In this document: positions 1 to 64,000 of the stretch, piece after piece
Layout of the letters: every line of letters starts with the position of its first letter
How positions within the stretch are numbered: position 1 is the first letter of the stretch
Origin: Candidatus Hadarchaeota archaeon
GTDB taxonomy: Archaea; CAYQAE01; CAYVLA01
Length of the DNA stretch: 64,000 bases
NCBI GenBank assembly: GCA_964621445.1
Contig: CAZUNO010000007.1
Coordinates: 1-64,000 of the forward strand
Direction: 5' to 3'
Made by a program: the position numbers and the translations under genes
Notes under the pieces: generated by a model
Seen by the model: only the letters and a program-made list of their open reading frames with translations
Database searches by the model: none
What the model was told of the DNA's origin: nothing

Positions 1-7
1 CAAAGAG

Positions 8-97
8 CGGGCCCGGCGGGATTCGAACCCGCGACTTGAGGCTTAGAAGGCTTGCGGGAATCCATCTCTCCGCCCTATCCAGCTAGGCCACGGGCCC
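8..97 (-). tRNA. tRNA-Arg(UCU) with 16-nt non-canonical intron at position 29/30 (intron 52-67)
   Basis: The reverse complement folds as acceptor GGGCCCG/CGGGCCC, D-arm, and T-arm GCGGG-UUCGAAU-CCCGC. Removing 52-67 restores the anticodon arm GAGGC-CUUCUAA-GCCUC. The junctions form a strict bulge-helix-bulge (AGG/CCU, GCGG/CCGC, bulges AG|A and AA|G). Confidence 0.93.
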
Positions 98-346
98 CGG
101 TTCGAGGTAATCCTCGCTGATTAAAAATCGTTCTCCAGAGAAAAACCTTGCTTTACCCGAAATTAGGGTCTCTGAGCCGCGAGAAATCCCTTTTTTCCTG
201 GGTACGATACCCCTACAAACATTTTTATTTCGCTTTCGGGCAACACGCACAAGGAGCCGTACGCATCCTGGGCCCCGTCTTTCTTTTATCTCATTTTGGT
301 ATTAAATGATGAGGGAAGAAGAGGGCTCTCAAAGGAGGAAAAATGC

Positions 347-1465
347 ATGGCTAAAGTGACTCTGAGCGTAATAAAAGCAGACGTTGGGAGTCTTGCGGGA
401 CATACCGTTGTTCCGCCTGAACTGAAAGAAGAAGCGAACAAGATACTCTCCGATGCCAAGGGCAACGGAGTGATAAAGGACTTCCACATCACCAACTGTG
501 GAGATGACCTGGAACTCGTAATGGGTCATGACAAAGGTGAGGATAGCGAGGAAATCCACGGACTGGCCTGGAACGCATTCGAGGCCGCGGCCGACAAGGC
601 CAAGGATATGATGCTCTATGGAGCCGGTCAGGATCTTCTCTCCGACGCCTTTTCGGGAAATGTTCGTGGAATGGGACCTGGCATCGCCGAGATAGAGTTC
701 ACCCAGAGAAAGGCAGACCCCCTGGCCGTATTTATGATGGACAAGACCGAGCCAGGTGCCTTCAACCTGCCCATATTCAAGATATTTGCCGATCCCTTCA
801 CCAATGCAGGCCTGATCATCGATCCGAACGCCCACGCAGGTTTCAGGTTCGAGGTCTGGGACATAATGGAGCACAAAAAGGTCATTATGAGCTGTCCCGA
901 GGAGACCTACGATCTGCTGGCCCTTATAGGAGCCAAGAGCAGGTATGTTATCAAGAGGGTATGGCCCAAGGAGGAGCACCCCAAGATGCCCGCTGACGAG
1001 CCCGTTGTCGCGGTGAGCACCGAGAAACTCTTCCAGATAGCCGGTGAATACGTTGGCAAGGATGACCCCTGTGGAATCGTCCGCTGCCAGTCCGGTCTAC
1101 CGTCCACCGGTGAGGTGCTGGAGGGCTTCGCCCTGCCACACCTGGTATCCGGTTGGATGAGAGGTAGCCACAATGGTCCCCTGATGCCCTGCGCCCAGGA
1201 GGACGCGATATGTTCCAGGTTCGATGGTCCGCCTAGAGTTATAGGTCTCGGATTCAACTACTCCGAGGGAATCCTGCACGGACCCCTGGATCTGTTCGCC
1301 GACCCCGTCTGGGACTACCAGAGGCAGAAGGCGGCCGAGGTCTCCGACTACATGCGGAGACATGGTCCGTTCGAGCCACATAGACTACCTCTTGCTGAGA
1401 TGGAGTACACCACCCTGCCCAAGGTTCTGGACAAGCTCAGCGAAAGGTTCGAAGACGTCGAGTAG
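347..1465 (+). CDS. fbp: Bifunctional fructose-1,6-bisphosphate aldolase/phosphatase (class V FBPase)
   Basis: Motifs SVIKADVGS, YGAGQDLLSDAFSGNVRGMGPG, DKTEPGAFN, YVGKDDP and MRRHGPFEPHRL. ATG at 347 follows a GGAGG RBS. Confidence 0.96.
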   Translation: MAKVTLSVIKADVGSLAGHTVVPPELKEEANKILSDAKGNGVIKDFHITNCGDDLELVMGHDKGEDSEEIHGLAWNAFEAAADKAKDMMLYGAGQDLLSDAFSGNVRGMGPGIAEIEFTQRKADPLAVFMMDKTEPGAFNLPIFKIFADPFTNAGLIIDPNAHAGFRFEVWDIMEHKKVIMSCPEETYDLLALIGAKSRYVIKRVWPKEEHPKMPADEPVVAVSTEKLFQIAGEYVGKDDPCGIVRCQSGLPSTGEVLEGFALPHLVSGWMRGSHNGPLMPCAQEDAICSRFDGPPRVIGLGFNYSEGILHGPLDLFADPVWDYQRQKAAEVSDYMRRHGPFEPHRLPLAEMEYTTLPKVLDKLSERFEDVE

Positions 1466-1485
1466 ATTACACGGGAGGCCGGCAA

Positions 1486-2160
1486 TTGTCAATAAAGACT
1501 CCGGTCATAGTCCTCAATGTGAAGTCCTACGCCCAGTCTTCGGGCGACAAGGGGCTTCAGCTCCTCAAAGCGTGCGAGGAAGTTGCGGATGAGACCGGCG
1601 CCTCCATCGTGATTACTCCCCAGCAGGTACAGCTGGGTCAGGTCGCGTCCCAGGCAAAGATCCCCGTGATGGCCCAGTCCGTGGATGCCCTGGAACCGGG
1701 CAGCCAGACGGGTTGGACTACCCTTCAGTCAATAAAGGAGGTAGGTGCCGACGGGACTCTGGTCAACCATTCGGAACACAGGCTGAAGCTCGCGGATATC
1801 GAGTGGATCGTATCAAAGGCCAAGGAAATGGACCTGGCTACCTGTGTGTGTACCAACAACGTCGCGGTAAGCATGTCTGCGGCCGCGTTGGGCCCGGATT
1901 TCGTTGCCGTTGAGCCACCAGAGCTAATCGGAACCGGGGTTCCGGTTTCCAAGGCCGATCCGGACGTAGTGACCAGCAGCGTGGAGAGCGTGAAGAAGGT
2001 CAACGACAAGGTCGTGGTCCTCTGCGGTGCCGGTATTAGCACCGGCGAGGACGTGAAGGCCGCCCTTGAGTTAGGCACCGAGGGAGTTCTGCTGGCATCC
2101 GGCGTGGTGAAGGCAGAGGACCCCAAGGCGGCCCTTCTGGACCTTACCGAGGGCATTTAG
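1486..2160 (+). CDS. tpiA: Triosephosphate isomerase (archaeal type)
   Basis: Motifs LNVKSY, NHSEHR, AVEPPELIGTG, LCGAGIS and GVLLASGVVKA. Confidence 0.96.
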   Translation: MSIKTPVIVLNVKSYAQSSGDKGLQLLKACEEVADETGASIVITPQQVQLGQVASQAKIPVMAQSVDALEPGSQTGWTTLQSIKEVGADGTLVNHSEHRLKLADIEWIVSKAKEMDLATCVCTNNVAVSMSAAALGPDFVAVEPPELIGTGVPVSKADPDVVTSSVESVKKVNDKVVVLCGAGISTGEDVKAALELGTEGVLLASGVVKAEDPKAALLDLTEGI

Positions 2161-2215
2161 GGAATCACATCCCCTGCAAAACATAGATCAATAGTGAAGT
2201 CGGCTCTCAAGCTAG

Positions 2216-3166
2216 GTGCTTGCGTTGGGAGTCGATGTTATTTCTTTAGGAGAAGCTCTAATAGATTTCATATCCCTAGAGTCGGGAGTAAGCCTGGAGG
2301 AAGCTCCGGGTTTTGAAAAGTGTCCCGGGGGGGCTCCTGCGAATTTTGCGGTTGCATGTTCAAAACTGGAGCTAGATACCGGTTTCATCGGCAAGTTGGG
2401 GGACGACGCATTCGGACGTTTTCTGACCATTACGCTTGAGGATAGGGGCGTCGATGTAAGCCAGGTCGAGACCTCGGAGTACAGGACCGCCCTGGCCTTC
2501 GTCTCCATAGCCCAGAACGGTGAAAGGGAGTTCATGTTCTACCGGCGTCCCTGCGCGGATGTGATGTTGAAACCGGAGGAGATCGATTGCCGGTACATCG
2601 GTGAATCGAGGCTTCTCCACTTCGGTACCGTTGGAATGTCCGAGAGTCCCAGCCGGGAGGCGACCCTGAGGGCCATCGAGTGCGCGGGCGAAAGGGAGGT
2701 GACCATCTCCTTCGATCCCAACATCCGCTTTCATCTCTGGCCCAAGAGCAGGGACCAGATACGGGAGGAGGTAAGGGAGGTGGCCAGGTCCTGCGACCTG
2801 CTGCTGCCCTCGGAGGAGGAGGCACGTTTTCTAACCGGAAAGGAACCCGAGGGGGCCATCGAGGAGCTGCTTTCCCTGGGTCCCTCGACCGTGGTGGTTA
2901 AACTAGGAGAAAGGGGATGTATCGGAGGGACCAGGGAAGAGGTCCACAGGGTGGATGGAATAACCACCCGGGCAGTGGATACCACCGGAGCCGGCGACGG
3001 GTTTGATGCCGGGTTCGTGATGGGCGTCCTGCGTGGTCTGGGCCTGGAGAGATCCATGATGTATGGCAATGTGGTGGGTAGCCTGGTGGTCAGGGAAAGA
3101 GGGGCCATGACCTCGCTGCCGACCCTGTCACAGGTCGAGGAGCTGGCCTCAAGTGTCTCCAGCTAA
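2216..3166 (+). CDS. PfkB-family carbohydrate kinase (fructokinase/KDG kinase-like)
   Basis: Signatures GGAPANFA, SFDPNIR and DTTGAGDGF. Confidence 0.9.
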   Translation: MLALGVDVISLGEALIDFISLESGVSLEEAPGFEKCPGGAPANFAVACSKLELDTGFIGKLGDDAFGRFLTITLEDRGVDVSQVETSEYRTALAFVSIAQNGEREFMFYRRPCADVMLKPEEIDCRYIGESRLLHFGTVGMSESPSREATLRAIECAGEREVTISFDPNIRFHLWPKSRDQIREEVREVARSCDLLLPSEEEARFLTGKEPEGAIEELLSLGPSTVVVKLGERGCIGGTREEVHRVDGITTRAVDTTGAGDGFDAGFVMGVLRGLGLERSMMYGNVVGSLVVRERGAMTSLPTLSQVEELASSVSS

Positions 3167-3537
3167 TCCGGAAGCTCTGAACTTCTTTCCAGGCATTTCT
3201 TACGTTCACTCAGCTTTTCCCGCACCAGGTCCCTCAGCTCTTCCCTTTCCATGAATCCAACCGCGGAACCTGTGGGCCTGCCATTGCAGAAAAAGGCCAG
3301 GGTGGGGGTTGACATCACGCCGTTGTCTATGGCGATCTGTTTATTGTCCTCGTTCTGTAGAACGTTGAGCCTGGTGAACTCCACTTCGTCCTCGAATTCC
3401 TCCGAAACCTGGTCGTATATTGGCTTGAACTTGTTGCACCAGGGGCATTCATCATGCCAGAACTCCACTATCACCATCTTTCCCGTGGTTTGAAGAACCT
3501 CGGTTTCCCAGTCCTCGGCATCCAGGTCAGTGATCAT
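3163..3537 (-). CDS. Thioredoxin family protein
   Basis: VEFWHDECPWC active site, cis-Pro motif STPTL and thioredoxin length. Confidence 0.88.
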   Translation of the reverse strand: MITDLDAEDWETEVLQTTGKMVIVEFWHDECPWCNKFKPIYDQVSEEFEDEVEFTRLNVLQNEDNKQIAIDNGVMSTPTLAFFCNGRPTGSAVGFMEREELRDLVREKLSERKKCLERSSELPD

Positions 3538-3632
3538 CCTCTACCTCCAATGAACATGGGAAATGAATCCTGACTGAAAAAATGTGTTATCCGGCACCCG
3601 GATTGCCCTTTGCAGGCAGCCTACCTCCGGGT

Positions 3633-4169
3633 TTATTTTGAAACCTTTCGGATTGCCTCGGGCAGGAACTGGACCACCGACCCGGCCAGGGGGTAGTCAG
3701 GGCTGGAATAAGAATCCCATTTTCCCTTTATCTCCACGGTCTGGTTTTCGAATTCCCTCAAAACGGAGGAGGAGCGCCAGGTCTCGGTGCCCGTGGAGAG
3801 GATTAGGAAGTAGGCAGTGCCGTTTTCCCGATAGCTCGGGTTCCTAGAGATGTCCTGCCCCTCCAACCTGTGTGACCACTCCTGCTTGTGAAATGTCCGG
3901 TACCGGTCCATTGAACCGTTTCCGTTCAGCTCGTCGATCCCGGCCTCGGTAAAAAGCTCAAAGTCGTTATCCTTGGTCACCGCGAAAACGATCCGATAGT
4001 TGGTGGTCAGCAATCCCTCTATTACAACCTCTTCGGCCTGGACCTGTTTGTAAACAAACCTGTCATTGGGCACCTCCGTCCAGCCAGGGGATCGCGGATA
4101 GAGGATTACGAGCACCACTCCGATTGCTATCAGAGCGAGTATGAATACCGATATCGATATTTTCCGCAC
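3633..4169 (-). CDS. Hypothetical membrane-anchored protein
   Basis: 178-aa ORF with an N-terminal hydrophobic helix; no recognised family. Confidence 0.6.
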   Translation of the reverse strand: MRKISISVFILALIAIGVVLVILYPRSPGWTEVPNDRFVYKQVQAEEVVIEGLLTTNYRIVFAVTKDNDFELFTEAGIDELNGNGSMDRYRTFHKQEWSHRLEGQDISRNPSYRENGTAYFLILSTGTETWRSSSVLREFENQTVEIKGKWDSYSSPDYPLAGSVVQFLPEAIRKVSK

Positions 4170-4206
4170 GTTAAGTCCTGGGACCGGGTATTGATATCTC
4201 TACCCA

Positions 4207-5601
4207 TTAGGCGGTCAGATATTCATGGATCCGTCGGGCTGCTCTTCTCCCGGCGCCCATGGCGGCAATTACCGTTGCCTGGCCGGTCACGATGTCGCCA
4301 CCGGCGAAAACCCCCTCCTTGGATGTCTGGCCGGTCTCAGGGTCGGCCTTGATGTATCCCCTTTCCGTGACCTCCAGGTCCTCGGTGGTTGATGAGATCA
4401 GCGGATTCGCCCCCTGCCCTATGGCAACGATCACCGTGTCCAGTTCCATCCTGAACTCGGAGTCCGGTATGGGACATGGCCTCGGACGCCCCGAGGCATC
4501 CGGGGGCCCCAGCTTCATCCTTATGCACTCCATGGCTCTGAGAGTGCCATCCTCGTCCCCCAGGTACCTAACGGGGGAGGCCAGGAATTGGAACCTAATT
4601 CCCTCCTCCTCGGCGTTGAGTATCTCCTCCTCCCTCGCCGGCATCTCCTTCCTGGAACGCCTGTATACCACGGTCACCTCGTCCGCCCCCAGTCTCAGGG
4701 CACAACGGGCCGAGTCCATGGCCACGTTTCCACCCCCTATTACCGCCGCCCTTTTGCCCACCCTTATGGGCGTGTCGTAATCGTCACGGTATGCCTTCAT
4801 CAGGTTGGTCCTGGTCAGGAATTCGTTGGCCGAGTAGACACCGGCCAGGTTCTCCCCCGGGATGCCCATGAATCTGGGCAGTCCGGCACCGGTGCCGATG
4901 AAAACCGCATCGAAGCCGGAATCCGTCAGTTCATCCACGGTACCCGTGCGTCCAACCACGTAGTCGGTCCGGATCTCCACGCCCATGCGTTTCAGGTTCT
5001 CTATCTCCCGGGCCACGATGCCCTTGGGCAGCCGGAACTCCGGGATACCGTAGGTCAGCACCCCTCCGGGTTGATGGAGGGCCTCGAATACCACCACCTG
5101 GTGACCGAGCCGGGCCAGGTCCCCGGCCGCGGTCAGTCCGGCGGGGCCCGAGCCAACCACTGCTACCTTGTGACCGGTCGGGGGTGCGGTTGAGGGCATG
5201 AAAACCTCGTCGCTCTCCATCTCCTGGTCGGCCACGAACCTTTCCAGCCTGCCAATGGCCACCGGCTGCCCCCTGTTGCTTAGAACGCACTTCTCCTCGC
5301 ACTGGGTTTCCTGGGGGCAAACCCGTCCACAGATGGCGGGAAGAACGTTGTCCTCCTTGACCGTTCGCGCCGCCTCGAAGAACTCTCCCTGGGCCACCTT
5401 CCTCACGAAGGCCGGTATGTCGATGTCCACCGGGCACCCTTCGACACATCTGGGTTTGCTGCACTGGAGGCAGCGGCTGGCTTCGGCCACGGCCTGTTTT
5501 GGGTTATAGCCCAGAGCGACTTCATCGAAGTTCCTTATCCTTTTCTGGACTCCCTGCTTGGGAATGGGCTTTCTCTGCTCCGTCATCCGATCACTCAACA
5601 T
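4207..5601 (-). CDS. sudA: NfnB/SudA-type NADPH-dependent flavoprotein (GltD-like large subunit)
   Basis: RCLQC..CVEGCP, CGRVCPQETQCE, GSGPAG, GGGNVAMD and FAGGDIVTG; overlaps the NfnA-like gene. Confidence 0.9.
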   Translation of the reverse strand: MLSDRMTEQRKPIPKQGVQKRIRNFDEVALGYNPKQAVAEASRCLQCSKPRCVEGCPVDIDIPAFVRKVAQGEFFEAARTVKEDNVLPAICGRVCPQETQCEEKCVLSNRGQPVAIGRLERFVADQEMESDEVFMPSTAPPTGHKVAVVGSGPAGLTAAGDLARLGHQVVVFEALHQPGGVLTYGIPEFRLPKGIVAREIENLKRMGVEIRTDYVVGRTGTVDELTDSGFDAVFIGTGAGLPRFMGIPGENLAGVYSANEFLTRTNLMKAYRDDYDTPIRVGKRAAVIGGGNVAMDSARCALRLGADEVTVVYRRSRKEMPAREEEILNAEEEGIRFQFLASPVRYLGDEDGTLRAMECIRMKLGPPDASGRPRPCPIPDSEFRMELDTVIVAIGQGANPLISSTTEDLEVTERGYIKADPETGQTSKEGVFAGGDIVTGQATVIAAMGAGRRAARRIHEYLTA

Positions 5602-6415
5602 CGCTAAGTTGGCATTTCTCTTCCTGGGTGTAGAACCTCTGTCTCTTGAGTAGAAGATCGAAGTTCACCTTATGGGCATCAAATTCAGGCCCGTCCACAC
5701 AGGCAAACTTGGTTTCCCCGCCTATCTCGACCCTGCATCCGCCACACATTCCGGTGCCGTCGACCATGATGGGATTGAGGCTCACCGTGGTCTCTATATC
5801 GTGGGGGCGGGTGACCTCGGCCACCGCTTTCATCATGATCGCCGGTCCCACCGCATAAACATAATCCACCTTCTGTCCGGAATCGATTAAATCCCGGAGC
5901 TTGTCGGTGACGAATCCCTTCCTCCCGTATGTCCCGTCATCGGTGGTGATGTATAGTTCATCGGATATCTTGCGGAACTCCTTCTCCAGGATGACTAGGT
6001 CCTTGGTCTTGGCCCCGATGATGGATATAAGGGTGTTCCCCTCCCTCTTGAGGGCCTCAGCCACCGGGTAAACACAGGCGGTGCCTATGCCGCCCCCAAT
6101 GGCAACGCAAACGCCATAGTCGTCTATGTGGGACGGGACCCCCAGGGGGCCTACAACGTCCTGTAGCTCTCCCCCCTGGGGCACCTTTCCCAGAATCTTG
6201 GTGGTCTTTCCCACCTCCAAAAAGAACAGGGTGATGGTTCCCGCCTCGGGATCGGCCGAGTGAACGGTGAGCGGGATCCTTTCGCCATTTTCGCTGACCC
6301 TGATGATAACGAACTGTCCAGGCCTGGCCCGTTTCGAGATTTCGGGGGCCTGGACCTCAATCCTCTTCATATTTGGTGCGAGCTTCTCCTTGTTGAGGAC
6401 CCGGTACATGTCCAT
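5591..6415 (-). CDS. sudB: NfnA/SudB-type flavin/2Fe-2S electron transfer subunit
   Basis: PGQFVIIR, ERIPLT, GGGIGTA and MVDGTGMCGGCRV...CVDGPEFD. Start set at MDMYRV. Confidence 0.9.
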   Translation of the reverse strand: MDMYRVLNKEKLAPNMKRIEVQAPEISKRARPGQFVIIRVSENGERIPLTVHSADPEAGTITLFFLEVGKTTKILGKVPQGGELQDVVGPLGVPSHIDDYGVCVAIGGGIGTACVYPVAEALKREGNTLISIIGAKTKDLVILEKEFRKISDELYITTDDGTYGRKGFVTDKLRDLIDSGQKVDYVYAVGPAIMMKAVAEVTRPHDIETTVSLNPIMVDGTGMCGGCRVEIGGETKFACVDGPEFDAHKVNFDLLLKRQRFYTQEEKCQLSDVE

Positions 6416-6459
6416 TACGGTCTCCCCCGATTGAAAAATTATTCCAGAGAAACCCATCA

Positions 6460-6747
6460 TTACCGGGACTCGATGATGAATCTGGGCGGTGAGATCCTGT
6501 TGGACCGGCATTCAGGGCAGCTACTGGGGGGTGATGTGCGCTGGGGATTGAATACGAATCCGCATTCCTCGCAGCTTGCAGGCTCGGCCATCAGGACCTT
6601 TCCCTTGGTTCTAACGGTTTTAGCCACGTGCTTTAGATCTCTCTGGACGGCGTTCTCTCCAATGCCCAGGGTTGTCGATATCTCCCGGCCAGTCATCCCG
6701 GTCCGGGCGGATTCAAGCAGGTTCTCTATCTGGGTTCTCCGGGTCAT
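6460..6747 (-). CDS. HTH transcriptional regulator with C-terminal zinc ribbon (conserved archaeal, COG3357-like)
   Basis: MTRRTQI..L, HTH (DLKHVAKT), CEECGFVF, CPECRS.RI.PPRF. Confidence 0.8.
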   Translation of the reverse strand: MTRRTQIENLLESARTGMTGREISTTLGIGENAVQRDLKHVAKTVRTKGKVLMAEPASCEECGFVFNPQRTSPPSSCPECRSNRISPPRFIIESR

Positions 6748-6785
6748 GCATCGTGCCCCGAGTTAGCATAAGGAAATAGAGTAAG

Positions 6786-6933
6786 TAGCCCGGCTCGGAT
6801 TCGAAATCCTCAGAAACATGGATCCATGCCTCTTCCGAGGTCTCGGGCTTTCTTCCGGTTTTTTGACCGACCAAAGGCCCGAATGATTGACCGCTACACT
6901 CGGCGAACGTCCAGGGGACGTCTCTACCGGGCT
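6786..6933 (-). tRNA. tRNA-Gln(UUG) with three introns: 10/11 (6899-6923), 37/38 (6850-6870), 53/54 (6806-6834)
   Basis: Removing the three segments gives AGCCCGGUAGUGUAGCGGUCAAUCAUUCGGGCCUUUGGAGCCCGAGACCUCGGUUCGAAUCCGAGCCGGGCUA, a full cloverleaf with the A1-U72 pair typical of archaeal tRNA-Gln. Each junction forms a BHB-type motif. Confidence 0.88.
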
Positions 6934-7040
6934 ACCGGGCTAGTTGCCTCTTTCCACAGGTTCTAATAAATTTCTTACTCATCCTGTTCTGGAAATCAAT
7001 AAATAGCATCCCGAATTAGGGTTAACGGTTGTAGACGAAT

Positions 7041-8102
7041 ATGGAAGAGGACGATATCGCCGGTCCGGATGACATCTTCCAGAAGATATTGCAGAACTCC
7101 GATTACTCCGAACAGGATCTAGAGGCAGAGGTAGATAAGAAAAAGGCGGAGTACGACATGCTCACTGAAGAGGGAGCTTTAACCCTCATTGCAAATGAGC
7201 TGGGTATAACCCTGGGTGAGGAAACCCAGACCCCGACCATGAAGATCAGGGATCTCGAGCCGGGGGCCAAAGAAATCGACATCGTGGGTAAGGTTATGGA
7301 GATAAACGAGCCCAAGGGATTCACCCGAAAGGATGGATCAAAGGGATTCGTCTGTGGTTTGATCCTTTCAGATGACACGGCTTCGGTGAGGCTGACCCTC
7401 TGGGACCAGGAGTGCAGAACGCTGGATGAGGTAGAGATTGGAGATGCAGTCCGGATAGTTGGTGGCATCTGCAAATCCGGTAGAAGGGGAAAGGAAATCC
7501 ATACGGGAAGAAGGGCCAGGCTCATGCTGAACCCAAGCGTGGCCGAGGACCCGAGAATGCAGGACCTGGATGATGTTAAGGAGGCGGTGAAGCCATCATC
7601 GGAGAGAAGGCGAATATCGGATCTCGATGCAGGTAAAAGTAACATAGAGGTTAGGGCCACCGTGGTCAAGCTCTACAGGTTATGGGTCTATGATGCCTGC
7701 CCCAGATGTGGTAGAAAGGTATCCGACGGCGAGTGCCAGAGATGTGGAGAGGTAGAGGCGGAACCGAGATCCATCCTTGATATAGGCGTAGATGATTCAT
7801 CCGGTTTCGTGCACGCGAAGTTTTTCGGGGAGATAGCCGGGGAAATCCTGGGTGTATCTCCCTCCGAGGCCCGGAGAGGCATGCGGTCGTTGATCGAGCA
7901 GGGGATGGATGATACAAGGGCCGCCAGAGAGTACCTCCATAGGGAGCACGGGGATCTTCTGGGAAAGGAATTAATCCTAAGTGGAAGGGTTGACTCTGAT
8001 GAGTACAGGGGTATAGTCTTTTCCGTCTCCGAGGTGGACCACCCAGACCCAGTGGCTGAGGCTAAAAGGGTACTGGAGGAGGTGAAGGCCGTTGTCGAAT
8101 GA
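7041..8102 (+). CDS. Replication protein A large subunit (OB folds plus Zn ribbon; RPA41/Rpa1-like)
   Basis: N-terminal LTEEGALTLIANELG, OB fold (F.RKDG.KG.V..L.L.D.T..VRLTLWD) and YDACPRCGRKV..CQRCG zinc finger. Confidence 0.85.
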   Translation: MEEDDIAGPDDIFQKILQNSDYSEQDLEAEVDKKKAEYDMLTEEGALTLIANELGITLGEETQTPTMKIRDLEPGAKEIDIVGKVMEINEPKGFTRKDGSKGFVCGLILSDDTASVRLTLWDQECRTLDEVEIGDAVRIVGGICKSGRRGKEIHTGRRARLMLNPSVAEDPRMQDLDDVKEAVKPSSERRRISDLDAGKSNIEVRATVVKLYRLWVYDACPRCGRKVSDGECQRCGEVEAEPRSILDIGVDDSSGFVHAKFFGEIAGEILGVSPSEARRGMRSLIEQGMDDTRAAREYLHREHGDLLGKELILSGRVDSDEYRGIVFSVSEVDHPDPVAEAKRVLEEVKAVVE

Positions 8103-8448
8103 GGCCGAAGGACGGGGAGATATGTCCTTTGCGGTCGAGAAAAGGATCAACGAAATATCGGCAGAGTCCCCATGCATAAGTACAATCGGCACCGTTATAT
8201 CCAGGAATAGCGAAGAGTCATCGATGGTCCTTGATGACGGAACGGGGCAGATAACGGTTAATGTGAACTCCCTACCACAACTCGGATCGCTAATTAGAAT
8301 AATTGCCATGCCTTTTGTCAGCGATGACCAGGTCATGCTGGACGCCATGATAATACAGGATTTCACCGGCTTCGAGGTTGACCTTTACAGGGAAATATTG
8401 CAGATGGAGGAACGAATATTCAGTCAAGACGAAGATTACCATCGGTAA
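8092..8448 (+). CDS. RPA small subunit (RPA14/Rpa3-like, single OB fold)
   Basis: OB signature LDDGTGQITV; translationally coupled between the other two RPA genes. Confidence 0.75.
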   Translation: MSNEAEGRGDMSFAVEKRINEISAESPCISTIGTVISRNSEESSMVLDDGTGQITVNVNSLPQLGSLIRIIAMPFVSDDQVMLDAMIIQDFTGFEVDLYREILQMEERIFSQDEDYHR

Positions 8449-8450
8449 GA

Positions 8451-9143
8451 GTGCGTATAGAGTCAGTCCTGAGGTCAGAGTTCATGGGCAGCGAGGGCGA
8501 TTTCGAGCCAAACTATGCCCTGATGCCCAATGGGATCAGAGTTCACCGGGTAAAGGTAGTTGGTACGGTGCGTTCGAACCCCCTGGTCGGGAACGAGGGA
8601 ACTTACGCCAGGTTCCCCCTCGACGACTCGACCGGCCTGATATGGATCTCCGGCTTCCGTGAAATGGTGGATAGGATAGGAGACCTGGAGCGGGGTCAAA
8701 TGGTCCAGGTGGTGGCAACGGTGAATGAGTACAGGGGAGATCTTGAACTTATTGCTGAGTGTATTCGTAACATCGATCCTAACTTCTGGCTTCTTCACCG
8801 GGCCGAGGTCCTGAGAGGCGAACTCGAATCCCGCAGGGAATACAGAGATGCCCAGGCACTTTCCATCCACGAGGAGAACGTTCAGGAAGCCAGGGAGACG
8901 GCAAGGGAGATAGGAATGGAGACCGAGGTTCCGGATCAGGAAGAGGATGATGAAGAGGATCTCTCGGGGGATATCCTGGACTTCCTAGAACGGAACGACC
9001 AGGGCCAGGGAGTCCCTCTCGAGGACATCGTTGCTAACTTCAGGGACTCCCATTCGAGTCAAGAGATCGAGTCCGGCCTTATCGACCTGATGGATGAAGG
9101 GGACGTATACGAACCCACGGTCGGCAGATACGCGGTGATATGA
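8451..9143 (+). CDS. RPA middle subunit (RPA32/Rpa2-like; OB fold plus C-terminal winged helix)
   Basis: PNY...RVKVVGTV, LDDSTGLI, DPNFWLLHR, and winged-helix end LMDEGDVYEPTVGRY. Confidence 0.82.
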   Translation: MRIESVLRSEFMGSEGDFEPNYALMPNGIRVHRVKVVGTVRSNPLVGNEGTYARFPLDDSTGLIWISGFREMVDRIGDLERGQMVQVVATVNEYRGDLELIAECIRNIDPNFWLLHRAEVLRGELESRREYRDAQALSIHEENVQEARETAREIGMETEVPDQEEDDEEDLSGDILDFLERNDQGQGVPLEDIVANFRDSHSSQEIESGLIDLMDEGDVYEPTVGRYAVI

Positions 9144-9194
9144 GGTTTAGGAAGTCACCTTTCGGAGGGAGAGATTTAATAGAAAAAATGGGAG

Positions 9195-9446
9195 TTGGAT
9201 AGGCAGATGGGGAAAGCTGAGGCCTTCGTTCTAATCTCGGTTGAGATCGGCAAGGCATCGGAGGTCAGAGAGAGGCTTCTGATGATAGATGCCGTTAAGG
9301 AAGTATACTGTGTCATGGGTCCCTATGACATAATTTGCAGGTTGCAGGGGGAATCTTCCGACGAGATACCGAGGATGGTGCTAAATTCGATACATCCCGT
9401 GGAGGGAGTGGTGGACACCATGACCGCAACCGTATTCACTCCGTAA
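9195..9446 (+). CDS. Stand-alone Lrp/AsnC ligand-binding (RAM) domain protein
   Basis: AFVLISVEIG, V.GPYDII and I..VEGVVDTMT; about 80 aa with no HTH. Confidence 0.85.
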   Translation: MDRQMGKAEAFVLISVEIGKASEVRERLLMIDAVKEVYCVMGPYDIICRLQGESSDEIPRMVLNSIHPVEGVVDTMTATVFTP

Positions 9447-9463
9447 ATAGAGGTTAATCATAG

Positions 9464-9709
9464 ATGACCTACAGAGTATTTGCCTGTGAGAGCTGTCCCA
9501 CGGAAGTTGGTGTTGAAAAGAAGATCAAGAAGAGACCCATAGCCTGCCCGAAGTGCAGGGGCATGATATCTCTAGATAGGGAGGAGGATGAAGTTGAGGG
9601 GGAGGAGTATACATGTCCGAACTGCGAGAGATCGTTCACCTGTAACCAGGAACCATACAAGTGTCCCTTCTGCGATCATAGCTTTTCGGACAGTTACGAA
9701 TACTTCTAA
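9464..9709 (+). CDS. Small protein with four CxxC motifs (double zinc ribbon)
   Basis: CESC, CPKC, CPNC and CPFC; GAGG RBS upstream and an A-rich tract downstream. Confidence 0.7.
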   Translation: MTYRVFACESCPTEVGVEKKIKKRPIACPKCRGMISLDREEDEVEGEEYTCPNCERSFTCNQEPYKCPFCDHSFSDSYEYF

Positions 9710-9769
9710 AAAAGAAAGAAAAATGTGGGCTTTCGCCCACATCATCAATTATTTTCTAGGCGACTGACT

Positions 9770-11470
9770 TCACATCATTCCGGGCATTCCGCCGCCCATA
9801 CCGGGGGGCATTCCGCCCATTCCACCCATTCCACCCATTCCGGGTGCTCCTCCTGGAGGTCCGGCTGGTGGCTCTCCTCCTCCTCCGATTTCCTTGGCGG
9901 AGATCACATCATCGATCCGGAGGATCATGTTTGTAGCTTCAACGGCGGACTTCAGGATCTGGCGGTTCACGTTCAGAGGTTCGACAACCCCGAGCTCGTA
10001 CATGTCGGCTATCTCACCGTTGTACACGTCTATGCCCATCGATGAACCCTCGGTCTCGTTCTTGGCCAGGACCTCCTGAACCATGTCAATGGGGTCCAGA
10101 CCGGCATTCTCTGCCAGGCTCTTGGGCACTATCTTCAGAGCATTCGCGAAGGCGGATACTGCAAGGCTCTCCTTGCCTCCCTTGGTAGAGGCGAATTTTG
10201 CCAGTGCACGGGATAGGGCGGTCTCAACTGCTCCTCCACCGGGTAGAATCTTGGTATCCTCGAGGGTCGATCCAACTACGCATACCGCATCGTGTAGGGC
10301 ACGCTCTATCTCGTCCACGACATGCTCGGTACCGCCGCGGATTAGCAGGGACACCGCCTTGGGGTTCTTACACTTCTCTATGAAGATCATCTCGTCCCCG
10401 GAGATCTTTATCTCCTCGACCATACCTGCTGCACCCAGGTCATCGGCGCTCAGATCATTAAGGTTGCTGACTATCCTTGCTCCGGTCGCCCTGGCAAGTT
10501 TCTTCATGTCGCTCTTCTTGACCCTTCTGGCGGCCATGATTCCTTCCTTGGACATGTAGTGCTGGGCGAGGTCATCTATGCCCTTCTGGCAGAAGACCAC
10601 CTTTGCCCCAATTTCCTTGAACTTCTCGACCATTTCCTTGAGCATATGCTCCTCTTCGCCCAGGAAGTCCTTCAGTTGGTCGGGGGTTGTTATCTTGATC
10701 TCGGCATCGGTCTCCGTTTCCTGGATCTCCAACTTCGAGTCAATGAGGGCTATCTTGGCGTCCTCAATGGATCTAGGCATAGCGGGGTGGACCACTTCCT
10801 TGTCGATTATTGTCCCTTCGATAAGTTCCGACTGGGTAACTCCAGCACCCTGCTTCTTGACCATGTTTATGTGATCTATGTTTACGGTAACTCCGCCGTC
10901 GGAATCCTCTGCAACATGCCTCACCGCATCAACGGCCATTTCTGCCAGACGATCTCTGGCTGCATCGGCGGCCTTTCCGGTCATCGATGTTTTGGCTATA
11001 TTTTGCAGGGTCTCCACGTCATCGGGGTCTATGTCCTTAGCCATCTTGTCCAGTTCTTCCAGTGCCTTCTTCGAAGCTTCCCGATAGGCGTTCACGATCA
11101 CCGTGGGGTGGACGTCCTGATCCATGAGCTCCTCGGCCTTCTTGAGAAGCTCGCCGGCCATTACCACGGCGGTTGTGGTACCGTCACCGACCTCTTCATC
11201 CTGGGTGTTGGCTATTTCCACGATCATCTTGGCCGCTGGGTGCTCTACATCCATCTCGTCTAGGATGGTAGCTCCATCGTTGGTAACGACGATGTCTCCC
11301 AGGTTGTCAACGAGCATTTTGTCCATGCCCCTAGGCCCAAGAGTGGTCCGTACGGCCTCCGCAATTACCTTGGCCGCCATCAAGTTGTTTGACTTGGCGT
11401 CACGACCTCGTTTCCTTTCGGATCCTTCCTTTAGGATTAGAACCGGTGTACCTCCAAGTTGTGCTCCCAA
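9770..11470 (-). CDS. ths: Thermosome (group II chaperonin) subunit
   Basis: [28 protein letters not shown] and a GGM-repeat C-terminus. Confidence 0.97.
9808..9841 (-). repeat. 9-bp tandem repeat encoding the thermosome GGM tail
   Basis: cattccgcc/cattccacc units encode [11 protein letters not shown]. Confidence 0.7.
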
Positions 11471-11504
11471 AATTATTCACCTTATTTCCTATATGTTTTA
11501 TCGG

Positions 11505-11522
11505 TTATATATAAAACTTTTC
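11505..11522 (-). promoter_or_regulatory. BRE/TATA promoter of thermosome gene
   Basis: The minus strand reads GAAAAG-TTTTATATATAA, about 35-50 bp upstream of the start codon. Confidence 0.65.
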
Positions 11523-11560
11523 AATTCGCTCGGGGAGAAGAAAATTACTCGTCAGCAGTA

Positions 11561-12184
11561 TTATCCTTTCCCTATGCCGGAGCCCCAGCCACCGATCTCA
11601 AAGGCCTCTATTCTACCTGACTGGACCATATCTTCCAGAACTTCCCTGTTTTGTGCTGGGATAAGGACCAGGGTCCGTTCCCCTATCTGGTCAATTATAA
11701 CGGCATTCAGATCCAAAGCAACATCCTGCAGTTCGCGCTCGGAAACCGTTATGGCGGCCAGAAAGTGACTGGAATATACGGTGGTTTTTTCCTGATCCGG
11801 ATGGGAGGTTACCACTTTCTCCTCGCCAATGGATATTGAAGTGGAGTCCCGCTTTACGAAGGTGGGGACCTGCTCAACGGGGGTATCGTTGTAGGGAGGT
11901 ATCCAATCACCGCCCTGGAGGGGTGCCTCCTTGGTGCTCTCCAGCCCCCGTCCTTGGTCCGCGGTTATGGATTCGAAAAGGTTGGACCCTTCCTCGGTTC
12001 CCGTGCCCGACCGAGCATCCCAGGACATTTTCCGGGACTCCGGGATCCGGTAGAGCTCTAGTGAGATCAGGGAATGTGAGACTGCGGCGAATACACCAAG
12101 AATTATTACCGCGATTACCAGTTTGTCCAAAAGACGCACCTGAGATGATATTAGAGCTAAATTAGGGTTGTTGGAACAATTCAT
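11561..12184 (-). CDS. Hypothetical membrane-anchored protein
   Basis: Single N-proximal TM segment ([14 protein letters not shown]); start uncertain. Confidence 0.55.
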
Positions 12185-12352
12185 ATATGTATGCTGAAAC
12201 GGTTTTCGGCCGCCTTATCGTCCGAATCTTCCGGCCTTTGGTTCAAATGGACCCGGTTTGAGATAATATTTAAGAAAAACGCTGCGCCCTTCATACCAAG
12301 GTGCGCCGGTACGCGCACGGGTTTTGTTCATTTCTCGCCTCGGGGAATATCT

Positions 12353-12715
12353 TTGAAGAACAGACAGAAGACGAATCCGATCACCAATAGCCTAATCGAA
12401 TCCTTCAGGCGTCTTTCATATAAAGAGGGCGTCAATATCTGGAAGGATATCGCGAATAGGCTTTCAAAGAGCACTAGGACGATGGCTGAGGTGAATGTCG
12501 GTTCCCTTTCCCTGCATACTGAGGCCGATGAGGTAATTGCCGTGCCCGGGAAGGTCCTGGGATTCGGTTATCTAGATCATCCGCTGACCGTGGCTGGTAT
12601 GGGGTTTACCGAGAAGGCGAGGAGGAAGATCCAGGATGCTGGAGGAGAATGCATAACTCTAATGGATCTTGCAGACAAATACCCGGATGGCTCGGGCATC
12701 AGAATTATGGCCTGA
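12353..12715 (+). CDS. rpl18e: 50S ribosomal protein L18e
   Basis: KTNP, IWKDIA.RL, EVNVGSL, VPGKVLG.G. TTG start at 12353; operon with L13, S9 and RpoN. Confidence 0.93.
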   Translation: MKNRQKTNPITNSLIESFRRLSYKEGVNIWKDIANRLSKSTRTMAEVNVGSLSLHTEADEVIAVPGKVLGFGYLDHPLTVAGMGFTEKARRKIQDAGGECITLMDLADKYPDGSGIRIMA

Positions 12716-12724
12716 GGAAGAAAA

Positions 12725-13165
12725 ATGATCGTAGTAGACGCAACCGATCAGATTCTTGGTAGAATGGCTTCAAAGGTGGCCAAGCTACTAATGGAAGGAG
12801 AATCAATAACCGTAGTTAATTCGGAAAAGGCGGTAATCACCGGTAATTCCAAGAGAACCATCGAGAAGTACAGGAAGAGGTACGACCTGTCGCGGGCGGT
12901 GAATCCAAGGAAGGGGCCCTTTTACCCTCGGATGCCTGATAGAATAATGAGCCGGACCATCAGGGGAATGTTGCCCTGGAGCAAATCCAAGGGGAAGGAG
13001 GCGTTCCGGAGACTACGCGTTTATCGTGGCATGCCAGATTCGCTAAAGGATTCTGAATTTACCACATTTGATGAAGCAGCTGCGGACCGTCTGAAAACTA
13101 GGAAATTCATTACGGTACAGGATATAGCAAATGAACTTGGAGCGAATAAGGGGATGGCAAGTTGA
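12725..13165 (+). CDS. rpl13: 50S ribosomal protein L13
   Basis: VDATDQILGRMAS.VAK and GPFYPRMPDRI..RTIRGMLP. Confidence 0.95.
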   Translation: MIVVDATDQILGRMASKVAKLLMEGESITVVNSEKAVITGNSKRTIEKYRKRYDLSRAVNPRKGPFYPRMPDRIMSRTIRGMLPWSKSKGKEAFRRLRVYRGMPDSLKDSEFTTFDEAAADRLKTRKFITVQDIANELGANKGMAS

Positions 13166-13566
13166 GAGATATCCCGGTAACTGTTTCGGCAAAGATTAAG
13201 AGAGCGATTGCTAGGGCAACGATCAAGCAGGGCGATGGTGGTCTCAGGATAAACCGTGTCCCTTTAGACGTGTTTGGAACGGAGCTTTGTAGACTGAGGG
13301 TCAAGGAGGTCCTAGCCCTTGCTGGAGAGCTGACCGAGGATGTGGATATAAAGATCCGCGTCGAGGGAGGAGGAATAGCGGGTCAGACAAGCGCCATCCG
13401 AACCAGCATAGCCAGGGGATTTGTACAGTGGACTGGAGACCCGGATCTGAGAAACGCCTTCCTAGAGTATGATCGATCCCTAATCAAGGGCGACGTTAGG
13501 AGGAAGGAGGCTAAGAAACCGGGTCGAAGGAGAGCCAGGGCCAGGAAGCAAAAGAGTTACAGGTGA
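13162..13566 (+). CDS. rps9: 30S ribosomal protein S9
   Basis: [22 protein letters not shown] and C-terminal [10 protein letters not shown]. Confidence 0.95.
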
Positions 13567-13573
13567 TTGGGTC

Positions 13574-13777
13574 ATGATCATTCCTATAAGATGCTTTACA
13601 TGCGGCAAATTACTCGGGGATAAGTACGAGGTCTTCAAGGACCGCGTGGAAGAGGGTGAGAAACCCGGGGAGGTACTGGACGACCTGGGGATAACCCGCT
13701 ATTGTTGCAGGCGAATGATAGTTTCACACGTGGATGTGCTAGAGGAAGTCATCAAATACAAAAAACCCTCGGCCTAG
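13574..13777 (+). CDS. rpoN: DNA-directed RNA polymerase subunit N (Rpo10)
   Basis: [11 protein letters not shown]...[14 protein letters not shown]. Confidence 0.97.
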
Positions 13778-14109
13778 AATTCGTGAAACCTTCGGTCTGG
13801 AAGCGGACCGGTGTAGGGAGTAATTGAAACCCTCTCATCCTTTCTCAGGTTAAACACCTTCATTATCTGTGGGTCCAGGCCGATGGTCCCGATTTCAACC
13901 TCATCCTCAACGATCTTACCGATCAGGGTTCCGAGTTCAAAATTTAGCTGGATCCAGTCGCCGGGCTCCAGTCCAATTTTATGGATATCGTCGACGTTCA
14001 TCTTAACGATATCCCTCATGAATTCCTTTCTCGCCTTAAATGAGAAAACCTCTTTAGTTGATATTCCGGTCGAGCCCCCTTCCTGGATCTCCAAAGTCCC
14101 GTCACCCAT
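13774..14109 (-). CDS. Small double-psi beta-barrel-like protein (resembles CDC48/VAT N-domain)
   Basis: [24 protein letters not shown]...[20 protein letters not shown] pattern. Confidence 0.55.
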
Positions 14110-14170
14110 GTTGTGATTTTGTCCTTACTTGGTAAAAAGACTTTGGGCCCATTAGGTTCCGTGACCATAA

Positions 14171-14932
14171 TCAGGCCAGGGTGCCCTGGTCCAGGACCTT
14201 TATTTCGTACAGGATGGACCTGAAGAGGTAGAGGCCAAAGGCACAGGCAACTATCAATGGAATCACAAACAGGGGACCAGGCAGGAAGGTGTCTCCAAGG
14301 GCGGCGAATAGGAAGATTGCGAAATTGAACAGCGCGTGGTATACCACGGCCATGGCATATCTAGTTACCCAGAATCCCCCCAGGATCTTCTGGGTGGAGA
14401 TACCGGAACCCGAGATCGCGCCCGTTGCCCCGTGAAGGGAGGCGGAGCCCAGGGACCTGACTATGATTAAAAGACTAAGGGAAGAAAGGCTTGCCGTGGC
14501 CATGGGTACGCTGGCCTCCTTCCAGGAAATGAAGAAATACATCACGTTCTCGGTGGCGGCGAATCCGAACCCGGCTGCTGCCCCGTAAACCAGACCGTCC
14601 TCGATCTCGCTGAAATAGGGCTTGTCCTTGATCATCAGGACCGGGAGTGCCTTGGTAAATTCCTCGAAAATGGGTGCCAGAACAACGATACCAACCAGGA
14701 AGGTGCCTCCGGGAACGCCCTTGGTGAGAGAGCTATACAGTTCGATTACCTGCTCCCCGGCGATTTCCAGGACCAGTGCTAAACCGGTGGAGACCACTGC
14801 TCCCAGGGCGAATATGAGTAGAATGCGACGAAATGGGGCTCTGTCCGTTAATTCCGAATGCCTGACCCACAGAACGTAGAAGAGGCAGGGTATGAACCCC
14901 ATCAATACCAGTGCTATCTCTTCTTGGACCAT
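14171..14932 (-). CDS. prsW: PrsW-family intramembrane glutamic/metalloprotease
   Basis: APIFEEFTK, DGLVYGAAAGFGFAATEN, LHGA and YHALFN; multiple TM helices. Confidence 0.88.
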   Translation of the reverse strand: MVQEEIALVLMGFIPCLFYVLWVRHSELTDRAPFRRILLIFALGAVVSTGLALVLEIAGEQVIELYSSLTKGVPGGTFLVGIVVLAPIFEEFTKALPVLMIKDKPYFSEIEDGLVYGAAAGFGFAATENVMYFFISWKEASVPMATASLSSLSLLIIVRSLGSASLHGATGAISGSGISTQKILGGFWVTRYAMAVVYHALFNFAIFLFAALGDTFLPGPLFVIPLIVACAFGLYLFRSILYEIKVLDQGTLA

Positions 14933-15007
14933 ATTTTCGCCCCATGCCTATCGGATAAATATCTTCCGACCCCAATAGAAGTTTTGTGTGATGGGTTGGG
15001 TAGTGGT

Positions 15008-16201
15008 TCAATGGTCCGCCCTGGTGATTTCGACCTCTCTGTATAGGCGTCTCTTTATCATCAGGGTCCAGAGTATGAAACCACATACCAGGGCAGTGCC
15101 GCTTACCGCCATCCACTCCACCAGGTAAATCCAGAACAGCGCCCTCTCCTTCATCTCCACGAGCTCCTGGTCTAGCTTCTCGAATTCCCCCGAGATCTCG
15201 TCAAGGTGGGAGGAGCATTCCTCGTACTCCTGTTCGATGAAGCTTCTCTCGGCCTCCTTCTTCATCTGAACTATCTCGTCAAGGTGATCCTGGCCCGGGG
15301 TGACCTCTGCCCCGAACTCCTCCACGAATTCCATGAGGCTTACCGCCAGGGCTTTATTGACCTCGTAATCACTGAACCCATTCCGAATCTTGTGTATGAG
15401 CTGGGGGTTCTCGGGTATGTCCACCCCGGCCACCAGGTAGTTCATATTGGCCACGTAGTCCGGGTAGTAGTCCCATTTCATCACCGTTTGGCCCCATCCC
15501 GGGGTCCAGTCCGGTGTGTGTGCCAGTGAGGCCCCTTCCCCGTATTCCCAATAGATAAGAAGCGGATAATGTGGCTTTATCCCCGCTTCCAGAAGAATCT
15601 CCGATCCCTTTTTTGATTTCACTATGTTCATTCCGTGGAACATGGGCATTTTTTTCCAGGGTAGGGATTGGACGAAATCGTTATCCTCGGTACTAACCAC
15701 GGCCTTGAAATCCTTTCTGAAGGTCTTGCCCTTCATACAGATCACGGGAAGGGCGTCCTCGACCGGGGAATCACCCCAGCTGGGGTAGTTATCCCCGCCA
15801 AAGGCCTCTATTCCCCCCGCCATCATCATCCCGATGCCATCATCTTTCACGCCCCTTTCGAACCACTGAAGCTGCTTTAGCTCATAGAGGTCACGGTTGG
15901 TGTCGCTAAGGATGATTATGTCGTGGTTATCCGCGAATTCGTCATAGGTTCTGGGCATGTATACCCGCATGAACTGCTTCAGCTCCCGTGGCCTATAGGT
16001 GCCTATATGGGCATAGGTTGCGGGGATGGGGGTTCCAATAAAGGAGGGTTCCGCTTCTATATGGAAGAAGGGAGTAGGGCCCCAGGCATCTCCTATGTAG
16101 AGTACCCTGATCCTTCCCGTCTCCGGGTCTCGTCTCGGTTCCCGGCCGGTGCCGGAGGAAATCAAGATGAAGATGATGACCAGAAGGAGGAATCTTTTCA
16201 T
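15008..16201 (-). CDS. Surface-protein family X paralog 1 (signal peptide, GATase-like/DUF1355-like head, helical stalk, C-terminal TM)
   Basis: Start MKRFLLLVII; RVLYIGD, MRVYMPR, GMMMAGG.EAFGG, and tail KERALFWIYLVEW...LWTLMIKRRLYREV. Confidence 0.8.
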   Translation of the reverse strand: MKRFLLLVIIFILISSGTGREPRRDPETGRIRVLYIGDAWGPTPFFHIEAEPSFIGTPIPATYAHIGTYRPRELKQFMRVYMPRTYDEFADNHDIIILSDTNRDLYELKQLQWFERGVKDDGIGMMMAGGIEAFGGDNYPSWGDSPVEDALPVICMKGKTFRKDFKAVVSTEDNDFVQSLPWKKMPMFHGMNIVKSKKGSEILLEAGIKPHYPLLIYWEYGEGASLAHTPDWTPGWGQTVMKWDYYPDYVANMNYLVAGVDIPENPQLIHKIRNGFSDYEVNKALAVSLMEFVEEFGAEVTPGQDHLDEIVQMKKEAERSFIEQEYEECSSHLDEISGEFEKLDQELVEMKERALFWIYLVEWMAVSGTALVCGFILWTLMIKRRLYREVEITRADH

Positions 16202-16256
16202 CCGAGGAGATAGGGAAGACGGATCTTTAATAATGTAGGGAATTATTTTCGTCGGG

Positions 16257-16760
16257 TTGAATATCTTGAATATCAGGTCATACCGTGAAGAGGACCTTAA
16301 TCGGATGGAGGACATTGCCCGCAGGGCGTTCGTGGGCCTCGGCCTCGCTCGTTTTGCCATAGATTCAAAGCTGGACCCGGACAAGGTCTCCGAGTACTAC
16401 GCCGATGAAATCGCTGGATATGCAGCGAGGGTTGAATCGGGGGAAGAGGATATGGGGATACTGGTGGCGGAGGATGAGGGCGCGATAGCCGGACACATAG
16501 TTCTGGAGTTTGATAGGAAGAGGACCCAGCAGTTCGGGATAGAGTGGGGCAGGCTCGTATCGCTTGCAGTGGATCCCGATAAGCAGGGACGAGGGACGGG
16601 TAAGGAGCTCGTCTCAGCGGGCCTCGACTGGCTGTCCTCCAGGGGAGTTAGGTATGTCGAGGTATCCACCGATCAAAATAATATAGCCGCCCAGAGGGTT
16701 TACGAGGACAACGGCTTTCGGGCCATATATTCAGGGATCTCCCTTTCGAGGAAACTTTGA
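16257..16760 (+). CDS. GNAT-family N-acetyltransferase
   Basis: LAVDPDKQGRGTGKEL acetyl-CoA motif and N.AAQRVYE.NGF. Confidence 0.88.
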   Translation: MNILNIRSYREEDLNRMEDIARRAFVGLGLARFAIDSKLDPDKVSEYYADEIAGYAARVESGEEDMGILVAEDEGAIAGHIVLEFDRKRTQQFGIEWGRLVSLAVDPDKQGRGTGKELVSAGLDWLSSRGVRYVEVSTDQNNIAAQRVYEDNGFRAIYSGISLSRKL

Positions 16761-16761
16761 C

Positions 16762-17847
16762 TCATCGGGTGGTCTGGATTTCCCTGACGAGCTGGTAAAG
16801 CTCCCGGGCCTGCTCGTCCTTCTTGAAGTGTTCACGTATCGGGGATACTAGCTCGTCGATCACTGCAGCCACGGCGTTCTTGAGGTCCAGAGGGTGTATT
16901 TCCCCCCCACGGTACAGGTCCTCCAATTCCTGGTAGCTCTGTATCTCCAGGTTGCCCCCGTACTTTGCAGGCCTAGTTATCTGAAGGTTATCCCTTTCCC
17001 TGAAGATTATGTGTTTCGAGTAATCCATGATCGGGTTTTTCTCAACCTCCTTGGGGGGGCAGTAGGCCGACTTTATCTTCTCATTGATGGTCTCCGGCTC
17101 GTCATGGACATATATGCTGGACTGGGGAACCGACTTGCTCATCTTGGAGCTGATGGAGAGGTCCATGTTCTCATCCGACTCAAATCCCTCGGGGGTCTTG
17201 ACTCCCTGTAGCCCCATGAGCATGTGGTGGTGTACAGCCACCGGTTTCCAGAGGCCTATCTTGGGTCCAACCTCCCTGGCCAGCATGTTTGCCCTCCTTT
17301 GGTCTATGCCCAGCTGGCAGATATCGCATTCCAGCTGAAAGATGTCGGAAACCTGCATGGCGGGGTAGAAGTACTGGGCGACATCCTGCATCTCGCCCTT
17401 CCTGCGTCCCATTATGGTTAGACATCTCTGCATGCGGTTCACGGTGGTGTTCTTGGCTATGAGAATAACCCTTTTCCAGTATTCAGCATCCATGTTCTCG
17501 CTGGCCCAGAGGAACTCCACCTGCTCGGTGGGGACTCCCGCTGCCTTCCATACCTCAATGAAGTACTCGCCCACCTTCCTGATCTTGCTAAGATCGCTCT
17601 CCATCTTGTTATTGATCCAGGCGAACCAGTCAGCCAGCCATAGTTTAAACTCGATTCCGGTCTTGAGCAGGTCCTTTAGATTGATGGAACGATAGAGGGC
17701 GAAGGGAATATGAGCCAGTCCTGAGGGCTCGAAACCGTCATAGGCTATGGGGTTTTCCTTGGTCTCGAAGAGCTCTCTCAGTTCCTCCTCGGTTATGATC
17801 TCCTCGGCGACACCCCTAACCAGGTCCATCTTGGTTTCTATGTCCAT
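16762..17847 (-). CDS. tyrS: Tyrosine--tRNA ligase (archaeal type)
   Basis: YDGFEPSGLAHI, YPAMQVSDI, LGIDQRRANML and KMSKS. Confidence 0.95.
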   Translation of the reverse strand: MDIETKMDLVRGVAEEIITEEELRELFETKENPIAYDGFEPSGLAHIPFALYRSINLKDLLKTGIEFKLWLADWFAWINNKMESDLSKIRKVGEYFIEVWKAAGVPTEQVEFLWASENMDAEYWKRVILIAKNTTVNRMQRCLTIMGRRKGEMQDVAQYFYPAMQVSDIFQLECDICQLGIDQRRANMLAREVGPKIGLWKPVAVHHHMLMGLQGVKTPEGFESDENMDLSISSKMSKSVPQSSIYVHDEPETINEKIKSAYCPPKEVEKNPIMDYSKHIIFRERDNLQITRPAKYGGNLEIQSYQELEDLYRGGEIHPLDLKNAVAAVIDELVSPIREHFKKDEQARELYQLVREIQTTR

Positions 17848-17889
17848 AGGGAGGCATCGGAGGTTGCCATGATTAGTGTTTCGTCCCCG

Positions 17890-18726
17890 TCAGCTGACCG
17901 CCTTTGGCCCGATGTAATCGGCGATGATCGGGAACCTACCGTGGCCGGTTTCCACGGTGACCAGCTGTATGATGCCCTTGTGGCCGAACATCTGTTGGGT
18001 GTTGAGGGTTACCTCCAGGTGTACCTTCTCATCAGGGTGTATGTCCTCCACCTCTATGATACCTACCGGTGACTCCAATACCGGCTGGCAACCGTCCATT
18101 CCACCGGGGGCATCCTCCGATCTGAAACAAAGGTATTGTGAAGGGAGCTGGTATCTTATCTCGCTAATGACCTCCTCTCTCATGAAGAAGAAGTCCCTGT
18201 ATCCACCATATATGGATACGCTACCCTGGGGGTCCACCTGGAAGGCATATATGGAGCGGGTGGTCGGTAGTTGGCTCTCCCCGGCGATGATGGCCATGGA
18301 ATCCGTGAAATCGATGAAGTAGAGCTTGGTTTCTCCCCCGGCCCGGGTTTTGATCACCTCATGGGTGCTGGCGTTCATCCTCCTGGAGAGAACCTCCATC
18401 TCCGCGCTCAATGCGGCCAGAACGGGAACGTTCTCCACCAGACCCTCGAGTGACCGGGCCTCGGTTTCGTTCCATGGTTGTGCGAGCTGTAGGTTCTCCA
18501 GTTTTTCCAGGAAATGGGTTTTTATTAGGATACGCGGCAGGTCCTGGGTGACCATGACGTCGAGTGAATAGGAAGGCGAGCCCGGTCTTCGACCCGGTAT
18601 ATTCTTGGGGGTCCTGTGCGATAGGAGACGCACCGGTTCCTCGTCCTCCACGTTGAAGATGATCACCGAGGTAATTGTGGTTATTATCAGTATAATGGCG
18701 ATGAATCCAGTCAAGGGTCGATCCAT
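17890..18726 (-). CDS. Hypothetical membrane-anchored protein
   Basis: Start MDRPLTGFIAIILII overlaps the stop of the upstream family X gene; N-terminal TM. Confidence 0.6.
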   Translation of the reverse strand: MDRPLTGFIAIILIITTITSVIIFNVEDEEPVRLLSHRTPKNIPGRRPGSPSYSLDVMVTQDLPRILIKTHFLEKLENLQLAQPWNETEARSLEGLVENVPVLAALSAEMEVLSRRMNASTHEVIKTRAGGETKLYFIDFTDSMAIIAGESQLPTTRSIYAFQVDPQGSVSIYGGYRDFFFMREEVISEIRYQLPSQYLCFRSEDAPGGMDGCQPVLESPVGIIEVEDIHPDEKVHLEVTLNTQQMFGHKGIIQLVTVETGHGRFPIIADYIGPKAVS

Positions 18727-19917
18727 CAGTAGCGTCCTCCCCTGGTGACCTTGACCTCCCGGTATAACTGCCTTCTCACCATGAGGGTCCAGACGAGCAC
18801 CCCACAGATCAGGCCCGTCCCGGTTACCACTAGCCACTCGGTTAGAAATATCCAGTAAAGAGCTTCATCCCTGGCCCTCAAGGCCAGGTCGTAGGCCTCA
18901 TCCAGTAGTTCAAAGGCCTGGTCCGCCTTCTCCTTTGCGTTCTGTAGATCAAGGTCAACGAACTCCTCCCTGGCTTCATCCGCTATTTCCCGGGCCTTGG
19001 CCAGTTGATCATCGACACGGTCGGTCTTGGCATCGAATCTGGCGATGAAATCCAGCAGGTGGATTACCGTCTGTCTCTGATCGTATATATCCCTGAACCG
19101 GGAACGGGTTTGATAGAGTAGATTTACGTCCGAGGGCGGCTCGAGTCCGGCCAGGAAATACACCATATTGGAGACGAAATCCGGATAGTGCTTCCATCGC
19201 ATGAACTCCTTGCCGGCCGATCCCCCGCGGAAACCAGGGGCCGAGGCGAAGAATCGCCCTTCCCCCACGTCCCACCAGACCCATCCGGGGTCCTCCCCTC
19301 CGCCCCCAGATCCCAGTCTCACCACCTTGGAGAGCATCTCGGCTCCCTGCTTCAATTCAACCGCATTGTAGCCGCCAAAAACATCGTGTTGTTCGTATCC
19401 CTCCCAGGGGACGCTTCTCATCAGTGTATTTTCCCGTTTCTTATCCTCGAGAACGACGTTCCTTCCCTCGTCGAGATACTCGCTTCTGCATTTGACCGGC
19501 AGGACCTCTGAAAGAACTGTATTGTCCCATGACCCGAATCCAGCATAACCGCCGAAGGACTCGAAACCGCCTGCCATGAATAGACGAAGCCCATCCTCCT
19601 TGCAGCCCTCAGTCATCCATTGGATGTTCTGTGACGGAAACGAGGAGTATGTGGTGTCGTCAAGGCCGATCATATCGTATTCATTGGTCATCCTATGGCG
19701 ATTTCTAGGCAGGTATATACGCATTGATCTCTTAACCTTGGAGCTCTCAATGCCGTACAGGTTTCCATGAATGGGAAGGGTCGAAACAAGCGGATCATAC
19801 CTCAGGACCTGGTAAGGACCGGCCGCTGCTGGCATGCCTATGTATATCAGGCGGGGAGGCGGTGGCGGTTGCTAGAAATAGGAATATGGAGAGGACGAGG
19901 ACCAACTTCCGGGTCAT
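18726..19917 (-). pseudogene. Surface-protein family X paralog 2, frameshifted just after the signal peptide
   Basis: ATG at 19917 gives MTRKLVLVLSIFLFLATATASP. The conserved body (RLIYIG...MRIYLPR...RDEALYWIFLTEW...RRQLYREV) is in another frame; the offset to the ATG at 19835 is 82 nt. Confidence 0.72.
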
Positions 19918-19948
19918 CCTGTATTATTGAGCTCTTTTTCCATATAAA

Positions 19949-20683
19949 TTAGGCGGCCATACGACGGAATACCTCCCTGAGCAGGCCCTCCTCGGCTTCC
20001 CCCGAGCCCAGTTCATCGATGAGCTCCTCTTTCAATTTGCTGGCAAGCACATCGGTTATGACCTCATAGTAAAGGGGGTCCGTTTCGATCTTCGTGACCC
20101 TGGTTATGGGAACTGAAACCGCGGTGTACGCCCCACCACCCAGGCTGGTTGCGTCGGGAATGGACTTCATGAACTGGTCCTGCTTTTCCTGTGGCAAGGA
20201 TTCCCTTTCATCCTTAGGTAGAATCAGCTCGTGGTTTAAACTGGCCACCACCTCCCTTATTTTCAGTTTGGCGTTGACAAGAAAGTCAAGTACATCCCCC
20301 ATCCTATTCCCGTCACCATCCAGTAGCCACCCCTGGTTGGACAGCGGAAAGCTATTTCCCGGCGGTTCATCGAGAAAGACGTCGCGTACCTTTAACGAAT
20401 TCCCCTGTATGGAAGCGGCTCTAGGATCCAGAAATCTGGTCTTGGCCAGGAAAAACCATCCAACCTTGGCCTTGAAGGAGCAAATCCTGGGAGGGGATGG
20501 ACATAGCAGGACATCCTCAATCTTAATTCGACCGGAAACCTCAGCCTCAGTCAGCGCCCTTGCAGAAAATACACCGTTCTCCTCCGGCATTTGCCACATC
20601 CCGATTGGGATAGTTTCGCTATATGCAGGAAAAATCTTTCCGCTAGACCAGGAAGCTTTTAAGAGGTTCGAGTAGGATTTCAT
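19949..20683 (-). CDS. Hypothetical protein
   Basis: Long ORF with likely start MKSYSNLL; no recognised motif. Confidence 0.55.
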   Translation of the reverse strand: MKSYSNLLKASWSSGKIFPAYSETIPIGMWQMPEENGVFSARALTEAEVSGRIKIEDVLLCPSPPRICSFKAKVGWFFLAKTRFLDPRAASIQGNSLKVRDVFLDEPPGNSFPLSNQGWLLDGDGNRMGDVLDFLVNAKLKIREVVASLNHELILPKDERESLPQEKQDQFMKSIPDATSLGGGAYTAVSVPITRVTKIETDPLYYEVITDVLASKLKEELIDELGSGEAEEGLLREVFRRMAA

Positions 20684-20690
20684 ACTAGGA

Positions 20691-20921
20691 ATGTCGCTTG
20701 ATGAACCCTGCCCCAAGTGTGGGGCGAGTATGGAGCAAACAGAACAGGAAATGGTGCTCGAGGATAAAATAATCAGGATAATTATCACTTCTGAATGCGT
20801 GGAATGCGAGACCACCGTCCAGTACAGAACTGAGGTTGATCGCGAGAAAGCCTCCTGGGTCAAGAAAACGGTCTACAGCGGTGAATCTTTGGACTTCGTC
20901 GACCAGGAAGGTGGGAGTTAG
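20691..20921 (+). CDS. Small acidic zinc-ribbon protein
   Basis: CPKCG...ECVEC in 76 aa. Confidence 0.55.
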   Translation: MSLDEPCPKCGASMEQTEQEMVLEDKIIRIIITSECVECETTVQYRTEVDREKASWVKKTVYSGESLDFVDQEGGS

Positions 20922-21028
20922 CCGGGGAGCGCGATCAGAGAGTATCTTGGACATCCTTCAGGATAGAATTTTTCCAGTTAATATTTCCGGGAGCTTCTCG
21001 AGGTCGGTGATGGGAACTGCAAATCAGG

Positions 21029-22282
21029 TTGTGGCGTGAAAATCTAGGCACTGGGAATACTAAATTTGATTATTTTGGCTGCGGGTTTATCGCGGTCCTA
21101 TTGGTATGCACGATACCAGCCTGGGCCGGCGCCAGAATTGGCCCCAATGATAGAATCAGGGTTCTATGTTTCGGGGATATAATTGACCAGTACGGGGGAT
21201 ACAACAGCTTCACCGTAATTCAGGAGGACCCGGCCATAGAGGCCTCGTTTATACCATCGAGACCCGACTACCTAGGAGGGCGCGAGGACGCTCTTAGGAA
21301 TATGAGGATGTACATGCCGAGAACACGGGAGATACTGGAAAGCAACCATGACATCCTGCTGTTTAGCGATGCCGATAGCTCGGTATTTAGACCCGAGTGG
21401 ATATTCTGGATCGAGAAATCAGTTACGGAAGGAGGCCTGGGAATGCTATGGCTGGGCCTGATAGCGGATTTAAGGTTTGAGTCCTGGGAAGAAACCACGC
21501 TGGCCGTTATACTTCCGGTTCAACCGCTTAGGGACAGGATGGGCGCCTACACCGTTTCAGGTAGCTGGCGGTTGACGGAGATCGACACCGAGGAGGAGCT
21601 GATGCAGAGCCTTCCCTGGATGGAGTCCATGCCCTTGGCAAACCTAATTCTTCAAAAAGCAAGGGAGGGAGCCAGAGTCTTTGCCAGGGTAAGAGATGAT
21701 TTTACCTCGGGGCAGCCCTCGGGCTATCCCCTCATGGCATTTTGGGATATTTAAAAGGGATGTGTTTTGACCTTTTCAAGCAAGTTCCCCAACGGGGTCA
21801 TCCCCTGGGTGAGAAATTGGGATTTCTTCCCTCAGGCCATGATGTACATGGTGTATAGGGTTGCGGAAAAGGAGATCCCGAGTGACCCTCATGCCTTCCT
21901 ACGGGTAATGAACGGGTTTATGGAATTCAAGGAGAGAAATTCGATGCTGTTTTCCCTGCTGTCCTGGGTGGAAAAATTTGGAGGAAACACAGCTCTTCTT
22001 CAGAGTCAAATTGGGGAGCTAGATGAGGTTAGGCTGGAGGCCTATGATGCCTATTTGACGGCAGATCTCGATGAAGCCATCGAGGTCTTGGAAAGGGGAA
22101 GATCCCAGCAGATATACATCAGGGACGCGGCCATGAGGGCAAAGGACAAGGCTCTCATCTGGGTCTATATGATCGAATGGTTCTCCCTCATCTCTACCCT
22201 TATGATATCCGGTTACATTCTGTGGACCTTGATGGTCAAGAGGAGGATGTATAGGGAGGCCGGCGTTACCAGGTGGAACTGA
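21029..22282 (+). pseudogene. Surface-protein family X paralog 3 with in-frame TAA at 21752-21754
   Basis: ORFs 21029-21754 and 21767-22282 share one frame. The junction reads FWDI*KGCVL, against WDVGEGRF/WEQGKGRVL in paralogs. MRMYMPR and the KDKALIWVYMIEW tail are present. Confidence 0.78.
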
Positions 22283-22417
22283 ATTTGGAGTTTGTTAGAT
22301 GCCCTACCCGAGAGAATGCTCGACCAGATGACATTCCACATTTCGAAAGGATTGCTGAATTAACTGCGAAAGCTTAAGAACCGGGATTACATACAATTTG
22401 GGAGGAGGAGAAATTCC

Positions 22418-22888
22418 TTGGAAATAGAGATGCTGGTGAATTACGCACTGATTGCCGCCGCCGTGGTTTTCATCCTTGTCGTCGCCTACAGAATCATTGC
22501 CTCATTTGCTGGAGGGAGAAGAACTTTCAAGGAGGAGGTACGTCCAACCCCTCAGCGTATCCCCCGGGAAAGAGTCAGTCCGGAGTCAACACCCAAGCCT
22601 CCCGAGGCAAAGATCGATGTCTCTGATCTTTTTTCTTCCGTAGATGACCGCCAAAGGGAATCAATTATGGAGTCAGCGGATAAGATGGTTGACTATTCAC
22701 TAGCCCATGGCGATGGTACGAGAATTAGACCGGAGTCCCTGAGGGCAATGGCCAAGGAATTTGGCCTATTGGAGGCAGTTCTAGACGATATCTCAAGGCG
22801 GGAAGGATGGGAAGGGATCTCTGAAAAACAGCGCCGGGAGATACTTAGGGAGGCATTTCGTCTGGTCGTATCAGCCAAGGATAAGTGA
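22418..22888 (+). CDS. Hypothetical protein with N-terminal TM
   Basis: GGAGGAGG RBS and a hydrophobic N-terminal helix. Confidence 0.6.
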   Translation: MEIEMLVNYALIAAAVVFILVVAYRIIASFAGGRRTFKEEVRPTPQRIPRERVSPESTPKPPEAKIDVSDLFSSVDDRQRESIMESADKMVDYSLAHGDGTRIRPESLRAMAKEFGLLEAVLDDISRREGWEGISEKQRREILREAFRLVVSAKDK

Positions 22889-22923
22889 TCCACTTTTTTT
22901 TAATTAGGTATCACATTTAAATA

Positions 22924-23985
22924 ATGGATAAACCATCCATCACTATGAACGCTGGTTTCCGTGATCTTTCGGTCATACTCATACTGCTAATGGCCATACC
23001 CCTGGCTACATCCGTGGAGTCTCCTTTTTCCGTTAGTGAATCACAGCTAATGGATGCTGTTGATTTTATTTTGAGTAACCAGAATGATGATGGTGGTTTT
23101 GGGCCGGATTCGAGTAGCTTGTCCTCTACCAGGTTGGCCGTGGAGGTTTTGTCCGCGGTTGGTCTGGATCCATTGGATTACGAGAATGGAGGATTGGGTG
23201 TTGATGACTACTTGCTTTCGGTTTCGGATGATGTCCATGCTGGTGTTTCTGGTAGTAATCCCTTGACTGAACGGGTGAACATGGTTTTGGCTCTTTCTGC
23301 ATGTGGTTTGAATGCAAGTGATTTCGGGGGTCATGATCATTTTTCCGCTCTGGCCGGGGAGCAAAATTCTTCGACCGGGTGCTTCGGTGGCGGGGCTTCT
23401 GATACCGCTTACTCTATAATTGCCCTTAGAGCCGGGGGTCTGGATGAGGAGGATTCCCGTCTCCAGTATGCTCTTGATTGTCTGTTGTCGCTGCAGTTGG
23501 ATGACGGGAGTTTTGAGTATTCTAGTGGCATGGGGGGAGATTCCAATACCTTGTCCCTTTCAATTATGGCTATGTCGGCGATGGGTTATGGAGCAGAGGA
23601 GCTGGATGATGGCCTGGAGGCGCTTGGATCTTTCCAAAATACGACAAATGGCGGTTTCTTCTTCCAGTCAACCTGGGGGACGGATCCCGATGTGAGTTCT
23701 ACGGCGTTTTGTGTTAATGCTATTCTAGCCGAGGATGGAGATCCAACGGCCGGTGCCTGGGCCAGTGGTGAGGATAACCCGGTCAACTACTTGGTTGGCA
23801 TGCAGAACAAGGATACGGGGGAATTCATGGACCCGTGGAGCACCTATAGGCCGACATGTCTTGCCGTGTCATCGCTTTCGGGTAAACCGGTGCCGGGACT
23901 CCATCTCGTCGGGGAGGTTTTTGTTTTTCCCGCGCTTGTTGGCATTATAGTTCTGTTGGGGAGATTGAATGGGGGACAAGGGTAA
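22924..23985 (+). CDS. Secreted prenyltransferase/squalene-oxidase-repeat (alpha-barrel) protein, ECF-associated
   Basis: Repeats LSNQNDDGGFG, LSLQLDDGSF and SFQNTTNGGF; signal peptide and C-terminal TM. Confidence 0.78.
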   Translation: MDKPSITMNAGFRDLSVILILLMAIPLATSVESPFSVSESQLMDAVDFILSNQNDDGGFGPDSSSLSSTRLAVEVLSAVGLDPLDYENGGLGVDDYLLSVSDDVHAGVSGSNPLTERVNMVLALSACGLNASDFGGHDHFSALAGEQNSSTGCFGGGASDTAYSIIALRAGGLDEEDSRLQYALDCLLSLQLDDGSFEYSSGMGGDSNTLSLSIMAMSAMGYGAEELDDGLEALGSFQNTTNGGFFFQSTWGTDPDVSSTAFCVNAILAEDGDPTAGAWASGEDNPVNYLVGMQNKDTGEFMDPWSTYRPTCLAVSSLSGKPVPGLHLVGEVFVFPALVGIIVLLGRLNGGQG

Positions 23986-24895
23986 GGCCATACTGGTAGC
24001 CTCTATTGTGGTCGGTTTCATACTCCTGGGACTGGTCATACCCCGTTTGCTGGGTCCCACTAGGGTCGGGAATATATCGTCGAATGTGACTCTGGTGGTC
24101 TCAGAGAATTTTGGACGCACGGTGATTGGAAAGTGGGAATTCGATCCGGGACGTGGAATGACGGTCATGGATATGTTGAGAAATGTGACCGAGGTTGAAA
24201 CCAGTTATGGAGGTTTATTCCTTCATGGCATGTTTGGCCTGACTTCCAAACCCCAAAAACAGACGGACTGGCTCTATTATTGCAATGGGGTTTACATGAA
24301 AAAGGGGCTTGCATCCTATATCCCTGGACCGGGCGAGGTTGTTCAGGTTGACTACCATCACTGGGGAGGATTTTCATTCTCGCCCGGGTTCCTGAGTGGA
24401 TATCCGTCTAAACTGGTTTATGGGCTGGCAGGAGAAAGACGGAATACTACCATATTATGTTCGGAGGAAGTCGTGGGGCTGGGATCGGGGCTTGCCCGGA
24501 ACCTGGAGGATCTTCTGGGATACCGACCGGAGGTCTTTTCTGGACTGCAGGAGGATTTGAATGGTAATATAATTCTGCTTGCAACCACCTACAACTGCAC
24601 TCTTTTCCGGCGATTTCAAGAATGGAATCCTAACGCCATGTGGCCTTTTGTGGTCGAGGGAGGTAAGATACAGCTCCTCAACGCAACAAGCTCCCAGAGA
24701 TCGGAGCTGGAACAGGGTTGCGCGGTCCAGTGCATGGGTTTTCCAAACAAGGACCTGTGGATGGTGTTCCTGATCGGAACCAATGAAAGCTGGCTGAAGA
24801 AGGGGTTGGCTTCCTTGAACGAGGGTGATGGCGAAAAATACGCATGTGGATTTGCCGTCACTCCAGATGGGACAATCAATCTCCCGGTGATATGA
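23969..24895 (+). CDS. DUF4430 (transcobalamin beta-domain-like) protein
   Basis: TVMDML...VETSYGGLF..GM.GL....DWLYYCNG...G motif; N-terminal TM. Confidence 0.78.
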   Translation: MGDKGKAILVASIVVGFILLGLVIPRLLGPTRVGNISSNVTLVVSENFGRTVIGKWEFDPGRGMTVMDMLRNVTEVETSYGGLFLHGMFGLTSKPQKQTDWLYYCNGVYMKKGLASYIPGPGEVVQVDYHHWGGFSFSPGFLSGYPSKLVYGLAGERRNTTILCSEEVVGLGSGLARNLEDLLGYRPEVFSGLQEDLNGNIILLATTYNCTLFRRFQEWNPNAMWPFVVEGGKIQLLNATSSQRSELEQGCAVQCMGFPNKDLWMVFLIGTNESWLKKGLASLNEGDGEKYACGFAVTPDGTINLPVI

Positions 24896-25791
24896 TGTCA
24901 GGATTGACATACCGGGATATTAACTCCCCTGTTCATAGGATGGGCGCGGGACCAAAGATGGCCCTCTTGGGGTCGCTGGCCATATTCGGCCTGATATACT
25001 CCGATCTGATTTTTCTAAGCACCCTCATAGTGATCTGCCTGGTCATCACCAGGATCTCAGGTGTATGGGAAAATGTGGTATCCCTGCTGAGAGCATTCCT
25101 GTATTTCTCCGTTCTGGTTTTCATTATCAACCTGTTGGTCAATCAGCACGGATCGAACATACTCTTTGAAACATCGTTCAGATTCTATTTCTGGAATTTA
25201 ACGTTCCGAATTACCGGGGAATCGGCTACTGCCGCCTTGAGAATGGTTCTTCGTTTGTATTCCGTGATCCAGGCATTCCTCCTATTCTCGCTGACCACAA
25301 AGCCAGAGATTGTGTTAAATAAGATCTCCGAGATAAAGACGGCTGGCGGCCTTGGCGTGCTTTTGGCCCTTGCCTATAGATTCATACCTACTATTCTATC
25401 AGATGGTTCCGAGATCAAGGATTCCCTGAGGACAAGAGGCGTCAAGTTTGAACAAGGGGGCAGGTTTGAAAGGTTAAGGGCATATGCCTCCCTGGCGATC
25501 CCACTTGTCACCAACAGCTTGGATAGGAGCCTCCAACTGGCTGAAGCTATGGAGAGCCGGGGTTATGGGGGTGATCGGTCATCACTTCGGGTAGATCTAA
25601 TGGATGATGGCCGTGATTTGATGGCCAGCATCTTCTACCTGGTTAATTTTCTAATCTTCATTTCTCTATGGGCCTTGCTGGGGGTTGGTAGGGCAGAATT
25701 TGTCAGCCTGAGCTGGAAAGCCGCTTTTTCTCCCCTAATGATTTTCCTGTTTCTCGTTCCAATCCTGATTTGGAGGGGTCCGGATGATTGA
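24892..25791 (+). CDS. ecfT: ECF transporter transmembrane T component
   Basis: SPVHRM..PK, AYRFIP, RTRGV and SLDRSLQLAEAMESRGY. Confidence 0.9.
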   Translation: MMSGLTYRDINSPVHRMGAGPKMALLGSLAIFGLIYSDLIFLSTLIVICLVITRISGVWENVVSLLRAFLYFSVLVFIINLLVNQHGSNILFETSFRFYFWNLTFRITGESATAALRMVLRLYSVIQAFLLFSLTTKPEIVLNKISEIKTAGGLGVLLALAYRFIPTILSDGSEIKDSLRTRGVKFEQGGRFERLRAYASLAIPLVTNSLDRSLQLAEAMESRGYGGDRSSLRVDLMDDGRDLMASIFYLVNFLIFISLWALLGVGRAEFVSLSWKAAFSPLMIFLFLVPILIWRGPDD

Positions 25792-27214
25792 ATTCGAATC
25801 GGTGAGTTTCCGTTACTCCGGCTCAAGGATCAAAGCTCTGGATGAAATAGACCTGGAGATAGACCAGGGAGAATATCTGCTTATCAGTGGACGCTCGGGC
25901 AGTGGAAAGTCGACTATGCTTCGATGCATGAATGGTCTCGTGCCTCAATTTCATGGCGGATATTTCCAGGGAAGAGTTATCGTCGATGGTCTGGACACCC
26001 TTGAACACTCGGTCAGGGAGCTTTCGAGGTCGGTTGGTCTGGTTTTTCAGGACCCCGAAAACCAGTTTGTTACCACCTCGGTGAGGAGCGAGATCGCTTT
26101 TGGCCAGGAGAATCTAAATACCGATCCTGGCCTAATCAGGAAGAAGACCCTGGCCATGGCCGAATCATTCGATCTTGAAGGAGTTCTGGATAGGGCCCCT
26201 GACACATTATCCGGAGGAGAGAAACAGAAGGCGATAATCGCCTCCCTGGCGGCAATGGAACCCGATGTGCTGGTTCTTGACGAGCCGACATCCCAGCTCG
26301 ATCCGCGCTCCTCCGATCAGATATTTTCGATGTTGAAATACCTACATAATGAGGGAACTACCATAGTTCTATCCGAACACCGTTTATCCCGGGTGTTGCC
26401 CCACGTGTCCAGGGTGATTATTTTGGATGGGGGCGAGATTGTGGGTGACGGAAGACCTGAAGAGATCTCGGGTAAATTGGCGGGGATGAAGAAACCGCGC
26501 CCCACGACGGACAGGAAAAAATCGAGAATTGGTGCCCCGAAACTGGAGGCCAGGAGCGTTTCCTTCAGGTACCAGGATGGAGATGAGTGGGTACTAAGAA
26601 AAGTGGACCTGGATATTCTTGAATCGGAGGTGCTGGCCGTTCTGGGCGAAAACGGTTCCGGGAAGACCACGCTAGCCAAGATAGCGGCCGGATTGCTGGA
26701 TCCCCAGGGGGGCACGGTGAAGATAGATGGCGGCGAGCCTAGAAAAGGTAGGGTGGCAATGGTTTTCCAGGATCCCAATAAACATCTTTTCCACGAGACC
26801 GTAATGGACGAGGTTGCCTTTGCCCGAAGAAATATGGATGTCGATGGCCCGGGACTGGACAGGATCTTGGAGAGAATGAACCTGGAAGGTCTTTCGCATA
26901 GGAATCCACGTGACCTTAGCGGGGGACAGAAGGAGAAGGTGGCCATGGCCAGCGTTCTAAGCTACGAGCCCGACATCCTGATCATGGATGAACCTACCAG
27001 GGGTCTTGACGCAATCGAAAAGGCGAGAATCATCGATCTGAATAGGAACATCATGTTGGATAGAAAGCTTAGCGTGATGGTACTGAGCCACGACCTGGAT
27101 TTTGTGGAGGCCTTCGCCGATAGGGCAGTTGTTATTTCGGGGGGCAAGATCATTCTTGAGGGTGGGGTGGATACGATTGTTGAGGGATTCCGGGAGTTGT
27201 TGGACCGTGGGTAG
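25784..27214 (+). CDS. ECF transporter fused dual ABC ATPase
   Basis: Two Walker A motifs (GRSGSGKST, GENGSGKTT), two LSGG signatures, and FQDPENQF. Confidence 0.92.
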   Translation: MIEFESVSFRYSGSRIKALDEIDLEIDQGEYLLISGRSGSGKSTMLRCMNGLVPQFHGGYFQGRVIVDGLDTLEHSVRELSRSVGLVFQDPENQFVTTSVRSEIAFGQENLNTDPGLIRKKTLAMAESFDLEGVLDRAPDTLSGGEKQKAIIASLAAMEPDVLVLDEPTSQLDPRSSDQIFSMLKYLHNEGTTIVLSEHRLSRVLPHVSRVIILDGGEIVGDGRPEEISGKLAGMKKPRPTTDRKKSRIGAPKLEARSVSFRYQDGDEWVLRKVDLDILESEVLAVLGENGSGKTTLAKIAAGLLDPQGGTVKIDGGEPRKGRVAMVFQDPNKHLFHETVMDEVAFARRNMDVDGPGLDRILERMNLEGLSHRNPRDLSGGQKEKVAMASVLSYEPDILIMDEPTRGLDAIEKARIIDLNRNIMLDRKLSVMVLSHDLDFVEAFADRAVVISGGKIILEGGVDTIVEGFRELLDRG

Positions 27215-27959
27215 ATCAACCACCGCGGCTCTGGGCATATTGTCTTTGGGTCTTTTGGCGGTGCTCGTGATGGCGGCCGGCACTTCGGGTTTTCTGTCCG
27301 AAATTCGTAGAACCGTGGGCCCCAGGGTTTTTGATCCAGTATTGGGAATTGCCCTCGCCATTTCCGTTCTTTTAACCGGCTTCTCGGCGGAGGCACCTCG
27401 TTTGGGGGAATCAAAGGAAATTGCTCTGGTGGCCATGGTGGTTGCGCTGGGCTCTGCTGGCCGAATTCTCTTCGCGGCTGCGCCCAATGTCTCCCCCGTC
27501 GATTGGCTAACTCTATCCATGGGATTGGTATTTGGTCCCTTGACGGGCTTTACCGTGGGTGCTGCAACCATGCTGGTTTCGAATTTTTGGCTGGGACACG
27601 GGCCCTGGACGATATACCAGATGGTTGGCATGGGGGCGCTAGGGGTGCTGGGTGGCATCCTGAGCAGGTTTAGGTTCATTTTAGGAAGAAGAGCTCTGGC
27701 GATGATTGGATTTTTATGGGGTTTCACGTACGGAACCATTACCAGCCTGTTCTGGGTACTCATAGTTGGATCGGTGGTCAGCTGGGGAAGCTTCGCTGCC
27801 ATATGGATAACCGGGATCCCCTTCTATTTTCTGCAGGGGATAGGTAATGCGGTATTTCTTTTCGTACTGGGTCCCAGAACCTTGAGAATTCTGGACAGAT
27901 TCAGGGATAGATTTAGGGTAAAGGTGATTCGCAATGAAGCTGAGAGTGTTGAGGCATGA
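27207..27959 (+). CDS. ECF transporter S component (CbrT-like, probable cobalamin)
   Basis: GRILFAAAPNVSPV, G...GF.VGA.TMLVSNFWLGHGPWT.YQM; multiple TMs. Confidence 0.82.
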   Translation: MGRSTTAALGILSLGLLAVLVMAAGTSGFLSEIRRTVGPRVFDPVLGIALAISVLLTGFSAEAPRLGESKEIALVAMVVALGSAGRILFAAAPNVSPVDWLTLSMGLVFGPLTGFTVGAATMLVSNFWLGHGPWTIYQMVGMGALGVLGGILSRFRFILGRRALAMIGFLWGFTYGTITSLFWVLIVGSVVSWGSFAAIWITGIPFYFLQGIGNAVFLFVLGPRTLRILDRFRDRFRVKVIRNEAESVEA

Positions 27960-28576
27960 CTTACCAGGAACTTGAAAGCATGCTGGACCAGAGTGCAAGC
28001 GGACCGAGACCATTGTTCACCACCGTGCACGTGGTAAGACTCCTGGAGCTGGTCTCAAACCGCTATCTGGGGAGAAAGGTTTTGGTGAAGAAACTGAGGG
28101 TCGGCGAGGGTAGCGTCAGGACCGTCATTAAAAAACTAAAGGAGGCGGGCTTGATTGAGACCAAGAGAGCGGGAACTCACTTGACGGCCAGGGGAACTAA
28201 AATTCTCAGCTCAATCAGGGATCAGTTCACGGAGGGTGTCTATGTAGACCCCGGGGAGGCAACACTGGATATCCACAACGTTGCCAGATGCGCGTGGGAT
28301 GCATCGGAAGCGGTTAATTCCGGGGTTGAACAACGTGATGCGGCCATGGGCGTTGGTTCTACCGGAGCCTCCACCTTCGTATACAGGAACGGAGGATTGG
28401 AATTCCCGGGCATGGCGTCCGATCTCGGTCAACTTGACCCCCACATGGAAAACTCAATTATGGAGAAATTGACTGTGGAGGATGATGACGTGGTGGTCGT
28501 GGGCTCTGCAAGCGACGAGGAGACCGCGAACCTGGGGTCGATTGCTGCCGCGATCAGCCTTCTAAGGTTTATGTGA
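27956..28576 (+). CDS. HTH/DUF4443-like protein
   Basis: GPRP.F, GRK.L.KKL.VGEGSVRT..K.L HTH, and GVEQRDAA..VG..GA. Confidence 0.72.
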   Translation: MTYQELESMLDQSASGPRPLFTTVHVVRLLELVSNRYLGRKVLVKKLRVGEGSVRTVIKKLKEAGLIETKRAGTHLTARGTKILSSIRDQFTEGVYVDPGEATLDIHNVARCAWDASEAVNSGVEQRDAAMGVGSTGASTFVYRNGGLEFPGMASDLGQLDPHMENSIMEKLTVEDDDVVVVGSASDEETANLGSIAAAISLLRFM

Positions 28577-28612
28577 CGGGTTGAACCAATAATACGAGTC
28601 AGGTTTCCGCTC

Positions 28613-30094
28613 TCAGGGCCTCATAAATCGCCAACCGATGATAATCACGGCTCCCCCAGCCATACCAACTAGTGCCATTATCGTTCCCATCCTGCGGCCC
28701 ATTTCTTCCTTGTACTTTTCGTCAAGTTCATATCCTTCATCCAGTAATTCCATGCATCTATCGAAGTATTCCTCCGCCTGTGATGCATTGAATCTGCTCA
28801 ATGAGTCAATAGCGGCCTGGTAGGCTTCTCGCGCCTGAGCTAGCTTGTCCTTACCCTCCGGTGAGACAAAGGGCCTTCTCTCGACCTCTGAAATATGGGT
28901 CCTTGCTCGGGAGGCCGTTCTCATGAGGCTTCTCTCCCTTATGCCGGGCCAGGTGGCGTGGAGAACTTGGCCATTTCCATCAGAAAACAGGGTCCATAAC
29001 ATGTGAAGGTCCCCATTCCTGGGGCCGATATGAATTCTGGGAGGGCCCACTTTTCCACTCGTGGAGCTACCGATCTCCTGAGGAATCGTCCAGATCCCGT
29101 TTGGCCATAGGCGCTTGTACATGATTGAATCGCTATCCGGTCCACCGGGGGTCTGGTGCCACACCAGGTGTAGGTTTTCGTCCTCATCGGAGGAGATAAC
29201 GGGATGGCTCTTGGTTCCCGTGGAGTTGGTTATCTGCTCCGGATCCTCCCAGTTCCCCTTCCAGTTTCTGAGAAAGAGTTGGGAGCTACCCTCCGCATCT
29301 TGACTCCAGACCACATATGCATAACCATTGTCGTCCGCGGCCACCGCGGGCCTGCCAAGTGAAAGATCCGTCCCCTCCAAGATTACCTGATACGGGTCCC
29401 AGTCCCTGCCCGCCTTTCGATATGAGTAGAACAAATCATCCTCACCCCCCTGGGTCTGAGACATCTTGAAAGCCGCGTGGATACCATTTCGTCGATCCAG
29501 CGCAATCGCCGGTTCCTTGGCAAAGGCGTTCTGGGGACTAATTGCCGTGGCGTTGCTCCATTCCCCCCGGGTATCCAGGTATCGATGACCTAGGAAGGTT
29601 GAGGGAGAGGTGGAGTTGGTTCTCTGGACCCACACCACATGGGTGTTTGGGGAACGGTCACAAAGGACTATGGGGTCGAATGCGTTTTCCGCGACTAAAA
29701 ACGCGGGATTCCACTCCTCCGCGGTCACATTCCACATTCTGTGATATATATTCCCCTGATCCTGCCAGACACAATGTAGTTCACCGGAATATGTCCCGGA
29801 TAACGCAGCATTCTTGGCCCCGGCTCCCTGGGTCAGGGGGGTTCCATCCGACCATTTCTGAGACCCATTATTGAACTTGTAGTAGTATACATCCGATTTT
29901 CCCCCTTCCGTCTTAACCCAAACCGCGTGAAGATCGTCATTTCGCTCAGCGTAAAGGCAGGGGGCCACCACCGAGGTGATGGTGGCATTGGATTTGGACG
30001 GCGTTAATACCTCGACGGAGGTTGAGGAACCCCAGACAGCCGGAACTAGAAGGGTGAGAATAAATACGTACGTTAATGAAGAAGAAATTCTCAA
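28613..30094 (-). CDS. Extracellular beta-propeller (BNR-like repeat) protein with helical stalk and C-terminal TM
   Basis: Signal peptide; about seven repeats of P.I..D..GNLH.VW.......I.Y.....W; TM followed by a basic tail. Confidence 0.72.
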   Translation of the reverse strand: MRISSSLTYVFILTLLVPAVWGSSTSVEVLTPSKSNATITSVVAPCLYAERNDDLHAVWVKTEGGKSDVYYYKFNNGSQKWSDGTPLTQGAGAKNAALSGTYSGELHCVWQDQGNIYHRMWNVTAEEWNPAFLVAENAFDPIVLCDRSPNTHVVWVQRTNSTSPSTFLGHRYLDTRGEWSNATAISPQNAFAKEPAIALDRRNGIHAAFKMSQTQGGEDDLFYSYRKAGRDWDPYQVILEGTDLSLGRPAVAADDNGYAYVVWSQDAEGSSQLFLRNWKGNWEDPEQITNSTGTKSHPVISSDEDENLHLVWHQTPGGPDSDSIMYKRLWPNGIWTIPQEIGSSTSGKVGPPRIHIGPRNGDLHMLWTLFSDGNGQVLHATWPGIRERSLMRTASRARTHISEVERRPFVSPEGKDKLAQAREAYQAAIDSLSRFNASQAEEYFDRCMELLDEGYELDEKYKEEMGRRMGTIMALVGMAGGAVIIIGWRFMRP

Positions 30095-30283
30095 GAGGAC
30101 AACTTCCCAAATTAAGCTAAGATCCTCAAACGGTTCTTTAAAGTTTCCTCGTGAGCCGTCTGTGGCTCGTTTTCTGGAGGGAAATGATCGCTAAGCAGGG
30201 CTGGGTTTGTGTCTTCCACCGGACCTACGAAAGATTGAGGGAAGATTATTGAGAAATCGGATATAGTAGCTTTAAGTGAGTGA

Positions 30284-32059
30284 ATGGCCGAGACTGGAAT
30301 AGCGGTAATGGATTATGGCGGACAGTACGTGGAGAATATCGCCAGGGCCTTTGCTGAAATGGCGATCCCGGTTAGGATCATGCCCCCAGATTCGGAACCC
30401 GGCCGGCTAGAGGATTTCCGAGGTATAGTTCTCAGCGGGGGCCCCTATAGCGTTTATGAGCCCGATTCTCCCACCCTGGACGTGGATATTCTGGAGAGCG
30501 GGAAGCCCATACTCGGGTTATGCTACGGTTTCCAACTTATAGCACATTTGATGGGGGGAGAGGTAAGGGGCGGCAGATCCGGAGAATACGGCTTTGCTGA
30601 GGTGGAGGTACAGACCGCTAATCCACTGTTCAGGGGAATGACCTCCCCACAGATATGTTGGATGAGCCATGGGGACGAGGTAGTCGAGCTTCCTGATGAT
30701 TTCGTTTCCTCGGCCTCCACCAGGAGTTGTCCCAACGCGGCGATACACCACCGGGAGCGACCGATCTTTGGCCTTCAATTTCATCCCGAGGTTAGCCACA
30801 CCCCCGAGGGCTGGGGAATACTTCGTAATTTCGCATCCGAGGTATGTGGATTTACAATAGGGAGCTGGGACACCGATTCCTGTCTGGACTCCAAGATAGG
30901 CTGGCTCAGGGACCAGACAGGGGATGGAAGGGTTCTTGTTGCCGTGTCCGGAGGTGTGGATTCCACGGTTGCCGCGGCCTTGACCAAGAGGGCGGTTGGA
31001 GATAGGCTGGTTACCATCCACATTGATCAGGGGTTGATGCGGGAGGGCGAGTCCGAATGGGTTGTTTCGAAATTGAAGGAAGCCGGGTTGGACCCGGTGT
31101 TTATCGATGAATCCGATATCTTTCTTGGCCAACTGGCAGGAGTTTCGGAGGGAGACGCCAAGAGAAAGGTGATCGGTGAACTGTTCATACGGACCTTCGA
31201 GCGTTTTGCCTCCGAGCAGGAAATCGATGCACTGATCCAGGGGACCATAGCTCCAGATGCAATTGAAAGTTTGAGGGGCCAGGCCTCGGAGGGTGATAGT
31301 TCAAATCACGGGGGGATGATAAAACTACATCACAATGTGGGGGGTCTTCCCGAAGAGATGTGGATTAGGGTCCTAGAGCCGCTTAGAGATCTATTCAAGT
31401 ATCAGGTCCGTCTTTTGGGCAATGCACTTGGGGTCCCAGAAACCCTGCTGGAAAGACAGCCATTTCCGGGACCCGCACTCGCGGTACGTATTTCCGGGGA
31501 GGTCACGAAGGAAAAGCTGCAAACTCTGCGCTCCGCAACTTCAATCGTGGAGAACGCATTATTGGATCTGAATCCGTCCCAATACCTGGTCTATCTTATC
31601 GGCGAGGAATCAACCCCCCGTCCCGATGTGGAATCGACCTGCAGCCGGATGATTGGCCCCTCAATCGAGTTAAACGCGCAGTGTTTCGATGATATTGCGG
31701 TTGGCGTCAAGGGAGATGAGAGGCTTTTGGGTGAAATTGTATCCATCGACCTTGGAGAGTCGGCGGAATCTATATGGGAGTCGATGGAATGGCTCGACAT
31801 CCTCAGGTTACAGAGTGCCATAACCGGAGGGGTCCCGGAGATTTGCCGGGTCTTAATCCGCCTCACGGGGTCAGATGAGGGACAGTTCGGGGCAGTTATC
31901 AGATCTGTTGAGAGTAGGGACTTCATGACGGCAATACCCTCCAGGATCCCCTTCCCGAGTCTATTTGATATGGGCTCCCGACTGGTGGAGCTGCCTTCCA
32001 TAAAACATGCATACTACGAAATAACCACAAAACCCCCCTCTACAATAGAATTTGAATAG
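30284..32059 (+). CDS. guaA: GMP synthase (glutamine-hydrolysing), fused GATase plus ATPPase
   Basis: DYGGQY, LGLCYG, SHGD, QFHPEV, SGGVDS, QGTI.PD, IKLHHNV, RQPFPGP and TKPPSTIEFE. Confidence 0.93.
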   Translation: MAETGIAVMDYGGQYVENIARAFAEMAIPVRIMPPDSEPGRLEDFRGIVLSGGPYSVYEPDSPTLDVDILESGKPILGLCYGFQLIAHLMGGEVRGGRSGEYGFAEVEVQTANPLFRGMTSPQICWMSHGDEVVELPDDFVSSASTRSCPNAAIHHRERPIFGLQFHPEVSHTPEGWGILRNFASEVCGFTIGSWDTDSCLDSKIGWLRDQTGDGRVLVAVSGGVDSTVAAALTKRAVGDRLVTIHIDQGLMREGESEWVVSKLKEAGLDPVFIDESDIFLGQLAGVSEGDAKRKVIGELFIRTFERFASEQEIDALIQGTIAPDAIESLRGQASEGDSSNHGGMIKLHHNVGGLPEEMWIRVLEPLRDLFKYQVRLLGNALGVPETLLERQPFPGPALAVRISGEVTKEKLQTLRSATSIVENALLDLNPSQYLVYLIGEESTPRPDVESTCSRMIGPSIELNAQCFDDIAVGVKGDERLLGEIVSIDLGESAESIWESMEWLDILRLQSAITGGVPEICRVLIRLTGSDEGQFGAVIRSVESRDFMTAIPSRIPFPSLFDMGSRLVELPSIKHAYYEITTKPPSTIEFE

Positions 32060-32654
32060 GTGGATGTGTTATCGAGGGAACCAGGGTCGCAAAGTGCCAG
32101 CTTATAATCCACTGGCATTGATTACAGTTTCTCTATTCATGGGTTGTTATCTTCGCCAAGACTACAGTATAGTTCTATGATGTATGGAGAGATATCTGAG
32201 GTATATGTCTTGAGTTTAAGGTTGCCCTCTCCACATGAATACTCAGGATCTTTTCTATTGCTGATTCGAACATGTGCAGGGTTTCCTTGGTGAGCTCTAT
32301 CCTGTGGGTCCCTGTCTCTAATAATCTGTCCAAAGTATTCATTATTGAAGACTTGATCCCCAACGATAACCGTGTCATTATCCTCTTCCCCGAGGTAATC
32401 CGTTAGGAGCATTCGAAGCAAGGGAAAATCCAGAAGAAAATTAGAGGTGATAGCCAGAATATGTGTCTACAATCTAACACAACTATCCTACCTAATCTAA
32501 ACCAAAAACCTCCATACACCATTAAAAACAAAAGACAAACAAGAATGCCCGACGATCATAGATATCCAAAGAGTTATATTTAGCTATGCAACTTTATGCC
32601 GGATCCAGGTTCTGTAGGGCTTAAATCAAAGGACCAAGACTTGAGGGTTCTTGA

Positions 32655-33899
32655 TTGAAGGGGCACCTAACCATATTTCTAGCATGTATGTGGATACTGA
32701 TGTCATATGCTAATTGTTACGCTTCCGAGGCGCGTCCAATGCGAGTCCTTGCTATCGGTGAAGTCGATCCGAGCTATTGTCCCATATCAGACTATGGTAA
32801 CATTGAGCCCTCTCTAGATGTGACCTTGGCCATAGCGAGAGAGATGCACGGCACTACTTTCGGAGAAGAAGGTCTCAGGCGACAAATTCGTTTGTACGTT
32901 CCGCGGAATCTTCAAAATATGTTGGAGTACGATTTTATACTTTTCAACCAACCGGTACTTAAGTACTTTTCTTTATCTTCAATTGAAAATATGCATTCCG
33001 TGATTGCCGACCATGGCGTGGGAGGGTTGTGCTTCATGCAGAGCATGTACTCCGAAATCTACAGTCCATGGCTCGAAACCAAGTTGAGCGAGTGTTTCCC
33101 CTACAACCACCATGCCTATCTCCGAATGGGAACTCCTGATGGACAACACTACAATTTAGTGGTAGCAAAGGATACGAACCTTCCACCCCTGCTGACCCCT
33201 TACGTAGAGGTGGGAATAGAGTCTGTTAGACCCTTCGGCCAAGCAAGGCCCACGTTTGCGAAGGAAGGAGCCACAGTCTGGGCCTACTGTACCTCCTCCG
33301 CCATCCGAACCTTTTATGGCCTAGATCGCTTTCCATTATTCATTTCATGGGAATATGGGACCAAGAAAGCATTGACATGGACAACCGCTGATCAGTTCGA
33401 TAGCCCAATGTGGCGCACCAATGATGGAAAAGAGAGATACGCACTTGACATCTTCACCGGTATGATTTGGCTTTCCTGTGGGTGGGCTCTCCCCCGAGAC
33501 CCGCTTAGGGTCCGCAACTTACGGGATTCTTTCACAGAGCTAAGGGCCAGGATTAGTGTGATCGATAACTTCATCGAGTTCATAGACAAATATGGAGGCA
33601 GTTCCTATGAGATTGAGACCGACCTAGGGAGTTTACGGTCCATGATGGAGGAGGCAGACCAACTTTATCTAAGGCATGACTTCGAGAAAACGGAGATGAA
33701 GTTCAGGGAAGCATTAAGTTTCGCATCAGAAATCGAGGCCAGGTCGGTGACGCTCAAGGACCGGGCATTGATATGGGTCTACTTGATTGAATGGCTTTCG
33801 GTCACAGGGACATTCTTGTTATGCGGTTTCGTTCTCTGGACTTTAATGATCAAAAAGAAACTATACAGCGAAGTTGAGACTACCAAATATAGTGTCTAA
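32655..33899 (+). CDS. Surface-protein family X paralog 4
   Basis: Signal peptide, RVLAIGE, IRLYVPR, FIDKYGG, and KDRALIWVYLIEW...LWTLMIKKKLYSEV. Confidence 0.8.
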   Translation: MKGHLTIFLACMWILMSYANCYASEARPMRVLAIGEVDPSYCPISDYGNIEPSLDVTLAIAREMHGTTFGEEGLRRQIRLYVPRNLQNMLEYDFILFNQPVLKYFSLSSIENMHSVIADHGVGGLCFMQSMYSEIYSPWLETKLSECFPYNHHAYLRMGTPDGQHYNLVVAKDTNLPPLLTPYVEVGIESVRPFGQARPTFAKEGATVWAYCTSSAIRTFYGLDRFPLFISWEYGTKKALTWTTADQFDSPMWRTNDGKERYALDIFTGMIWLSCGWALPRDPLRVRNLRDSFTELRARISVIDNFIEFIDKYGGSSYEIETDLGSLRSMMEEADQLYLRHDFEKTEMKFREALSFASEIEARSVTLKDRALIWVYLIEWLSVTGTFLLCGFVLWTLMIKKKLYSEVETTKYSV

Positions 33900-34091
33900 T
33901 ACCAGAATAACGAAACTGGTGGCAGGACTGGAGTGACAGCGAATCAAAAACTTAGGCGGAATCCCAGCCATACAGCGAAAGTGCCATTTTTACAGGGTAA
34001 GACGTCCAATAGCCTCCCAGCTCCACAAGGTGAAGCCCAAGGATGAAGCAACTTCTATTCCTTCATTCTTAGGATATAGGCTGAAGATTGA

Positions 34092-35360
34092 TCAGAGTAG
34101 ATCTCTGTAATTCTCGGTAACCTTTCGGAAGCCCTCGAGCACCTGATCGGAGTATCCCTCAGTCTCTTTGATGAATACGGGCATCCCGAGTATCCTGTTA
34201 TGTACCTCTTCTGAAATGGGCAGGCTTCCCTCCGGATAGCCAGGGTAGTCACCGGTAAGTGGACCCCCATCCTCATAGATATCAAATCCTTCCTCAAACA
34301 ACTTCAACCTGTGAGTAAGACCGTATCCCCTGTGGCTCATATCGATCCCCTCCGCTTGCAGCGCTTCAACCAACCTCTCAGGCTGAAGCCCCCCCAACTC
34401 ATCTGGCCGATAGATCATATGAAGCCCACCGTAATACCCAGCAGCCTTCGCCTTCGGCAGGACCTTCACGGGATTTATCCCCTGAATATCGTCTAAACCT
34501 TTGAATATCTTGTCCACATAACTCTGCTTCCTCTCATTCCTCTCGTCCAAACTGTCAAACATGACCATCGCGGCCGCTGTCGCCCATGGGTGTGTGCGAA
34601 ATTTCAGCCCGAGATTAGTAGGAGCCAGAGAACTAAAGCGCGGGTTACTGAACTCCTCTTCGACTCCCGAACGGTTAAGGTGACAGAATAACAGGATCCT
34701 CTCGTAAAGTTTACGATCGTTGGTTGTTACCAGACCCGCCTCTCCGGCCGGCAGCGGTTTTCCCCCTGGAGGCGACCCCTGCATCGAGAAGCACCCTACG
34801 TGCCCTATAGAACCAACCTTCCGATCTCCCCACTCAGCGCCGTGCGAATGAGATGCATCCTCGATAACGGCGATACCGTGCCTCTCAGCGATCTCCATTA
34901 TGGCGTCCATATCGCAGACGTTTCCATACATATGGACCACGCTAATGGCCTTGGTCCGGGGGGTAATCCGCTTCTCCATATCCACAGGGTCTATCAGAAG
35001 CGTCTCGGGGTCGATCTCACAAAATACTGGCCGGGCACCCATATGTACCGCCGGGGCAATCGAACATATCCATGTGTAGCATGGATGTAGCACCTCGTCC
35101 CCCCTTCTAACGCCAACCGCGTAATATGCAGCCCACAAAGTCGAAGTACCGTTATGTTGACACAGACAGTAATCGGTACCTATATACTCCGCAAATCTCT
35201 TCTCCAGTTCCCTTGGAGTGCCCTCTCCCGATTGCGACCACACGCCTTCATCTATCATCTTTCCGACAGCAGCCTTTATCCTTTCAACAGGTACTTCCCA
35301 GTTCTCCTCCGGCTCGACCTCAACAGCTTTCCGGCCTCCTAGTATCGCAAGTTCTGACAT
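34092..35360 (-). CDS. DegT/DnrJ/EryC1/StrS-family PLP-dependent aminotransferase
   Basis: Start MSELAILGG; NGTSTL, VVHMYGN.CDMD, IEDASHSHG and FSMQG...K.LPAGEAG. Confidence 0.88.
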   Translation of the reverse strand: MSELAILGGRKAVEVEPEENWEVPVERIKAAVGKMIDEGVWSQSGEGTPRELEKRFAEYIGTDYCLCQHNGTSTLWAAYYAVGVRRGDEVLHPCYTWICSIAPAVHMGARPVFCEIDPETLLIDPVDMEKRITPRTKAISVVHMYGNVCDMDAIMEIAERHGIAVIEDASHSHGAEWGDRKVGSIGHVGCFSMQGSPPGGKPLPAGEAGLVTTNDRKLYERILLFCHLNRSGVEEEFSNPRFSSLAPTNLGLKFRTHPWATAAAMVMFDSLDERNERKQSYVDKIFKGLDDIQGINPVKVLPKAKAAGYYGGLHMIYRPDELGGLQPERLVEALQAEGIDMSHRGYGLTHRLKLFEEGFDIYEDGGPLTGDYPGYPEGSLPISEEVHNRILGMPVFIKETEGYSDQVLEGFRKVTENYRDLL

Positions 35361-35612
35361 TTGGCCATCAAGCCAGAATGACTCATAAAAAGTCTTTCCG
35401 TTTCGAGTTTCGGTTATATTATCGCTATCGAAAGAAGGCGCGGGACACGGGTTGAAGAAGGGGTTTTGGTTTTTTTGGGGGGTTCTTCCTTTGAACTGAA
35501 TTTTAAGTTTCAGGTGGGGGTTTGCATCAGTTTGGAAAAGGGAACTCATATCATTCATTCCTGCCGAGGAGGGAATGAAAAGGATTTAAAACATCTTCTA
35601 GAAGCTTGACTC

Positions 35613-37883
35613 ATGAAAGGAACTCTTTATTCCTTCCGCAGTGGTACCGTCGACCTAGGTCAAGATCCTCCTAAGCTGTTCGCTGAGGCAGCCCGCATTC
35701 TCAAGGAGGAGATCGTAAGCCGTTCTGCCTCGTTTTCCTTCCTTGACCATCCGGCTCAGCGAATGAACAACGGTATTCGATTTCGCTTTCGCCCCGAAAA
35801 AGACATGACCCAAGATAGCTTTTCCATCTCATTCCCGGCATCGACCGTACCTGCAACAGTGGACATTAAGGCCTCCGGGCATACCGCTGTGATTCACGCA
35901 GTCGGCAAGCTTCTGAGATCAATGACATTCAGGCCCGAGGGTCTCGTGGTCCCCCGGATGGACATAAACCTCAAGGCGACCCATCGGCACCGTGGGCATG
36001 AGTTGTCAACCAAGACCTACCGTGATTCGTGGGAAAAGGAGGATTGGGAGAGTTATACCCGAGAATTGGCACTGTGGGGGGCTAACTGGATATGGTCAAC
36101 CACGTCCTGCCGGGCTCCACTCGAGGGTTGTTCAGAGGAAACGAGGGTACGCTGGGAGAAGCACTGTTCCCTGCAGAATGTGCAGGCGGATATAGCCTCG
36201 AGATACGGAATGAGATTTGGGGTTCATTCCTTCCCAAACAACATATCCCCGGAGCTCGTCACGCCCGAGATCAGCTTCAAGGGGTCCTACGTTTGTCCTT
36301 CCACGCGAGAGGGACGGCGCCTAATCCTGGATTCGAGAAAGATGCTCTTCCAGAGGCTGAGTAGGGTAGATGCGGTTTTCACCGCATCTCACGACCCGGG
36401 TGGCTGCCCGTGCCCCAGATGCAAGCCGTGGGTGGAGGCTTTTGTTCCCCTTGTCGAGGAGGAGGCGGCCATAGTCAGGGAGCACCATCCCCAGGCTGAT
36501 TTCTACATCTCGAACCAGGCTCTCTCGAGGGACGAGAACCTTTGGCTCTTCGATTATCTTGAATCCGAGTCGCCGGACTGGTTGGACGGGATCGTCTGGG
36601 GACCGCAATCGCGGCCGCTAAGCGAGCTTCGGAGAGGCCTGCCCGAAAGGTACGACATCATCGCCATGCCGGATATTACCCATCTCATCATCTGCCAGTA
36701 CCCCGTAATCGGCTTCGACCATGCAAATGCCCTGGTCCATCACCGTGAATCCCCCACCTACCGACCCAGGGCGATGCAGAGGATCTACGAGGAGACGGCC
36801 CCGTTTTTAATCGGATCCATGCCCTACTCCGAGGGATTGCACGATGACCTGAATAAGGCGGTATGGTCGGGTCTGAACTGGGGAGTTGGTCCCGAGGAAT
36901 CGGTTGCCGAGTACGTACGTTGGTACTTCGGCGAAGAGGTCCAGGATGCGATGACGAGGGCGATATTTGACCTTGAGGCCAGCTGGAAGACGCCGGTTAT
37001 CGAAAATGAGCGTATATCCGAGATCTTGGGGGTCGTCGAGGACATAGGATCGGAGGTTGAGGGCGGTACGGGCAACTGGAGGTACCGGTTGCTCCTGCTG
37101 AGGTCCATCATTGACCTGTACGTCCAAGTCAGGCTTCGGAGGGAACGGGCTACGGAGTCCAAAGCACTCCATATACTCGAAAGTGATATGGGGGCGGATG
37201 AAAGGATTGACTCCGCTCTCGAGGCCCTCTCCGAGAGCAGACCGGACTCCCGCGAGTCGGATCTGAGAGAAAGGATAATCCGCATGGGGAAAGAGCTGAA
37301 GGCCTCCAAGGGCATGTGGTTTGATCCTCTGGACAGGCTGGAGGTGCATCTGGCGGACATACCCTGGATGAAGGCCATTCTGGATAAAGCGAAAAACCTG
37401 CCAAGTCAGGAAAAAAAGGCCGCTATATCGAGAATAGTCGACCACGAGGACTCTGGCCCCGGCGGGCTCTATGAGGACTGTGGCAATGTGGAGAGGGAAT
37501 CACACCGTGTCGAGGGAGAGGATTACTATCTGGAGGACCTAGACCAGAGCATCCGGCTATCCCAGCGTAGAATGTCTTACGGCAGAAGCCAGTGGGACGC
37601 AGATGTTGTGTACCGGTATAATGACCTGAACCCCGACATGGCTTATCGCCTCTCGGTTACCTATGTTACTAACAGGAGGATGCGTGGTTCACAGGTCCTA
37701 CTTGCCAACGACAGCATCGTCCATGACGAGGTCCAGCTACCGGAGAATACCCCCGCCTCCTACGAATTCGAACTTCCACGCGAGCTGACGAAGGGCGGAA
37801 CATTGGAGCTGGTATTCAGGAGGGGGAACAACGGCAGGGGACCGCTCGTTTCCGAGATTTGGCTCCGACCACACCATTGGTGA
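35613..37883 (+). CDS. Large uncharacterised glycoside-hydrolase-like protein (GH20/GH67-like N-domain, TIM-barrel-like core, C-terminal beta-sandwich)
   Basis: RHRGHEL...WE.Y.RELALWGAN and DPGGCPC; family inferred from architecture only. Confidence 0.55.
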   Translation: MKGTLYSFRSGTVDLGQDPPKLFAEAARILKEEIVSRSASFSFLDHPAQRMNNGIRFRFRPEKDMTQDSFSISFPASTVPATVDIKASGHTAVIHAVGKLLRSMTFRPEGLVVPRMDINLKATHRHRGHELSTKTYRDSWEKEDWESYTRELALWGANWIWSTTSCRAPLEGCSEETRVRWEKHCSLQNVQADIASRYGMRFGVHSFPNNISPELVTPEISFKGSYVCPSTREGRRLILDSRKMLFQRLSRVDAVFTASHDPGGCPCPRCKPWVEAFVPLVEEEAAIVREHHPQADFYISNQALSRDENLWLFDYLESESPDWLDGIVWGPQSRPLSELRRGLPERYDIIAMPDITHLIICQYPVIGFDHANALVHHRESPTYRPRAMQRIYEETAPFLIGSMPYSEGLHDDLNKAVWSGLNWGVGPEESVAEYVRWYFGEEVQDAMTRAIFDLEASWKTPVIENERISEILGVVEDIGSEVEGGTGNWRYRLLLLRSIIDLYVQVRLRRERATESKALHILESDMGADERIDSALEALSESRPDSRESDLRERIIRMGKELKASKGMWFDPLDRLEVHLADIPWMKAILDKAKNLPSQEKKAAISRIVDHEDSGPGGLYEDCGNVERESHRVEGEDYYLEDLDQSIRLSQRRMSYGRSQWDADVVYRYNDLNPDMAYRLSVTYVTNRRMRGSQVLLANDSIVHDEVQLPENTPASYEFELPRELTKGGTLELVFRRGNNGRGPLVSEIWLRPHHW

Positions 37884-38173
37884 TTGTATTCAGTCATCAT
37901 GATTTCTCCGCGTCTGGTGCAGGTTAATTCCCCTGATACGGATCGTCTGAACCTAAAAACTCCCCGACTTAATATCACCTAGCTTATGTTTCGGGGTCAA
38001 TTGCCGTTAAATATGAAAGAGTCTTGATGTTATCTAGATTTGATTTGTCTTTGTTTGGAGAAGCTTATTGGTAGAGAGGGTTCGACCTGGAGGTCCATCG
38101 GTTCTTCGCGATCCTGAGTTTTGAGGCTCTAAGCGTTACCTTTTAGGGTCCCCAAACCCTCTAACTAGGCTGG

Positions 38174-39547
38174 ATGTTATCGAATTCAGATCCCGATGAT
38201 AATAGAAGGGTCAATATTTTCGAGGAGGGGAGCGAAGAGGGAGGCCCCGTACTATATTGGATGAGCCGTGATCAAAGGGCCAGTGATAATTGGGCCCTGA
38301 TATTTGCTCAGGAGATGGCCATCAACCGTAGTGACCGGCTGGGGGTGGCCTTCTGCCTGAATCCCGGTTTCCTGGGTGCCGGGGCGCGGCAATACTCCTT
38401 CATGTTGCGAGGTCTTAGGGAGGTAAAGGACTCCCTTTCCGACCTGAATATACCCTTCTTCCTCCTAGATGGCAAACCCCAGGAGACTCTACCGGAGTTT
38501 TGCCGAGAGAACGACGTGGCAACGATCGTGGGGGATTTTAGCCCTCTTAGGATAAAGACCCAATGGCGGGATGATGTAAGGAGCAACATTGATTGCGGGT
38601 ATTACGAGGTAGATGCACACAACATCATCCCCTGCTGGGTTTCGTCACCCAAGCTAGAGTACGCGGCACACACCATCAGGCCAAAGATCCACGAGGCATT
38701 GCCAGAATTCCTGACGGAGTTCAAAGCGGTAGAGGAACATCCCCATGATTGGACTGGGGAGGAGGAGGCAATTGACTGGGAAGGAATCCTGGAGGATATG
38801 GAAGAGGATGGGGAGGTACCTCCGGTCAACTGGATAGATCCCGGTGAAAAGGCAGGGATGAACCAATTGAGGGATTTTTTGAGCAACGGGCTTGGTAGAT
38901 ACTCGGACATGAGAAATGATCCCACCGCGGGGGCACAATCCGGTCTATCTCCCTATCTGCATTTCGGGCACCTGTCAGCACAGAGGGTAGCTCTGGAGGT
39001 TGAGGGATCGGAAGCAGATGAGGAATCTAAACAGGGATTTCTCGAGGAATTGGTAGTGAGACGGGAGCTATCGGACAATTTCTGCCATTATAATCCCCAC
39101 TATGATAGTTTTGAGGGATTTCACTCCTGGGCAAAAAAGACGCTCAACGAACATCGTGAGGATGAGAGGGAATATCTATACTCCCTTGAAGAGTTCGAAA
39201 GGGGGGACACTCACGATGAACTTTGGAATGCAGCCCAGATGGAAATGATGAAAAAGGGCAAAATGCACGGTTACATGAGGATGTACTGGGCCAAGAAGAT
39301 CTTGGAATGGACGGAGTCGCCGGAGCAGGCCTTGGAGTTTGCAATTCACCTTAACGACAAGTATGAGCTCGATGGGAGGGACCCAAACGGTTATACCGGT
39401 ATCGCCTGGAGCATAGGTGGGGTTCACGATAGAGCTTGGCAGGAACGACCTGTTTATGGCAAAGTTAGGTATATGAGTTACAGCGGATGCAAACGTAAAT
39501 TCGATATCGAAAAATACATGGAACAGGTGGCAGAATTACCCCGGTAA
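38174..39547 (+). CDS. phrB: Class II CPD DNA photolyase
   Basis: LYWMSRDQRASDNWAL, SGLSPYLHFG, LWNAAQ, GKMHGYMRMYWAKKILEW and LDGRDPNGYTGIAW. Confidence 0.95.
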   Translation: MLSNSDPDDNRRVNIFEEGSEEGGPVLYWMSRDQRASDNWALIFAQEMAINRSDRLGVAFCLNPGFLGAGARQYSFMLRGLREVKDSLSDLNIPFFLLDGKPQETLPEFCRENDVATIVGDFSPLRIKTQWRDDVRSNIDCGYYEVDAHNIIPCWVSSPKLEYAAHTIRPKIHEALPEFLTEFKAVEEHPHDWTGEEEAIDWEGILEDMEEDGEVPPVNWIDPGEKAGMNQLRDFLSNGLGRYSDMRNDPTAGAQSGLSPYLHFGHLSAQRVALEVEGSEADEESKQGFLEELVVRRELSDNFCHYNPHYDSFEGFHSWAKKTLNEHREDEREYLYSLEEFERGDTHDELWNAAQMEMMKKGKMHGYMRMYWAKKILEWTESPEQALEFAIHLNDKYELDGRDPNGYTGIAWSIGGVHDRAWQERPVYGKVRYMSYSGCKRKFDIEKYMEQVAELPR

Positions 39548-39561
39548 GGATGACCTGAGGG

Positions 39562-40830
39562 TTAATGGCCCCTGGTCCGGGTGGTCTTTATCTCCCTGTA
39601 AAGTTTCCTTCTAATCATCACCGCCCAGAGAAAAAATCCGGTCAGCATCGCAACGCCGGAAACCACGAACCACTCGATTAAATATACCCAGGTGAGGGCC
39701 CTGCTCTTGGCCTCCATCGCTTTTGCGTTTAACCTCCCCCAGGCGGCATTGATTTCCTCGAATATCTCGGCGGCCTCATCATAGTCGTTTTGACGGAATC
39801 TTTCCTCGGCCTCCTTTTCCATCTGGTTCACCTCGTCCAGCTCCTGGTAGAGTTCAAGGGTTGAGGCGCCGAAGTTCTCCACGAATTCGAGCAGCGACAC
39901 GTAGAGAGAGGCCTTGTCCAGGTGGGTGTTTATCTCGACCCTCAGGCGGTGGGCCCTGATTATGTCGTCCGGTATCTCCTTTCCAGCCCCAAAATACAGA
40001 AGGTAAATTATGAAATCCTGGTACCAAGGCCAGTCGTTTAGCATCCTATTTGTGGTCCCGTAGCTGCCAAATACCTGGGTTTCACCAAGAACCCTTCCTT
40101 TTCCCTGTTCCCACCAAGCTATCCATGGGAATTCCTTCCCCGGAGCAATAGCGGTGGCTATAAGTCTCGCCCCATCCTTTGGTTTGACCTTGTTTAGAAG
40201 TTCAACTGGTCCCGAGCTTTTCCAGGGCAGCCGGGCCAGATGATGACCGGGATCCGTGAAATGAGGCTTCTGAAATGCCGCTCTCGGTGGGTTATATCCT
40301 CCCAGGCATCTGAAGGGGAGTATGCCATCTATTATGGTATCTCCCCATGACTTATACCAGCCCTCTCCTCCCCCTCCCCAGGAGGCATCCCCTCCCCACA
40401 TGCTGAGCGGCATTCCCTCCTCACGTACTGCATCCACGAACCAGGACATCCAGGCCTGCTCGAAGAAGACCTCCGGGAATTGGCTGCTTCCACATGAAGC
40501 CTCTCGGAGAAGTATCATATCCCTGGTTTCCACCATGTGTTGATAGTTCCTGGGCATGTAGATCCTCATCGCCCTGTTGATGGATTCCGGGTCCTTCTTA
40601 AGATGGCCGATTGAGTAATGTCCCGGCTGGGGTACGCCGAGGATCGATATCGAGGGGTCGGCTCCCAGTCTTTTGTGAAATATTCCACCCTGAGCCAGTC
40701 CCCTATCGATCATTAGCACCTCGATGGTAAGAGGGTCCCCGGAGGATAGATCAGCTAACGAGGTAACGCATGGAAGGGAAACCAGAATAATTGCCGAGAT
40801 GAAAAGGAGATGCGGAGCCGAGGCCCTCAT
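39562..40830 (-). CDS. Surface-protein family X paralog 5
   Basis: Signal peptide, MRIYMPR, SWGDT....ILPF, FVENFGA, and KSRALTWVYLIEW...RRKLYREI. Confidence 0.8.
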   Translation of the reverse strand: MRASAPHLLFISAIILVSLPCVTSLADLSSGDPLTIEVLMIDRGLAQGGIFHKRLGADPSISILGVPQPGHYSIGHLKKDPESINRAMRIYMPRNYQHMVETRDMILLREASCGSSQFPEVFFEQAWMSWFVDAVREEGMPLSMWGGDASWGGGGEGWYKSWGDTIIDGILPFRCLGGYNPPRAAFQKPHFTDPGHHLARLPWKSSGPVELLNKVKPKDGARLIATAIAPGKEFPWIAWWEQGKGRVLGETQVFGSYGTTNRMLNDWPWYQDFIIYLLYFGAGKEIPDDIIRAHRLRVEINTHLDKASLYVSLLEFVENFGASTLELYQELDEVNQMEKEAEERFRQNDYDEAAEIFEEINAAWGRLNAKAMEAKSRALTWVYLIEWFVVSGVAMLTGFFLWAVMIRRKLYREIKTTRTRGH

Positions 40831-40919
40831 GGATGATCTTTGTGATCATAAGTTAAATCCTTTTTCCTTCCTCGAAAGGGGGCGCTACCACAATAGAACC
40901 TGTTACTCACTGCGGTGGT

Positions 40920-41261
40920 TTAACCTATCGCGTCCTCCCCGCGTTCCCCGGTCCTTATCCTTATACATTCCTTGAGGTCGACCACGAAGATCTTTCCGTC
41001 ACCTATCTCTCCGGTTCTAGCACCATCTATTATTGCCTGGATGGTCGGTTCCACAAATTCCTCGTTTACTCCGATTTCTATCCTGACCTTCTTGAGGAGA
41101 TTCACTTCCCGGGTGACCTGTCTGTAGACCTCTTTGTACCCCCGTTGCTGGCCGCACCCAAGGGCATTGGTCACCGTCATCTTGAAAACCTCTGCCTTTG
41201 CCAAAGCCGCCTTTACGTCCGGGAGTTTATGCGGTTGAATTATCGCGGTTACTATCTTCAT
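40920..41261 (-). CDS. glnK: P-II family nitrogen regulatory protein
   Basis: [18 protein letters not shown] and [13 protein letters not shown]...IRIRTGERG; linked to amtB. Confidence 0.93.
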
Positions 41262-41272
41262 CTAAACGCCTC

Positions 41273-42595
41273 TCACTCGGCCACGAATATCTGAAATCCA
41301 CTGTAGGATTCCATGCCGTGTTCACCTATATCCAGACCCCTGATTTCCTCCTCCCGGCTGACCCTTAGCCCCATTAAACGGTCTAGCGCCTTGAAGAAGG
41401 CATACATAACCAATCCTACAAAGGCCAACAGTGCCACCACGCCGGTGATCTGGACCGATAGCAGTCCGAAGCCAGCGCCAGATGTAATACCCCTTGTGCT
41501 GTGGAAGAGGCCCACTGCCAGCGTTCCCCAAATGCCGTTCATTCCGTGGACCGGAATGGCACCCACGGGGTCATCGATTCCCCGCCGGTCCAGAAAGGTG
41601 ACCCCGAGAACGGTTACTGGACCCGAAAGGAGGCCTATGACCGCCGAGGAGGAGATGCTTACGAAAGCGCAGGGGGCTGTTATGGCCACAAGTCCACCTA
41701 GTGCTCCGTTCATGGTCATACCTACATCAGGCTTCCCAAGGCGAAACCAGGCTATTACCAGGGAGCCCAAAGCCCCGGTGGCAGCTGCGATATTGGTGTT
41801 CACGGCGACCTTTGCTATGAGGTCCGAGTCCATTCCCGACAGCGAGCTCCCGGGATTGAATCCAAACCACCCGAACCAGAGAATAAACACTCCCAGCGCT
41901 GCCAGTGGTATGTTGTGACCCATTATGACCTTTGCCTTTCCGTCACGGGCGAACTTTCCGATACGTGGTCCCAAAACCAGTGTCCCCATCAGGCCAGCGA
42001 TACCCCCCGTAGCGTGAACCACACTGGACCCTGCAAAGTCCACGAATCCCAGATCCTGAAGCCAGCCACCACCCCATATCCAGTGCCCGACGATGGGATA
42101 GACCAAGGTGCTAATCAACAGGGAGTATGTGATATATCCCGAGAACTTCATTCTCTCCGCCACGGCACCGGAAACTATGGTAGCAGCGGTCCCACAGAAC
42201 ACGGCCTGGAAAAGCCAGAATGCTGGCGTCGGAATTCCGGCCATTTCGGAGGGTAAGTTCGATAGAAAGACACCAGTTGTTCCCATTACCTGGTTTCCAA
42301 GCCCAAACATGATTCCAAAACCAATGACCCAGAACCCGATGGAGGCCATGCAGAAGTCAAGGAGGTTCTTCATGATGATGTTTCCAGCGTTCTTGGCCCG
42401 TGTGAATCCTACCTCCAACATGCCGAAACCGGCCTGCATGAAGAAAACCAGAAAGGCGGCCAGGAGCACCCAGAGGGTGTTTATGCTTCTCATTATCTCG
42501 GTCAGGCCTGGCGTATCTGATAGTGCAAAAACCCCTGGCAGAAAGACCATTAGAATCAGCAGGAGTATTGACGAACTCACAGCTCCGTTGTCCAT
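41273..42595 (-). CDS. amtB: Ammonium transporter
   Basis: FMQAGF, IVSGAVAER, DFAGSSVVH, LWFGWFGFNPGS and DDPVGAIPVHG. Confidence 0.96.
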   Translation of the reverse strand: MDNGAVSSSILLLILMVFLPGVFALSDTPGLTEIMRSINTLWVLLAAFLVFFMQAGFGMLEVGFTRAKNAGNIIMKNLLDFCMASIGFWVIGFGIMFGLGNQVMGTTGVFLSNLPSEMAGIPTPAFWLFQAVFCGTAATIVSGAVAERMKFSGYITYSLLISTLVYPIVGHWIWGGGWLQDLGFVDFAGSSVVHATGGIAGLMGTLVLGPRIGKFARDGKAKVIMGHNIPLAALGVFILWFGWFGFNPGSSLSGMDSDLIAKVAVNTNIAAATGALGSLVIAWFRLGKPDVGMTMNGALGGLVAITAPCAFVSISSSAVIGLLSGPVTVLGVTFLDRRGIDDPVGAIPVHGMNGIWGTLAVGLFHSTRGITSGAGFGLLSVQITGVVALLAFVGLVMYAFFKALDRLMGLRVSREEEIRGLDIGEHGMESYSGFQIFVAE

Positions 42596-42659
42596 GGTAA
42601 ATATGGGATCCGGAGCGCATATTAGTCTTCACTAAGGAATACAAGTAACGTAGTTTGCT

Positions 42660-42686
42660 ATACGTATTAGTAATAATTATACGTAT
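42660..42686. promoter_or_regulatory. Paired ATACGTAT palindromes (19-bp period) upstream of amtB-glnK
   Basis: ATACGTAT at 42660-42667 and 42679-42686; the same motif lies upstream of glnA and the glt operon. Confidence 0.75.
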
Positions 42687-42734
42687 TTATTCAATCGACG
42701 GGATTTGCACTGGTTCCGGGGAAGAAGATGGGCG

Positions 42735-43559
42735 CTAGAAGTAGGTTCTACCCTCGAATGCCAGGGCTGCCGGACCACGAACTGAAGTTCTATCCCCCAG
42801 GATTATGTCAAGTTTGCCCCCGGGCATTTCCACTGTCCATTGGTCATAATCGGGGTTGAGTTCATTTGCCGCCCTGGCTGCTGCCATAGCTCCAGAGCCA
42901 CATGCCTGGGTTTCGCACGCTCCCCTCTCGTGAACCCTCATATTCAACTTGCCAGGTTCATCCATCCGAACGAATTCCGTGTTGATTCCCTGGGGGCTAA
43001 ACTGATCGTGATACTCCATTGCGTGACCAATACCCTCCACATCGATGGATCCCAGATCACCATCAATGAATGTGACTGCATGTGGGTTCCCTACATCTAT
43101 GAGATGGTATATCAGCGCTGTTCCCGCGGCCTCAACCTTCCTGAATCCCTGGTATAGGGGCATGTCATCCATTTCCAGCTCTACTATGGCCTCCAGGTCA
43201 TTCACCATGTCAACGATCTTGGCCCTAACCGTTCCCCCGGCGGTGAGTATGTTGAAAGACTTTTCCTGCCCTTCCCATAACCTGAGATGAAGGGCAAGTG
43301 CGGCGCATCTAAGCCCGTTCACGCAGGTCTCGGCCTCCGACCCGTCGGCGTTAAATATCCTGAACTGGACTCCATGGTCCTCCCTCCTAAGGAATAATAC
43401 ACCATCGGCGCCAATACCCCTGTTTCGATTACACTTTTGCGAGCAAAAGCTGGATTTTCGGTCTTCCTCCACTACCTCGGATCCGGTCTCATCGATAAGC
43501 ACGAAATCGTTTCCCAGTCCATGAAGCTTTAGAAATTCCACTTTTTCCATTTTCACCAT
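42735..43559 (-). CDS. dapF: Diaminopimelate epimerase
   Basis: KLHGLGNDF, GIGADG, FNADGSEAETCVNGLRC, GNPH and HERGACETQACGSG. Confidence 0.92.
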   Translation of the reverse strand: MVKMEKVEFLKLHGLGNDFVLIDETGSEVVEEDRKSSFCSQKCNRNRGIGADGVLFLRREDHGVQFRIFNADGSEAETCVNGLRCAALALHLRLWEGQEKSFNILTAGGTVRAKIVDMVNDLEAIVELEMDDMPLYQGFRKVEAAGTALIYHLIDVGNPHAVTFIDGDLGSIDVEGIGHAMEYHDQFSPQGINTEFVRMDEPGKLNMRVHERGACETQACGSGAMAAARAANELNPDYDQWTVEMPGGKLDIILGDRTSVRGPAALAFEGRTYF

Positions 43560-44726
43560 CTACAGGGAAAGTTCAAGCATCCTCTCGCATGCCTCTTTGG
43601 TCCTTTCCAGGTCCGGTACAAGCGCGAACCGGAGGAAGTCCTTTCCAGCGTCCGTCGATTGACACAGGGCCTTTCCGGGTACGGTATTCAGGTAAGCTCC
43701 CTCGAGAAGCATCTTGGTGAATTCCAAGGAGTCCATTCCATTGGGCGCTCTAGCCCATATATAGAAGGTCGCGTCCGCATAAACGGACTCCAGACCCATT
43801 TCCTCCAGGGTCCCAACAAGCAAATCCCTCTTCTCCCTGTATTCCCGCCTTAGGCTATCCACATGATCCTCATCTGATAATGCGGCCACGGCCGCATCCT
43901 GGATGAATGTTGCTGCACCCGAATGTGCCTGAGTCTGCACCTTTTTGAAGGGGTCAAGTAGTTCCTTCCTCCCGGCCACAAAAGCTATCCTATAACAGGT
44001 CATGCTTGACCTCTTGGATAACGAGTTAAAGACCAGGGAAACATCCCTTGCACCGGGGATGGAAAACACCGATACCGGTTTCTCATCATAATAGAGCTCG
44101 GAGTATGCCTCATCGGATGCCAGAAGAACGTCGTTTTCCCTACAGAATTCCACGGCGTCCTGGAGGAACTCAACGGGCGCTATCTTGGTGGTGGGATTAT
44201 TCGGGTAGTTGATCCATAGTATCTTTGCCCGTTTACATATCTTGGAAGGTATGCTGGAGAGATCGGGCAGAAAGGAGTTTTCCTCTTCCAGAGGGAGATA
44301 GTAACATCTACCACCCCGGGCCCCGGTTCCGGTCGTGTAGGGAGGATATCCCGGGTCCGGAATCAGGACCACATCATCGGGGTTCACATAGGCCAGAGGT
44401 GTCAAGAATACGGCCTGTTTACAGCCTATAGTTGCCGTGATCTCCGAGTTGGGGTCCAGGGACACCCCAAATCTCCTTTCAAACCAGGTGGCGACCGCGG
44501 ACCTGAATTCAGGGGACCCTTCATAGCTCGGATATCCCGACCGGGCCCTCCTATCCAGTCCGCTCTTACAGGCCTTACGAACGATCATGGGGGTAGGGGA
44601 AGTTGGATCTCCAACTCCAAAATCAATCACGTCCACTCCTTTGCTCTCCAATTCATCCCGGGTCCTGTCAATTTCCGCAAAAGCGTATGGCCGAATCTTG
44701 GTGATGAAGCTACTCGGGGATACCAA
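43560..44726 (-). CDS. dapL: LL-diaminopimelate aminotransferase (class I/II PLP)
   Basis: PYAFAEID, DFGVGDP, INYPNNPT, SDEAYSE and SLSKR; adjacent to dapF. Confidence 0.78.
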   Translation of the reverse strand: MVSPSSFITKIRPYAFAEIDRTRDELESKGVDVIDFGVGDPTSPTPMIVRKACKSGLDRRARSGYPSYEGSPEFRSAVATWFERRFGVSLDPNSEITATIGCKQAVFLTPLAYVNPDDVVLIPDPGYPPYTTGTGARGGRCYYLPLEEENSFLPDLSSIPSKICKRAKILWINYPNNPTTKIAPVEFLQDAVEFCRENDVLLASDEAYSELYYDEKPVSVFSIPGARDVSLVFNSLSKRSSMTCYRIAFVAGRKELLDPFKKVQTQAHSGAATFIQDAAVAALSDEDHVDSLRREYREKRDLLVGTLEEMGLESVYADATFYIWARAPNGMDSLEFTKMLLEGAYLNTVPGKALCQSTDAGKDFLRFALVPDLERTKEACERMLELSL

Positions 44727-44738
44727 TAGATCTACAAC

Positions 44739-45524
44739 CTATGCATAGAGTCTAGAGTAGGGCCTCGTTTCCCGGGGTACTACCTTGCAGAACTCGGTGG
44801 GGTTCACTTCCCGTTTCAACTCGAATCTCTTCCTGAAGTCATCGATATGAGTGGTCAGGAAGTCTCTGTCCGCCTTGTCCAAGCTCTTGATCCGGGCACC
44901 CTCCCCTAGCTGCATTTCGTTGATCTTTCCACGTATGTAAATGATTCCGCCGTGCATACCAGTTCCGATGAATCTCATGCGATGTCTCTTGTATCCCAGG
45001 CCCAGAACGATCACCCGGCCTCCAGCCATATACTCCCCCAGAAAATCCTGAGCAGTTCCTCCAATCATCAAGATGGGAAACCTCTCCCCGTGCTCCTTAA
45101 TATGGAGGGCGGCTCTATAACCAGCATCCTCCCGAACCAATATGGAACCGCCTGTGGCCGACATTCCAAGTATATCCCCACATCTCCCCTCGACGATTAT
45201 CTCTCCCTCATGCATGGTATTACCAACCCCGTCCTGAGCATTCCCATGAACAACCAGGATATGTCCATCCATGAAGGACCCGAGATCGTTTCCGGGGGTT
45301 CCCCAGATCTCAATTTTGGTTGGGGGAAGGCCATTAAGCCGGGTTCCTATATACCTCTGCCCATATACCCCTCTGAGAATTATTTTCCTGCTACCCGACC
45401 GGGCTGCGGATAGAATTTCGGTGTTGAGTTCCCTGAATTCGAGCTGTCCGGCTTCGATCTCCGTGTGCTTTGTATCAGCGCTGCAGACGGGTCTCCTTTC
45501 CGGACTGGTGGTGGTTGACATCAT
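44739..45524 (-). CDS. Glutamate synthase GXGXG beta-helix subunit
   Basis: GQRYIG, GTPGNDLG.FMDG, GNAQDGVGNTM and DFLGEYMAGG. Confidence 0.88.
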   Translation of the reverse strand: MMSTTTSPERRPVCSADTKHTEIEAGQLEFRELNTEILSAARSGSRKIILRGVYGQRYIGTRLNGLPPTKIEIWGTPGNDLGSFMDGHILVVHGNAQDGVGNTMHEGEIIVEGRCGDILGMSATGGSILVREDAGYRAALHIKEHGERFPILMIGGTAQDFLGEYMAGGRVIVLGLGYKRHRMRFIGTGMHGGIIYIRGKINEMQLGEGARIKSLDKADRDFLTTHIDDFRKRFELKREVNPTEFCKVVPRETRPYSRLYA

Positions 45525-47041
45525 TGACCAGCTCCCCTTATCCCCAGAACGTCAAGCTCCCAGTCCGTTAGGCCGATGCCCCTCAACTGCTCGCGATTTC
45601 CCCGCAAGCTTTCCAGGGCATTGATGCCCATTCCTCCCAGCATTTCCTTGATCTCCAGGGACCAGGCGTGAAGTAGGCGTACCAGTCTTCTGGAAGCGAC
45701 ATCGGGATTAATTCTCTTTGATAGATATGGGTCCGTAGTACATATGCCCCAGTTACATATGCCGGTATAGCACTTCTGGCACAAGGTGCAGCCCATGGCC
45801 ACCAGGGCAGCCGTACCCAGGTACACCGCGTCTGCCCCCAGAGCTATTGCCTTCACAACGTCAGCGCTACAGCGAAAACCACCTGCGGAGATTATTGAGC
45901 ATTCGTTTCTAATCCCCTCGCTTCTCAAACGGGAATCGATTGAGGCCAGTGCCATCTCGATTGGTATGCCCACGTTATCCCGTATGGCCTTGGGAGCGGC
46001 CCCGGTTCCCCCTCTCAGGCCGTCTATCGCTATGACATCAGCTCCAGCCCTTGCTATACCGGAGGCTATGGCCGGTGCATTGTGAACGGCAGCTATCTTG
46101 ACTGAAATGGGCTTCTGGTAATTCGTCGCCTCCTTCAATGCGAATATCAACGTTCTCAGATCCTCGATCGAGTAGATATCATGCTGGGGGGCCGGGGAAA
46201 GTGCATCAGTTCCGGCGGGTATCTTTCTGGTGGATGATATCTCGGTTGAGACCTTTTCTCCTGGAAGGTGCCCACCTATGCCGGGCTTTGCACCCTGGCC
46301 AATCTTTATTTCCACCATAGACGAGTTTGCGAGATATTCAGGCTCGACCCCGAAGCGGCCTGAGGCGCATTGAACTATGGCGTGATCCTTGTATTTTCGT
46401 AATTTCTCGGGAAGTCCACCTTCTCCCGAGTTGAACAATGTCCCTGATTCATTTGCCGCTCGTGCCAGGGATTCCTGGGCCTGTCCGCTGATGGCCCCAA
46501 AGCTCAGGGCCGAGAAGATGAGAGGTGTTTCTATTTCCAGCAGAGGGTCCTCATCGCCAGCATTCCCATCCATCAATATCGCTTTCTTGGGCTTGCGTCC
46601 CAGGAACGTCCTGAGCTCCATGGGCTCTCTGAGGGGGTCGATTGAGGGATTTGTAACTTGGGAGGCGTTTAGGACCATGTGGTCCCAGTAGATCGTCTGG
46701 TCCTTATCGTTACCGCAACCGGCAAGAAGCGCCCCACCCGATTCTGCCTGCCTCTTAATATCCGATATCTTTTCCCGCGTCCAGTTAGAGTTTCGGGTAT
46801 AAGGGTGCTGGTTTTCCGAGATGCTTAAAGCGGAAGTGGGGCAGAGCACCACACATCTCTGGCATCCTGCACACTTAGATTCGTCGCTCAGGATGATGTC
46901 CCTCCCCTGGTCATATGTGTGGACATCGAATCCACACTGTCTTATGCAGACCTCACATCTGATACAGCGATCATCATCCCTGGCGATGCTGAAATTTGGG
47001 AGAAGCTGGGTTTCAAGCAACGACCTCACCCCTATGAACAC
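45521..47041 (-). CDS. Archaeal-type glutamate synthase FMN subunit with N-terminal 2x[4Fe-4S]
   Basis: CIRCEVC and CAGCQRC; QVTNPSIDPLRE, EIKIGQGAKPGIGGHLPGEKV and CTLCQKCYTGICNWGI. Confidence 0.92.
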   Translation of the reverse strand: MFIGVRSLLETQLLPNFSIARDDDRCIRCEVCIRQCGFDVHTYDQGRDIILSDESKCAGCQRCVVLCPTSALSISENQHPYTRNSNWTREKISDIKRQAESGGALLAGCGNDKDQTIYWDHMVLNASQVTNPSIDPLREPMELRTFLGRKPKKAILMDGNAGDEDPLLEIETPLIFSALSFGAISGQAQESLARAANESGTLFNSGEGGLPEKLRKYKDHAIVQCASGRFGVEPEYLANSSMVEIKIGQGAKPGIGGHLPGEKVSTEISSTRKIPAGTDALSPAPQHDIYSIEDLRTLIFALKEATNYQKPISVKIAAVHNAPAIASGIARAGADVIAIDGLRGGTGAAPKAIRDNVGIPIEMALASIDSRLRSEGIRNECSIISAGGFRCSADVVKAIALGADAVYLGTAALVAMGCTLCQKCYTGICNWGICTTDPYLSKRINPDVASRRLVRLLHAWSLEIKEMLGGMGINALESLRGNREQLRGIGLTDWELDVLGIRGAGQ

Positions 47042-48153
47042 TCATATGAAACACCATCCCCAAGGCGACCTATTATGGGAACTCCTCCCTGCGGGGACCA
47101 CGCCCTATCGAGGTCTTGGTCGATCATTCGGAGCGGAGCCTCCTCCGAGGATAGATAGAGCACGTCCCCGGAAATACCCGCGGTCAATGGCCTGAGACGA
47201 ATCCTATCGGTGAGTCCGATCATCTCTCCCTCTCTGGCAATTATTACCGAGAACGGGCCATTTAGTAGGAGTCCACCATAAGTTATTCTCAAGGCCCTGT
47301 AGAGACGCCTTTTGTCGGGTTCCATCCTATCGATGGTATCCCAAAGTGGGGGCGCTAGCACCCTTGCTGCAAGCTCCAGAGGCAGGGCATGTCCCCTTAC
47401 CAAAAGATCCATTGTGTAGGCAATGACCTCGGTGTCAGTGAAGAAGCTGCATCTATAGCCGTGGTCCTCCACGAACCTCTTGTTTGCACCGTAGGATGAG
47501 ATCTCCCCATTATGAACGACTGACCAGTCAAGCATGCTAAACGGGTGCGCACCCCCCCACCAGGCGAGGGTGTTGGTTGGAAATCTTCCATGTGCCAGCC
47601 AGATGTATCCTCTGTAGTCCTGGAGACGGTAGAACCTGGCAAGATCTCCCGGGTACCCGATCCCCTTGAAAACACCCATATTCTTCGCGGCGGAAAATAC
47701 GAAGGCATCCCCAATACCGTGGTTGATCTCCGTCACCTCTTCGGCAACCATTTCCTGTGAATTCGGTTGCCCCTCCTCCGTCCTGAGGAAGTATCGCCAA
47801 AGAATTGGGGCCTTGGCCACCGCGCTCACCTCATCGTCGGTCGGTATCCGTTCCTCGTCCCGGACATCGAAGTTTTCGTATAATCTGGCTTCGGTCAGCT
47901 CCTTTCCTTCCCTGGACTCGTACATGATATGAAACGCGTAGTCGTCGGCATGATCCGGATAAAGACCATATATCGAGAACCCGCCGCCGAGACCATTGGA
48001 CCTCTCCTTCATATTGGATATGGCCCTTATTGTGGATCGGCCATCCAGCAACTTCCCCGACATGTCCATCATTCCGAATATGGAGCAGTTGGATATGACC
48101 TTCGTGTCACCGTAAGGGTTGTTCTTCCTCTCAATATTCAGCAACATTATCAC
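47032..48153 (-). CDS. Glutamate synthase class II (Ntn) glutamine amidotransferase subunit
   Basis: N-proximal Cys (NCSIFG), ERSNGLGGG, HGRFPTNT..WWGGAHPF, VHNGEISSYG and DRIRLRP. Confidence 0.9.
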   Translation of the reverse strand: MIMLLNIERKNNPYGDTKVISNCSIFGMMDMSGKLLDGRSTIRAISNMKERSNGLGGGFSIYGLYPDHADDYAFHIMYESREGKELTEARLYENFDVRDEERIPTDDEVSAVAKAPILWRYFLRTEEGQPNSQEMVAEEVTEINHGIGDAFVFSAAKNMGVFKGIGYPGDLARFYRLQDYRGYIWLAHGRFPTNTLAWWGGAHPFSMLDWSVVHNGEISSYGANKRFVEDHGYRCSFFTDTEVIAYTMDLLVRGHALPLELAARVLAPPLWDTIDRMEPDKRRLYRALRITYGGLLLNGPFSVIIAREGEMIGLTDRIRLRPLTAGISGDVLYLSSEEAPLRMIDQDLDRAWSPQGGVPIIGRLGDGVSYECS

Positions 48154-49411
48154 CTTCCGTTAGGATCTTCCGCCTGCAGGCGGTAGGCAGGTCGACCAGC
48201 GAGAAACCTTCCGCGGTGGGGGGTCTATGGAGATCACTCAGAGGGGTGCCGTTCCTCATCAACTGCAGGTATATTCCAGTATTGTCGATATTGCCGACCC
48301 GTATGAACCCCACCAGTTTGCCGTTCCTGGTAACGAATTTGCTGTAATTTAGGTCCCCTTCCTCACATACCTGGTTCCAATTACCTCCCTCCCTGGCCTC
48401 AGTGATGCCGGCGGAGAGTATTGAAGTTCCGAAAAAATGCATAGAATTCATTGAGGTAGCCCACTGCGAACTAGCTCTCTTTCCTGCCATATTGTATCCT
48501 GCAACCATGCCCTCTACATATGCGGCCGGCCAGAGAGCCAGGGTTCGGTTTTGCCCCTCGATAAAATCAAAGGTCTGGGCACAATCACCGGCAGCGTAAA
48601 TGTGAGGTACATTGGTGCTCATGGACTTGTTCACCATTATTCCCCTATCTACCTGAATCCCGGCATCCTCCGCGAGGTCGGTTCGGGGCCGAACGCCTAT
48701 AGCGACCACCAGTAATTCACAGGAGAGCCGACGTCCATCATCCAAAATCGCCAGGATCCCCTTTCCGCTTGAGCATACACTTTCGAGGGTGTGGCCGGTA
48801 ATCAAATTGAGTCCTCGATCCTTGAAGAGAAGCTGGACCATATTCGATGCCGGTTGGTCCAGGACTGATGATAGTATTCTGGAGGCTAGCTCGACAATAG
48901 TTACCTCCAGTCCGATTTCCAGAAGCGGCTCGGCCAGAGAACACCCTATCAGTCCCCCGCCCAGAATTACCACTTTGGAGATATTCCCACTTTCAATTTT
49001 CTCCCTGATAACCCGGGCATCGGATATACCGGAAAATGTCAGGGCGTTAGACCTCAAACCGGGGATAGGAGGAATGAATGGGGTGCCCCCCGTAGCCAGC
49101 AGGAGGTCATCGAACCCGATCGAGTCCCCATCATCCAATTGAACCTCACGCGAATCGGTCTCCAGTCGAACCGCCTTTTTGCCACCAAGAAATGTGACCT
49201 GGTTCCGTTCATAGAATTCCGCCGGCCGATACCATAGATCCTCCACATTCCTCTTACCGCAAATAATATCCCCAATTGAAGGTCTACTGTAGGGAGGGTT
49301 GTTTTCCTCCGATACCACACAGATATCCTGGCAACAGCCAAGCCTCCTGATGGCCTCTATGGCCCCCACCGAAGCGGCCGAGTTTCCGATTATGATGTTA
49401 TGATAACTCAT
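48131..49411 (-). CDS. NAD(P)/FAD-dependent oxidoreductase (glutamate synthase-associated)
   Basis: IIGNSAA, LLLATGG, GGGLIG and IYAAGDCA. Confidence 0.85.
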   Translation of the reverse strand: MSYHNIIIGNSAASVGAIEAIRRLGCCQDICVVSEENNPPYSRPSIGDIICGKRNVEDLWYRPAEFYERNQVTFLGGKKAVRLETDSREVQLDDGDSIGFDDLLLATGGTPFIPPIPGLRSNALTFSGISDARVIREKIESGNISKVVILGGGLIGCSLAEPLLEIGLEVTIVELASRILSSVLDQPASNMVQLLFKDRGLNLITGHTLESVCSSGKGILAILDDGRRLSCELLVVAIGVRPRTDLAEDAGIQVDRGIMVNKSMSTNVPHIYAAGDCAQTFDFIEGQNRTLALWPAAYVEGMVAGYNMAGKRASSQWATSMNSMHFFGTSILSAGITEAREGGNWNQVCEEGDLNYSKFVTRNGKLVGFIRVGNIDNTGIYLQLMRNGTPLSDLHRPPTAEGFSLVDLPTACRRKILTEGDNVAEY

Positions 49412-49836
49412 GTAGTCTCCTCCAGAGATATCGCTTCGTTAGGGCAATGCTCAACGCAGGCCGGGATTTCCCGATCTTCACACAGATCACATCTGATGGG
49501 GTGATCCTTTCCCTTCCTGACCGCCCCAAATGGACATACCAGAATACAGGTCCAGCACGATCTACACCTGTCATAGTCCAGTTGAATCGAGCCATCGACT
49601 CTTTTCAGAGCCCCTGAGGGACAGGAGTATACACATGCGGGGTCATCGCACTGTCGACATTGCAGTGGAAAGGTGACCGGCATTATTTCGTGGACGGTTA
49701 CCCTTGATTCCGGGCGAGGCTTCTCCAACTTGAAGCAATTAATCAAGTCGTTGGACTTCGAGTGGGCAACGACGCACCAAATCTCGCAGAGGTGGCATCC
49801 GATGCATGCATCCTCGTTAACTGCCAGTCTATTCAA
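49408..49836 (-). CDS. 4Fe-4S dicluster (CooF/DmsB-like) protein, first gene of glt operon
   Basis: CIGCHLC, CRQCDDPACVYSCP, CRSCWTC..VCP and CDLC...PACVEHCP. Confidence 0.88.
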   Translation of the reverse strand: MNRLAVNEDACIGCHLCEIWCVVAHSKSNDLINCFKLEKPRPESRVTVHEIMPVTFPLQCRQCDDPACVYSCPSGALKRVDGSIQLDYDRCRSCWTCILVCPFGAVRKGKDHPIRCDLCEDREIPACVEHCPNEAISLEETT

Positions 49837-49890
49837 AGGACCACTTCAGGTACGGGGGTATAGTGGTTGTGCATATTATTGGAAAAATAT

Positions 49891-49930
49891 TTACGTATTG
49901 AAGTACGAGTTAGTATTTGAAATACGTATT
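49891..49930. promoter_or_regulatory. TACGTA-core palindromic sites in the divergent glt/regulator intergenic region
   Basis: TTACGTAT at 49891-49898, degenerate GTACGAGT at 49903-49910, and perfect AATACGTATT at 49921-49930 abutting a TATA-like TTTAAA. Confidence 0.7.
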
Positions 49931-50022
49931 TAAAATCTGGTTAAACCAATTCTTAAAAATAGGAAACAAATGGGACTAAATACATAAATACGGAACAGAA
50001 TACTTTCCTAGCGTGAATAAGT

Positions 50023-51057
50023 ATGGATGTTGGGGAAGCGGAATATAGAAAGGTTCAGGTCCTTGGCCGGTCAAGTTATGCAGTAACCCTGCCCAAGGAT
50101 TGGGTGCGTGATAGGAAACTAGATTCCGGATCAGTTGTAGTTGTAACCGTTGATAAGAAGGGAATACTGCATGTCATGCCGGAGGTCATGCACTCGGAGA
50201 AGGAGGAGCCCGCCGAGAAAAAGTTAGATGCAACTGATATCACCACCGGAGGAGCTCTGGCAAGCACGATCAAGGCATGCTATAAGATCGGATACGAGAA
50301 CATCAACATAAGGCATCCAGGCGGGCTTCGCCCTGATTTAATCAGGGAGATACATGAGGCGGTTGATAGTCTATACGGAACGCTGGTGGTAAAGGAATCC
50401 GCCAATGAAACGGTTGTCCACACCTCCATAGACGTCCGTACCTTCACGGTCAGTTCCCTGATCTCCAGAATGGGTTCATTCTTCCTTTACCTATCAGAGG
50501 AGGTCGAGAAGGCTCTCAGGGAGGGCGTTTTGCAGGACCCAACGACGGTTGAGTACCGAGCGAGGGAGGTCGACAAGATATACTCGCTACTGGTAAGACA
50601 ACTAGTACAGGGAGTAAAGAGCCAGCAGGTGGCCTCGAGGGTTGGGCTGGCCGATGTGATTCAATGCCTCGGCTCTAGAATGGTTGCTAAGGCCCTCAAG
50701 GACATGACCAGAAGCATGTTCATGATATCGGGAGTCGCAAATCAGGCATCAAAAGGCAGAAAAGAGGATGTAGAGGAAATAATCCGTTTCATTAGCGAAA
50801 TTAGGGCAATGTACGATAAGGCATATCAGGCCCTCAGGCGCGAAGATGTTGAACGGGCCGCCGAGATACTTGGTGAGGAGGACTCCTTCCATAATAAACT
50901 GGTGGATTTCGAGAGATCTCTTCCCAAGGAGGAGGACCAGAGGTCCGTGATTTCGGCCGAGGTTTCCTTTGTATGGGAGCTACAGAACGTGCTCAGATCG
51001 ATAATGATACTTGCAGAAATCGCGGTTAACCGGACCGTTGAACGTGAGGAGATGTAG
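50023..51057 (+). CDS. AbrB/SpoVT-type DNA-binding domain plus PhoU-like helical domains transcriptional regulator
   Basis: N-terminal RKVQVLGRSSYAVTLPKDWV; helical PhoU-like repeats (EVDKIYSLLVRQL). Confidence 0.85.
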   Translation: MDVGEAEYRKVQVLGRSSYAVTLPKDWVRDRKLDSGSVVVVTVDKKGILHVMPEVMHSEKEEPAEKKLDATDITTGGALASTIKACYKIGYENINIRHPGGLRPDLIREIHEAVDSLYGTLVVKESANETVVHTSIDVRTFTVSSLISRMGSFFLYLSEEVEKALREGVLQDPTTVEYRAREVDKIYSLLVRQLVQGVKSQQVASRVGLADVIQCLGSRMVAKALKDMTRSMFMISGVANQASKGRKEDVEEIIRFISEIRAMYDKAYQALRREDVERAAEILGEEDSFHNKLVDFERSLPKEEDQRSVISAEVSFVWELQNVLRSIMILAEIAVNRTVEREEM

Positions 51058-51058
51058 A

Positions 51059-52138
51059 CTACCCCAGCGCTTCATTCAATGCTTCTAACAGGATCCCGTT
51101 CTGGTCCGGAGTACCGATTGTAACCCTTATGAACTGACCCTCCAGCCCCTGAACCCCCTGAAGGTCTCTTACCAATACTCCTCGATTAGCGAGTTCGTTG
51201 ACCAGGTTTGGGATTCGGGGATCGACCCTGATCATCAAGAAATTCGCTTCCGAGGGCAGGGGAAATAACCCTTCCATCCTAGATACCTCGGAAAATACCT
51301 CCAGGCGATTCTTCCTGATTCTCTCCCATATCATGGAGTAATACGGTGAGCAGGACAGAGCCGATATTGCGGCCGAAGCTGAAAGTTTACTCACGCTAAA
51401 GGGGTTCCGGGACTTGCGCATCTTGGAGATCAAGGATTCATGACCGACCGCGTATCCAACACGAAGTCCTGCCAGGCCAAAGGACTTGGACATCGATCTG
51501 GCTATAATGAGATTCGGGTGTTGATCAAGGATGTCAAGTGCAGAGCAACCGGAGAATTCGGCGTACGCCTCGTCGAGGAACACAATTCCATCGGAGTTCT
51601 CGACTATCTCTATCAATTCATGCCGCTCTATTGCCCTTCCAGTTGGATTATTGGGCGAGCAGAGAAAAGTGATTTTTGATCTCTCTCCTCCGGAAATTAG
51701 GTCACCCGACCTAACGCTATATTCCCTGTCTTCCGTGCTCGCGAAGAATATCTGGGCCTCCCTGAGCATGGACATCAGGATGTACAGGCTGTAGGAGGGA
51801 ACCGGAATTATTATCCTGTCAAAAGGTTCCACAAAGACCTTGCAGACGATATCGATGATCTCGGTGCAGCCGCCGGCCACAGCTATATTTTCCTTTGGGA
51901 AACCGATGTGTTTGCCTATCGCGGTCCTCAGATGAACATAATCAGGGTGAGGATAGCGATTTATTCTAGGTATTTCTTCGAAAATTGCCTGTTGGACCGC
52001 CGGAGCTGGAGGGTAGGGACTCTCATTTGATGCCAAGTTGACTACATGTTCGGGATCAAGACCGAATAGGCGATGGACATCCCCAGGGAACAGGCCAGGG
52101 TCGTAGGGCTCTATGTAATCAATTACATCTCTATGCAT
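51059..52138 (-). CDS. hisC: Histidinol-phosphate aminotransferase-like PLP enzyme (HisC/CobD family)
   Basis: LASNESP, NRYP, CSPNNPTG, DEAYAEF, RSMSKSFGLAGLRVGY and PSEANF. Confidence 0.82.
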   Translation of the reverse strand: MHRDVIDYIEPYDPGLFPGDVHRLFGLDPEHVVNLASNESPYPPAPAVQQAIFEEIPRINRYPHPDYVHLRTAIGKHIGFPKENIAVAGGCTEIIDIVCKVFVEPFDRIIIPVPSYSLYILMSMLREAQIFFASTEDREYSVRSGDLISGGERSKITFLCSPNNPTGRAIERHELIEIVENSDGIVFLDEAYAEFSGCSALDILDQHPNLIIARSMSKSFGLAGLRVGYAVGHESLISKMRKSRNPFSVSKLSASAAISALSCSPYYSMIWERIRKNRLEVFSEVSRMEGLFPLPSEANFLMIRVDPRIPNLVNELANRGVLVRDLQGVQGLEGQFIRVTIGTPDQNGILLEALNEALG

Positions 52139-52142
52139 GTAT

Positions 52143-52460
52143 CTAGAGCCCTTCCATCATATTTCCAAGTCTTTCAAGGCGCTTGCTGACCTCATCTATG
52201 GTTGTGTCCTTGCCGGGCTTCTCGGCAACTCCGGCCTGGGACCAGAACAGCCTGGCGATTATCAGCATTAGCTTGCCCGCGTAACCAGGTGCGTGAGGGA
52301 GGATATCAGCCGCAAGATCTCCAAATTCCTCAAGGACATCATCATCCATCTCTTTGACCATGGTGCTGGCCTTTCCCAGAAGAGAGATTGCATTTCCCAG
52401 AACCTTTTCCCTCTTCACATATGCTTTGGCAGCATCGCTCGTTACTCTATGTACACCCAT
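52143..52460 (-). CDS. Hypothetical 105-aa helical protein co-transcribed with glnA
   Basis: Starts 9 bp after the glnA stop, with a GAGGTGA RBS; no recognised domain. Confidence 0.7.
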   Translation of the reverse strand: MGVHRVTSDAAKAYVKREKVLGNAISLLGKASTMVKEMDDDVLEEFGDLAADILPHAPGYAGKLMLIIARLFWSQAGVAEKPGKDTTIDEVSKRLERLGNMMEGL

Positions 52461-52469
52461 TCTATCACC

Positions 52470-53933
52470 TCAGTAATCCATATACTTCATTATCTCCCAC
52501 GGCGTTACGTAGAGACAATATTGATTCCACTCATCGATCTTGAGACCAACAAATTGTTCGAATATGTGATCCCCGAGAAGGTCCAAGAGGACTTGATCCG
52601 TGCTCAGATGATCGATGGCGTCTCTCAAGGTGGTCGGTAGCTCTCCCACGCCGTGTTCCTCCTTCTCAGCTGCGGACAGTCCATACATGTCCGTACGTAG
52701 GGGGTCTCCAGGCTCTATCTTGTTCTTAATTCCGTCCAGCCCGGCCGCCAGCATTGCCCCGAAAGCAACGTACGGGTTGCAGGTTGGGTCTGCGGCCCTG
52801 TACTCACAACGTATGGCTCCCGGGCTGCTAAAGTATAGAGGTACCCTGATGAGGGCGCTCCTGTTCCTGGGGCTCCAGCTGATGTTAATTGGGGCCTCGA
52901 ACCCCGGGACCAATCTCTTGTAGCTATTCACGGTCGGGCAGCAGAGAGCGGTAAGGGCCTTTGAGTGTTCAATTAGCCCGCCGATGTAGTATCTGGCCGT
53001 CTGACTCAGGTTGTAATCCTCGTCAGGATCGTAGAAGACATTCTCGCCCTTGAAGGGCTCACCTTTCCAGAGGCTCTGGTGGGTATGCATTCCGCTGGCA
53101 TTATCCAGGTAAATTGGCTTGGGCATGAAGGTGGAGACCCATCCATACCTATCGGCCACGTTCTTGGCAGCGAATTTGTAGGTGTAGAAGGCGTCCCCGC
53201 ATTCGACGAGCGTCTTAGCTTTGTAATTAAGTTCGACCTGACCGGAGGTCGCAACCTCGTGGTGATGGTACTCTATATTGACATCCATGCTTTCGAGATA
53301 TGAGGCCAGTTCGTTTCTATAATCATTAGTAGTATCTTCGGGAGGCGCACGAAAGTATGCCTCCTTGGGTCTCAGAGGAACCTTCCCGGTCGTCGTCTCG
53401 GGTGACCGGGGGACCACCCTGGGGGGACCCCAGGAATCTCCCTTTCCACCATTTGGGGATACGAAGGGATCGTATACCAGGTTCGTTGGATCTATGCTTT
53501 CAAAGACAAAGAACTCAATTTCTGGGCCAAAAACCGCAGAATAGCCCATCGATTCGGCCATCTCCACCGCCTTTCTACCAACGTAACCACGTGGGTCAAC
53601 CTCGGATGGATTTCCATCGCTGCTTTCACCAAAGGCCTCGAATATGTCCCCGAAGACCATTACCGAGCGTTGAACTGGTTCCTCGATCCAGGGAATGTAC
53701 CTTAAACTGGATGTATCAGGTACCCAAACCATATCGCTACTTTCTATGGACTTAAATCCGCGAATCGATGAGCCATCGAATCCTACACCTTCCGTGGCAT
53801 CTCCTTTTATGAACTCCCTAACCGGTATGGTGAAGCTCTGGAGTATACCCCTCAGATCGCTAAACATGCACATGACGTTCTTGGCCTGAGAGTTCTCTAT
53901 TAGCTCGAGGAAGTTGTCCTTCTCCATACACAT
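52470..53933 (-). CDS. glnA: Glutamine synthetase type I
   Basis: FDGSSI.GF, GPEIEFF, HHHEVA, TFMPKP...NASGMHTHQSL, NSYKRLVPGFEAP and NRSALIR. Confidence 0.96.
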   Translation of the reverse strand: MCMEKDNFLELIENSQAKNVMCMFSDLRGILQSFTIPVREFIKGDATEGVGFDGSSIRGFKSIESSDMVWVPDTSSLRYIPWIEEPVQRSVMVFGDIFEAFGESSDGNPSEVDPRGYVGRKAVEMAESMGYSAVFGPEIEFFVFESIDPTNLVYDPFVSPNGGKGDSWGPPRVVPRSPETTTGKVPLRPKEAYFRAPPEDTTNDYRNELASYLESMDVNIEYHHHEVATSGQVELNYKAKTLVECGDAFYTYKFAAKNVADRYGWVSTFMPKPIYLDNASGMHTHQSLWKGEPFKGENVFYDPDEDYNLSQTARYYIGGLIEHSKALTALCCPTVNSYKRLVPGFEAPINISWSPRNRSALIRVPLYFSSPGAIRCEYRAADPTCNPYVAFGAMLAAGLDGIKNKIEPGDPLRTDMYGLSAAEKEEHGVGELPTTLRDAIDHLSTDQVLLDLLGDHIFEQFVGLKIDEWNQYCLYVTPWEIMKYMDY

Positions 53934-53980
53934 CGCCAGGTACTGTTACAATAGATCTAAGAAAAGTATTGACCAATGAG

Positions 53981-54008
53981 AATACGTATTCATACAACGA
54001 ATACGTAT
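53981..54008. promoter_or_regulatory. Paired ATACGTAT palindromes (19-bp period) upstream of glnA
   Basis: AATACGTATT at 53981-53990 and ATACGTAT at 54001-54008. Confidence 0.75.
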
Positions 54009-54116
54009 AGCAATTCCAGGTTATTATCCCTAATCCCTGTGGTTGGTTGCACGATAATGTGGAAATCATACAAGATTTTTATCGAATAGGATTCGTCATA
54101 TGGACGGGAAAGGGCC

Positions 54117-55358
54117 TTGAGGGCGAAGACACCGATCGTTTTGATGTGCATTATCCTTTTTTTATCATCACAGTGCCAGGGACAAGGGGATCAGAGAAAG
54201 ATAGAGGTCCTTGTATTGAGCAAGGCAAACGTCGTTCAGACCCTGTCGGCCTGGTTCAATGCGGAGCCTTCAATAGATTTCTCTATCGTGGTCACCCGGG
54301 TTTACGGCGAGGTGACGAGGGAAGATATCAGGAGGTACATGAGGCTCTATTTCCCCAGGTCCTACCAAGCCCTGAATTCCTATGATTTCTACTACCTTGC
54401 CCAGACCGATATGACATTCCTTTCCCCCAAGCAGGAGAAATGGATCTATGATGCTATTACTGGGGGATCGAAGGGCGGTGTCAATACCAGGAGCGTCATG
54501 AGCACCCATGACTGGTTCAATGTACCCTGGGCGGATAGCGTGGTGTCAGAGGCTTTTCCGAATAACGCGGATACAGTTGTGTCCGATGAAGCGCATCAGC
54601 AGGCACCTCCCGGTCCTCTGGTGATCAAGGACGACCCTGAATTACCGGCGATAATGAAACCATATAAGGAGCCGCTGGAAGGGATCTTTACCAACCTGGA
54701 AGGCCTAAACACCATACCCAAGCCCGGGTCTGTCATCCTTTCCTACGTCAGGAATAACCAGGGGCAAGGACACCCCATTCCGGGACAGGTTGCCCACATA
54801 TTTTACTGGAAATGGAACAATTCAATCACCTTCACCTTTCAGGATCAACCCGTCCATCTTTTCTGGAATCAACCAGGCTCCACACTGCACAACCCCTACA
54901 CCATTGATATAACGGCAAATGTGATCTGGTTCGCAACCGGCCGTGAGCTTCCAGATGACCCCTTAAGGGTTCACGATTTCAGGCGGGACCTCTATGACTT
55001 TAACATCGGGAAGTCCCTGCTGGTGAGCCTTCTGGACTTTGCCGAGAAGTTCGGGGCCAATCCCGCTCCGATGTATCGGGATCTTGACGAGGTTCAGGGG
55101 TTGAGAGCTCAAGCCAAGGATCATTACCTGGAGGGAAGATTCGATCATGCCTACCAGTCAATGAAGGAAGCAAACAGTGCCCTGGAGTCCCTGGAGGAAA
55201 AGGCAGCCAATCTGAAGGACCGTGCCCTGCTCTGGGTATATATCGTGGAGTGGCTCAGCATCACCGGGGCCCTTCTGGTAGCCGGGTTCGTGGTGTGGAC
55301 CCTGATGGTTAGAAGAACCCTGTACAGGGAGGTATCGGCAACCCGAACCTTTGATTAG
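54117..55358 (+). CDS. Surface-protein family X paralog 6
   Basis: Signal peptide, MRLYFPR, FAEKFGA, and KDRALLWVYIVEW...VWTLMVRRTLYREV. Confidence 0.8.
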   Translation: MRAKTPIVLMCIILFLSSQCQGQGDQRKIEVLVLSKANVVQTLSAWFNAEPSIDFSIVVTRVYGEVTREDIRRYMRLYFPRSYQALNSYDFYYLAQTDMTFLSPKQEKWIYDAITGGSKGGVNTRSVMSTHDWFNVPWADSVVSEAFPNNADTVVSDEAHQQAPPGPLVIKDDPELPAIMKPYKEPLEGIFTNLEGLNTIPKPGSVILSYVRNNQGQGHPIPGQVAHIFYWKWNNSITFTFQDQPVHLFWNQPGSTLHNPYTIDITANVIWFATGRELPDDPLRVHDFRRDLYDFNIGKSLLVSLLDFAEKFGANPAPMYRDLDEVQGLRAQAKDHYLEGRFDHAYQSMKEANSALESLEEKAANLKDRALLWVYIVEWLSITGALLVAGFVVWTLMVRRTLYREVSATRTFD

Positions 55359-56599
55359 TTTCGGGGAAGCTTCCCGGCTTCCCGAACGTAGCTAACAGCT
55401 TTGCGCAAGAGGGCCGGGTCCACTCCGACATAGGTCTCTCCGCCTATTGCTACCTGATAGCCTCCCCCGATACCGCCAAGTTCAATGCAATTGTCCAGCT
55501 TGGAACGCACGTGATCGAAGGAAGTGCCCTCGTAGAAATCCTTGCAGTTCAGCCCCCCGGAAAAGTTGACCTTACCCTTTAGGCTCTGTACCGCCTTCTC
55601 CAGCGAACTGAACCCTCCTATATCCATATCCGTTAGCTTGACTTCATTGGCCAAAATGTCGAAGAGATGGTCATTGGGGCCGTCTCCGTGGAGTCTTCTC
55701 CCCTTTGGGCCGAACCTTTCATACATTCTCATTACATAAGGCATCTCGAATTCCCTGTATTGTTCGGGCTTCAGCATCAGCATGTGATCGTCTGCCAGGC
55801 CGAATTTCTCCTTTCTTTTCCCCTCAACCTTCTCCTCATATTCATGGAGTCGTATCTTTTCCTCCGCCAGTTTATTGAAAAACCTGTGTATCAGGTCCGG
55901 ATCGGTGTACATCAACTTTATGACCGTTTTTGGCTCCATCAGAGCGCAGGAGGCAGAGAGGGGGGGATGTATACCTATTCCAGCACCCGCGGAAATGTTC
56001 CCACCCGCGTCCTCAACCCTCTCCTTTGCCTTCCGGTCCAGCTCCCTGACATATTCCAGGCCCGGGTGCTCCTCGGGGTGTGGTATCTCGGTGTTGATGA
56101 ACCGTTCCACGTCATCCTTGGTTTCCAGCTGGCGCACTATCCATGGGGAGGTGTCATCGTGGTACTCAATCTTGAAGCCGAACAATACACCTTCGCCTAC
56201 AGGTCCCAGTTCAGTGCGGAGGCTACACCCCGTGCGATCGTCCTTTAGCCTTTCAAAGGACCATCGGTGCCCTTGCAGCTGGATTTTGAAATCCAGGTCC
56301 ATATTGGAGTAGTAGTCCCGGAGGTCCGCGTTGGATTTATACTGGCCATCATTAAGCTTACAGAAATAGCTCCCGGAAACGCTGATCTTGATGGGAACCG
56401 AATCCGGGGACTCGAATCTCTTACTCATTTCTATCCTTCGGCGGGAGTCCTCGATCTGTTCCTGGTAGTCCTCGATATCGAACTCCCGAATCATGTCCTC
56501 GACTTTCTGGGGTTGAACGATCTCCCTGGATTGCTGCTTCTTCTGGTACTTGATCCATTCCTCTACATTCTCGGATGGAAAAGGTATTTTTTCGCTCAA
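55355..56599 (-). CDS. Uroporphyrinogen decarboxylase/MtaA-family TIM-barrel protein
   Basis: C-terminal half M..DPDLIH...ADD.....PEQYREF.MPY....Y.....R.LH.DG. TTG start after a GAGGTGA RBS. Confidence 0.65.
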   Translation of the reverse strand: MSEKIPFPSENVEEWIKYQKKQQSREIVQPQKVEDMIREFDIEDYQEQIEDSRRRIEMSKRFESPDSVPIKISVSGSYFCKLNDGQYKSNADLRDYYSNMDLDFKIQLQGHRWSFERLKDDRTGCSLRTELGPVGEGVLFGFKIEYHDDTSPWIVRQLETKDDVERFINTEIPHPEEHPGLEYVRELDRKAKERVEDAGGNISAGAGIGIHPPLSASCALMEPKTVIKLMYTDPDLIHRFFNKLAEEKIRLHEYEEKVEGKRKEKFGLADDHMLMLKPEQYREFEMPYVMRMYERFGPKGRRLHGDGPNDHLFDILANEVKLTDMDIGGFSSLEKAVQSLKGKVNFSGGLNCKDFYEGTSFDHVRSKLDNCIELGGIGGGYQVAIGGETYVGVDPALLRKAVSYVREAGKLPRN

Positions 56600-56784
56600 G
56601 ATTCTCACCTCACCCTGGTGGTGGGTTGTGCAAAAATGTATCGCCAATCTACTATTACTTGGATGAATTGGTTGCCGATCCGTCCTACTCTTAACTGGTC
56701 GTTTTTTGCCTTAAGAACCAGGAGAATTTAAGTAAAATCATTAGGATTGCTAAAGTGGATAGAAGAGGGGGTTCGCTCACCGCG

Positions 56785-58157
56785 CTATTCCATTGCTCGA
56801 AACCTCTCCAAAGATATTCCCTGCCCCCTGCCCTTAACAAGATCGCCCTTGGAAAACTCATTGTTGGCGGAGGCGATGCTTTTCATTGCTATCAGCGGAA
56901 GGGAGCTGTTCCTGGGAGACCTCTCCGCCTGTTGATACATTGGCCATATTACATCCATCAACCTCTGGTAGGACCTCTCCCTAAGTAGGATTAGATCCTC
57001 CCTTGCCTCTTGGATAAGTCCTCCGGGGAACTTTTCCCTGCACAGATCGAGCCCCTCAGCAGTATGGTTCAATGCACCGAGGGATAGGCGAATATCAATT
57101 TCCACAAGGTCCTCAAGTTCCTTGAAAAGGGAATGGCAGTGGGTTCTGGGAATATCTCCCTCATCGAGGCCGAAGAGGAGGCAGGGAAGATCTTCGGGGT
57201 ATATTATTGGACGATCAAGGGTCTCTGTGGTCAGGTTTGCTCCTACATATCCGATTTCCGTGCGATTGGTCATTATCTCCAGCTTTCCATCCAGGCGGTG
57301 TAGAAGCCGGGGATGAGGACGCCGTTGAGATGGTGGTCCTCCCATTGCTCTTTCATTCTCGACATGTAGTCTCTGTCATATCCCGGGTAGGTTTCCTCGG
57401 TCCAGGAAGTGATGGGGGCCAGCGATGAGTTAAACCCCTCGAGAATGCTCCATATGAGCCAGGAGTCCTTATGCCATAGAATCCCCAGGGAAAGGTTTGG
57501 GTTGATTGCATGAACCTTCCTCTCGGTTTCATCGGCCATTGAACGCACCTTATGGGCCTGCCATTTCTCGTACTGGGAAACGAGCCCCCTCTGGGCAAGA
57601 TAGGGATGGCGTTCCCTGGGTATCAGGGAAGGGAAATTTCCACCGGTTTCATTTCCGAATTTGTAAAATGAACTCTCATCATAGGTATAGGAACCAGTTG
57701 GCCACTTGGCAGTTGATCTATAGGGCTCCATGTAAATCACGATTCCCCAGATCGGGTATTGTAGCGAAAGGTTGGCAAGGAAAAGCAAACCCTGTTCAAT
57801 GTGCTTGGACCAGTATTTCTGGTCAAGGGGGGATGTAGTCCTGGGCTCTTGGTTCCCATGCCTATTCATGGCCCGAACATATTCGAAATCTACCTCCGCG
57901 GCATCGTAGTACTGACCCGCGATGAATAGGATACCGTTCTACTGGGCTGCCATGCTTTCATTGCCGTAGGTGTTAAGTATCCAATCTCTTCCCCAATCCC
58001 AATCACCCTGGCGATATCTGGCGTCTAATCCGACGCTTGCCGCTTCGGATGCGTTCCAGGGGCTGTATATGGCGCGGACGAAGGGAAGCTGTTGGGCACT
58101 GCAAGGAACCAGGAATACGAGTACCATTATGAGAAGAAGTGGGATGGGGTGACGCAT
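56785..58157 (-). pseudogene. Disrupted secreted protein (in-frame TAG at 57939-57941 and frameshift near 57280)
   Basis: The signal-peptide ORF 57939-58157 continues in frame past the TAG into 57273-57869, then shifts frame (WMESW / EIMTNR) into 56785-57345. Confidence 0.62.
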
Positions 58158-58204
58158 GCAGCCCGGGAATACCGTGGATTGAAATCTCTCTCGTTATGAA
58201 TCCA

Positions 58205-59605
58205 TCATTCCATACTTCCAAATGCGTTCTGTACAACCTCGGTCAGTGAGGGGTGTATGTGCATCGAGTTCAATATGTTCATTGCATTGCCTTCAGGGCA
58301 GTTCATGACGTTTACGGCTTCCTGTACCATGACCGGGGCGCAGTGCCCGATAACGTGACAGCCCAGGATCTCCAGGTCCTCGTCATCCACGATGATCTTG
58401 GCAAAACCGGGTGGCTCGCCCATGGCTGACCCCTTGGCCGTGTCGGCATAGTCCCACCTACCGACCATTATCTTCCTCCCCTGCTTGCGCGCCTGCTTCT
58501 CGGTTAGTCCTACAGAACCTATCTGGGGATGGGTGTAAACCGCGTGGGGAACGGCGGACCAATCGACCTTCATCTTTCCGTGTCCATGTTCCTGGTCATC
58601 GTGCAGGGTTTGATGAGCGTTATTCCAGGCCACCTCCGCCTCATAATTGGCGGCATGCCTGTACATGTGGACCCCCAATGCGTCCCCAAAAGCCCATATG
58701 TTCTCCTTAGTTGTCTCCAGGTATTCGTTCACCTTGATGTACCCCCTTTCATCGGTCTCGACCCCGGTTTCCTCCGGGTGCAGTAGGTCACTATTTGAAA
58801 CCCTGCCGGCAGCCACCAGGATTTGGTCTCCCTCGATCTCGATCTGTTCATCCCTGTTCAGATTCCTGGCAACGATCTTTTTCTTACCCCCGTTCTGACT
58901 TACCTCCTCTACCTTGTGTTCGGTGAGCACCTGCATTTGATCCATCATGCTCTCCTGGAGGAGCCTGGATATCTCGGGCTCCTCGTTGGTCATTAGCGTT
59001 GATTCCTGTTCCAGTACGGTAACCTGGGAACCAACTGCAGAGAAGAAGTGGGCAAACTCACACCCCACGTAACCCCCGCCGATGATCAGTATTCTCTCGG
59101 GTTTCTCCTCTAACCCGAATATGGTGTCATTGGTATGATAATCAACATCCTCAATCCCCTCGATATTTGGGATTCTCGGGCGAGCGCCAGAAGCGATGAA
59201 GATCATTTCCCCCTTTATCTTGTCCCCGCCCACCTCGATGGTATAGTCCCCCACGAATTCCCCGGTGTCCTTGTACCAGTTGATCTTGGGATGATGATCG
59301 GCGGAGTGTTCCAATTCCTCCCTCTCCCCCCGTACGTGATTTCTCGTTCTCTCCATTATAGACTTGAAATCCACGGAATCTATACTGGCGTTCACCCCAA
59401 TCTTCTCGGCTTCCTGTGCCATACGTATTACGTCGGCCGGAAAAATTAGCATCTTTGAGGGAATGCAGCCCCGGTTGAGGCACAAACCACCCCAGAGACC
59501 GTGTTCCACTACGGCAATTTTGAGCCCGTGATTTATGGCCCTGGCCCCGACATTCATTCCCGACCCGGATCCCACGATGAGAACATCAAATTTCTTCTCG
59601 AACAT
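58205..59605 (-). CDS. Dihydrolipoamide dehydrogenase-family disulfide oxidoreductase (mycothione reductase-like)
   Basis: GSGSG, GGLCLNRGCIPSK, GGGYVG.E and HIHPSLTEV. Confidence 0.88.
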   Translation of the reverse strand: MFEKKFDVLIVGSGSGMNVGARAINHGLKIAVVEHGLWGGLCLNRGCIPSKMLIFPADVIRMAQEAEKIGVNASIDSVDFKSIMERTRNHVRGEREELEHSADHHPKINWYKDTGEFVGDYTIEVGGDKIKGEMIFIASGARPRIPNIEGIEDVDYHTNDTIFGLEEKPERILIIGGGYVGCEFAHFFSAVGSQVTVLEQESTLMTNEEPEISRLLQESMMDQMQVLTEHKVEEVSQNGGKKKIVARNLNRDEQIEIEGDQILVAAGRVSNSDLLHPEETGVETDERGYIKVNEYLETTKENIWAFGDALGVHMYRHAANYEAEVAWNNAHQTLHDDQEHGHGKMKVDWSAVPHAVYTHPQIGSVGLTEKQARKQGRKIMVGRWDYADTAKGSAMGEPPGFAKIIVDDEDLEILGCHVIGHCAPVMVQEAVNVMNCPEGNAMNILNSMHIHPSLTEVVQNAFGSME

Positions 59606-59756
59606 GTAAGTCGGGTAGTCGAGTTATCCAATCCCTGATAAGTCATTCTCAAAACGCCTTGAATTGTAGTCCACTGCTACGACCAGCAGGGGGAATGAAT
59701 CGGCTACGGCATAGTGAAAGGGGAACAGTTTAAGTTCCATCCCCTGAAGACCTGAG

Positions 59757-61700
59757 GTGGTGGAAATGAGAAACGGCTACCAGCACATGGTCCAGGATCA
59801 CTACGTCGATATGGTAAGGGAGATGAGTTCCCAGCGCGACAAATCGCTGCGAGAGATAGAGACCGTTGACGACGTCAGATCATATCAGGAAAGGGTCAAG
59901 GAGGCCATCGACGAGGCCTTCTCACCCAGGCCCCCGAAGACGCCTCTCAAGGCCGAGGTGACGGGGACTGTGGACAGATCGACTCACCGGATTGAAAAGG
60001 TGCTTTTTGAGAGTAGGCCGGACTGCCTGGTCAGCGCAAACCTATACCTGCCTTCGGAGCTGGATGGAAAGGCGCCGGGGGTTATAGCCCCTTGCGGACA
60101 CACCAGCAACGGGAAGGCCGGTGATTTATACCAGGGATTCTGCCAGAGGCTGGTCAACTCCGGGTTCGTGGTTCTTATGTACGACCCCTTCAATCAGGGT
60201 GAGCGGGACCAGTACTTCTACCTCGAGAATAGGGAGAAGGTTGATAGTTCGACCCATGCTCACAATATGATGGGAAAGCAGATGGAACTTCTAGGAGAGT
60301 TCTTCGGCATGTGGCGAGCATGGGATGGCGTGAGAGCCCTCGACTATCTCCTGAGCCGCCCCGAGGTAGACGAAAACCTGATTGGTCTTACCGGAAACTC
60401 CGGGGGAGGAACCCTCACCGAGTGGCTCTGGGCGGTTGATGAAAGGTTCACCATGGCTGCGCCTAGCTGTTTCATCACCACCTTCCTAGCAAACCTGGAG
60501 AATGAGCTTCCTCAGGATTCCGAGCAATACCCCCCAGGTATAATGGGGCGAGGCCTGGAGATGATAGACCTAATGGTGGCCCGGGCCCCAAAACCGGTAC
60601 TTCTGTTGGGTCAGGAGTACGATTATTTCAACAAGAGGGGCCTGGTCAAGGCCTTCCGGGATCTCAAGCATTTCTACAAGCTACTTGGCCGACCAGAAGA
60701 TGTTCAACTCCTCGTAGGTCCCCATGGCCACGGGTACCATGAGGAGAACCAGCGGGCAATGGTCGAGTTCTTCTCCTCCAAAGCGGGGGTTAAGGCCAGG
60801 CGCCTTGAAAATACCGAGGTTGTAGAAGACGGTGACCTCTGGGCAACGGAGGATGGAAATGTCGTAGCACAGGGGTCAAAGCCGGTGTTCGATATCCTTG
60901 CCGATCTCGCCGACCGGGCGAAAAGTTCGAGGAGGAAACTGGAGAAAAAAGCACTGAAGGACAGGGTAAAGGGGATATTGGCGATCCAGGAATTTGGAGG
61001 GGTACCCAGTTACCGTGTTCTCCGAGCTACCGGGCCCGATGAGGATAGGTTCGGGCGCTACGCCGTGGAAACCGAGGGAACTATCCGAGCCATACTGAGA
61101 AGACGGGTCCTCAGGGATGAGCACGTCAATCGTCTGGAGGGAAAGGAGGAAATTGATCTCTATCTACCTCACGTTTCATGCGAGGAGGATATTGAAAAGG
61201 GATGTACTTCCTCCCTGGATGAAGTTTTCTACGCCCTCGACCCCAGGGGAATGGGGGAATCACTGCCCGAGGGTGGCAAGGAGAACTATTTCCATCCCTA
61301 CGGGTTGGATTATATGTACCATGGATTCTGTCTGTTGATGGGCAGGAGCTATCTGGGAGACAGGGTGTTTGATATATTGAGAACCATGAATCTCCTGGGG
61401 GAAAAGGGAGCCGATACCATCAATCTTTGGGGAAGAGGTCAAGGCTCTATACTTGCTTTGTTCGCGGGTCTTCTCCATCCCCTAACCGGTCAGGTAACCC
61501 TTCAGAATTACCCTCCGTCCTTCGATGGATGGATGAGAGTTCCCATAGTCACCTGGCCCGCCTCGAACGTTCCCAGAGGGATTCTAAAGGAATTGGATAT
61601 CCCGGATATCCTGGAAAGCATGGGTCCCGAAGTCGAGTTAATTGATCCCTGGGGACCGGAAATGAACCCAATTGGTTCGGAAGGCTCTAAGGACACCTGA
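59757..61700 (+). CDS. Two-domain alpha/beta hydrolase (acetyl-xylan-esterase-like)
   Basis: Nucleophile motif GLTGNSGGG, PCGH, D..RALDYL..RPEVD; degenerate second domain (DPRGMGES). Confidence 0.75.
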   Translation: MVEMRNGYQHMVQDHYVDMVREMSSQRDKSLREIETVDDVRSYQERVKEAIDEAFSPRPPKTPLKAEVTGTVDRSTHRIEKVLFESRPDCLVSANLYLPSELDGKAPGVIAPCGHTSNGKAGDLYQGFCQRLVNSGFVVLMYDPFNQGERDQYFYLENREKVDSSTHAHNMMGKQMELLGEFFGMWRAWDGVRALDYLLSRPEVDENLIGLTGNSGGGTLTEWLWAVDERFTMAAPSCFITTFLANLENELPQDSEQYPPGIMGRGLEMIDLMVARAPKPVLLLGQEYDYFNKRGLVKAFRDLKHFYKLLGRPEDVQLLVGPHGHGYHEENQRAMVEFFSSKAGVKARRLENTEVVEDGDLWATEDGNVVAQGSKPVFDILADLADRAKSSRRKLEKKALKDRVKGILAIQEFGGVPSYRVLRATGPDEDRFGRYAVETEGTIRAILRRRVLRDEHVNRLEGKEEIDLYLPHVSCEEDIEKGCTSSLDEVFYALDPRGMGESLPEGGKENYFHPYGLDYMYHGFCLLMGRSYLGDRVFDILRTMNLLGEKGADTINLWGRGQGSILALFAGLLHPLTGQVTLQNYPPSFDGWMRVPIVTWPASNVPRGILKELDIPDILESMGPEVELIDPWGPEMNPIGSEGSKDT

Positions 61701-61719
61701 TATCTGAGGAGGCATATGT

Positions 61720-62784
61720 TTGTCATATGATGAGATGAAGCCAAGGGAGCGCTGGTTAGCGGTGCTTGAAAGGAGAAGGCCGGACAGGGTACCCATGGAT
61801 TACTGGGCGACACCAGAGGCTAACCAGAATCTAATCGATTACCTTGGCTGCAAGGACCTTGAACGGGCCTTTGAGATGCTTCACATCGACAAGGTGGTCT
61901 CTGTGTCCGGGAAGTACGTAGGACCGAAAGTGCCCGAGGGAGAGGACGTCTTCGGGTGCAGGTTCAAGGATGTGGAGTATGAAACGGGGATATACCGGGA
62001 GGTGATTCATAACCCGCTGGCCGAATATGAGAGCCTGAAGGAGATAAAGCAGAACTATGAATGGCCGGACCCCGACTGGTGGGATTACTCCGGAGTACCT
62101 GGCCAGATCAGGGGGAAGGAGAAATATCCCATTCGGGGAGGGGGGTCGGAGCCTTTTCTGAAATACAAGAACCTGAGAGGGCAGTGGCAGGCCTACGTTG
62201 ACCTGGTGAAGAACCCGGACATGGTCCACTACTGTCTTGACAAGCTGTTCAATTTAGCCTTTGACAAAACGAAAAGCATCTACGATCGTATACCGGGGGA
62301 GGTGATGATTACCTACATCGCGGAGGACCTCGGCACCCAGACTGGGTTATTGATGTCACCGAGGCAGATTCATGAATTTCTCATCCCCAGAATGAAAAGA
62401 ATGATGGATTTGGCCCATCAGGAAGGTGCTTTCGTCTTCCATCACAGCGACGGATCGGTGCGGGAAATACTCCCCGACATGATCGAGGCGGGAATAGATG
62501 TTCTCAATCCCGTCCAGTGGAGGTGCAAGGGCATGGATAGGGAAGGTCTAAATCGGGATTTCGGGGATCAAATAATTTTTCACGGTGCCATGGATAACCA
62601 GCGTACGCTTCCCTTCGGCGATGTAAAGGACGTAAGGGCGGAAGTTGCCGATAATTTACGGCTGCTGGGAAAGGACGGCGGCTATATTCTAGCTCCTTGC
62701 CATAATATTCAGGCGAATACCCCTGCAGAAAACGTGGTTGCCATGTACGAGGAGGGGTATAGGAGGGGCAAAGACAAGTACTAG
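61720..62784 (+). CDS. Uroporphyrinogen decarboxylase/MtaA-family protein
   Basis: MKPRER......PDRVP, EDLGTQ..LLMSP, HSDG, GIDVLNPVQ and GGYILAPCHNIQ. Confidence 0.85.
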   Translation: MSYDEMKPRERWLAVLERRRPDRVPMDYWATPEANQNLIDYLGCKDLERAFEMLHIDKVVSVSGKYVGPKVPEGEDVFGCRFKDVEYETGIYREVIHNPLAEYESLKEIKQNYEWPDPDWWDYSGVPGQIRGKEKYPIRGGGSEPFLKYKNLRGQWQAYVDLVKNPDMVHYCLDKLFNLAFDKTKSIYDRIPGEVMITYIAEDLGTQTGLLMSPRQIHEFLIPRMKRMMDLAHQEGAFVFHHSDGSVREILPDMIEAGIDVLNPVQWRCKGMDREGLNRDFGDQIIFHGAMDNQRTLPFGDVKDVRAEVADNLRLLGKDGGYILAPCHNIQANTPAENVVAMYEEGYRRGKDKY

Positions 62785-63788
62785 GATTTTTCAGCGAATT
62801 CCACAGCCTTGTCTATTGCCTCCTCAGCCTTCTCTATCTTGCTCTCGTCAAGGACCTTTCTACCGCGGTTATATGGCTTAATATCCACCCCTTTCCTGGC
62901 TAGATACATCTTCTTGGAGTTCATAGCCTTTCGAGAATAGGAGCCAGTGGCTTGGAATCGGACATTGAGGAGTTCTATGGCCTTGAATTGAGCCTTGAGG
63001 GACCTCATCATATCCCCCACCATAAAGGCGTCAAATATCTCCTTTAGGACCTCCGGGTGGGTATTGCATCCTCCACCTATGCAACCACCAGCCCCCAGAA
63101 TTAGGGAGGGCAGGAAAGCCCCTTCATGCCCGGATACCATGGTGAAGTCCCGTCCCAGAGTAGCGTTACACAAGGCACCGAAATACTTCATATCCGAGGT
63201 GGAGTACTTCATTCCCTTTAGATTCTCGAGACCTGCAAGCCTGTTTAGGAGTGAGGGTGTCATTGAATGAGGAGGCTTAACTCCTGGCGGCTGATATATG
63301 ACGATTGGGATGTCTATTGCTCGATCGACCTGCTTGTAGAGGTCGTAGATTTTTTCGGCCATGTTTCTGGCGGGACTCAGCCCCAGTGGCAGCACCACAA
63401 CGCCATCCACTCCCTGCTTTTCCGCGTACTTGCTGAACTCCAGGGTCTCCTCTATGTACTTGCCGTCGTCGGGACGTTTATCCCTCTCCCCGCTGGGGAA
63501 GGTGCCCGAGGTCCCCGAGATGACGTACATGTCCCCTCTGGACTGTTCCACAACCAGGTCGATCATGGTCTGGACCTCTTCATAGCTATAGGTGAACATC
63601 TGGCCGGTCCCGGACCTAACGAAGATGGTGTTTACCGCGCCGGTGTCCCTGTACCAATCCACCAGCGAGCGGTTCCCTCCAAGGTCTAGGGACAGATCCT
63701 CGTTCAACGCGGTTAGCATAGGCGTTATTACCCCGGTCAGGAATTCCGGCATTTCCTTCTCGGTTATGGGATGTGTGAGGTACTCCAT
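62781..63788 (-). CDS. Dihydrodipicolinate synthase/N-acetylneuraminate lyase-family aldolase
   Basis: GVITPMLT, Schiff-base region IYQPP...GMKYST; non-canonical RSGTGQ in place of GTTGE. Confidence 0.78.
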   Translation of the reverse strand: MEYLTHPITEKEMPEFLTGVITPMLTALNEDLSLDLGGNRSLVDWYRDTGAVNTIFVRSGTGQMFTYSYEEVQTMIDLVVEQSRGDMYVISGTSGTFPSGERDKRPDDGKYIEETLEFSKYAEKQGVDGVVVLPLGLSPARNMAEKIYDLYKQVDRAIDIPIVIYQPPGVKPPHSMTPSLLNRLAGLENLKGMKYSTSDMKYFGALCNATLGRDFTMVSGHEGAFLPSLILGAGGCIGGGCNTHPEVLKEIFDAFMVGDMMRSLKAQFKAIELLNVRFQATGSYSRKAMNSKKMYLARKGVDIKPYNRGRKVLDESKIEKAEEAIDKAVEFAEKS

Positions 63789-63902
63789 GTTCTCGACTCC
63801 GAATCCGGTGTAAATAAATGTCGGCCACACCTGGAGGTTTTTTGGCACTCAACGGATCGCATTTAAAACGATCGTGTCGCGGTGAACACAGGAGAAGTTC
63901 CA

Positions 63903-64000
63903 ATGAAGATGCGGGAAAGAGTAATGGAAGCCCTTACCTGGGGTGACCCCGATTATGTTCCCTGGATACCCAAGAGGAACCACACGCCGCGCGATTCCAA
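63903..64000 (+). CDS. 5' end of a probable further URO-D-family protein (truncated by window)
   Basis: MKMRERVMEALTWGDPDYVPW matches the N-terminal M..RER...AL....PD.VP pattern; AGGAG RBS upstream. Confidence 0.55.
   Translation, partial: MKMRERVMEALTWGDPDYVPWIPKRNHTPRDS

Follow-up and report, generated by a model that had tools for sequence, protein, structure and literature searches.

A candidate archaeal nitrogen regulon with a short palindromic operator and an AbrB-PhoU protein as its proposed reader

Which factor coordinates the nitrogen-assimilation genes at this locus is the question addressed here. In Methanococcus maripaludis, the repressor NrpR acts through the operator GGAA-N6-TTCC before nif, glnA, and glnK-amtB (PMC2723118). 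An earlier note on this DNA had raised the presence of nrpR as a point to check, and the NrpR NRD domain (PF01995) was found neither in the present genome (G000, 96% complete) nor in G001-G003 and G028 (91-100% complete), in a search that detected both controls, M. jannaschii and M. acetivorans; GGAA-N6-TTCC has no exact match in the three nitrogen spacers. The genome G004 carries an NrpR domain and GGAA-N6-TTCC before amtB, and no ortholog of the regulator discussed below was found in it. The reading developed here, to which a probability of about 0.7 is given, is that the palindrome ATACGTAT is the operator of a three-unit nitrogen regulon read by the AbrB-PhoU protein encoded at 50023-51057, a system that would take the place of NrpR in this lineage, a small uncultured archaeal family.

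The putative regulon comprises amtB-glnK, the glt row with dapL-dapF, and glnA-orf105-hisC, all on the minus strand. The first unit consists of the ammonium transporter gene amtB (41273..42595; Pfam Ammonium_transp, E 1.9e-126) and the PII signal protein gene glnK (40920..41261; Pfam P-II, E 3.5e-27; by blastp), each present in a single copy in the genome. The glt row begins with a 4Fe-4S protein (49408..49836; Pfam Fer4 families) and an FAD/NAD(P)H oxidoreductase (48131..49411; Pfam Pyr_redox_2), which is conserved in G001-G003 and the metagenome relative L043 and is probably the electron input to glutamate synthase. The amidotransferase (gltB1, 47032..48153; Pfam GATase_2), FMN/Fe-S (gltB2, 45521..47041; Pfam Glu_synthase, E 1.1e-136), and GXGXG (gltB3, 44739..45524; Pfam GXGXG) subunits of glutamate synthase follow, and the row ends with an LL-diaminopimelate aminotransferase-like gene (dapL-like, 43560..44726; best NCBIfam matches to DapL models, below cut-off) and the diaminopimelate epimerase gene dapF (42735..43559; Pfam DAP_epimerase), found at the same position in G001 and L043. 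The third unit contains the type I glutamine synthetase gene glnA (52470..53927; TIGR00653, over cut-off; a further in-frame ATG lies at 53933), a conserved 105-aa helical protein (orf105, 52143..52460), and, as last gene, the histidinol-phosphate transaminase gene hisC (51059..52138; TIGR01141, over cut-off). The gene identities on which the earlier note relied are borne out by these matches.

In the window, i.e., the whole 64-kb stretch of DNA analysed, exact copies of ATACGTAT start at 42660, 42679, 49922, 53982, 54001, and 59421, six in all against 0.31 expected, a count reached by none of 100 shuffles. Five of the six belong to the promoters of amtB-glnK, glt, and glnA, with near edges 55-86 bp from the gene starts, which bears out the earlier claim that the palindrome precedes all three nitrogen units; likewise, the matches noticed elsewhere in the window, at 59421 (exact) and 30064 (one mismatch), are both inside long ORFs. 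The window is not enriched when one mismatch is allowed (19 copies against 12.2 expected; 6 of 100 shuffles reach 19), and genome-wide the palindrome is not over-represented (34 copies vs 33 for the reversed control). With an excess in the window and none in the genome, the signal is therefore local. When a single promoter is shuffled 3000 times with its dinucleotides preserved, an exact site arises 32-51 times. Among 2015 predicted genes with an upstream spacer of at least 40 bp, only four have an exact site within 150 bp upstream, namely, amtB, the regulator gene, glnA, and the gene divergent from glnA; the first glt gene was missing from this gene set. The motif is rare in other promoters. 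Tandem pairs with 8-11-8 spacing occur just twice in the 3.21-Mb genome, at amtB and glnA, and the 13-mer that these two promoters had been said to share in opposite orientation (42655-42667 and 54001-54013) has no other copy in the genome.

The core hexamer of ATACGTAT, TACGTA, is found exactly in six of the eight glnA and glt promoters of four relatives (G001-G003 and L043) and with one mismatch in the other two, where 0.010-0.021 copies per 150 bp are expected by chance; all promoters with a TACGTA site come from five related genomes. In spacer alignments, conservation is confined to the motif while the flanking spacer diverges. A matrix built from the relatives' glnA and glt sites ranks amtB 1st, glnA 4th, the regulator gene 5th, and glt 6th of 2016 promoters (the first glt gene having been added by hand), a ranking that is not fully independent because the training sites were chosen by their likeness to ATACGTAT.

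The sites also hold a recurrent position relative to the predicted BRE/TATA elements, which are best matches to a genome-trained 16-mer matrix (second-best for glt of G002). At amtB, upstream of the BRE/TATA at 42618..42633 (43rd percentile; minus strand, as for glt and glnA), a degenerate unit with one mismatch in the hexamer (42646..42653, offset -19) is followed by the predicted anchored operator in the shared 13-mer (42660..42667, offset -33) and an exact distal one (42679..42686, offset -52); in L043, a hexamer with one mismatch occupies the offset of the 42660 site. At glnA, the BRE/TATA (53959..53974), whose best match falls 47-49 bp before the ATG in 5/5 genomes, is preceded by a predicted proximal operator that is exact only in G000 (53982..53989, offset -14) and by an anchored one in the 13-mer (54001..54008, offset -33), conserved as an exact hexamer at -33 in G001, G003, and L043 and with one mismatch at -35 in G002. 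At glt, a predicted unit with one mismatch to ATACGTAT (49891..49898, offset -2) overlaps the predicted BRE (49880..49895, 74th percentile), is present at this offset in 5/5 glt promoters, and supplies the stretch of five fully conserved positions (ACGTA) seen when the spacers are aligned, and an exact predicted anchored operator lies at 49922..49929 (offset -33). Between these two are weak, degenerate filler units or half-sites (49903..49917), the copy at 49903 retaining 5 of the 8 letters. The -33 unit is absent from two of the five glt promoters (G001 and L043); a one-mismatch hexamer is found at -33 in G003 and at -35 in G002.

Altogether, 8 of 12 promoters carry a unit at -33 and another 2 carry one at -35, against a background of near-matches in 3/1605 promoters at -33 and 11/1605 at -35 to -33. 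These observations bear on the proposal that the palindromes belong to the core promoters of this lineage, cluster as methylation or restriction targets, or arose by chance in AT-rich spacers. Restriction at TACGTA is known, and the lack of genome-wide over-representation would fit this proposal, as would the unit over the glt BRE, which could be part of the BRE itself; the rarity of TACGTA among promoters (23/2015), its conservation amid diverging spacers, and its recurrence at one offset in three unrelated promoters make it very improbable. It is very probable that the ATACGTAT sites are functional operators.

The 19-bp period is present at both the amtB and glnA pairs, as the earlier note had it, and these pairs are the only two in the genome; it is not conserved in G001-G003, whose corresponding promoters yielded no two TACGTA hexamers within 30 bp of each other. 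The conserved pattern is one anchored site with degenerate units about 10 bp apart, and the period reads as two steps of a roughly 10-bp lattice rather than as a conserved dimer-of-dimers spacing. Placement upstream of the BRE/TATA suggests activation, not repression, at glnA and amtB, as for archaeal activators of the Tar, TFB-RF1, and Ptr2 type; Tar (TK0271) of Thermococcus kodakarensis, which may have a helix-turn-helix, binds TGGACA-N8-TGTCCA upstream of the BRE/TATA (PMC6737238), and TFB-RF1 also binds upstream of these elements (PMC5937170). If -33 is an activation position, for which the odds are somewhat better than even, nitrogen shortage would turn on glnA and amtB. Matrix scores place the promoters at the 43rd-81st percentile (glt of G002 at the 22nd), so that they lack the plain weakness that an activator model might predict, and no AbrB-PhoU activator was found in the literature search. 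The unit over the glt BRE would act negatively, as would units at the regulator's own predicted promoter (49975..50022, plus strand), where three one-mismatch hexamers lie over and downstream of a TATA candidate; in G003 an exact hexamer lies about 20 bp before the start codon, and in G001 the match is weak. The regulator is likely an activator of glnA and amtB, perhaps a repressor at glt, and possibly an autorepressor.

The proposed reader (50023..51057, plus strand, 344 aa) combines an AbrB/MazE-type N-domain, an alpha/beta middle domain, and a PhoU-fold C-domain lacking the ExxxD motif. The N-domain matches PF04014 at residues 12-49 (28.3 bits, cut-off 24.7) and has low confidence in the monomer model, and the C-domain matches PF01895 (27.8 bits, cut-off 23.5); the ten best Foldseek matches are led by and mostly PhoU structures, at E 1.4e-3 to 1.2e-2, with none at or below 0.001. 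The regulator belongs to a clade (support 99.4/99) with 21-33% identity to other family members, found only in G000-G003 and G028 among 401 archaeal genomes (461-599 bits, next 192). Clade members occur within nitrogen clusters of two phyla. G001-G003 and L043 share the gene order of the present cluster, and in G028, which belongs to the other phylum, amtB-glnK-amidohydrolase-glnA-orf105-hisC converges on the regulator ortholog, a block that may have been transferred between lineages as a whole. No glnA, amt, glnK, or gltB was found within 1.5-3 kb at any of 105 other family loci. The earlier note, which named the AbrB-PhoU gene, divergent from the glt operon, as the probable reader of the sites, had also pointed to the lack of phosphate-transport neighbours, and indeed no pst match was found in the five family-f1 loci or at the G028 locus; the proposal gains support from the nitrogen clusters, the failure to find NrpR in the genomes that have them, the paralog motifs described below, and the loss of ExxxD, with the regulator's binding, sign, and signal being inferred.

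The TACGTA motif accompanies the regulator clade in family f1 and was not found where no clade member was detected, in G004 and at 30 glnA promoters of family f13. The expected conservation with regulator orthologs holds within family f1 and not in G028, where TACGTA was not found in 15 kb around the ortholog; the latter has the loop VGKSS, and boxes of the TATATA type lie at the promoters of its gene and of amtB, which fits a changed code and gives no direct support for TACGTA binding. An operator that is real and read by an unlinked factor (e.g., Lrp/AsnC, TrmB, or ribbon-helix-helix), with the AbrB-PhoU gene a mere neighbour or target, would account for the G028 promoters. Short gap-free tandem palindromes are also typical of ribbon-helix-helix proteins. 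Such a reader is unlikely given the clade's place in nitrogen clusters of two phyla; moreover, the gene scan at 28.6-64 kb turned up no further DNA-binding family, the nearest candidates being a winged-helix DUF4443 gene (27956-28576) and a ligand-domain-only Lrp at 9207. Nor is orf105 a good candidate: its family (39 proteins including the query, in 35/251 genomes) is common in family f13, where TACGTA occurs at 0/30 glnA promoters, and a fold search with its model, a helical bundle (pLDDT 90; best match Z 7.6), found no DNA-binding fold.

Against an unlinked reader also stands the paralog code, each examined paralog having its own palindrome beside its gene. TATATA lies upstream of 25 of 27 pst-adjacent family genes (18 with two or more); this box looks like a TATA element, and G000 alone supplied its background. 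A paralog with the loop TSGGS has TTCGAA in 4/4 family genomes. A phylogenetically separate f20 paralog with the regulator's own loop, LGRSS, has exact ATACGTAT upstream in two of five genomes, whereas the remaining three have two hexamers with one mismatch each; this counts as one independent contrast, drawn from a single genus, and the f20 site may overlap a TATA box. Covariation of loop and motif is imperfect: arginine loops TGRST, TGRSS, VGRST, and LGRST come without TACGTA, and two more LGRSS proteins (L256, L257) have one-mismatch hexamers only. By eye, the regulator loop aligns with W9-G10-N11 of MazE, residues reported to contact DNA (PMC4333400). It is quite probable that the AbrB-PhoU protein dimerises via its swapped-hairpin AbrB domain, that each dimer reads one gap-free 6-8 bp palindrome through L14-G15-R16-S17-S18, and that further dimers occupy degenerate units spaced by roughly one turn of the helix.

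If this step holds, it is reasonably probable that nitrogen status, and not phosphate, is what the remodelled PhoU bundle senses, via 2-oxoglutarate or glutamine, or via glutamine synthetase or orf105, a possible glutamine synthetase partner. GlnK would not be needed: PII and Amt genes were not found in two near-complete relatives that keep the regulator and its sites, so GlnK is probably not a required partner. The same lack of a PII gene in G001 and G003 would also suit an AbrB-PhoU protein that binds the sites and responds to phosphate, energy, or carbon state, or activates constitutively. The structure model points to no nitrogen ligand site, and archaeal 'PhoU family' factors, with an AbrB N-domain and a PhoU domain, are called putative phosphate-uptake regulators in the text cited (PMC2872624). 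However, the conserved E(D)XXXD metal-binding motif of PhoU (PMC5686610) is lost: ERxxD is present in 0/16 clade proteins vs 27/27 pst-adjacent proteins, and the regulator has KDMTRS at residues 226-231. Furthermore, a different paralog (G000:C1:65581-66570) keeps the motif and is divergent from a pst row, named by sequence inspection, and the regulon found holds only nitrogen-assimilation and aminotransferase rows, all of which leaves a non-nitrogen signal improbable.

The proposed system resembles the NrpR regulon, as far as the cited sources describe it, in placing glnA and amtB-glnK under one palindromic operator in an archaeon, here together with gltB1-3; it differs in an operator without spacer, mostly upstream of the BRE/TATA, and in a proposed reader of unrelated fold. 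With the 'PhoU family' factors as described, it shares the domain order PF04014 plus PF01895, divergent placement beside the target operon, and a short gap-free palindrome of the form TA-YR-TA, and is set apart by its separate clade, nitrogen clusters, lost ERxxDH motif, loop (LGRSS vs TGGST), and box (TACGTA vs TATATA). Cyanobacterial NtcA recognises GTA-N8-TAC, which has one match in the amtB spacer and none at glt or glnA. In Bacillus, TnrA and GlnR are MerR-like, and TnrA, controlled by glutamine synthetase, is mainly an activator under nitrogen depletion (PMC9249791). The proposed model alone would resemble TnrA/GlnR and NtcA, with one factor activating ammonium scavenging and repressing where its site overlaps a promoter; fold (by Pfam neither MerR-like nor CRP-like), operator, and transcription machinery (bacterial RNA polymerase vs TBP/TFB) are unrelated or different. 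Compared with MazE/VapB swapped-hairpin domains, to which the PF04014 match and variable loop relate it, the protein has no toxin partner in sight, is fused to a 280-residue sensor part, and would regulate metabolic operons. If true, nitrogen assimilation would here be governed by a reader from a phosphate-linked family, a type of control of which the literature search found no example.

The nitrogen cluster of the source genome (3.21 Mb, 52% G+C, 96% complete; one of only five species of its phylum in the genome collection) spans positions 40920-53933, with three gene rows on the minus strand and a single gene on the plus strand. The rows are amtB-glnK, the glt row (a 4Fe-4S protein, a flavoprotein, gltB1-gltB2-gltB3, a dapL-like gene and dapF) and glnA-orf105-hisC. 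The plus-strand gene (50023-51057) encodes an AbrB-PhoU protein, hereafter the regulator, and is transcribed away from the glt row and towards hisC. This gene order is kept in three other genomes of the same family f1 (G001-G003) and in one related metagenome contig (L043), and the glt and glnA spacers are identical in DNA contigs of two runs, one of which may be the source sample. The cluster is flanked by two paralogous membrane-anchored surface-protein genes (39562-40830 and 54117-55358).

As the earlier note had claimed, the palindrome ATACGTAT lies upstream of all three nitrogen units. The window holds six exact copies, against 0.31 expected and a count reached in 0 of 100 shuffles, and five of these six fall in the three spacers. 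Copies with one mismatch are not clearly enriched in the window (19 vs 12.2), and genome-wide there is no excess (34 copies vs 33 for the reversed control), but the exact site is present in 4 of 2015 predicted promoters, all within the nitrogen cluster. A genome scan for the 8-11-8 tandem gave exactly two matches, at amtB and glnA, and the same holds for the shared 13-mer. The 19-bp period described in the note is thus confined to these two promoters of the source genome and is not a conserved architecture, since a search for TACGTA pairs at most 30 bp apart in five other genomes returned two matches, both at contig ends of G003 and away from nitrogen promoters. What is conserved is the core itself: among the eight glnA and glt promoters of G001-G003 and L043, six contain exact TACGTA and the remaining two (both G002) differ by one mismatch, with 0.010-0.021 occurrences expected by chance per 150 bp. 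In the alignment of the glt spacer, ACGTA forms five invariant columns in a row between diverged flanks. The five genomes with TACGTA are kin, so that conservation, and not five independent events, is what these counts document. An RNA element was rejected, as no Rfam match was obtained in 40000-55000, and a sigma-70 and terminator scan gave nothing exceeding chance.

An operator matrix, built from 13 sites in the glnA and glt promoters of the relatives, served to rank 2016 promoters of the source genome. It placed amtB 1st, glnA 4th, the regulator 5th and glt 6th, a ranking that is only partly independent because the training sites were picked by likeness to ATACGTAT. A wider regulon found no support: rank 2 falls inside the coding sequence of a RimK-like ORF, rank 3 is at C19:52643, where no nitrogen link was seen, and no site precedes a second glnA-like gene (C3). 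It seems that the regulon does not extend beyond the nitrogen cluster. At the third-ranked locus, two TACGTA and further GTAA repeats (C19:52586-52611) lie upstream of an unknown gene.

To place the sites relative to the core promoter, a BRE/TATA matrix was trained on 1605 promoters of the source genome, and 12 nitrogen promoters were aligned on their best match (G002 glt on its second-best). Eight of the 12 have a hexamer that begins at -33 and differs from TACGTA by at most one base, two have it at -35, and the glt promoters of G001 and L043 lack it; in the background, which includes the promoters of the window, the figures are 3/1605 at -33 and 11/1605 at -35 to -33. The two 13-mers of the earlier note contain precisely the -33 sites. 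Additional units lie mainly at -52, -24, -14 and -2, spaced about one helix turn, and the unit at -2, which overlaps the predicted BRE, is present in 5/5 glt promoters. Because archaeal activators are reported to bind upstream of BRE/TATA (PMC6737238), activation is the somewhat better reading for the predicted promoters of glnA and amtB, although by the matrix the nitrogen promoters are of middling strength.

Fourteen other full-length homologs share 57-79% identity with the regulator, and after a gap come proteins at about 30%. When 401 archaeal genomes were searched with a profile, its nitrogen-linked clade was found in five, all uncultured, namely G000-G003 (G000 being the source genome) and G028, which limits the breadth of the finding. 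The G028 ortholog, from a different phylum, shares 33% identity; it ends an amtB-glnK-amidohydrolase-glnA-orf105-hisC row and is convergent with hisC, like the regulator in the window. The grouping is supported at 0.998 and 0.86-0.87 in FastTree runs and at 99.4/99 in IQ-TREE (34 chosen sequences), and the G028 cluster suggests old linkage or block transfer. This near-identical nitrogen cluster occupies L044:8184-14771 of G028, whose phylum comprises a single species. None of 105 other AbrB-PhoU loci, nearly all fetched from 214 profile matches, gave a match to glnA, amt, glnK or gltB within its flanks of 1.5-3 kb. A 20-kb locus of genome G015, fetched for glnA, has pst-linked AbrB-PhoU genes about 6 kb off, and collection scans queried with the single regulator gave one locus each.

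A search for the NrpR domain, raised in the earlier note as a point to check, gave no match in G000-G003 or G028. G004, which completes the five genomes of the phylum, does have an NrpR domain; there GGAA-N6-TTCC (the NrpR operator consensus, PMC2723118) precedes amtB, no clade ortholog was found and no TACGTA occurs in 17.8 kb. At L047:8931-12787 of this genome, an NrpR-type operator precedes amtB-glnK, which is followed by a 703-aa ORF that on inspection looks like type III glutamine synthetase. Family f13 (Archaeoglobus-like, judging by its orf105 homolog names) has the same glnA type with orf105; TACGTA is present in 0 of 30 f13 glnA promoters examined (of 39 matches), and the clade in 0 of the 9 f13 genomes included in the 401-genome search. 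In many of these glnA promoters (L201-L230) an A/T-rich palindrome like TGAA-N6-TTYA lies upstream of BRE/TATA. An NrpR-like TGAA-N6-TTCA box was considered for f13 and dropped, since the loose pattern occurs in 7/11 promoters with NrpR in the genome vs 11/19 without and so shows no link to it.

In the structural model, the regulator consists of an AbrB domain of low confidence, a middle alpha/beta domain and a helical bundle resembling PhoU; no solved full-length structure of the family was matched by sequence. PhoU is described as binding metal through a conserved E(D)XXXD motif (PMC5686610). Its ERxxD(H) form is present in 27/27 pst-adjacent proteins, and other family rows keep the E column in 99/100 and the D column in 98/100 (some rows being duplicates). 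ERxxD occurs in 0/16 clade proteins, where residues 226-231 read KDMTRS or similar, and an invariant GLxDVIQxLG patch is shared by the clade in both phyla. With the acidic motif lost, the phosphate/metal pocket of the clade looks remodelled.

Neither PII nor Amt was found in G001 (99% complete) or G003 (100%, 8% contamination), and in G002 (L038/L048:1014-1804) amtB is missing most of its central part while glnK is broken across two frames; decay of the Amt-PII pair appears to be under way in family f1. This makes GlnK unlikely as an obligatory partner, and as G001 and G003 keep both regulator and sites, the system can probably do without it. The remaining signal candidates would be a metabolite sensed directly and glutamine synthetase, the latter a signal partner in TnrA/GlnR systems (PMC9249791). 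A further protein, orf105 (52143-52460, minus strand), is a helical protein of 102-107 aa encoded directly after glnA in f1, G028 and many f13 genomes (32 of 37 have the protein), with a highly conserved N-terminal MGVHRVTS-like stretch and a HAPGYAGK loop. It has no Pfam, NCBIfam, Atlas or PDB sequence match, and its best fold match (Z 7.6) is in the range seen for common helical bundles. A role as the DNA binder is unlikely given the f13 promoters and this fold match, and it is a candidate glutamine-synthetase partner.

The source genome has five AbrB-PhoU genes, and other members of the family are associated with other boxes (pst, OPT and pyrH names were assigned by inspection of sequences). 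One paralog is divergent from a pst row and its spacer holds CTATATATAG. Of 27 pst-adjacent family genes, 25 have at least one TATATA in the 130 bp upstream and 18 at least two, compared with 115/2015 and 17/2015 promoters of the source genome; this evidence is weakened by the resemblance of TATATA to a TATA box. A paralog with a TSGGS loop has TTCGAA upstream in 4/4 family genomes and may be a second repurposed paralog. At these loci (G000:C21:14750-14917; L165, L173, L194) the box is a conserved TTCGAA-centred palindrome, and in 3/4 genomes an OPT-like transporter row runs divergently from the gene. In the f1 nitrogen clade the loop is (L/M)GRSS in 15/15 proteins, matching by eye W9-G10-N11 of MazE, which are named as DNA-contact residues (PMC4333400). 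A search by the LGRSS loop alone retrieved a paralog of family f20, genus g211 (L234-L238), encoded upstream of a two-domain ABC permease and separate from the nitrogen clade in trees; exact ATACGTAT lies about 40 bp upstream in 2/5 genomes, and TAAGTA plus TATGTA in the other three. A TGGST relative has three TATATA and one TAAGTA. A single-residue code (arginine = CG) was rejected, because several other loops with arginine are paired with TATATA or no box, and none of these with TACGTA. Against any simple code there are also two further LGRSS proteins (L256, L257) with TACTTA only and the G028 ortholog, with a VGKSS loop and TATATA boxes, three before its own gene; that gene is preceded by three CTTATATA(G/T) repeats, 15-16 bp apart.

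Beside the observed sites, their conservation and position, the gene linkage and the motif loss, binding of the regulator to the operator sites is likely, and, given binding, the signal would probably be nitrogen. Under nitrogen shortage, regulator dimers would occupy the -33 palindrome and the neighbouring phased units and would assist TFB/TBP loading at glnA and amtB. High occupancy of the unit on BRE would dampen expression of the glt row, and the regulator may keep its own level in check through the units over its promoter. The system resembles NrpR control in its targets, but the marks of NrpR were not found here; it is like TnrA or NtcA in the proposed logic, but the factor is of neither bacterial family; and the regulator is an AbrB-PhoU member by its domains but lacks two marks of the phosphate type. 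Neither a TACGTA archaeal operator nor an AbrB-PhoU nitrogen role was found in the literature searched, to which most subscription papers did not belong. Judged from genome sequences, the operator-regulator system is computationally well supported and narrow in distribution, with a candidate factor.

The widest reading, to which we tentatively assign a probability of about 0.4, is that archaeal AbrB-PhoU proteins, a widespread and little studied family, are reprogrammable one-component regulators in which the hairpin loop would set a 6-bp palindrome (putative pairs being TGGST/TATATA, TSGGS/TTCGAA and LGRSS/TACGTA) and the PhoU bundle the signal. One clade would have exchanged its phosphate/metal pocket for a nitrogen sensor, responding either to a metabolite (2-oxoglutarate, glutamine) or to glutamine synthetase or orf105 by contact, and would act without PII as a dual activator-repressor that replaces NrpR, which would make it another way of controlling nitrogen in archaea. 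To our knowledge, archaeal transcriptional nitrogen control is known mainly via NrpR in methanogens. Here a candidate factor is named, with its proposed operator, positional rule and targets, for a lineage in which NrpR was not found, and a first protein-loop-to-DNA-box rule is offered for the AbrB-PhoU family. This suggests that the very common archaeal annotation 'phosphate uptake regulator' may conceal paralogs with other jobs.
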